DNA of 32,000 bases from Serratia marcescens (GTDB lineage Bacteria; Pseudomonadota; Gammaproteobacteria; Enterobacterales; Enterobacteriaceae): NCBI GenBank assembly GCA_015548865.1, contig JADMXW010000012.1, positions 49,045 to 81,044 on the forward strand. Direction: 5' to 3'. Below, one piece after another: positions 1-32,000 of the stretch. The notes below the pieces were generated by a model. The model did not search any database and was not told where the DNA came from. It saw nothing but the letters and a program-made list of their open reading frames with translations. Within the stretch, counting starts at the first letter, position 1. Every line of letters starts with the position of its first letter. The translations under genes were made by a program, and so were the position numbers.

Positions 1-1
1 T

Positions 2-370
2 ATTTTTTGTCTGTTGTTAGGATCGGCGTTAAACTACATCATACCTAACCCAGAAAAAGTGTTTGTCTATGTCTACAGCGCCAGCGTGCTGCCGGGCATG
101 GTGCCGTGGTTTGTGGTGCTGGTAAGCCAAATACGTTTTCGTCAGCAGCATCAAGCGCAGTTGGCGGGTCATCCGTTTAAATCTGTGCTATTTCCGTGGG
201 TGAACTACCTGACCATGGCCTTTCTGCTGTGTGTGTTGGTGGGCATGTACATCAATGAAGACACACGGATGTCGTTGTTGGTTGGGGTTGCGTTTCTTGC
301 CGCCGTTAGCGTGATTTACGCTGTGTTGGAGGGGCGTAAAAAGCAGACGTTAACTGCACCAGAAGCCTGA
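2..370 (+). CDS. yifK: APC-family amino-acid permease, C-terminal end; the gene begins upstream of the window
   Basis: The open frame runs from the window edge to TGA at 368-370. The translation has hydrophobic TM-like segments. Its position directly upstream of argX-hisR-leuT-proM matches E. coli yifK (synteny inference). Confidence 0.7.
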
Positions 371-459
371 TTAATGGGCGGGGATAGCTGTTGACTGTGC
401 GTTTTCGGCTCGAAATGCGCAAAGCGTAAGCAAACGCATCATTTCGATAAAAAAAGCAC

Positions 460-488
460 TAGACAGGCAGAGATTAAATCCGTACTAT
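460..488 (+). promoter_or_regulatory. Candidate sigma70 promoter of the tRNA operon
   Basis: -35 TAGACA (460-465), 17-bp spacer, -10 TACTAT (483-488). A GC-rich discriminator CCCCACCCGC follows and an A-rich tract (ATAAAAAAAG) lies upstream. This is typical of stringently controlled stable-RNA promoters. Confidence 0.45.
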
Positions 489-509
489 CCCCACCCGCAA
501 CGGCGCTAT

Positions 510-586
<77 letters not shown>

Positions 587-703
587 ATAACTTTTTTACA
601 AGAATTGTGTGCAGGAGCTGCGGTGGTACAATTCACCGTAAGGGAAGTACCGGTTTTATCGTTAGTTGTAGATGTACAGTGATACATCATCAGGTTTGGC
701 ATT

Positions 704-780
704 GGTGGCTATAGCTCAGTTGGTAGAGCCCTGGATTGTGATTCCAGTTGTCGTGGGTTCGAGTCCCATTAGCCACCCCA
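704..780 (+). tRNA. hisR: tRNA-His (anticodon GTG)
   Basis: 77 nt with the extra 5' G(-1) typical of tRNA-His. Anticodon loop ATTGTGA, GGTTCGAGTCC T-arm, encoded CCA. Near-identical to my recollection of E. coli hisR. Confidence 0.95.
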
Positions 781-803
781 GATTCAGATGTTCGTGAATG
801 TAT

Positions 804-889
804 GCGAAGGTGGCGGAATTGGTAGACGCGCTAGCTTCAGGTGTTAGTGTCCTTCGGACGTGAGGGTTCAAGTCCCTCTCTTCGCACCA
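804..889 (+). tRNA. leuT: tRNA-Leu (anticodon CAG), class II with long variable arm
   Basis: 86 nt: GCGAAGG acceptor, anticodon loop CTTCAGGTG, long variable arm, GGTTCAAGTCC T-arm, encoded CCA. Confidence 0.95.
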
Positions 890-944
890 ACGAACGTCGT
901 CAACAATCAGTATATGCATACTGATAATGTTGAGAAAAGTATTT

Positions 945-1021
945 CGGCGAGTAGCGCAGCTTGGTAGCGCAACTGGTTTGGGACCAGTGGGTCGGAGGTT
1001 CGAATCCTCTCTCGCCGACCA
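945..1021 (+). tRNA. proM: tRNA-Pro (anticodon TGG)
   Basis: 77 nt: CGGCGAG/CTCGCCG acceptor, anticodon loop TTTGGGA, GGTTCGAATCC T-arm, encoded CCA. Confidence 0.95.
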
Positions 1022-1034
1022 CTTTACGTGAAAA

Positions 1035-1070
1035 ACGGCTGTTCCTAAGGAACAGCCGTTTTTTGCTTTT
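1035..1070 (+). terminator. Rho-independent terminator of the tRNA operon
   Basis: Perfect 11-bp stem ACGGCTGTTCC / GGAACAGCCGT with a 3-nt loop, followed by TTTTTTGCTTTT. The A-run upstream makes it potentially bidirectional. Confidence 0.85.
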
Positions 1071-1080
1071 TGCATCCGTG

Positions 1081-1109
1081 AAAACAGTTAGCCCTCGTTA
1101 TCCGAGGGC
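1081..1109 (-). terminator. Hairpin terminator downstream of the minus-strand binding-protein gene
   Basis: 7-bp stem GCCCTCG / CGAGGGC with loop TTATC. On the minus strand it is followed by TAACTGTTTT. It lies 10 nt after the stop at 1119. Confidence 0.5.
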
Positions 1110-1118
1110 GAGAATCAC

Positions 1119-1931
1119 TTATTCCGCTTTGCCGCCTTCCAGCACCTTATCGCTGCCGAAATACTTCTCTGCCAACGTTTTTAACTGGCCGTTCTGACGC
1201 AACTCTTGCAACTTCCGGTTGAATTCTGCCAGCAACTTGTCGCCTTCCGGCGTTTTGGCAAACGGGAACGTGACTTGCTCATTGGAGATAGGGTCACCCA
1301 CCAGTTTCAGCGGCAGGTGACGTTTATTAATTTCTGCCAAGAGGATGGGACGGGAATTGACATAGCCTTGAACGCGGTTATTGATCACATCATTCATCGC
1401 CCCATCGCGGGTTTCATAGGTACGGATGGTGATGTCATTGTTGGGAAAGGCGTTGCGCAAGTTGGTTACGTGGGTTGAGCCTAAAACGCCGGATACGGTT
1501 TTACCCTTGAGATCGTCCAGTGATTGAATATCTTTGTTCTCAATGCTGGTGACGATTTGCGATGCATAGGTGAGATAGGCGTTGGTGAAATTATATTTTT
1601 TCTGTCGCTCGGTAGTTTTCACGAAATTATTGGCCACGGTATCCAGTTTCCCTGCTTCTAACTGCCCCATCAAGCCGCTGAAATCAGCGGTAGTCCAGGT
1701 AATCTGGTAACCCAGTCCGCGGGCGATCGTTTCAGCAACTTCCACGTCATAGCCCACTAGCGTGCCGTTCTCTTTATAAGAACCCGGAAAGCTTTGACCC
1801 GTGGTACCGACACGCAGCACTTTACTTTGCGTTTCTGCACTTTTGCTATTATCACAGCCGGCCAGCGTTATCGCGGCGAACAGTGTCAGTAGCGCAGCGC
1901 TCAAGTGGTGAGGCAATCGGGTTGTCATCAT
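1119..1931 (-). CDS. Amino-acid (cystine/cysteine-derivative type) ABC transporter substrate-binding lipoprotein; orphan paralog of the 5531-6340 gene
   Basis: 270-aa ORF. Signal peptide with lipobox LAGC. Extensive identity by eye to the 5531-6340 product (VLRVG.TGQS, TADFSGLMGQLEA.KLDTVAN, TYETRDGAMND, GYVNSRPILLAEINKR). Confidence 0.85.
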   Translation of the reverse strand: MMTTRLPHHLSAALLTLFAAITLAGCDNSKSAETQSKVLRVGTTGQSFPGSYKENGTLVGYDVEVAETIARGLGYQITWTTADFSGLMGQLEAGKLDTVANNFVKTTERQKKYNFTNAYLTYASQIVTSIENKDIQSLDDLKGKTVSGVLGSTHVTNLRNAFPNNDITIRTYETRDGAMNDVINNRVQGYVNSRPILLAEINKRHLPLKLVGDPISNEQVTFPFAKTPEGDKLLAEFNRKLQELRQNGQLKTLAEKYFGSDKVLEGGKAE

Positions 1932-2229
1932 GGGACTCCTGTCTGAATTTGCCTGGTTTAAAACGACATTGAGTTAAAAAGATAGGGCAACACGCTCATC
2001 AGCCCTGGGGGCAATGGCAGGCAAACGACAGTGGGATGCGCATTGAAGGAGAGTGAGGGAGTGTTGTTTGTTCTGCTGACTATATCATTCAAAATTAAAG
2101 GGAATTTATATCATCACGTTATATCTTATGACCATTCGATCGGTTACAACGCGTTGGTGGGCTTTTACTATTGCTCCTTGGTGCTTGTGTCTGTGAGTCA
2201 GTACAGCGTAGAGAAATCAAGGAATTGTC

Positions 2230-3303
2230 GTGTTTGCCATAAAATCCCCCGGTGCGTATCACCACCATCTTGGCCTGCTTTCTCGTGTGGGTGAGCTAAT
2301 TGTACCGTTTTCACGCCATATCGCCGTGTTGACCAGTCCACGCGCCTGGGCGGTAGTTGAGCAGGCACTCTCTACCAGTCTGGCGCAGTCTGGCGTTCAG
2401 TTTGATGTATACCTGCTAGAAGGCGAATGTACGCGCGAGGCGATTGCACGATATCAGCGTGAAATAGCGCAGCGCAACGTGCATTTTGTTCTCGGTGTTG
2501 GCGGCGGGCGCGTGATGGATTGTGCCAAAGCGGTTGCTGATGGGCTGGATAATGGCCAGGTAGCCACGTTGCCGACGATTGCTGCCACCTGTGCGGCCTG
2601 GTCCCCGATCAGCATTCTGTATGATGAGCAGGGCGGACATCAAGGGACGCTGCCGTTGCAACATATGCCGGTGATGGTGTTGGTGGACAGTGAGGTGATT
2701 GCGCGTAGCGATGTACGCTATCTGAAAGCGGGCATTGTCGATGCACTTGCCAAATGGTATGAATTTCAACCCTATCTGGCGAAGAACGGAGATAATTTGG
2801 CGCTGAGCCTCAAGGTTCAGGTGGCGACACTTGCGCGTGATACCTTTGTACAGTGGGGCGAACAGGCTCTGAGAGATAATGCCGAACAGCGGGTGACTGT
2901 TGCGCTGCAAAAGGTGATTGATGCCAATATCGCGCTGGCTGGATTGGCAAACAGCATGCGCGATGATTCTCCTTCCCCAGGCGTGGCCCATGCGATTCAT
3001 AATCGTATGACGCATGTTCCTGAACTGCATGACTGGTTGCACGGTGAGAAAGTGGGTTACGGCTTGCGGGTGCAGTCGTTAGTGGCGCGCGGCGACGGAT
3101 CGGTCGATCCCGATTTGTTGGCGCAGTTGCAGTGCTATGATGCCCCCGAGCGCTTGCCGGTGGAGGCAATGCGCTATGCTGAACTGGCCAATACGCTGTC
3201 TTTAACCTTTAAATTCCCCGCGGCCAGTGCCGCGCTTCTACCGTTTTCGCTAGCGCCAGAGGCGATTCGCGATGCGGTGTTGACAACGCAGTACAGCAAG
3301 TGA
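2230..3303 (+). CDS. Iron-containing alcohol dehydrogenase family oxidoreductase (glycerol dehydrogenase / YbdH-HcxA-like)
   Basis: 357-aa ORF with GTG start preceded by AAGGA. Motifs GVGGGRVMDCAKA, PTIAATCAAWSP, AG.VDALAKWYE, AHAIHN and HGEKVGYG match my recollection of GldA/YbdH-type enzymes. Confidence 0.8.
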   Translation: MFAIKSPGAYHHHLGLLSRVGELIVPFSRHIAVLTSPRAWAVVEQALSTSLAQSGVQFDVYLLEGECTREAIARYQREIAQRNVHFVLGVGGGRVMDCAKAVADGLDNGQVATLPTIAATCAAWSPISILYDEQGGHQGTLPLQHMPVMVLVDSEVIARSDVRYLKAGIVDALAKWYEFQPYLAKNGDNLALSLKVQVATLARDTFVQWGEQALRDNAEQRVTVALQKVIDANIALAGLANSMRDDSPSPGVAHAIHNRMTHVPELHDWLHGEKVGYGLRVQSLVARGDGSVDPDLLAQLQCYDAPERLPVEAMRYAELANTLSLTFKFPAASAALLPFSLAPEAIRDAVLTTQYSK

Positions 3304-3380
3304 TGCTTTTTTATGGAGTGTGATGTACATCAATATAGCGTTACGTCAGGATGTATGGTAAACGATCTATCTTCTGAATA

Positions 3381-3507
3381 TATACCCGTCATACTTCAAG
3401 TTGCTGGTGCGTTGGCTGCGTTCGCTCACCCGAATCACTTACCTGAGTAAGCTCATCGGGATTCGCGCACTTGCCGCCTTCCTGCAACTCGAATTATTTA
3501 GGGTATA
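3381..3507. repeat. ERIC/IRU element, canonical 127-bp form
   Basis: Termini TATACCCGTCATACTTCAAGTTGC ... GCAACTCGAATTATTTAGGGTATA. The core CGCTCACCCGAATCACTTACCTGAGTAAGCTCATCGGGATTC is the reverse complement of the ERIC1R/ERIC2 primer region of the consensus. Confidence 0.9.
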
Positions 3508-3613
3508 AGATAGATCCAGAAGATATATAGGGGCCAATTTGTCGCATGCTATGTTCCCAAGATTAGAACGACGACAAAAATCCCGCCTGACACATCCAAC
3601 GAACGAGTAAGCT

Positions 3614-4978
3614 ATGGCATCACATCTCATTGATTTTCTCCTAATAGGGAATAACTTTGGCACGCCCGAAATGCGCGCTGTCTGGTCAGAACATAACCGC
3701 CTGACAAAACAAGTTGACGTTGAAATCGCGCTGGCGTTAGCCGAAGGCGAACTAGGGGTGATCCCCGCCGACGCCGCACAAACTATTGCCGCAAAAGCGG
3801 ATGCGAGCGCACTGAACGTGGAAGAGATCGCGCAGGATGCGGTCCGTATGAAACATTCCCTGATGCCCACGATTACCGCGATTCAAAAGCAGTGCGGTGA
3901 GGCGGGCGAATATATTCATTATGGTGTTACCACGCAAGATATCGTTGATACCGCTACGGTGCTGCAATTACAGCAAGCTTTTGCCATTGTGGAACGTGAC
4001 ACGCAGTTATTGGCTGTAGAGTTGAAGCGACTGGCGAAGCAGTACCAATATACGCCGATGACTGGGCGTACTCACGGTATGCAGGCGTTGCCAACCACGT
4101 TTGGTTTTAAATTGGCAGTATGGTTGGATGAGTTTGTTCGCCATCTGGAACGTCTGAAAGAGATTAAAGCTCGCGTATTGGTGGGTAACGTCAACGGGGC
4201 GATTGGTACCTATGCATCGTTTGGCGAACTGGGGCCGCAAATTGAGCGCCTGACGCTCGACAAATTAGGGCTGGGTACGCCGAACATCGGCTGGCAGTCT
4301 GCGCGCGATCGTTTCTCTGAATATGCCTCCGTGGTGGTGTTGATAAGCGGTACGCTGGGCAAGATCGGTAATGAGCTCTATAACCTGATGCGCACGGAAA
4401 TCAACGAGGTTGAAGAGCCGTTCTCGGCGGGAAAAATAGGCTCCACCACCATGCCGCACAAGCGTAATCCGGCGGCATTGGAAGGGTTGGCCAGTTTGAC
4501 TGCACCCATTTTTAAAAGCGCATCGCTGATTCATGAATCTATGAAAGTAGAACATGAACGTGACGCCATGAGCTGGCGTGCAGAGTGGATTGCTTTGCCG
4601 GAAGTGAACATTTATCTCTCCGCTCAATTGCAGAATGCACTGGGTATCCTGCGCGGTATGTCGGTGAATGAAAAGCAGATGCTTGCGAATCTGGAACTGC
4701 AGAACGGCTTGCTGTTGTCTGAGAAGGTGATGTTTGAAATTGGCAAACGTATGGGTAAACAAACTGCACACCACCTGGTGTATGAGTGCTCCATGAAGGC
4801 GTTTGAACAGAATCGTCACTTTAAAGATGTGCTGCTGGAAGATCCGGTGTTGTCGGCGCAGGTGACCTCTCAGGAACTCGACGCGTGGCTGAACCCAGTC
4901 AACTATTTAGGCTGTGCTCCGCAGAAAGTGGATGAAGTTATTCGTTATGCCGACAATTCTGGCCTGCTGCCAGCGTAA
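3614..4978 (+). CDS. Aspartase/fumarase-superfamily lyase (adenylosuccinate-lyase-like); candidate S-(2-succino) lyase acting on N-acetyl-2SC
   Basis: 454-aa ORF with the fumarate-lyase signature GSTTMPHKRNP. It heads a cluster with yxeL/M/N/O/P-like genes (context inference). Confidence 0.85.
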   Translation: MASHLIDFLLIGNNFGTPEMRAVWSEHNRLTKQVDVEIALALAEGELGVIPADAAQTIAAKADASALNVEEIAQDAVRMKHSLMPTITAIQKQCGEAGEYIHYGVTTQDIVDTATVLQLQQAFAIVERDTQLLAVELKRLAKQYQYTPMTGRTHGMQALPTTFGFKLAVWLDEFVRHLERLKEIKARVLVGNVNGAIGTYASFGELGPQIERLTLDKLGLGTPNIGWQSARDRFSEYASVVVLISGTLGKIGNELYNLMRTEINEVEEPFSAGKIGSTTMPHKRNPAALEGLASLTAPIFKSASLIHESMKVEHERDAMSWRAEWIALPEVNIYLSAQLQNALGILRGMSVNEKQMLANLELQNGLLLSEKVMFEIGKRMGKQTAHHLVYECSMKAFEQNRHFKDVLLEDPVLSAQVTSQELDAWLNPVNYLGCAPQKVDEVIRYADNSGLLPA

Positions 4979-4991
4979 GTGAGCATCAAAC

Positions 4992-5519
4992 ATGAGTACG
5001 GTTTTTCGCCAGCTCACGCTGGAAGATGACGAAGCCTTTCTGGCGTTGGCGTTGGCGGCCTATGAACCAATTCGCCAATTGGGCATTCACTTTGCCGCGG
5101 CTGAGGCGGATATCGATATGGTGCGTCGTCATATTACGCGCCACGGTGTTTATGCGCTTGAAAAAGACGGCGTTATGGTGTCGTCTTTTAGCATCCGTTA
5201 CCCCTGGGGACCGGAGCCTGGTCCGTATGGTTTACCGCATTTGGGGTGGTTTGCCACTCATCCAGACTACAAAGGGCAGGGATTTGGCCGCCAGATGATG
5301 CAGTGGCTTGAGGAAACGGTGCTGATCGGGCAACTCAAAGCGCCTGCAGTTTCTCTCGGCACGGCGCAAAGCCACCCCTGGCTAATCAATATGTATAAGC
5401 ATTACGGTTTTAACGAAGTCGGGCAGGCGAATCTGGGTAAAGGCCACCTGACGATTTATATGGAAAAAGTGTTGAACCAGGATGGTTATCACCAGTGGAA
5501 GAAGAAAAACTCCCAATGA
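4992..5519 (+). CDS. GNAT family N-acetyltransferase (YxeL-like role inferred)
   Basis: 175-aa ORF starting 13 nt after the lyase stop. It has a GNAT acetyl-CoA motif region (YKGQGFGRQMMQWLEE). Confidence 0.8.
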   Translation: MSTVFRQLTLEDDEAFLALALAAYEPIRQLGIHFAAAEADIDMVRRHITRHGVYALEKDGVMVSSFSIRYPWGPEPGPYGLPHLGWFATHPDYKGQGFGRQMMQWLEETVLIGQLKAPAVSLGTAQSHPWLINMYKHYGFNEVGQANLGKGHLTIYMEKVLNQDGYHQWKKKNSQ

Positions 5520-5530
5520 GAGGCATGAAC

Positions 5531-6340
5531 ATGATAATGAAAAAACTGACTTTGTCTGCGTTAGCGCTTACCACTGCCTTTCTGATGGCTGGCTGTGATT
5601 CTCAGGATAAAAAAGCGGCGGCAGGCGGAGAAGCAAGTACGGTGCTGCGCGTCGGCTCTACCGGACAAAGCTACCCGAGCGGTTTTAAACAAGATAATAA
5701 GCTGGTGGGTTTTGACGTTGAAGTGACGGAAGCCATCGCGAAAGATCTGAATTATAAAATCGAGTGGGTTACCGCCGACTTTAGCGGCCTGATGGGGCAG
5801 TTGGAAGCGAACAAACTCGATACCGTTGCCAACGTCGTGGCGATTACGCCGGCGCGCAAAGAGAAGTATAACTTTGCCGATGTCTATAGCTACTACGGTA
5901 GCCAGATTGTCACGCAAAAAGATAATACCGATATCAATACATTGGATGATCTGAAGGGCAAAACCGTGGCGGGCGTATTAGGCTCTAACCATGTGAATAA
6001 CCTGAAGAAAGCTTTTGCTGACGGTAGTGTGACCATCCGTACCTATGAAACCCGCGATGGTGCAATGAATGATGCGTTGTCCAAGCGCGTGGAAGGTTAT
6101 GTGAACTCCCGTCCGATCCTGTTGGCAGAGATCAACAAGCGTAACCTGCCGTTCAAACTGGTTGGCGATCCGCTGGTGATCGAGGAAGTCAGCTTCCCGT
6201 TCCACAAAGATGAAAAAGGCGACAAACTGCGCGAGCAGTTCAATGCCGAGCTGGCGAAAATGCGCGCTGATGGCCGTCTGAAAGATCTCTCCGTGAAATA
6301 TTTCGGTGAGGACATCACGACCGCGCCACACGCACACTAA
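5531..6340 (+). CDS. Amino-acid ABC transporter substrate-binding lipoprotein (YxeM/TcyJ-like)
   Basis: Lipobox LMAGC. I prefer the ATG at 5531 because GAGAGG lies 7 nt upstream. In-frame alternatives are at 5516, 5525 and 5537. The track's start at 5495 overlaps the GNAT gene. Confidence 0.85.
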   Translation: MIMKKLTLSALALTTAFLMAGCDSQDKKAAAGGEASTVLRVGSTGQSYPSGFKQDNKLVGFDVEVTEAIAKDLNYKIEWVTADFSGLMGQLEANKLDTVANVVAITPARKEKYNFADVYSYYGSQIVTQKDNTDINTLDDLKGKTVAGVLGSNHVNNLKKAFADGSVTIRTYETRDGAMNDALSKRVEGYVNSRPILLAEINKRNLPFKLVGDPLVIEEVSFPFHKDEKGDKLREQFNAELAKMRADGRLKDLSVKYFGEDITTAPHAH

Positions 6341-6363
6341 CAGACGCGCTTTTTGTCATCTCT

Positions 6364-6391
6364 CTTCCACCGGTGCTTGCGCCGGTGGAAG
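6364..6391 (+). promoter_or_regulatory. Intercistronic stem-loop between the binding-protein and permease genes
   Basis: Perfect 10-bp stem CTTCCACCGG / CCGGTGGAAG with 8-nt loop TGCTTGCG and no T-run. The 3' arm contains the GGTGGAAG Shine-Dalgarno for the ATG at 6397. Confidence 0.6.
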
Positions 6392-6396
6392 TATTA

Positions 6397-7080
6397 ATGG
6401 TACTGCTCATGAATATCGATTTTGCTTACCTGCTGAAGGTGTTTCCTCAGGTTTTGCTCTATTTACCGACCACGCTGTTGTTAGCCGTGGTATCCATGAT
6501 TTTCGCCATGATACTGGGTCTGATGCTAGCGCTGCTGCGGGAAAGCAAGATCACGGTATTGGTGAAGGTGATTGAGTTTTATATCTCGCTGTTTCGTGGC
6601 ATTCCGTCACTGGTTCAATTGTTTATCATCTACTTCGGTTTGCCACAGCTTTTCCCGGCGCTGAGCGACCTGAGCGCGATGTCGGCAGCCATTATCGGTT
6701 TTAGTCTGAAAACCTCGGCGTACATGGCGGAAATTTTCCGCGCTGCGCTGGCCTCTGTCGATTGGGGGCAAACGGAAGCAGGGCTGTCAATTGGTATGAA
6801 CCGTTCGCAGATTTATCGTCGTATCGTGCTGCCTCAGGCGATGCTCAATGCGTTGCCAGCAACAGGGAATACCTTTATCTCTCTGATAAAAGACACCTCG
6901 GTGGCCTTTGCGCTTGGCGTATCCGAACTGTTTGCTGAAGGCAAGATGATCGCTGCGGAATCGCTGCGTTTCTTCGAAACCTTCCTGGTGGTAGGGCTGA
7001 TTTATTGGCTGGTCATCATCGTTTATTCCAGACTGCAAAGCTGGCTGGAAAAGAAACTGAACCACTCATTACAGCGCTAA
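6397..7080 (+). CDS. Amino-acid ABC transporter permease (YxeN/TcyL-like)
   Basis: Polar amino-acid permease features: multiple TM segments and an EAA-like loop (EAGLSIGMNRSQIYRRIVLPQA). Start 6397 chosen by RBS spacing; ATG 6409 (MNIDF...) is an alternative. Confidence 0.85.
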   Translation: MVLLMNIDFAYLLKVFPQVLLYLPTTLLLAVVSMIFAMILGLMLALLRESKITVLVKVIEFYISLFRGIPSLVQLFIIYFGLPQLFPALSDLSAMSAAIIGFSLKTSAYMAEIFRAALASVDWGQTEAGLSIGMNRSQIYRRIVLPQAMLNALPATGNTFISLIKDTSVAFALGVSELFAEGKMIAAESLRFFETFLVVGLIYWLVIIVYSRLQSWLEKKLNHSLQR

Positions 7081-7092
7081 GGAGACGCCGCC

Positions 7093-7854
7093 ATGATCAG
7101 TATAAAAAACCTTTCAAAACGCTTTGGCGACAAAGTGGTGCTGGACAATATCAGTCTGGATATCGAACAGGGCGAAGTGGTGGCTATTATAGGCCCCTCA
7201 GGGTCGGGTAAATCCACCTTGCTGCGTTGCCTCAACCTGTTGGAAAAACCGGAATCTGGCACGATTGAAATTGGCGATCGCGTGCTGGATACGCGCCGTT
7301 ACAGCACCAAGGAAGCCTACGCGCTGCGTCAGCAGACGGCGATGGTGTTCCAGAACTACAATCTGTTTAAAAACAAAACTGCGCTGGAAAACATCACTGA
7401 GGCGTTGATCGTGGTGAAAAAAATGTCGAAGCAGCAAGCGCAGGACATTGGGCTCAAACTGATCGAGCAGGTCGGCCTATTGCCGGAAGCCCATCAGTAT
7501 CCGGTGACCTTGTCCGGGGGACAGCAGCAGCGCGTGGGCATTGCTCGGGCTCTGGCTGTGGACCCAAAAGCCATTCTGTTCGATGAACCCACCTCGGCGC
7601 TGGATCCTGAACGTGTGCATGAAGTGCTGCAAGTCATTCAGAATCTGGCAAAAAACAACACGACCATGGTTATCGTTACCCATGAGATGCAGTTTGCCAA
7701 AGAGGTTGCTGACCGGGTAATTTTCATGGCCGACGGGCATATCGTTGAGCAGGGACCAGCGGAACAGGTGATCAGCTTCTCCGATAACCCTCAGACGCAG
7801 CGCTTCCTGCGTCAGATGACCAAGATGCCGGAACATACCGAATACGACATCTGA
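7093..7854 (+). CDS. Amino-acid ABC transporter ATP-binding protein (YxeO/TcyN-like)
   Basis: Walker A GPSGSGKST, Q-loop, signature LSGGQQQRV, Walker B ILFDEPTSALD, H-loop VTHEM. RBS AAGGAG upstream. Confidence 0.92.
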   Translation: MISIKNLSKRFGDKVVLDNISLDIEQGEVVAIIGPSGSGKSTLLRCLNLLEKPESGTIEIGDRVLDTRRYSTKEAYALRQQTAMVFQNYNLFKNKTALENITEALIVVKKMSKQQAQDIGLKLIEQVGLLPEAHQYPVTLSGGQQQRVGIARALAVDPKAILFDEPTSALDPERVHEVLQVIQNLAKNNTTMVIVTHEMQFAKEVADRVIFMADGHIVEQGPAEQVISFSDNPQTQRFLRQMTKMPEHTEYDI

Positions 7855-7865
7855 TTATGCGGTGA

Positions 7866-8015
7866 TATACCCTGAATAATTCGCGTTGCAGGACAAAACG
7901 TTAACGTTTGAGCAGCGCTTGCGCTGGTCCTTTAAGGCAAGGCTTGTTGATGCGTCTCGTAACGCGGCAAACAAGCGCCGCCTGTGCATCTGTAACATGA
8001 AGTATGACGGGTACA
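7866..8015. repeat. ERIC-derived element, opposite orientation, with the central core replaced
   Basis: ERIC termini TATACCCTGAATAATTCGCGTTGCAGGA ... GAAGTATGACGGGTACA. The interior shares the segment GGACAAAACGTTAACGTTTGAGCAGCGCTTGCGCTGGTCC with the reverse complement of an insert in the 9360-9614 copy. Confidence 0.7.
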
Positions 8016-8098
8016 TAAGCTATTTAGAATGATAACACCCTGCGCGTTGTGGGCTCATCCTGCAGCGCTAAGCACGGACAGTGTGGAGAAGATACATC

Positions 8099-9256
8099 GT
8101 GAAAACAGCACCTCAACATGCGCCTTTAGCGCAATTTATTCAGGCGTTTCGGCATGATTTGCACCAGAACCCTGAATTATCAAACCAGGAATTTGAAACA
8201 ACCAAGAAGATTCGCGCCGTGTTGGAAAAGGAAGGTATTCGCATTCTGGACCTTCCGTTGAAAACCGGTCTGATCGCCGAAGTTGGGGGATTGCAGGAAG
8301 GTCCGCTGGTTATCGTGCGTTCTGATATTGATGCGTTGCCGATAGAGGAAGAGTCCGGCGTTGAGTTCACTTCTCAGCGCCAAGGTGTGATGCACGCTTG
8401 TGGTCATGATTTTCACTCTTCAGCCGCACTGGGTGCCGCCATTTTGTTGAAAGGGATCGAGTCTGAGTTAAAAGGCACGGTGCGCATTCTGTTTCAGGCG
8501 GCAGAAGAAACGGGGTTGGGTGCGCCAGAAGTGATTGCGACCGGTGCGCTGGATAACGCCGTGGCCATCTTTGGTATCCACAACGACCCCACGCTGCCCG
8601 TTGGCGTCGTGGGGGGCAAGGATGGTGCGTTGACAGCGGGTGTCGACCGTTTTGAAATCAAGATTGCCGCCAAAGGGTGTCATGCAGCTAAGCCCCATGA
8701 AGGTAACGATCCGATTATCATTCTGGGCCAGTTGATCAGTGCTGTGCAGACGATTATTAGCCGCACGGTGCCAGCGGATGATACCGCTGTGGTGTCAATC
8801 ACTCAGGTACACAGCGGCAGCACCTGGAACGTTATCCCAGATACTGCTTATGTGGAAGGCACTGTGCGTACTTTCAGCCAGGCGGCGCGCGATCTGATTG
8901 AACAGCGTTTCCGCCAGATTGTGGCGGGAATTGCCAGCACTTTTGGCGCTGAGCTGGAGTTTATTTGGCACGCGGGTCCGCCATCAGTGGTCAATACGCC
9001 TGAATGGGTTGATTTTGCCCTGCGTATTGCTGACGAAGAAGGCTTTGAAGCGCGCCGCGTGGATGCCAGTCCGATAGGGGAAGATTTTGCTTTCTATCAG
9101 CAGAAACTGCCGGGCACGTTTATGATGGTAGGCTCAGGCGGGCCTTACGCATTGCACCATCCTAAATTCCGTGTTGATGACAGCGCTTTATTTCCTACCG
9201 CACATTACCTCCATCAACTGGCGAAACAGAGCCTGGAACAACTGGCCTCTCGCTGA
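8099..9256 (+). CDS. M20 family amidohydrolase (YxeP-like N-acyl-amino-acid / N-acetylcysteine deacetylase inferred)
   Basis: M20D-type motifs (MHACGHDFH, AEE.G.GA). GTG 8099 preferred, with GGAGA 9 nt upstream. The track's GTG 8081 is an in-frame alternative. Confidence 0.85.
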   Translation: MKTAPQHAPLAQFIQAFRHDLHQNPELSNQEFETTKKIRAVLEKEGIRILDLPLKTGLIAEVGGLQEGPLVIVRSDIDALPIEEESGVEFTSQRQGVMHACGHDFHSSAALGAAILLKGIESELKGTVRILFQAAEETGLGAPEVIATGALDNAVAIFGIHNDPTLPVGVVGGKDGALTAGVDRFEIKIAAKGCHAAKPHEGNDPIIILGQLISAVQTIISRTVPADDTAVVSITQVHSGSTWNVIPDTAYVEGTVRTFSQAARDLIEQRFRQIVAGIASTFGAELEFIWHAGPPSVVNTPEWVDFALRIADEEGFEARRVDASPIGEDFAFYQQKLPGTFMMVGSGGPYALHHPKFRVDDSALFPTAHYLHQLAKQSLEQLASR

Positions 9257-9359
9257 TATTTCCTCCGTGCCGTATTCACGGCGCGGAGAGTTCAATCATA
9301 CCCAGTATATCCCCTAAATAATTTAGTCTGCATTCCTCTTTTTATTTAAGCAAAACAGC

Positions 9360-9614
9360 TATACCCGTCATACTTCAAGTTGCAGGTGCGTTGGCTGCAC
9401 TCATTATTCGGCCCATCCCTGGACCTCACCTCTTACGAGGCCGCCGCATGCGGCGTTCAAATTTGTTCCAGACAAATTTGTCACCCGAATCACTTACCTG
9501 AGTAAGCTCACCGGGATTGATGAATCTCATCCCTGATATTCACCTTACGGGCCAGCGCAGGTGCTGTTCAAAACGTAAACGTTTTGTCCTGCAACTCAAA
9601 TTATTTAGGGTATA
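9360..9614. repeat. ERIC element carrying two internal insertions (255 bp)
   Basis: Alignment by eye to the 3381-3507 copy shows conserved termini and core, interrupted by about 80-bp and about 68-bp inserts. Each insert contains its own palindromes (GCCGCATGCGGC; CAAATTTGT..ACAAATTTG). Confidence 0.85.
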
Positions 9615-9770
9615 AATACCTTTCATTTCTCTATTGATATTTCTCTTTCATAGGTTAAACACAAGTTAAACGATGTGTCATTCATCATGCCAATTTATGT
9701 CTGTGGAATGAACCAATAATGCAATTCTATGCCGAAGTGTAAGAAATCTGTATTGAAAGGAATCGAAGTG

Positions 9771-10118
9771 AAAATTAAATTTATATTGTTATTTGCCACT
9801 CTCATGCTCTCTGGTTGCACGACGCAATGGGTTAAAAATAGCGCAAATGCTGAGGATTTTACGATATCAAAAGGTGCCTGCGAAGCATTGAGTGAAGACA
9901 AATATCCGGTGAAAAATGAGGTGGCACAAAGAACACAGTACACATCCTACTATTTGCCATGTGGAAAGAGAGACGACTGTAAAAACGAAAAATATATTTC
10001 TGGGCGACGACCGGAAATACAAAGCTACGTGATGGATGTGAATAAAGATAGTCGTCAAGGGCTTTTCAATCAGTGCATGAAATTGAGAGGGTGGTCATCG
10101 GAGACAAAGTGGTTCTAA
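9771..10118 (+). CDS. Small Cys-rich lipoprotein of unknown function
   Basis: Lipobox MLSGC. GTG 9771 preceded by AAGGA at 6 nt; the track start 9729 is an in-frame alternative. AT-rich codon usage unlike its neighbours. Confidence 0.6.
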   Translation, partial: KIKFILLFATLMLSGCTTQWVKNSANAEDFTISKGACEALSEDKYPVKNEVAQRTQYTSYYLPCGKRDDCKNEKYISGRRPEIQSYVMDVNKDSRQGLFNQCMKLRGWSSETKWF

Positions 10119-10146
10119 TAGGAAAATAATATTTAAAAGGAATAAT

Positions 10147-11691
10147 ATGAATAGCCTGCAACGTTTTCTTTTTCTATATAGTTTGTTGTGCTTAAGCCCC
10201 GCTTTTGCCATGAATGCTCCGCCATCTATGCCAGAGCATTCTCAGGCGCAGAGTGATGTTGCCTTGAGCGAAGGTAAAGTGAGGATTAACCAGGTCAATC
10301 TTGACTATCATACCGAAGCGGGCAATCTGGCGTTGAATACAGACGATCCTGACGAACCTGTCACCACATTGTCCTATGTTGCCTACTTCAAGATGATGGA
10401 TAAGAAAGAGAAGAAGGACAATCGACCGATCACTTTTATCTATAATGGTGGCCCCGGTTCCTCTTCTGTTTGGCTGCATATGGGCGGGTTGGGGCCGAAG
10501 CGGGTAGTCGTCAGCACGCCGGACAAGCACGCTTTACCGCCTTATCCTGTTATCGACAACGCCTATTCTCTGCTTGATGTCAGCGATCTGGTGTTTATCG
10601 ATGCGCCCGGTACCGGATTTGGGCAGTTTATTAGCCATGCTGCTAATGCTCAGGAGCGGCAGTCGCAAAAGTATCAAAAGGCGAATGAAGCTTACAGTAT
10701 TAATGGGGATGCTCAGGCATTTGCCCAGTTTATCACTCAGTTCCTGAGCCGCTATCAGCGCTGGAATACCCCGCGATACCTGCTGGGTGAGAGTTATGGT
10801 ACTACCCGCACGGTTGCATTGGCTGACACACTGAAAACGCGTTATAACGTGGATGTTAACGGCATTATTCTGTTGTCGCAGTTTCTGAGTCGAGACATTG
10901 ATATCGATTTTCCGGAAGCCAATCCCGGCATCGACCAACCTTATTACCTGGCACTACCAACCTATGCGGCTATCGCCCACTATTATCTGCGTCAGCAGCA
11001 GAGCAATGGGCCTCTGGACAATTTGCTACGTGAAGTTGAGCAGTTTTCTCTTGGTCCTTATGCCCAGGCGCTTGCTCAAGGAGGCGTGTTGCCAGAAAAG
11101 CAGAAAGGTGAGGTGGCTGAACAACTTGCCCGCTATACAGGGATACCCGCGCGGGAGTGGCTTAATGCTGATTTACGCCTTTCAGGACCGCTGTTCGTCA
11201 AAAAACTGCTGACAGAGCAGGGTGAAACTATCAGCCGCTTTGATGGTCGCTATCGGGGTGCATCGCTAGATAAAACAGCCTCCTGGGGCGAATACGATCC
11301 TGTTATGACAATCGGTTCAGGGTTTATTTCTGCATACCGAGATTATCTGGCACAGGTATTGAACGTGAAGACGGTACAAGACTATGTTTCTGACTCGAAT
11401 GCGATTTCTCATTGGGATATGGCACCAAAAAACCGTTCTTTTAATCTGCTGCCTGAGCTGTCTCAAACCATGAAGATGAATCCACGCATGAAAGTCATGG
11501 TGCTCGGCGGTATTTACGATCTGGCGACACCTTATTTTGTCGCACAATATCATCTCAATCATCTTTCTTTGCCCGAAAAGCTCCGCGCTAATTTGCAGTT
11601 CCTCAGGTATGAATCAGGACATTTACCGTATCTTGATGAAAGGTCCCTGCAACGGCTACATCAGGATCTTAGTGCCTTCATTGCGGGATAA
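10147..11691 (+). CDS. Secreted peptidase S10 family serine carboxypeptidase
   Basis: 514-aa ORF with an N-terminal signal peptide (LSPAFA). Catalytic Ser motif GESYG and C-terminal His motif ESGHLPY. RBS AAGGAA upstream. Confidence 0.8.
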   Translation: MNSLQRFLFLYSLLCLSPAFAMNAPPSMPEHSQAQSDVALSEGKVRINQVNLDYHTEAGNLALNTDDPDEPVTTLSYVAYFKMMDKKEKKDNRPITFIYNGGPGSSSVWLHMGGLGPKRVVVSTPDKHALPPYPVIDNAYSLLDVSDLVFIDAPGTGFGQFISHAANAQERQSQKYQKANEAYSINGDAQAFAQFITQFLSRYQRWNTPRYLLGESYGTTRTVALADTLKTRYNVDVNGIILLSQFLSRDIDIDFPEANPGIDQPYYLALPTYAAIAHYYLRQQQSNGPLDNLLREVEQFSLGPYAQALAQGGVLPEKQKGEVAEQLARYTGIPAREWLNADLRLSGPLFVKKLLTEQGETISRFDGRYRGASLDKTASWGEYDPVMTIGSGFISAYRDYLAQVLNVKTVQDYVSDSNAISHWDMAPKNRSFNLLPELSQTMKMNPRMKVMVLGGIYDLATPYFVAQYHLNHLSLPEKLRANLQFLRYESGHLPYLDERSLQRLHQDLSAFIAG

Positions 11692-11730
11692 TTCAGCAGA
11701 TTGTCGGAAAAAAGCGACAGATCCTATGTT

Positions 11731-11756
11731 TATATGTCTCCATTCGGAGACATATA
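11731..11756 (+). terminator. Hairpin downstream of the S10 peptidase gene
   Basis: Perfect 11-bp stem TATATGTCTCC / GGAGACATATA with loop ATTC. No clear T-run follows, so terminator function is uncertain. Confidence 0.4.
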
Positions 11757-12175
11757 ACATTATGAAAATAATGACTAAGTGTTAAGTCTCAAAGTTATGT
11801 TGCTATATGGAGACAGTATGATGGAGATCACATAGCGTCAAGCTGCGGTGCTCAAACATTACCTTGTGAAAATATAAACCTTAAAGTTCATATTTTTCAA
11901 TTGATTGAATCATTCACTGCCTTTCTGTCTCGGAGTGAAACTATATTGGCATGATTTATGCTATTATAGGGGTGTAGATGCTCATTCCATCTTCTATGTT
12001 TGCTTCGGCTTCATAATCCTGGGAATGATGCAGAGCCATTTATGGGTGCCTATCGTCCACCTCCAGATGACGTTGTGGTTGGCAGTTTTACTGCATTTCA
12101 CAACACCATCGGATATTTCGGACACAACGTTGAGTGAGGCACACCACTGCAGTCTTTTATGACCTGATCTTATTC

Positions 12176-12209
12176 AACGCTTGCCGTTTATTGGCAAGCG
12201 TTTTTTTTA
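12176..12209 (+). terminator. Rho-independent terminator, plus-strand orientation
   Basis: 10-bp stem AACGCTTGCC / GGCAAGCGTT with loop GTTTATT, followed by an 8-T run. No confidently called plus-strand gene lies upstream of it. Confidence 0.7.
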
Positions 12210-12217
12210 CACCATTT

Positions 12218-12862
<645 letters not shown>

Positions 12863-12898
12863 CTATGCTGAGGACAGGCTTTCATTCGGAGAACTATC

Positions 12899-13903
12899 AT
12901 GGAAAACATTGCGCTCATTGGTATCGATCTGGGTAAAAACTCTTTCCATATTCATTGCCAGGATCGTCGCGGGAAGGCTGTTTACCGTAAAAAATTTACC
13001 CGGCCAAAGTTGATCGAATTTTTGGCGACATGCCCCGCTACAACCATCGCAATGGAAGCCTGTGGCGGTTCTCACTTTATGGCACGCAAGTTGGAAGAGT
13101 TGGGGCATTCCCCAAAGCTGATATCACCACAATTTGTCCGCCCGTTCGTTAAAAGCAATAAAAACGACTTTGTCGACGCCGAAGCTATTTGTGAAGCTGC
13201 ATCGCGTCCGTCTATGCGTTTTGTGCAGCCCAGAACGGAATCTCAGCAGGCAATGCGGGCTCTGCATCGTGTCCGTGAATCCCTGGTTCAGGATAAGGTA
13301 AAAACAACCAATCAAATGCATGCTTTTCTGCTGGAATTTGGCATTAGCGTTCCCCGAGGAGCTGCCGTTATTAGCCGACTGAGTACCATTCTTGAGGATA
13401 ATAGTTTGCCTCTTTACCTCAGCCAGTTATTGCTGAAATTACAACAGCATTATCACTATCTTGTTGAGCAGATTAAAGATTTGGAATCCCAGTTGAAACG
13501 AAAGTTGGACGAAGATGAGGTTGGACAGCGCTTGCTGAGCATTCCCTGCGTCGGAACACTGACAGCGAGTACTATTTCAACTGAGATTGGCGACGGGAAG
13601 CAGTACGCCAGCAGCCGTGACTTTGCGGCGGCAACAGGGCTTGTACCTCGGCAGTACAGCACGGGAGGTAGGACGACATTGCTGGGAATTAGTAAGCGAG
13701 GTAATAAAAAGATCCGAACTTTGTTGGTTCAGTGTGCCAGGGTATTCATACAAAAACTGGAACACCAGTCTGGCAAATTGGCCGATTGGGTCAGGGATTT
13801 ACTGTGCCGGAAAAGCAACTTTGTCGTCACTTGTGCTCTGGCAAACAAGCTGGCCAGAATAGCCTGGGCCCTAACGGCACGACAGCAAACTTATGTAGCA
13901 TAA
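12899..13903 (+). CDS. IS110 family DEDD transposase/recombinase
   Basis: 334 aa. N-terminal RuvC-like DEDD motifs (IGIDLGK, MEACGG, FVDAEAI). C-terminal Transposase_20-like region (SIPCVGTLTAS..., LVPRQYSTGG, ISKRGNKKIR). RBS GGAGA 6 nt upstream. Confidence 0.9.
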   Translation: MENIALIGIDLGKNSFHIHCQDRRGKAVYRKKFTRPKLIEFLATCPATTIAMEACGGSHFMARKLEELGHSPKLISPQFVRPFVKSNKNDFVDAEAICEAASRPSMRFVQPRTESQQAMRALHRVRESLVQDKVKTTNQMHAFLLEFGISVPRGAAVISRLSTILEDNSLPLYLSQLLLKLQQHYHYLVEQIKDLESQLKRKLDEDEVGQRLLSIPCVGTLTASTISTEIGDGKQYASSRDFAAATGLVPRQYSTGGRTTLLGISKRGNKKIRTLLVQCARVFIQKLEHQSGKLADWVRDLLCRKSNFVVTCALANKLARIAWALTARQQTYVA

Positions 13904-15028
<1,125 letters not shown>

Positions 15029-15083
15029 ACTGCGTAATAGCATAATAGCCTGTTTCTTTAGCTAATTTTACTTACGGGGATAA

Positions 15084-15108
15084 CGCTGCCCCAGAGAGTG
15101 GGGCAGCG
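15084..15108 (-). terminator. Hairpin downstream of hemY
   Basis: 10-bp stem CGCTGCCCCA / TGGGGCAGCG with a 5-nt loop, 8 nt after the hemY stop. The U-tract on the minus strand is weak. Confidence 0.5.
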
Positions 15109-15115
15109 AAAGAGA

Positions 15116-16306
15116 CTAAGACGGTGCTTGTAATGTGAGTAAAAGCCCTTCACGACGCATTTGAGCCGCTTGTTCCGGCAATCGCAGGTGATCAAAGGCA
15201 TCGGCACGCCAAGCGTAATCAAAGGCATCCGGGCGCAAAGCCAACGCAGCGGCAAATGCATCGCTTGCCTGCTGCCATTCCCCCTGCTTCAGCATTAACT
15301 GCCCCAGCGTACTGTGCAGTAATGCGCTGTCACCATGTTGTTTAAGCAACTGGCGCAATACCTTTTCCAAGGGGGCGGGCTCGCCTGCGTCTAAGCGTGG
15401 CATCAGTAGCACCAATCGCTCATCGTAGTGGTGTTTCAAGCCGTCAATGACGATTTGCTGAGCGGTTTGGTGATCGTCACACGCGATCAGGTGCTCCGCC
15501 ATAGCCACCTGTAATGGCAAGTCTTGCCGTACTTTACGGCTTTGCTCCTTCCACCACTGCTTCAGACCCTCGCTGCCGCCTTCTGCCATAGCCTGTTCCA
15601 TCAGGCCGAGTAGGGCGGATTGACGCAACGCTTCCAGCTCCTCCTCGGTTCGGATCTTGGTTTTGCGCATGGCTGGCAGAATATCCAACAGTGCGCCGTA
15701 GGCGTGAGTACGTTGGAACGCCAGTTCAGCCAACCGCAACACTTCAGGGTGGCGTGGTGCGTATTCCAGCAGGCGATCGACGCCGTGGCGTGCGGCGTGG
15801 TCCTCGTTACGGGCCAGTTGGATACGCACACGGGTAATGTCTACCGGCAATTGGTCAGTATCAGCCATTTCGGCTGCTCGCTCCAGATACTGTCGGGTAC
15901 GGAACTCGTCACCACGTTGCTGAGCAGCTTCGGCAGCCAGCAGATAATTCACGACTGGTTGTTCTGCATGATCGGCATTGCGTGTCAGCAGTTTTTCTAC
16001 TTGGAGATAATCGCCTTCAGCCAGTTTGAGCAGGGCTGCTTTGGTCTGTTTTCTGGCGCGCGTACGTTTGCGTCCCAGAAACCAGCCGCGGGTGCGCGCA
16101 CCGGTATGAAACACGCGGCGCAGCAGCCACTCTAGCGAAAACAGCACGATCAGTAACAGGACCAGCATGATCGCCAGTCCTGTAACGCTGGTTTCGATAT
16201 TGTAGGTGTCGGTTTGCACCAGTACATAACCCTGACGCCCGGCGAGCATTGGGCCGAGCACCACGCCAGCAATAAGGATCAGGAACAAGAACAGCACTTT
16301 CAGCAT
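15116..16306 (-). CDS. hemY: HemY protein (TPR-containing inner-membrane protein of the hem operon)
   Basis: 396 aa. N-terminal TM segments and a TPR-like C-terminal region. Last gene of the hemCDXY arrangement. Confidence 0.9.
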   Translation of the reverse strand: MLKVLFLFLILIAGVVLGPMLAGRQGYVLVQTDTYNIETSVTGLAIMLVLLLIVLFSLEWLLRRVFHTGARTRGWFLGRKRTRARKQTKAALLKLAEGDYLQVEKLLTRNADHAEQPVVNYLLAAEAAQQRGDEFRTRQYLERAAEMADTDQLPVDITRVRIQLARNEDHAARHGVDRLLEYAPRHPEVLRLAELAFQRTHAYGALLDILPAMRKTKIRTEEELEALRQSALLGLMEQAMAEGGSEGLKQWWKEQSRKVRQDLPLQVAMAEHLIACDDHQTAQQIVIDGLKHHYDERLVLLMPRLDAGEPAPLEKVLRQLLKQHGDSALLHSTLGQLMLKQGEWQQASDAFAAALALRPDAFDYAWRADAFDHLRLPEQAAQMRREGLLLTLQAPS

Positions 16307-16308
16307 GA

Positions 16309-17454
16309 TCAGCCCTCCTGTTGCTGCGCAGGCGATTGTGCCAGCAAATTACGCACTCGCGTTTGCATTAATTTTTCCAGCAGCGGCTGGCTTTGCAGCG
16401 TAGTAGGAACATCCAGAGAGACGGGCTGCTGGCTTAAGCTATCAACCTGTTCTAAAAAGGCTTTTGTGCCTGGATCACTGGTATCAAAATAGGCACGAAC
16501 CCAGGTGGATACCGCTTCCAGTGACTGTTTATATGTCTCGTTCTGATGACGCGGTACGGCTTGGGCGGCGGTTAGCAGGCGTGCACGTATGTTTTCGCGC
16601 AGGTAGAAATCCTGATTCGGCGCCAGCAGCGGCTCTGCATTGCTGTCGCGACGGCGAATGGTAATAAAGTCAGACATAAAGTTGTGCCAGCTTTTACTCA
16701 GGTTCTGCCGCCATTCGCTGAGGGTGGCTGAAAGCTCGCCGTCAGTTTCATCCATAGGTGCGTCATCGTCCTGGGTGTTATCCGCTAACCGTAGATTGTC
16801 GACTTGATCGGTTAGCTGATTTACACGCAGGATGATACCGTCGAAGTCTACCTGGCTGACGGAGGCCAACGCACTGATATCATTGGCGATGGCTCGGCGC
16901 AGTTCAAGCAGGCTAGGGTCGTTCATGTCAGCCAGACTGCCATCGGCGCTTTTCAGGAGCGCACCCGCGGTGAGTACGTCTTTGTCACTCCAGAGTTTAC
17001 GCCCAGCCAGTTTGACCAGAAAATCTGCCTGTGCCAGTAGCCACGTGCTGGTGTCATGATTGGAAAGGGCCGCCAGTTTCTGGCTGAGTTCGCTGGATTC
17101 GCGGGTGACCACGCTGAGCTGGTGCGCGGTGCTGTCCTGCCACTGTTTTTGTTGCGCAAGTGCTGCTTGCCACACCGTTTTTTCCTGCTGATACTGCTGC
17201 TGTAGCGTCGTTAACTCACCCTTCAACTGCGCCACGGATGCGGCGTTTTGCTTCTCCTGCTGCTGTCCGAGGTAGTAAACACTTCCGCTCAGCAGCAATG
17301 CGATAACAATAGCAAGTCCACCCAGCACGCGACCATTTCCCGCATTATCCCGGCGCGGCACATCTTGTGACGTGGCGTCGGATTGTGAAAATGTGGCGTC
17401 AGGGCGCTCCGTCACCGTTTCCGATGGGGTTGAAGGGGTATGGTGTTCCGTCAT
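16309..17454 (-). CDS. hemX: HemX protein (often annotated as putative uroporphyrinogen-III C-methyltransferase)
   Basis: 381 aa with one TM segment and a Q-rich coiled region. Lies between hemD and hemY. Confidence 0.88.
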
Positions 17455-17500
17455 AATGGGTCATCCCATGGTCTGGTTTGTTGTACGGTTGGCTGTACGG

Positions 17501-18241
17501 TCAGGATAACAAACGCACAAGCGCGTCATTATCGGCATTGTCCGCGATAAGCACGTCACGCCAGCCAAGCTGACGTGCTTCATGCGCCAGCCGTTCGCTA
17601 ACAACGATAACCTGGCAGTGGAGCAACCAGGATTCGCGATAATAATTTGGCACCAGCGCATACAGCTGGTGCAGCATATCGCCGCTGGTTATCACCAAAC
17701 GATCGATACCAAGCTGCTGCCAATGTCGGCTCTGTTCCGGCCCATCATAATAGACCGGACTACGCTGATAACATTCACAATAACTAACCTGTGCTCCGCG
17801 TTCTGCGAGTGTTGTGGCCAGCAGTTCTCTTCCGCCATTCCCTCGTAATAATAGCGCGTTTTTGCCGCTAATATTTTGTAATTCTGGTAGTTGCAGCAGC
17901 ATTTCGCTGGTTTCACGTTCTGGTGGGAAGGCAACGGCGCGAGAGGTAACCTGATGCAGCGCCAGTGCGGTGGTACGTCCGATGGCGTAATAGACCGGGG
18001 CGGAGGGCCAGGGTAACCTTGCTTGAGCGAGTGCGGCGGCGGCATAGCGCACGGCATGTTGAGACAGCGCGATAAGAATGTCGCTCTCTCGCAATACTGC
18101 CAGTCGCGCTGGCAGTGAGGACAATTCACCGCCGGGAGAAAAATCGATCAGCGGGCTGTGGCAGGCTGGATGGCCGAGTTTGCGCAGCCTCTCCACCAAC
18201 GCCTCCCCCGCAGGTGACGGGCGGGTCACCAGAATGGTCAT
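17501..18241 (-). CDS. hemD: Uroporphyrinogen-III synthase
   Basis: 246 aa starting [13 protein letters not shown]. The ATGA start overlaps the hemC stop. Confidence 0.9.
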
Positions 18242-19176
18242 GAACCAGCGCCCTGATAAACGGCGTGCAGAATAGCGTCTGCGCCGTTGGCTAACAGCTC
18301 TTCAGCCAGATCGATACCCATGCGTTTCGCCTCGCTGGCAGGGCCGATGCGCTCACCGCGAATCATCTTGCTGCCATCCGGTGCGCCAACCAAGGCTCTT
18401 AGCCAGAGTTGCCCCGCATTGAGTTCAGCATAACTGCCTATCGGGACCTGGCAGCCACCGTCGAGGCGGAGATTCATGGCGCGTTCAGCCAGAACACGGC
18501 AGGCGGTTTGTTCATGGTTAAGCGGTGCCAGCAGTTCGCGCACGCGGGCGTCATTTTCTCGGCATTCGATACCAATCGCGCCCTGACCCACGGCGGGCAG
18601 CGACTCTTCCGGGGTGAGCGGCGTGCGGATGCGTTCTGACAGATTCAGACGTGACAGCCCGGCAACGGCCAAAATAATAGCGTCATAGTCGCCGTTGTCT
18701 AGCTTGCTTAGGCGAGTTCCAACGTTGCCGCGCAAATCGCGGATAATCAGATCGGGGCGGCGGGCGCGTAATTGGCATTGGCGGCGCAAACTGGAGGTGC
18801 CGACGCAGCTTCCGAGCGGAAGATCGGCCACGCTGGCATACTGATTCGACACAAAGGCATCGCGCGGATCGTCACGCTCACAAATGGTATACAGACCCAG
18901 GCCATCGGGAAACGATACCGGTACATCCTTCATGGAGTGAACGGCGATATCCGCGCGGTCTTCCAACAAAGCACGCTCCAACTCTTTTACAAACAATCCC
19001 TTGCCACCAACTTTCGCCAGCGGCGTATCCAGGATGATGTCGCCGCGCGTGACCATGGGAATCAGTTCAACCTGCAAGCCCGGGTAGTACTGCTGCAACC
19101 GTTGCTGAACATATTGTGCTTGCCATAGCGCAAGTGGGCTTTGTCGGGTGGCAATTCTAAGGGTGTTGTCTACCAT
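18238..19176 (-). CDS. hemC: Hydroxymethylbilane synthase (porphobilinogen deaminase)
   Basis: Near-collinear with recalled E. coli HemC ([18 protein letters not shown]...). Start 19176 matches the E. coli N-terminus. The upstream in-frame ATG at 19197 is an alternative. Confidence 0.92.
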
Positions 19177-19393
19177 GCTTAATACCGTTTTTATCATTTA
19201 GCACCATCGTATCACTGAGGCGTGCAGGTGTCAGCGTTCCGGCGCTGAAGGTGCTGCATAGCGACAGGAAGATGCGCGTTTTCACCATAAGGTGTGAGGA
19301 TAGCGGGGTAATCATGCCAGAGAGCGAAGGGCAATAAGAGAAAGTAAGCTAATAGCAACTAACTTTCTTTAGTTTCTTTACGCTCAATGAGCA

Positions 19394-19415
19394 AGGTGTT
19401 AAATTGATCACGTTT
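19394..19415. promoter_or_regulatory. cAMP-CRP binding site in the cyaA promoter region
   Basis: TGTTA-N6-TCACG (AAGGTGTTAAATTGATCACGTT) fits TGTGA-N6-TCACA. It resembles the CRP site at E. coli cyaA P2 as I recall it. Confidence 0.65.
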
Positions 19416-19511
19416 CCAGCACTATCTTATCAGTCACTCCTCTAATTCTATTCCTGATAAGTTTGGAACACGGGGTTTTTTATAGGCACTGGGATAATCA
19501 GGCGGACCGTC

Positions 19512-22067
19512 TTGTACTTCTACATCGAGACTTTGAAGCAGAGACTGGACGCGATCAACCAACTGCGAGTTGACCGCGCTCTGGAAGCAATGAAACCCGC
19601 TTTTCAGCAGGTTTATCGCCTTCTGCCCGTATTATTGCACCATCATCATCCGCTCATGCCGGGTTACCTTGAAGGTAAGGTTCCGCACGGTGTGTGCACT
19701 TTTACGCCTGACGAAAGCCAACAGCGTTACATTGACAGCATTGAACTGCGTTGGGGGGAGATCCCTGCCATCAATTCACAGGGTGAATTGCCTATCACTG
19801 GCGTTTACTCCATGGGAAGCACCTCCTCCATCGGTCAGAGTTGTTCTTCCGATCTTGATATCTGGGTGTGTCACCAATCCTGGCTGGACCACGAAGAGCA
19901 TCAGCGTTTACAGCAGAAATGTACCCTGTTGGAACAATGGGCGGCGGCACAAGGGGTGGATGTCAGCTTCTTCCTGATTGATGAAAACCGTTTTCGTCAT
20001 AATGAAAGCGGCAGTCTTGGTGGTGAAGACTGCGGTTCGACACAGCATATCCTGTTGCTGGATGAGTTTTATCGCACGGCAGTGCGCATGGCGGGCAAAC
20101 GTCTGCTGTGGCATATGGTGCCGGTTGAAGAAGAAGAGCATTACGATGAATACGTCCTGTCGCTCTATGCGCAGGGTGCACTTGCGCCCAATGAGTGGTT
20201 GGATCTGGGGGGCCTGAGTTCGCTCTCGGCGGAGGAGTATTTTGGTGCCAGCCTGTGGCAGTTGTATAAAAGTATCGACTCCCCGTATAAAGCGGTATTG
20301 AAGACCCTGCTGCTCGAAACCTATTCCTGGCAATACCCTGACACGCGCTTGCTCTCAATGGATATCAAGGCCCGACTGCACAAAGGGGAGATCGTCGCGT
20401 TTGGACTCGATCCCTATTGTATGATGTTAGATCGGGTGACCGAATACCTCACACAAATTGGAGACCCGACGCGCCTCGATCTGGCGCGGCGTTGTTTTTA
20501 TCTCAAAGTGTGCGAGAAACTGTCGCGCGAAAAAGCCTGCGTAGGTTGGCGGCGGCAAATTTTGAGCCAGTTGGTGCAAGAGTGGGGCTGGAGCAGTGAA
20601 CACCTTGCTATGCTCGATAATCGTGCCAATTGGAAAATAGAACGCGTGCGCGAAGCGCACAATGAATTGCTTGATACGATGATGCAAACGTATCGCAACC
20701 TGATTCGTTTTGCGCGGCGCAACAATTTGAGCGTCAGTGCCAGCCCGCAGGATATCGGGGTGTTGACGCGTAAACTCTATGCTGCCTTTGAAGCGCTGCC
20801 AGGGAAAGTGACGTTGCTCAATCCGCAGATTTCGCCGGACCTGTCTGAAGCCGATCTGACCTTTATCTATGTTCCGGCTGGGCGGGCCAATCGCTCTGGC
20901 TGGTATCTGTACAATCAGGCACCGTCTATGGATGCCATCATCAGCCATCAGCCGCTGGAATATAATCGCTACCTGAACAAGCTGGTGGCGTGGGCTTATT
21001 TCAACGGGCTGTTGACACCGAACACGCGTTTGCACATTAAAGGCAGCGAACAGGTTGATATTGCTCGCTTGCGCGAACTGGTGGATGACGTTTCCTGTCA
21101 CTTCCCGCTGCGCTTGCCAGCGCCGACGCCTAAAGCACTGTACAGTCCGTGTGAAATCCGTCATCTGGCGATTATTGTTAATCTGGAGCACGATCCGACA
21201 GCGGCATTCCGCAATCAGGTGGTGCACTTTGATTTCCGCCATTTGGACGTCTTCAGCTTCGGTGAGCAGCAGCAGTGTCTGGTGGGCAGCATCGACTTGC
21301 TGTACCGTAACTCGTGGAATGAAGTGCGAACCCTGCATTTCAACGGCGAACAGTCGGTTCTGGAAGCATTGAAAACCATTTTGGGTAAAATGCATCAGGA
21401 CGCAGCGTTACCGGAATCGCTGGAAGTGTTCTGCTACAGCCAGCATTTGCGGGGTTTGATTCGCACGCGCGTGCAGCAATTGGTTTCCGAATGCATCGAG
21501 CTGCGTCTGTCCAGCACCCGACAAGAGCCGGGTCGCTTTAAAGCGGTGAAAGTGGCAGGGCAGACCTGGGGCTTGTTCTTCGAACGCTTGAGTGTGTCGG
21601 TGCAGAAACTGGAAAATGCGGTTGAGTTCTACGGCGCGATTTCCAACAACAAATTGCAAGGGTTGCCCACGCAAGTGGAAACCAACCATATCCACCTGCC
21701 AGCGGTGATCGATGGTGTGGCGAGCGAAGGGATAATTCAGTTCTTCTTTGAAGATCTGCCCGAAGAGCAAGGGTTCAATATCTTTATTTTGGATGAATCG
21801 AACCGCGTTGAGGTTTATCACCACTGTGAAGGGAGTAAGGAAGAGTTGGTGCGTGACGTGAGCCGTTTTTACTCATCGTCCCATGACCGCTTCACCTACG
21901 GTTCCAGCTTTATCAACTTCAACCTGCCGCAGTTCTATCAGATTGTGCAGTTGGATGGTCGGGCTCAGGTGATTCCTTTTCGCAGCACGACGCTATCTCA
22001 TTTGAATATATCGCCGAGCAAAGAAGGCGCCTCGCCTGCGATTAAACAGCAGCTACACATGCTTTAG
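19512..22067 (+). CDS. cyaA: Class I adenylate cyclase
   Basis: 851 aa starting [24 protein letters not shown]. It uses a TTG start codon, as is known for enterobacterial cyaA. Confidence 0.95.
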
Positions 22068-22106
22068 CGCTCTGGTTGTCCTTGGTGACAATAGAGCGCT
22101 TTCTCT
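22066..22106. terminator. Convergent-gene hairpin between cyaA and cyaY
   Basis: Outer stem AGCGCTCT / AGAGCGCT and inner stem TTGTC / GACAA, followed by TTCTCTCC. Confidence 0.45.
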
Positions 22107-22108
22107 CC

Positions 22109-22429
22109 TTAGCCGAAAGAGACATCCTCACCTGATTGCGCACTGCATGCCTGTGCCAGCAGGCCAAAAAAGGGCTCGCCGCTGCGATCGCAAACCCACT
22201 GTTCATCCCGGTAGCTAAAGTGATAGCCACCGGCTTTGGTTGCCAGCCATACCTGATGCAGCGGTTCCTGACGGTTGATGACTATCTTGCTGCCGTTCTC
22301 GAAACTCAGTGTCATGACGCCGCCGTTGGTTTCGTAATCGATATCGGCATCACCGTCGAAGTCATCCAATGCCTCTTCGATCGTCAACATTAACGCATCC
22401 GCTAATTGATGAAACTCACTGTCGTTCAT
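22109..22429 (-). CDS. cyaY: Iron-sulfur cluster assembly protein CyaY (frataxin homolog)
   Basis: 106 aa starting [11 protein letters not shown], with an acidic ridge and the WLATK.GGYHF motif. Conserved position next to cyaA. Confidence 0.93.
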
Positions 22430-22506
22430 TTTCGATTCCTATTGCTTTTCATGATCCACCTGCGATTATAGAGAGCATGCATAGATGATTGACAGGTCTT
22501 AATGAC

Positions 22507-22662
22507 ATGAAGCAGGTATTTCGTTCATTTTCTCTGGCGCTGACGCTGCTGGGATTGGTGGGGTGTGGGCTGAAAGGGCCGCTTTACATGCCAAACGGTG
22601 AGCCGACCAACACCACAGACTCACAGAAGAATACGCATCAAAAGCCGTCGATGCGTCCGTAA
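22507..22662 (+). CDS. lptM: LPS assembly lipoprotein LptM (YifL), 51 aa
   Basis: Not in the ORF track because it is under 60 aa. My translation is MKQVFRSFSLALTLLGLVGCGLKGPLYMPNGEPTNTTDSQKNTHQKPSMRP. Lipobox LVGC followed by the conserved GLKGPLY. Position upstream of dapF. Confidence 0.85.
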   Translation: MKQVFRSFSLALTLLGLVGCGLKGPLYMPNGEPTNTTDSQKNTHQKPSMRP

Positions 22663-22882
22663 ATGGCACGGTTTTCAGTCTGATGACAAAGCCTGTTACT
22701 AGGTGAAGCGAGACGATGGGGTCGTAGCGGCGTGAGCCGCCGGAGTGCCGCTCGTCATGATTCGCCGGGAAACACGGACATACCTAAAAGGGTTTGTCAG
22801 CAACCTGGTTTTGTTTATTTACCACGAATAACAGGTCACGATAGCAATTACCGCGCCCGGTTACATCAGCGGAGTCAGAATA

Positions 22883-23707
22883 ATGCAGTTCGCTAAAATG
22901 CACGGTTTGGGCAATGATTTTATGGTTGTCGATGCCGTTACGCAAAATGTGTATTTTTCGCCGGAGCTGATTCGGCGTCTGTCGGATCGCCATCGCGGGG
23001 TTGGGTTTGATCAATTGCTGGTTGTTGAGCCGCCATACGATCCTGAACTGGATTTTCATTATCGCATTTTTAATGCGGATGGCAGCGAAGTGGCCCAGTG
23101 CGGTAACGGCGCACGTTGTTTTGCGCGCTTTGTGCGTATAAAAGGGTTGACCAACAAGCGCGATATTGCGGTCAGTACACATACCGGGCGGATGGTGCTC
23201 AGTGTCACTGATGATGAGCTGGTCCGCGTGAATATGGGGGAACCGGATTTTGAACCGCAGCGTGTGCCGTTCCGGGCGGTCAAAGCGGAGAAAACCTATA
23301 TTCTTCGCGCCAACGATCACACGGTACTCTGTGGCGTGGTGTCGATGGGAAATCCCCATTGCGTGATTCAAGTTGAGGATGTTGATACGGCTAATGTGAA
23401 CATTCTTGGCCCGATACTGGAAAGCCATGAACGTTTTCCTGAGCGCGTCAACGTCGGGTTTATGCAGGTTGTCGATCGCAATCATATACGTCTGCGCGTG
23501 TATGAGCGAGGTGCTGGCGAAACGCAAGCTTGCGGCAGCGGTGCCTGTGCTGCCGTTGTGGTGGGCATTCAGCAAGGGTTATTGGCGGATGACGTTCGTG
23601 TCTCGTTGCCGGGGGGCGATCTGGATATCCATTGGAAAGGGGTCGGACATCCGTTGTACATGACCGGTCCTGCCACCCATGTTTATGATGGATTTATTCA
23701 TTTATGA
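22883..23707 (+). CDS. dapF: Diaminopimelate epimerase
   Basis: 274 aa, highly similar to recalled E. coli DapF ([22 protein letters not shown], catalytic Cys motifs GNGARC and CGSGACA). Confidence 0.96.
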
Positions 23708-24408
23708 AGCATGTCGAGGAACAGGCAGAACGCCAGAACGCACTGAGTGACGAACTGATTTTGCAGTTCCTGCAACAGAACCCAGATTTCTTTATCCGCA
23801 ATGCTCGGCAGGTTGAGCAAATGCACATTCCGCACCCCGTGCGGGGGACTGTTTCACTGGTCGAATGGCAATTAGCGCGTCAGCGGCATCAAATCGCGCA
23901 GTTGGAAGAAGAGATCACCTTGTTGATGGAGCAGGCACGCGGCAACGAAGTGTTGTTCCGTCGTCTGCTGGCATTACAGACCGATTTGTCAGCGGCCAAC
24001 GGTCTGCATGACTTGCTTGAACGCCTACAGCGCTGGGCGCGCCAGCAAGGGTTGGTCGGCGCGGATATTCGCCTGTTCAGTGACAAATGGCGCATCAGCG
24101 CGCCCTCGCGTTTTACCCATCTGGCGCTCTCTCGTTCGTTGTTTGAGCCGCTGCGCATACAGCGTCTGCGTGACAAAAACCACTACCTTGGCAGCCTGAA
24201 TGGGCCTGAGTTGTTATTACTGCTACCGCAGGCGCGGCAGGTGGGTTCCGTGGCGCTGTCGCTGTTGGGAGAGCACGACTCACTGGGGGTGGTGATTTTC
24301 AGCAGCCGCGACAGTCATCACTACCAAGACGGCATGGGCACCGTGCTGCTGCAACATCTGGCTAACCTGCTGCCGGATATGTTAGCGCGCTGGGTTGAGC
24401 GGGTATGA
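23704..24408 (+). CDS. yigA: DUF484 family protein YigA
   Basis: 234 aa. 4-nt overlaps with both dapF and xerC. Conserved dapF-yigA-xerC-yigB operon position. Confidence 0.85.
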
Positions 24409-25331
24409 ATGAGCCCGGCCAGGCCGCACTGCCTTCGCCACTGTTGACGTCGGTCGCCGCATTTTTACGTTATTTGAAGGCGGAACGTCAGCTTAGCCCG
24501 CTGACGCAGGAAAGCTATTGCCGCCAACTGGGTGCCATTGCCGCGATGCTCGATGACATGGGTATTACCGACTGGCGCAATCTGGATGCTGCGGGTGTGC
24601 GCTCGGTAGCTGCGCGCAGCAAGCGCAGCGGATTACAATCGGCAAGTTTGGCGCTACGTCTCTCCGCCTTGCGCAGTTTTCTTGATTGGCAGGTAGCGCA
24701 AGGTGCGCTAACGGCTAACCCGGCGCGGGGCATTTCTGCGCCCAAAGCAGGCCGGCATCTGCCTAAAAACATGGATGTGGATGAAGTTAATCGCCTGTTG
24801 GAAATCGATCTGAACGATCCGCTTGCGGTGCGCGATCGCGCCATGCTGGAGGTGATGTACGGTGCCGGTTTGCGTTTAGCTGAACTGGTCGGCATGGAGT
24901 GCCGCCACGTCGATTTGGATGGCGGCGAAGTGTGGGTCGTGGGTAAGGGGAGCAAAGAGCGTAAGCTGCCGCTGGGCCGCACCGCCGTGCACTGGCTGCG
25001 TGAATGGCTGGAACGGCGCGAGTTGTTTGGCCCGGAAGATGATGCCATCTTTATTACCCGGCAGGGGAAGCGCATTTCGATGCGCAATGTGCAAAAACGC
25101 TTTGCTGAGTGGGGTGTTAAACAAGGGCTGAACAGCCACGTCCATCCACATAAGCTACGCCACTCTTTTGCTACCCATATGTTGGAATCAAGCGGTGACC
25201 TGCGCGCAGTGCAGGAACTGCTGGGGCACGCCAATCTTTCTACCACGCAAATTTATACCCATTTGGATTTTCAGCATTTGGCCACGGTGTACGATGCCGC
25301 ACACCCGCGTGCCAAACGAGGGAAGAGATGA
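24405..25331 (+). CDS. xerC: Tyrosine recombinase XerC
   Basis: 308 aa. Near-identical C-terminal half to recalled E. coli XerC ([59 protein letters not shown]). Confidence 0.95.
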
Positions 25332-26047
25332 TGCATTTTTACCGTCCGCTGGCACCGATTGAGGCCATGACGTTTGATTTAGACGATACGCTGTACGATA
25401 ACCGTGAAGTGATTCGGCGTACGCAAGTGGAGTCAGTGCGTTTTCTGCAAGCCTTTCACCCAGCACTGAGTGCGGTGCAGTCAGCCGATTTGCAGCGCAT
25501 TCGCGACGTTCTGCGTGAGCAGGAGCCCGAGATATACCATGATGTCACGGAGTGGCGGCGGCGGGCGGTAGAGCAACTGCTGCTTGAGGCGGGGCTTGAT
25601 GCGGCGACAGCCAGCCATGGTGCAGAGCAAGCGATGGCGCACTTTGCCCACTGGCGCAGCCAGATTACCCCGACGCAAGAAACCCATGATACGTTGCACG
25701 CCTTGTCCCAGCGTTGGCCGCTGGTGGCTATCACCAATGGCAATGCCGACCCCAGCCGCTTCGGGCTGGATCGCTACTTTCGGTTTATCTTGCGCGCGGG
25801 GCCGGACGGTCGCGCCAAACCCTTTGGTGATATGTATCATCGGGCAGCGCAAGCGCTGGGTGTGGCGCCGGAGCAGATTCTGCATGTGGGTGATGATTTG
25901 ACCACCGATGTGGCAGGTGCAGTGCGTAACGGTTTGCAGGCTTGCTGGATCAATCTCTATGAAGGCAATTTGATGCATATTGACGATGCACGTTTACTGC
26001 CACATGTGGAAATTTCCCGGTTGGCATTGCTCACAACGCTGCTATAA
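25328..26047 (+). CDS. yigB: HAD-family 5-amino-6-(5-phospho-D-ribitylamino)uracil phosphatase YigB
   Basis: 239 aa. HAD motif [22 protein letters not shown] and [10 protein letters not shown] match recalled E. coli YigB. Confidence 0.9.
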
Positions 26048-26059
26048 TTCTGCTAATTT

Positions 26060-26079
26060 AGCTGTATAAATCACCAGTG
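26060..26079. promoter_or_regulatory. LexA (SOS) box upstream of uvrD
   Basis: AGCTGTATAAATCACCAGTG contains CTG-N10-CAG, 52 nt upstream of the uvrD ATG. uvrD is a known SOS gene. Confidence 0.7.
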
Positions 26080-26130
26080 AAGTAAGTGCCCCTGGGGTTA
26101 CTGCTTGTCTGTTAACGGATAACTGTACCG

Positions 26131-28293
26131 ATGGACGTTTCTGAACTTCTTGATGGCTTGAACAATAAACAGCGCGATGTGGTTGCCGCGCCTCGTGGGA
26201 ATCTTCTGGTATTGGCGGGCGCCGGAAGCGGTAAAACGCGGGTGCTGGTGCATCGCATCGCCTGGTTGATGTCCGTTGAGCAGTGTTCGCCTTACTCCAT
26301 CATGGCAGTGACTTTCACCAATAAGGCGGCGGCGGAGATGCGCCACCGCATTGAACATTTGATCGGCACCAGTCAGGGCGGCATGTGGATCGGAACCTTC
26401 CACGGTCTGGCGCACCGCCTGCTGCGTGCGCATCATCTTGATGCCGGTTTGCCACAGGATTTTCAGATTCTGGACAGCGAAGATCAGCTTCGTTTGCTCA
26501 AGCGTCTGATTCGGGCGCTGAATCTGGATGAGAAACAGTGGCCTGCGCGTCAGGCGATGTGGTACATCAACGGCAAGAAAGACGAAGGGTTGCGCCCACA
26601 GCATATCGAAAGCTATGGCAATCCCGTCGAGCAGACTTGGCTCAAGGTGTATCAGGCCTATCAGGAAGCGTGCGACCGTGCCGGGTTAGTCGATTTTGCC
26701 GAGCTATTGCTGCGCGCACACGAGCTGTGGCTGAACAAACCCCATATTCTCAATCATTACCGTGAACGCTTCACTAATATTCTGGTGGACGAATTTCAGG
26801 ATACCAACCGTATTCAGTACGCCTGGATCCGCATGCTGGCAGGAGACAGTGCCAGCGTGATGATTGTTGGTGATGACGATCAGTCAATTTATGGCTGGCG
26901 TGGCGCACAGGTAGAAAACATCCAACTGTTTTTAAATGACTTCCCCAAAGCCGAAACCATTCGTTTGGAGCAGAACTATCGCTCCACCGGCAATATTCTT
27001 ACCGCAGCCAATGCGCTGATTGCGCATAACGGCGGGCGGTTGGGTAAAAACCTCTGGACAGAAGATGCGCAGGGTGATCCCATCTCCCTTTACTGCGCCT
27101 TTAACGAGCTTGACGAGGCACGTTTCGTTGTCAACCGCATTAAGGTGTGGCAGGAAAATGGCGGCGCACTCAAGGAAAATGCCATCCTGTATCGCAGCAA
27201 CGCCCAATCGCGCGTGCTGGAAGAGGCCTTGCTGCAGCAAAGTATTCCGTATCGTATTTATGGTGGCATGCGTTTCTTTGAGCGACAGGAAATCAAAGAT
27301 GCGCTCGCTTACCTACGTCTAATCGCCAACCGTAATGATGATGCTGCCTTTGAGCGCGTGGTGAATACCCCAACGCGCGGTATTGGCGATCGCACATTGG
27401 ATGTGGTTCGCCAGACGGCGCGCGATCGGCAGGTGACGCTGTGGCAATCGAGTCGCGTGCTGTTGCAGGAGAAAGCGTTGGCAGGGCGTGCTGCCTCTGC
27501 ATTGCAGCGCTTCTTGGAGTTGGTGGAAGCACTGGCCTATGAAACTGCCGATTTGCCACTGCATGTGCAAACGGATCGCGCTATCAAAGACTCCGGCCTG
27601 TGGCAGATGTACGAACAGGAAAACGGCGAGAAAGGGCAAGCGCGGGTTGAAAACCTGGAGGAATTGGTGACGGCGACGCGCCAGTTCAGCTACCAGGAAG
27701 AGGATATGGACCTAATGCCGTTGCAGGCGTTTCTGTCTCACGCGGCATTAGAAGCGGGTGAAGGGCAGGCTGATGCTTATCAGGATGCGGTGCAATTGAT
27801 GACGCTCCACTCCGCCAAAGGATTGGAGTTCCCTCAGGTGTTTATCGTCGGCATGGAAGAGGGGATGTTCCCTAGCCAGATGTCGCTGGATGAGGGTGGA
27901 CGCCTTGAGGAAGAGCGCCGTTTGGCCTATGTCGGTGTGACGCGTGCCATGCAGAAGCTCACCCTGACCTACGCGGAAAGTCGGCGTTTGTACGGTAAAG
28001 AAACCTATCATCGCCCTTCGCGCTTTGTCGGTGAGTTGCCTGTCGAGTGCGTGGAAGAAGTGCGCTTGCGTGCCAGCGTATCTCGCCCAGTCAATCACCA
28101 GCGGTTGGGCACGCCAGTTAGCCAGAGCGACAGCGGTTATGCGTTGGGCCAGCGCGTGCGCCATGCCAAATTTGGCGAAGGCACCATCATTAATCTGGAA
28201 GGAAGCGGTGAGCATTGTCGTTTACAGGTTGCTTTTCAGGGACAGGGTATCAAGTGGTTGGTCGCTGCCTATGCGCGGTTGGAGACGGTTTAA
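26131..28293 (+). CDS. uvrD: DNA helicase II (UvrD)
   Basis: 720 aa. SF1 helicase motifs (AGAGSGKT, DEFQDTN, VGDDDQSIYGWRGA, TLHSAKGLEF, YVGVTRA). Confidence 0.96.
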   Translation: MDVSELLDGLNNKQRDVVAAPRGNLLVLAGAGSGKTRVLVHRIAWLMSVEQCSPYSIMAVTFTNKAAAEMRHRIEHLIGTSQGGMWIGTFHGLAHRLLRAHHLDAGLPQDFQILDSEDQLRLLKRLIRALNLDEKQWPARQAMWYINGKKDEGLRPQHIESYGNPVEQTWLKVYQAYQEACDRAGLVDFAELLLRAHELWLNKPHILNHYRERFTNILVDEFQDTNRIQYAWIRMLAGDSASVMIVGDDDQSIYGWRGAQVENIQLFLNDFPKAETIRLEQNYRSTGNILTAANALIAHNGGRLGKNLWTEDAQGDPISLYCAFNELDEARFVVNRIKVWQENGGALKENAILYRSNAQSRVLEEALLQQSIPYRIYGGMRFFERQEIKDALAYLRLIANRNDDAAFERVVNTPTRGIGDRTLDVVRQTARDRQVTLWQSSRVLLQEKALAGRAASALQRFLELVEALAYETADLPLHVQTDRAIKDSGLWQMYEQENGEKGQARVENLEELVTATRQFSYQEEDMDLMPLQAFLSHAALEAGEGQADAYQDAVQLMTLHSAKGLEFPQVFIVGMEEGMFPSQMSLDEGGRLEEERRLAYVGVTRAMQKLTLTYAESRRLYGKETYHRPSRFVGELPVECVEEVRLRASVSRPVNHQRLGTPVSQSDSGYALGQRVRHAKFGEGTIINLEGSGEHCRLQVAFQGQGIKWLVAAYARLETV

Positions 28294-28344
28294 CACTGGT
28301 ATCAAAACAGCCACGTATTGAGGTAAAAAAGGAGATCAACCGGG

Positions 28345-29091
28345 ATGACGTTAGATGAGATAGTGACTCAGCTTCGTAGCAAAAAATGGGTAGATTTGAC
28401 GCACAGCGTAACGGAATCTATTCCTATCTTTAGCGCCTTTCCCGGCGTGCAGCGCAACACACTGTATACCGTTGAGCAGGATGGATTTTTTGCCCAACAG
28501 CTCACCTTTGTGACCCAGACCGGCACCCACATTGACGCACCAGCTCATTTTGCCGCGGGCAAACGTTGTTTGGATGGCCTTGCCAATAAGGAGTTGCTGC
28601 TGCCATTGCGTGTGATCCACAGGCAAGAGGCGGTGGCACAGGATGCTGATTACCGTCTCAGTGTGCAAGATATTGTGGATTTTGAGCAGCAACATGGGCG
28701 GATTCCTGCGGGATGTTTTGTGGCATTCGCCAGTGGCTGGAGCAAGCGTTGGCCAGATGTGCAGGCTTTTGCTAACAACGATGTCGAAGGTTACGGCCAT
28801 ACACCGGGTTGGTCCATCGAGGCATTGCGTTTTCTGTTTGAACAGCGTCAGATAGCCGCTATAGGTCATGAAACGCTGGACACTGATGCCGCTGTAGATT
28901 TTCGCCGCAATAAAGGACTGATTGGTGAGTTTTATGTGCTGGACCACGACGCCTGGCAGGTTGAGGTGATGAACAATCTGGATCAGGTACCTGCTGTAGG
29001 GGCGTATATTCAGGTCAGTTTCCCTAATTTTGCCGGTGCGCCGGGCTTTCCAGTACGGGCAATTGCCTATTTGCCCGAAGACGAACGCTAA
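28345..29091 (+). CDS. Cyclase family protein (kynurenine formamidase-like, PF04199-type)
   Basis: 248 aa. Metal-binding motif QTGTHIDAPAHF. Strong RBS AAGGAG 7 nt upstream. Confidence 0.75.
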   Translation: MTLDEIVTQLRSKKWVDLTHSVTESIPIFSAFPGVQRNTLYTVEQDGFFAQQLTFVTQTGTHIDAPAHFAAGKRCLDGLANKELLLPLRVIHRQEAVAQDADYRLSVQDIVDFEQQHGRIPAGCFVAFASGWSKRWPDVQAFANNDVEGYGHTPGWSIEALRFLFEQRQIAAIGHETLDTDAAVDFRRNKGLIGEFYVLDHDAWQVEVMNNLDQVPAVGAYIQVSFPNFAGAPGFPVRAIAYLPEDER

Positions 29092-29194
29092 ATGGCATTG
29101 AGGCGGTGTAGGGACATCGCCTTCTCTACCCGTGCTTAATGTCAGGCGCAGAATTGAACAATTCGTGCATCTTTTATCTGTCACAGTTTAAAAG

Positions 29195-29224
29195 TTGACA
29201 GCCTTTTTCATCTCGGCGTAACAT
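29195..29224 (+). promoter_or_regulatory. Candidate sigma70 promoter for the long corA leader
   Basis: -35 TTGACA (29195-29200), 18-bp spacer, -10 TAACAT (29219-29224). It would give a leader of about 255 nt before the corA ATG at 29487. Confidence 0.45.
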
Positions 29225-29486
29225 GCGCCCATCATTATTTCCGGAGGGCCCCGCCTTGGACACACCCAGTCGATACTGGCTCATTAATCAATTGATTATT
29301 AATCATTTCTAAGGCTGCCCAGCTGTTTTTTCCGGTAGCCCTGGTGGTTATCGGTGATGTTGTATTCCTCCGTCATCATATTGAGTCAGCACCGTCGGTT
29401 TGAAACCTGTTGGTGCCATGTCATCACCGTTTCTGTGATTCATCGCGTCAGTCTTTCTCTGTTACTGCACTAGGAGCACATGGCCT

Positions 29487-30437
29487 ATGCTGAGCGCATT
29501 TAAACTGGATAACTGCCGCTTATCCCGCCTGGAACTGGACGACACCGATGATATCGCCGCCTCTGTGTGGGTGGATTTGGTCGAGCCTGAAGATGAAGAG
29601 CGTGAGCTGGTGCAAAACCGGTTGGGGCAGAGCCTGGCAACGCGTCCGGAACTGGAAGATATCGAGGCATCGGCGCGTTTTTTTGAAGACGAAGACGGCC
29701 TACATATCCACTCCTTCTTCTTCTTCGAAGATGCGGACGATCACGCTGGAAACTCCACCGTGGCATTCACCATTCGTGACGGGCGGTTGTATACGCTACG
29801 CGAGCGTGAACTGCCTGCTTTTCGCCTGTATCGCATGCGCGCGCGCAATCAGACACTGGTGGACGGTAATGCCTATGAGCTGTTACTCGATCTGTTTGAA
29901 ACCAAGATTGAACAGTTGGCCGATGAAATCGAAAATATCTATAGTGATCTGGAATCGTTGAGCCGTGTCATCATGGAAGGACGGCAGGGTGAAGAGTACG
30001 ACGAGGCACTTTCGACGCTTGCTGAATTAGAAGACGTGGGCTGGAAGGTCCGTTTGTGTTTGATGGATACCCAGCGCGCGCTAAACTTCTTAGTGCGTCG
30101 GGCACGTTTGCCGAGTGGGCAATTGGAGCAGGCGCGCGAGATACTACGCGATATCGAATCCCTGTTGCCACATAACGAATCTCTGTTTCAGAAGGTCAAC
30201 TTCCTGATGCAGGCGGCGATGGGCTTTATCAATATCGAGCAGAGCCGCATTATCAAGATCTTCTCGGTGGTTTCCGTGGTGTTCTTGCCGCCGACGCTGG
30301 TGGCTTCCAGTTACGGAATGAACTTTGAGTTTATGCCGGAATTGCACTGGTCATTTGGTTATCCAGGGGCCATCGTGTTGATGATCTTGGCTGGACTGGC
30401 GCCGTACCTCTACTTTAAGCGCAAAAACTGGCTGTAA
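29487..30437 (+). CDS. corA: Magnesium/cobalt/nickel transport protein CorA
   Basis: 316 aa, about 90% identical by eye to recalled E. coli CorA, with the YGMNF motif. RBS AGGAG 9-10 nt upstream. Confidence 0.97.
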
Positions 30438-30450
30438 TGATATGTTGATG

Positions 30451-30486
30451 CTTCCCGGCGAAAGCCGGGAACGCGCTCATTTTTTG
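30451..30486 (+). terminator. Hairpin terminator after corA
   Basis: Stem CTTCCCGGC / GCCGGGAA(C) with GAAA tetraloop. The T-run (CATTTTTTG) begins 8 nt after the stem. Confidence 0.5.
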
Positions 30487-30570
30487 CTTCTACGATCATT
30501 TCCATATTAATTAACCTCCCCTTCTGTTTAGAATGAAACCTCTACGGTTTTGTCATATCAGGTTGTATCT

Positions 30571-31629
30571 ATGGGAAGGGTTTCACCCTTTACACAGTGG
30601 GGAGTCCTGCTGGTTGTTTCTCTGCTGTTTGGGTTGGTATTGCAGTGGTTCCATGTTCCGGCAGCGTTTCTGTTAGGACCGATGATTATTGGCGTAATCA
30701 TGGGGCTCAAAGGGGCGACGATCCGCATGCCACCGGCTTACTTTTGGGCTGCTAATGCCATCCTTGGTTGTTTGGTAGCGCAAAGCCTTTCCCTCTCTAT
30801 TCTGAGTCCGCTGTTGAATGAATGGCCGTTAGTGCTGGGCATTCTGGTGGCAACCCTGGCCGCCAGCGGTTTTTCTGGTTGGTTACTGGTTCGGTTTAGC
30901 GCGTTGCCCGGTACAACAGGTGCCTGGGGCGCGTCGCCTGGTGGTGCCTCGGCGATGGTCGCTATGTCGAGCGAGTTTGGTGCTGACGTGCGTTTGGTGG
31001 CATTTATGCAATACCTGCGCGTACTGATGGTGACGGCTGCCGCAGCGTTTGTGGCGCGCTTGAGCTTGGGTGAAACCGCTGCACATAACACCGCAGCACT
31101 GATCTGGTTTCCCGCGCTCGATTGGCGTTTTTTCGCGACCTTAGGTGTGGCATTTTGCGGCGTGCTGCTGGGGCGTTGGCTGCGTCTTCCGTCCGGCGCA
31201 CTGCTAGGGCCGATGATCCTCGGTGCTGCGCTGCACTCTACTGGCACGTTGATGCTGCAAACGCCGGAGTGGATACTGGCATTGGCCTATGCGTTTATCG
31301 GCTGGAGTGTCGGATTGAGTTTTACCCGTCCGATTTTCCTGCTGGCAATTCGTACTTTGCCACATATGATGGCTTCTATCGTCGGGCTGATGGTACTGTG
31401 CGGGGGAATGGCTTACGGGGTAACGCTGTTGCTACCGGTGGATATTCTTACCGCGTATTTAGCAACCAGCCCCGGCGGGCTGGATTCTATTGCGGTCATT
31501 GCGGCGGGCAGCAACGTCGACATGGCTTTTGTGATTGCGATGCAAACGCTGCGGCTGTTTTCGACGCTGCTGTTCAGTCCCGTACTGTCGCGTTACATCT
31601 CACGCCATACTGCGCTGAACGCGACGTAA
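30571..31629 (+). CDS. AbrB-family (AbrB duplication / putative ammonia monooxygenase-like, PF05145-type) integral membrane protein
   Basis: Polytopic hydrophobic protein with internal duplication (GPMIIG... and GPMILG...). ATG 30571 preferred over the track's TTG at 30550. Confidence 0.7.
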   Translation: MGRVSPFTQWGVLLVVSLLFGLVLQWFHVPAAFLLGPMIIGVIMGLKGATIRMPPAYFWAANAILGCLVAQSLSLSILSPLLNEWPLVLGILVATLAASGFSGWLLVRFSALPGTTGAWGASPGGASAMVAMSSEFGADVRLVAFMQYLRVLMVTAAAAFVARLSLGETAAHNTAALIWFPALDWRFFATLGVAFCGVLLGRWLRLPSGALLGPMILGAALHSTGTLMLQTPEWILALAYAFIGWSVGLSFTRPIFLLAIRTLPHMMASIVGLMVLCGGMAYGVTLLLPVDILTAYLATSPGGLDSIAVIAAGSNVDMAFVIAMQTLRLFSTLLFSPVLSRYISRHTALNAT

Positions 31630-32000
31630 TTTCCGCTGGGCCATCAGAGCGTCGATGATAAACAGCGCCAGCGCTGCCCAGATAAACCCGAATGCAACCA
31701 TTTTGTCGCTGCCGAGTGGTTCACCATATAAGGTGACGGCGATAATAAACATCAGCGTAGGACCAAGGTACTGGAAAAAACCGAGCGTAGAAAGGCGCAT
31801 TCTTACCGCAGCTGCGGTGAAGAACAGCAGCGGCACGGTGGTTACGATCCCTGCGCTTACCAACAGCAGATTGAGCGTTGTACTGTTATTGCTGAGGTGG
31901 CTACTTGGCGTATCAGCAATAAAAAACAAGTAGATAATTGCGGCAGGCAGCAACCATAGCGTTTCAATCAGCATTCCGGTTTGGCCGTCCACGCCGAGTT
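31600..32000 (-). CDS. rarD: EamA/RarD family transporter, C-terminal part; the gene starts beyond the window end
   Basis: Hydrophobic EamA-type repeat ending ...RKLRRVQRSMA. Position downstream of corA as in E. coli. Its 3' end overlaps the convergent AbrB-family gene by 30 nt. Confidence 0.75.
   Translation of the reverse strand, partial: LGVDGQTGMLIETLWLLPAAIIYLFFIADTPSSHLSNNSTTLNLLLVSAGIVTTVPLLFFTAAAVRMRLSTLGFFQYLGPTLMFIIAVTLYGEPLGSDKMVAFGFIWAALALFIIDALMAQRKLRRVQRSMA

Follow-up and report, generated by a model that had tools for sequence, protein, structure and literature searches.

The six-gene cluster at positions 3614-9256 of the window (the whole 32,000-nucleotide stretch of DNA that was analysed) very probably encodes the scm/yxe pathway in its S-(2-succino) lyase (2SL) form, by which cysteine is recovered from S-(2-succino)cysteine (2SC), an amino acid damaged by fumarate. 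The cluster is orthologous to a published system and belongs to a known pathway. As an earlier note on this DNA had described from the letters, it consists of six ORFs, all on the + strand, in the order lyase, GNAT acetyltransferase, binding protein, permease, ATPase and M20 amidohydrolase. Domains were assigned with Pfam and NCBIfam models. The first gene (3614..4978) encodes the 454-aa 2SL with Pfam domains Lyase_1 and ADSL_C, followed by a 175-aa YxeL/ScmL-type GNAT (4992..5519; Pfam GNAT), a predicted 2SC N-acetyltransferase. The transporter genes encode a YxeM-like lipoprotein substrate-binding protein (5495..6340; SBP_bac_3, cystine-binding-like) and, both in conserved positions, a YxeN-like ABC permease (6373..7080; BPD_transp_1, cystine-permease-like) and a YxeO-like ABC ATPase (7093..7854; ABC_tran, TcyN-like). 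The last gene (8081..9256) encodes a YxeP/ScmP-type M20 amidohydrolase (M20/TIGR01891, 355 bits), a predicted N-acetylcysteine deacetylase. Alignment with Dickeya places the probable start of the binding protein at ATG 5531, downstream of the longest-ORF start, and the M20 gene probably starts at GTG 8099, also later than its longest-ORF start and preceded by the Shine-Dalgarno sequence GGAGAAG.

In the proposed pathway, the binding protein, permease and ATPase would take up 2SC, which the GNAT would convert with acetyl-CoA to N-acetyl-2SC. The lyase would then remove the succino group by beta-elimination to give fumarate and N-acetylcysteine, and the M20 metallohydrolase would deacetylate the latter to cysteine, for a predicted net reaction of 2SC + acetyl-CoA + H2O -> cysteine + fumarate + acetate + CoA. 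Two of these steps have an experimental basis elsewhere, the lyase reaction in an 87%-identical orthologue and the deacetylation in B. subtilis, where N-acetylcysteine deacetylase activity of ScmP (YxeP) has been shown (PMC12757645). The 2SL enzymes of E. italicus and D. dadantii convert N-acetyl-2SC to fumarate and N-acetylcysteine, substitute for yxeK and complement B. subtilis yxeK mutants (PMC9706529, Hillmann et al. 2022); this is the 2022 report to which the earlier note refers, and it says what the note states. From homology and conserved gene order we infer that the GNAT acetylates 2SC, that the transporter imports 2SC and that sulfur limitation affects expression.

Aligned without gaps, the lyase matches E0SKP1 of Dickeya dadantii 3937, a characterised 2SL listed in UniProt as 'N-acetyl-S-(2-succino)cysteine lyase', at 392 of 452 residues (87% identity). 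It bears the fumarate-lyase signature G276-S-T-T-M-P-H-K-R-N285 together with His154, and neither this loop nor the region around His154 differs between the two proteins. The locus shares the features of the published 2SL-type loci (PMC9706529): a lyase orthologous to a characterised 2SL, a class-I lyase gene in the place of yxeK, here the first gene of the cluster, and a contiguous set of YxeL-type GNAT, YxeMNO-type ABC transporter and YxeP-type M20 genes. The identity to E0SKP1 and the Dickeya gene order bear out the earlier proposal that a 2SL replaces YxeK. A genome search with the monooxygenase of locus L106 as query, rather than B. subtilis YxeK, found no close YxeK/YtnJ-type homologue, the best match having 29% identity (E 8.5e-7).

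Public annotation would instead make the lyase a spare PurB or PcaB flanked by unrelated amino-acid transport and peptidase genes, a reading to which we give almost no credence. The lyase does pass the generic purB model TIGR00928 (382 bits, cut-off 326), and NCBI labels its relatives adenylosuccinate lyase or PcaB; however, it reaches only 98 bits against PRK09285 (cut-off 446) and so falls outside PurB, and the true PurB of this genome lies elsewhere (contig C44; 789 bits to PRK09285 and 496 bits to TIGR00928). Its scores against the PcaB models TIGR02426 (276.5, cut-off 355.75) and PRK09053 (404.5, cut-off 595) likewise place it outside PcaB, and no pca or pur genes occur among the neighbouring ORFs scanned. 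The 87% identity to a characterised 2SL also argues against a PurB or PcaB function, as does the tree, in which 23 cluster-linked lyases and the D. dadantii 2SL form one group (support moderate, 86/94; outgroup branches long) apart from the PurB and the PcaB-like paralogues of this genome. The clustering with PurB or PcaB that the earlier note had named as counter-evidence is therefore not observed.

The primer-encoded N-terminus of E. italicus 2SL, MGSHVIDL, fits the N-terminal motif of the family over that segment, the only one compared; the enzyme itself was absent, as judged by its primer-encoded terminal peptides, among the 120 proteins listed for a Neobacillus query. The D. dadantii 2SL forward primer had no exact match in 201 genomes; its published text disagrees with the E0SKP1 protein by one residue and may be garbled.

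The other genes of the cluster are consistent with the same pathway. The GNAT is 49% identical over its full length to a 165-aa GNAT of Bacillus haynesii/atrophaeus and 51% identical to 'YxeL [Brevibacillus reuszeri]', so that its expected kinship with YxeL holds for YxeL-type proteins of Bacillus and Brevibacillus, the comparison set. JGI names relatives of this GNAT 'S-(2-succino)cysteine N-acetyltransferase', and Paenibacillus polymyxa P0313 carries a natural fusion of a 2SL homologue and a GNAT. The binding protein has the lipobox LMAGC and shares 81% identity with its Dickeya oryzae counterpart and 55% with that of the Neobacillus cluster. The suggested relationship of the M20 enzyme to YxeP was upheld: among proteins of solved structure, B. 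subtilis YxeP (1ysj) matches it best (E 8.5e-115; next match 2.9e-61), and it shares 91% identity with the D. oryzae protein and 46% with that of Neobacillus.

A broader role, in which the cluster salvages cysteine S-conjugates or cystine, 2SC is only one of the substrates or a minor one and the lyase mostly cleaves other small thiols in succinated form, is improbable, even though several observations point in that direction. 2SL enzymes are promiscuous and accept several small thiols (PMC9706529), and 2SC need therefore not be the sole physiological substrate. The transporter components are nearest to cystine models of the TcyJLN type, although all score under the cut-offs (binding protein, cystine-binding model; permease, cystine permease model; ATPase, TcyN model). 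In addition, the cluster repeatedly has a dehydrogenase-like gene and a further binding protein as neighbours, and in another genome homologues of the dehydrogenase adjoin a sulfonate-type ABC transporter. However, the characterised D. dadantii orthologue strongly favours N-acetyl-2SC (PMC9706529), and the cluster has both the scm/yxe gene order and the logic of acetylation, cleavage and deacetylation; we consequently favour a 2SC pathway.

The two recurrent neighbours lie upstream of the lyase. The dehydrogenase-like gene (2230..3303, +), of the glycerol-dehydrogenase family (Fe-ADH superfamily), is next to the lyase gene at 19 of the 80 related loci, spread over about ten genera, and is also found in L106, a monooxygenase-type locus (monooxygenase, GNAT, M20, MmgE/PrpD) of a Pantoea-like genome; it is not mentioned in PMC9706529. 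Homologues at E<=1e-50 occur in six of 301 sampled Enterobacterales, this genome included. Among the other five, one is in a yxe-like locus, one is beside the sulfonate-type transporter and three are more distant; L103, the only one of these three with neighbours inspected, has no sulfur-related neighbour. Strict membership of the gene in the pathway was rejected, as homologues are rare and their contexts mixed. It may lie outside the 2SC pathway, its link being to sulfur scavenging in general. The second lipoprotein binding protein (1119..1931, -) is 59% identical to the cluster's own and might serve the same permease as an additional receptor; in Sodalis, Acerihabitans and a metagenome-assembled member of the Enterobacterales (L027) its gene is on the same strand as, and directly upstream of, the lyase. 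That the two genes form an unrecognised accessory module of cysteine S-conjugate salvage loci, which might for example handle the uptake and processing of another, related organosulfur compound, is a tentative and rather doubtful suggestion.

A survey of 80 related loci found the identical six-gene order in about 45, ranging from Symbiopectobacterium to Neobacillus and including Dickeya, Pectobacterium, Brenneria, Sodalis and Pantoea, which indicates that the order is not due to chance. The Neobacillus cluster additionally carries a YxeQ-like MmgE/PrpD gene. The host genome of the window is Symbiopectobacterium or a close relative, of large size, and keeps the pathway intact. The cluster genes are under strong purifying selection (dN/dS 0.01-0.07), with values of 0.012-0.03 for the lyase against other Symbiopectobacterium copies. 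Three other Symbiopectobacterium genomes, presumed host-restricted, are losing the pathway. A tblastn comparison showed frameshifts in the transporter genes only of such lineages, and loss of the transporter with retention of the three enzymes for clearance of endogenous 2SC was considered for them. This was rejected because direct translation revealed a premature TAA at codon 118 of the L003 lyase and a premature TGA at codon 244 of the L005 M20 gene, indicating decay of the entire cluster in these lineages.

The ORFs scanned between 1 and 22 kb of the window included no helix-turn-helix gene, in agreement with the earlier remark that the cluster lacks a regulator gene, and scans for promoters and terminators returned sites no more numerous than in shuffled sequence. 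Three ERIC-like repeats lie before, inside and after the cluster as insertions in this strain only; the internal one (7866-8017), between the ATPase and M20 genes, might affect their co-expression.

The main significance of the result is for annotation, and understanding of the pathway itself is unchanged. Relatives of the lyase are named 'adenylosuccinate lyase' at NCBI, or in a few cases '3-carboxy-cis,cis-muconate cycloisomerase', and relatives of the GNAT 'GNAT family N-acetyltransferase', so that generic annotation misses the pathway as had been anticipated. The name 'adenylosuccinate lyase' is probably given because the generic TIGR00928 cut-off is passed, and it hides 2SC repair and salvage in these records, which come from Pectobacteriaceae, Orbaceae, Pasteurellaceae, Erwiniaceae and Bacillota. 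A model built specifically for 2SL would mend the naming.

Three known systems are close to the one in the window. The bacterial coenzyme M enzyme XcbD (NF052536) and PRK08937-type 'adenylosuccinate lyases' share with the window lyase a PurB/PcaB-like branch of the class-I lyase superfamily. XcbD makes a C-S bond through the addition of cysteine to an activated alkene. Of the specific NCBIfam models, these two score highest for the window lyase, which nevertheless remains under their curated cut-offs (446 bits against 600 for NF052536, and 470 against 626 for PRK08937) and has no coenzyme M gene context. The closest system is the 2SL locus of Dickeya dadantii 3937, with its 87%-identical lyase (PMC9706529). 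The same order of lyase, GNAT, binding protein, permease, ATPase and M20 genes is read in the D. oryzae and D. undicola loci, and the chromosomal surroundings in D. oryzae, adjoining hemYXD, match those of the window. The differences from Dickeya are the genus of the host, the three strain-specific ERIC-like insertions and an interval from the M20 gene to hemY that is longer by about 5.8 kb. With the B. subtilis scm system (yxeKLMNOPQ) the window cluster has in common the type of transporter and a three-step logic in which acetylation precedes C-S cleavage and deacetylation follows it, and the proteins are related through YxeP, the nearest solved relative of the M20 enzyme, and the YxeL-type GNATs at 49-51% identity. 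The window cluster, however, lacks a YxeQ (MmgE/PrpD) gene and its genome a close YxeK/YtnJ-type monooxygenase, and C-S cleavage would proceed through a lyase to fumarate, in contrast to the FMN monooxygenase YxeK of B. subtilis, which yields oxaloacetate.

ORF calling in the window recovered six co-oriented genes on the forward strand at exactly the coordinates (3614-9256) that the earlier note had assigned to a salvage cluster for S-(2-succino)cysteine (2SC). Based on Pfam and NCBIfam models these encode, in order, a class-I lyase that carries the C-terminal domain of adenylosuccinate lyases, an acetyltransferase of the GNAT family, a solute-binding protein of family 3, a permease, an ABC ATPase and an M20 amidohydrolase assigned to subfamily TIGR01891. 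For all three transporter components the nearest likeness is to the E. coli cystine system, with every score below the NCBIfam equivalog cut-off. Two genes probably start downstream of their longest-ORF starts: ATG 5531 is the likely start of the binding protein, in whose sequence an LMAGC lipobox can be read, and GTG 8099, preceded by GGAGAAG, that of the M20 gene. The cluster was said to lack a regulator gene, and a scan of neighbouring ORFs found none.

The 2022 report to which the earlier note referred was located as Hillmann et al. (J Biol Chem 2022; PMC9706529), according to which 27 of 102 yxe loci carry a class-I lyase, S-(2-succino) lyase (2SL), instead of the monooxygenase yxeK. In that study the 2SL of Dickeya dadantii (E0SKP1) and of Enterococcus italicus (E6LDH5) complemented B. 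subtilis yxeK mutants, and both enzymes converted N-acetyl-2SC to fumarate and N-acetylcysteine with a strong preference over 2SC. The window lyase is identical to E0SKP1 at 392 of 452 positions (87%) with zero gaps, including the whole fumarate-lyase signature G276-S-T-T-M-P-H-K-R-N285 and the T-H154-G region. Going by the superfamily, the signature and the H154 region are presumably catalytic. Nine Lyase_1 genes were detected in the window's own genome, comprising FumC, two AspA, ArgH, PurB, three PurB/PcaB-like proteins and the window lyase. The true PurB, on contig C44, scores 789 bits on PRK09285 (cut-off 446), and the window lyase only 98 bits. The three PurB/PcaB-like paralogues, on contigs C62, C7 and C2 (loci L096, L098 and L099), fall below every curated cut-off. 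A maximum-likelihood tree built from 30 proteins placed the 23 cluster-linked lyases, E0SKP1 among them, in a single group (support 86/94, stem length 1.12) separate from the genome's PurB, PcaB-like paralogues, ArgH, FumC and AspA, so that the grouping with PurB or PcaB named beforehand as contrary evidence did not appear; with its long outgroup branches, the tree corroborates the 2SL identity rather than deciding it.

The expectation that generic naming would hide the pathway was borne out, as NCBI gives the name 'adenylosuccinate lyase' to E0SKP1 and its relatives. E0SKP1 was recovered within a Dickeya sequence cluster that is called 'N-acetyl-S-(2-succino)cysteine lyase' in UniRef but 'adenylosuccinate lyase' at NCBI. 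The window lyase scores 382 bits on the generic purB model TIGR00928, over its 'equivalog' cut-off of 326, and matched no 2SL-specific model in NCBIfam release 20; this probably explains the public name and its systematic use among the relatives. The practical worth of the cluster lies in annotation correction.

The two partner enzymes also match YxeP and YxeL-type proteins. Among solved structures, the M20 protein comes closest to B. subtilis YxeP itself (1ysj; E 8.5e-115, residues 23-386), followed by a second at E 2.9e-61, and YxeP (ScmP) has been shown to be a specific N-acetylcysteine deacetylase (PMC12757645, 2025). A search for solved relatives of the GNAT found none. Its YxeL-type character is indicated at one remove from YxeL of B. 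subtilis 168, by 49% full-length identity to the 165-aa GNAT of the Bacillus haynesii/atrophaeus cluster and by 51% identity to a protein named 'putative N-acetyltransferase YxeL [Brevibacillus reuszeri]' at NCBI; several relatives are named 'S-(2-succino)cysteine N-acetyltransferase' by JGI and UniRef. A natural fusion of both enzymes in Paenibacillus polymyxa (P0313; 612 aa, in a cluster of eight member sequences), with 60% identity to the window proteins in its 2SL-type lyase part and 49% in its YxeL-type GNAT part, is an independent sign from sequence which suggests that lyase and GNAT act together. In the proposed pathway, 2SC would be imported, N-acetylated by the GNAT, as homology predicts, and cleaved by 2SL through beta-elimination to fumarate and N-acetylcysteine, as shown for the 87%-identical orthologue, after which the M20 enzyme would deacetylate the product, as shown for ScmP. 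No close homologue of a YxeK/YtnJ-type monooxygenase was found in the genome, in keeping with the inverse distribution reported for 2SL and yxeK (PMC9706529).

A tblastn comparison of the window proteins covered 80 loci holding a lyase homologue. Upstream of the cluster lie a second lipoprotein binding protein (1119-1931), 59% identical to that of the cluster, and a glycerol-dehydrogenase-family gene (2230-3303) whose best solved relatives are glycerol dehydrogenases (best E 3e-45). These two genes (1119-3303) recur near 2SL loci in about ten genera, adjoining the lyase in variable orientation at 19 (dehydrogenase) and about 12 (binding protein) of the 80 loci. Dehydrogenase homologues were also found at a lyase-free, monooxygenase-type yxe-like locus of a Pantoea-like genome (L106; 54-55% identity), together with a YtnJ-like flavin monooxygenase, a GNAT (53% identical), an M20 protein (70% identical) and MmgE/PrpD, and as the last gene of a sulfonate-type ABC operon in another genome (L107). 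Because of these contexts, the gene seems to be linked to sulfur scavenging in general, and it may or may not take part in 2SC breakdown.

The closest relatives of the lyase are found in Symbiopectobacterium genomes (95-98% identity), followed by Brenneria, Pectobacterium, Samsonia and Dickeya lyases (87-90%); the window's genome has a size of 5.39 Mb and a completeness of 100%. Its cluster copy is intact, and comparison with other intact Symbiopectobacterium copies gives dN/dS values of 0.012-0.03 (lyase), 0.03-0.07 (GNAT) and 0.01-0.02 (M20 gene). In three further Symbiopectobacterium genomes, which from their record names we take to be host-restricted lineages, the cluster is broken in three different ways: a nonsense codon at lyase position 118 and two ATPase frameshifts (L003), a frameshift in the binding protein (L004), and a nonsense codon at M20 position 244 with frameshifts in permease and ATPase (L005). 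The frameshifts may be assembly errors.

The cluster is flanked by an Arg-His-Leu-Pro tRNA cluster (510-1021) on one side and by hemYXDC-cyaA (15116-22067) on the other, and the window holds an accessory block in this interval. In Dickeya oryzae, hemY is within about 1 kb of the 2SC cluster. Three intergenic repeats, which we take to be ERIC-like from the ERIC consensus, lie before the lyase (3379-3510), in the ATPase/M20 gap (7866-8017) and after the M20 gene (9360-9615). At least 40 relatives of the 132-nt copy occur in the genome (40 scored of 258 candidates), and other Symbiopectobacterium loci are without the three insertions at the corresponding sites. A low-GC islet (9729-11691; about 44%), confined to Symbiopectobacterium among the 80 loci, holds an ORF of 129 aa and encodes a 514-aa protein that partially matches the S10 serine carboxypeptidases. 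Beyond it, an IS110-family transposase gene (12899-13903) interrupts a family-1 glycosyl hydrolase gene, leaving a C-terminal (12218-12796) and an N-terminal (14085-14984) piece.

Across the 80 loci, the six-gene order is kept in Symbiopectobacterium, Brenneria, Pectobacterium, Samsonia, Dickeya, Sodalis, Acerihabitans, Pantoea and Neobacillus/Bacillus. The M20 gene is about 1.4 kb farther along in Pasteurellaceae and does not adjoin in Gilliamella; in Rahnella and Klebsiella michiganensis, lyase-GNAT-M20 is accompanied by another ABC system. The Neobacillus locus carries an extra MmgE/PrpD gene 3' of M20 and has the yxeK-L-M-N-O-P-Q layout of B. subtilis, with the lyase at the yxeK position. 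The interpretation of the window cluster as lyase-type 2SC salvage is supported, and since the system is orthologous to one already published and characterised by experiment, the cluster is already known.
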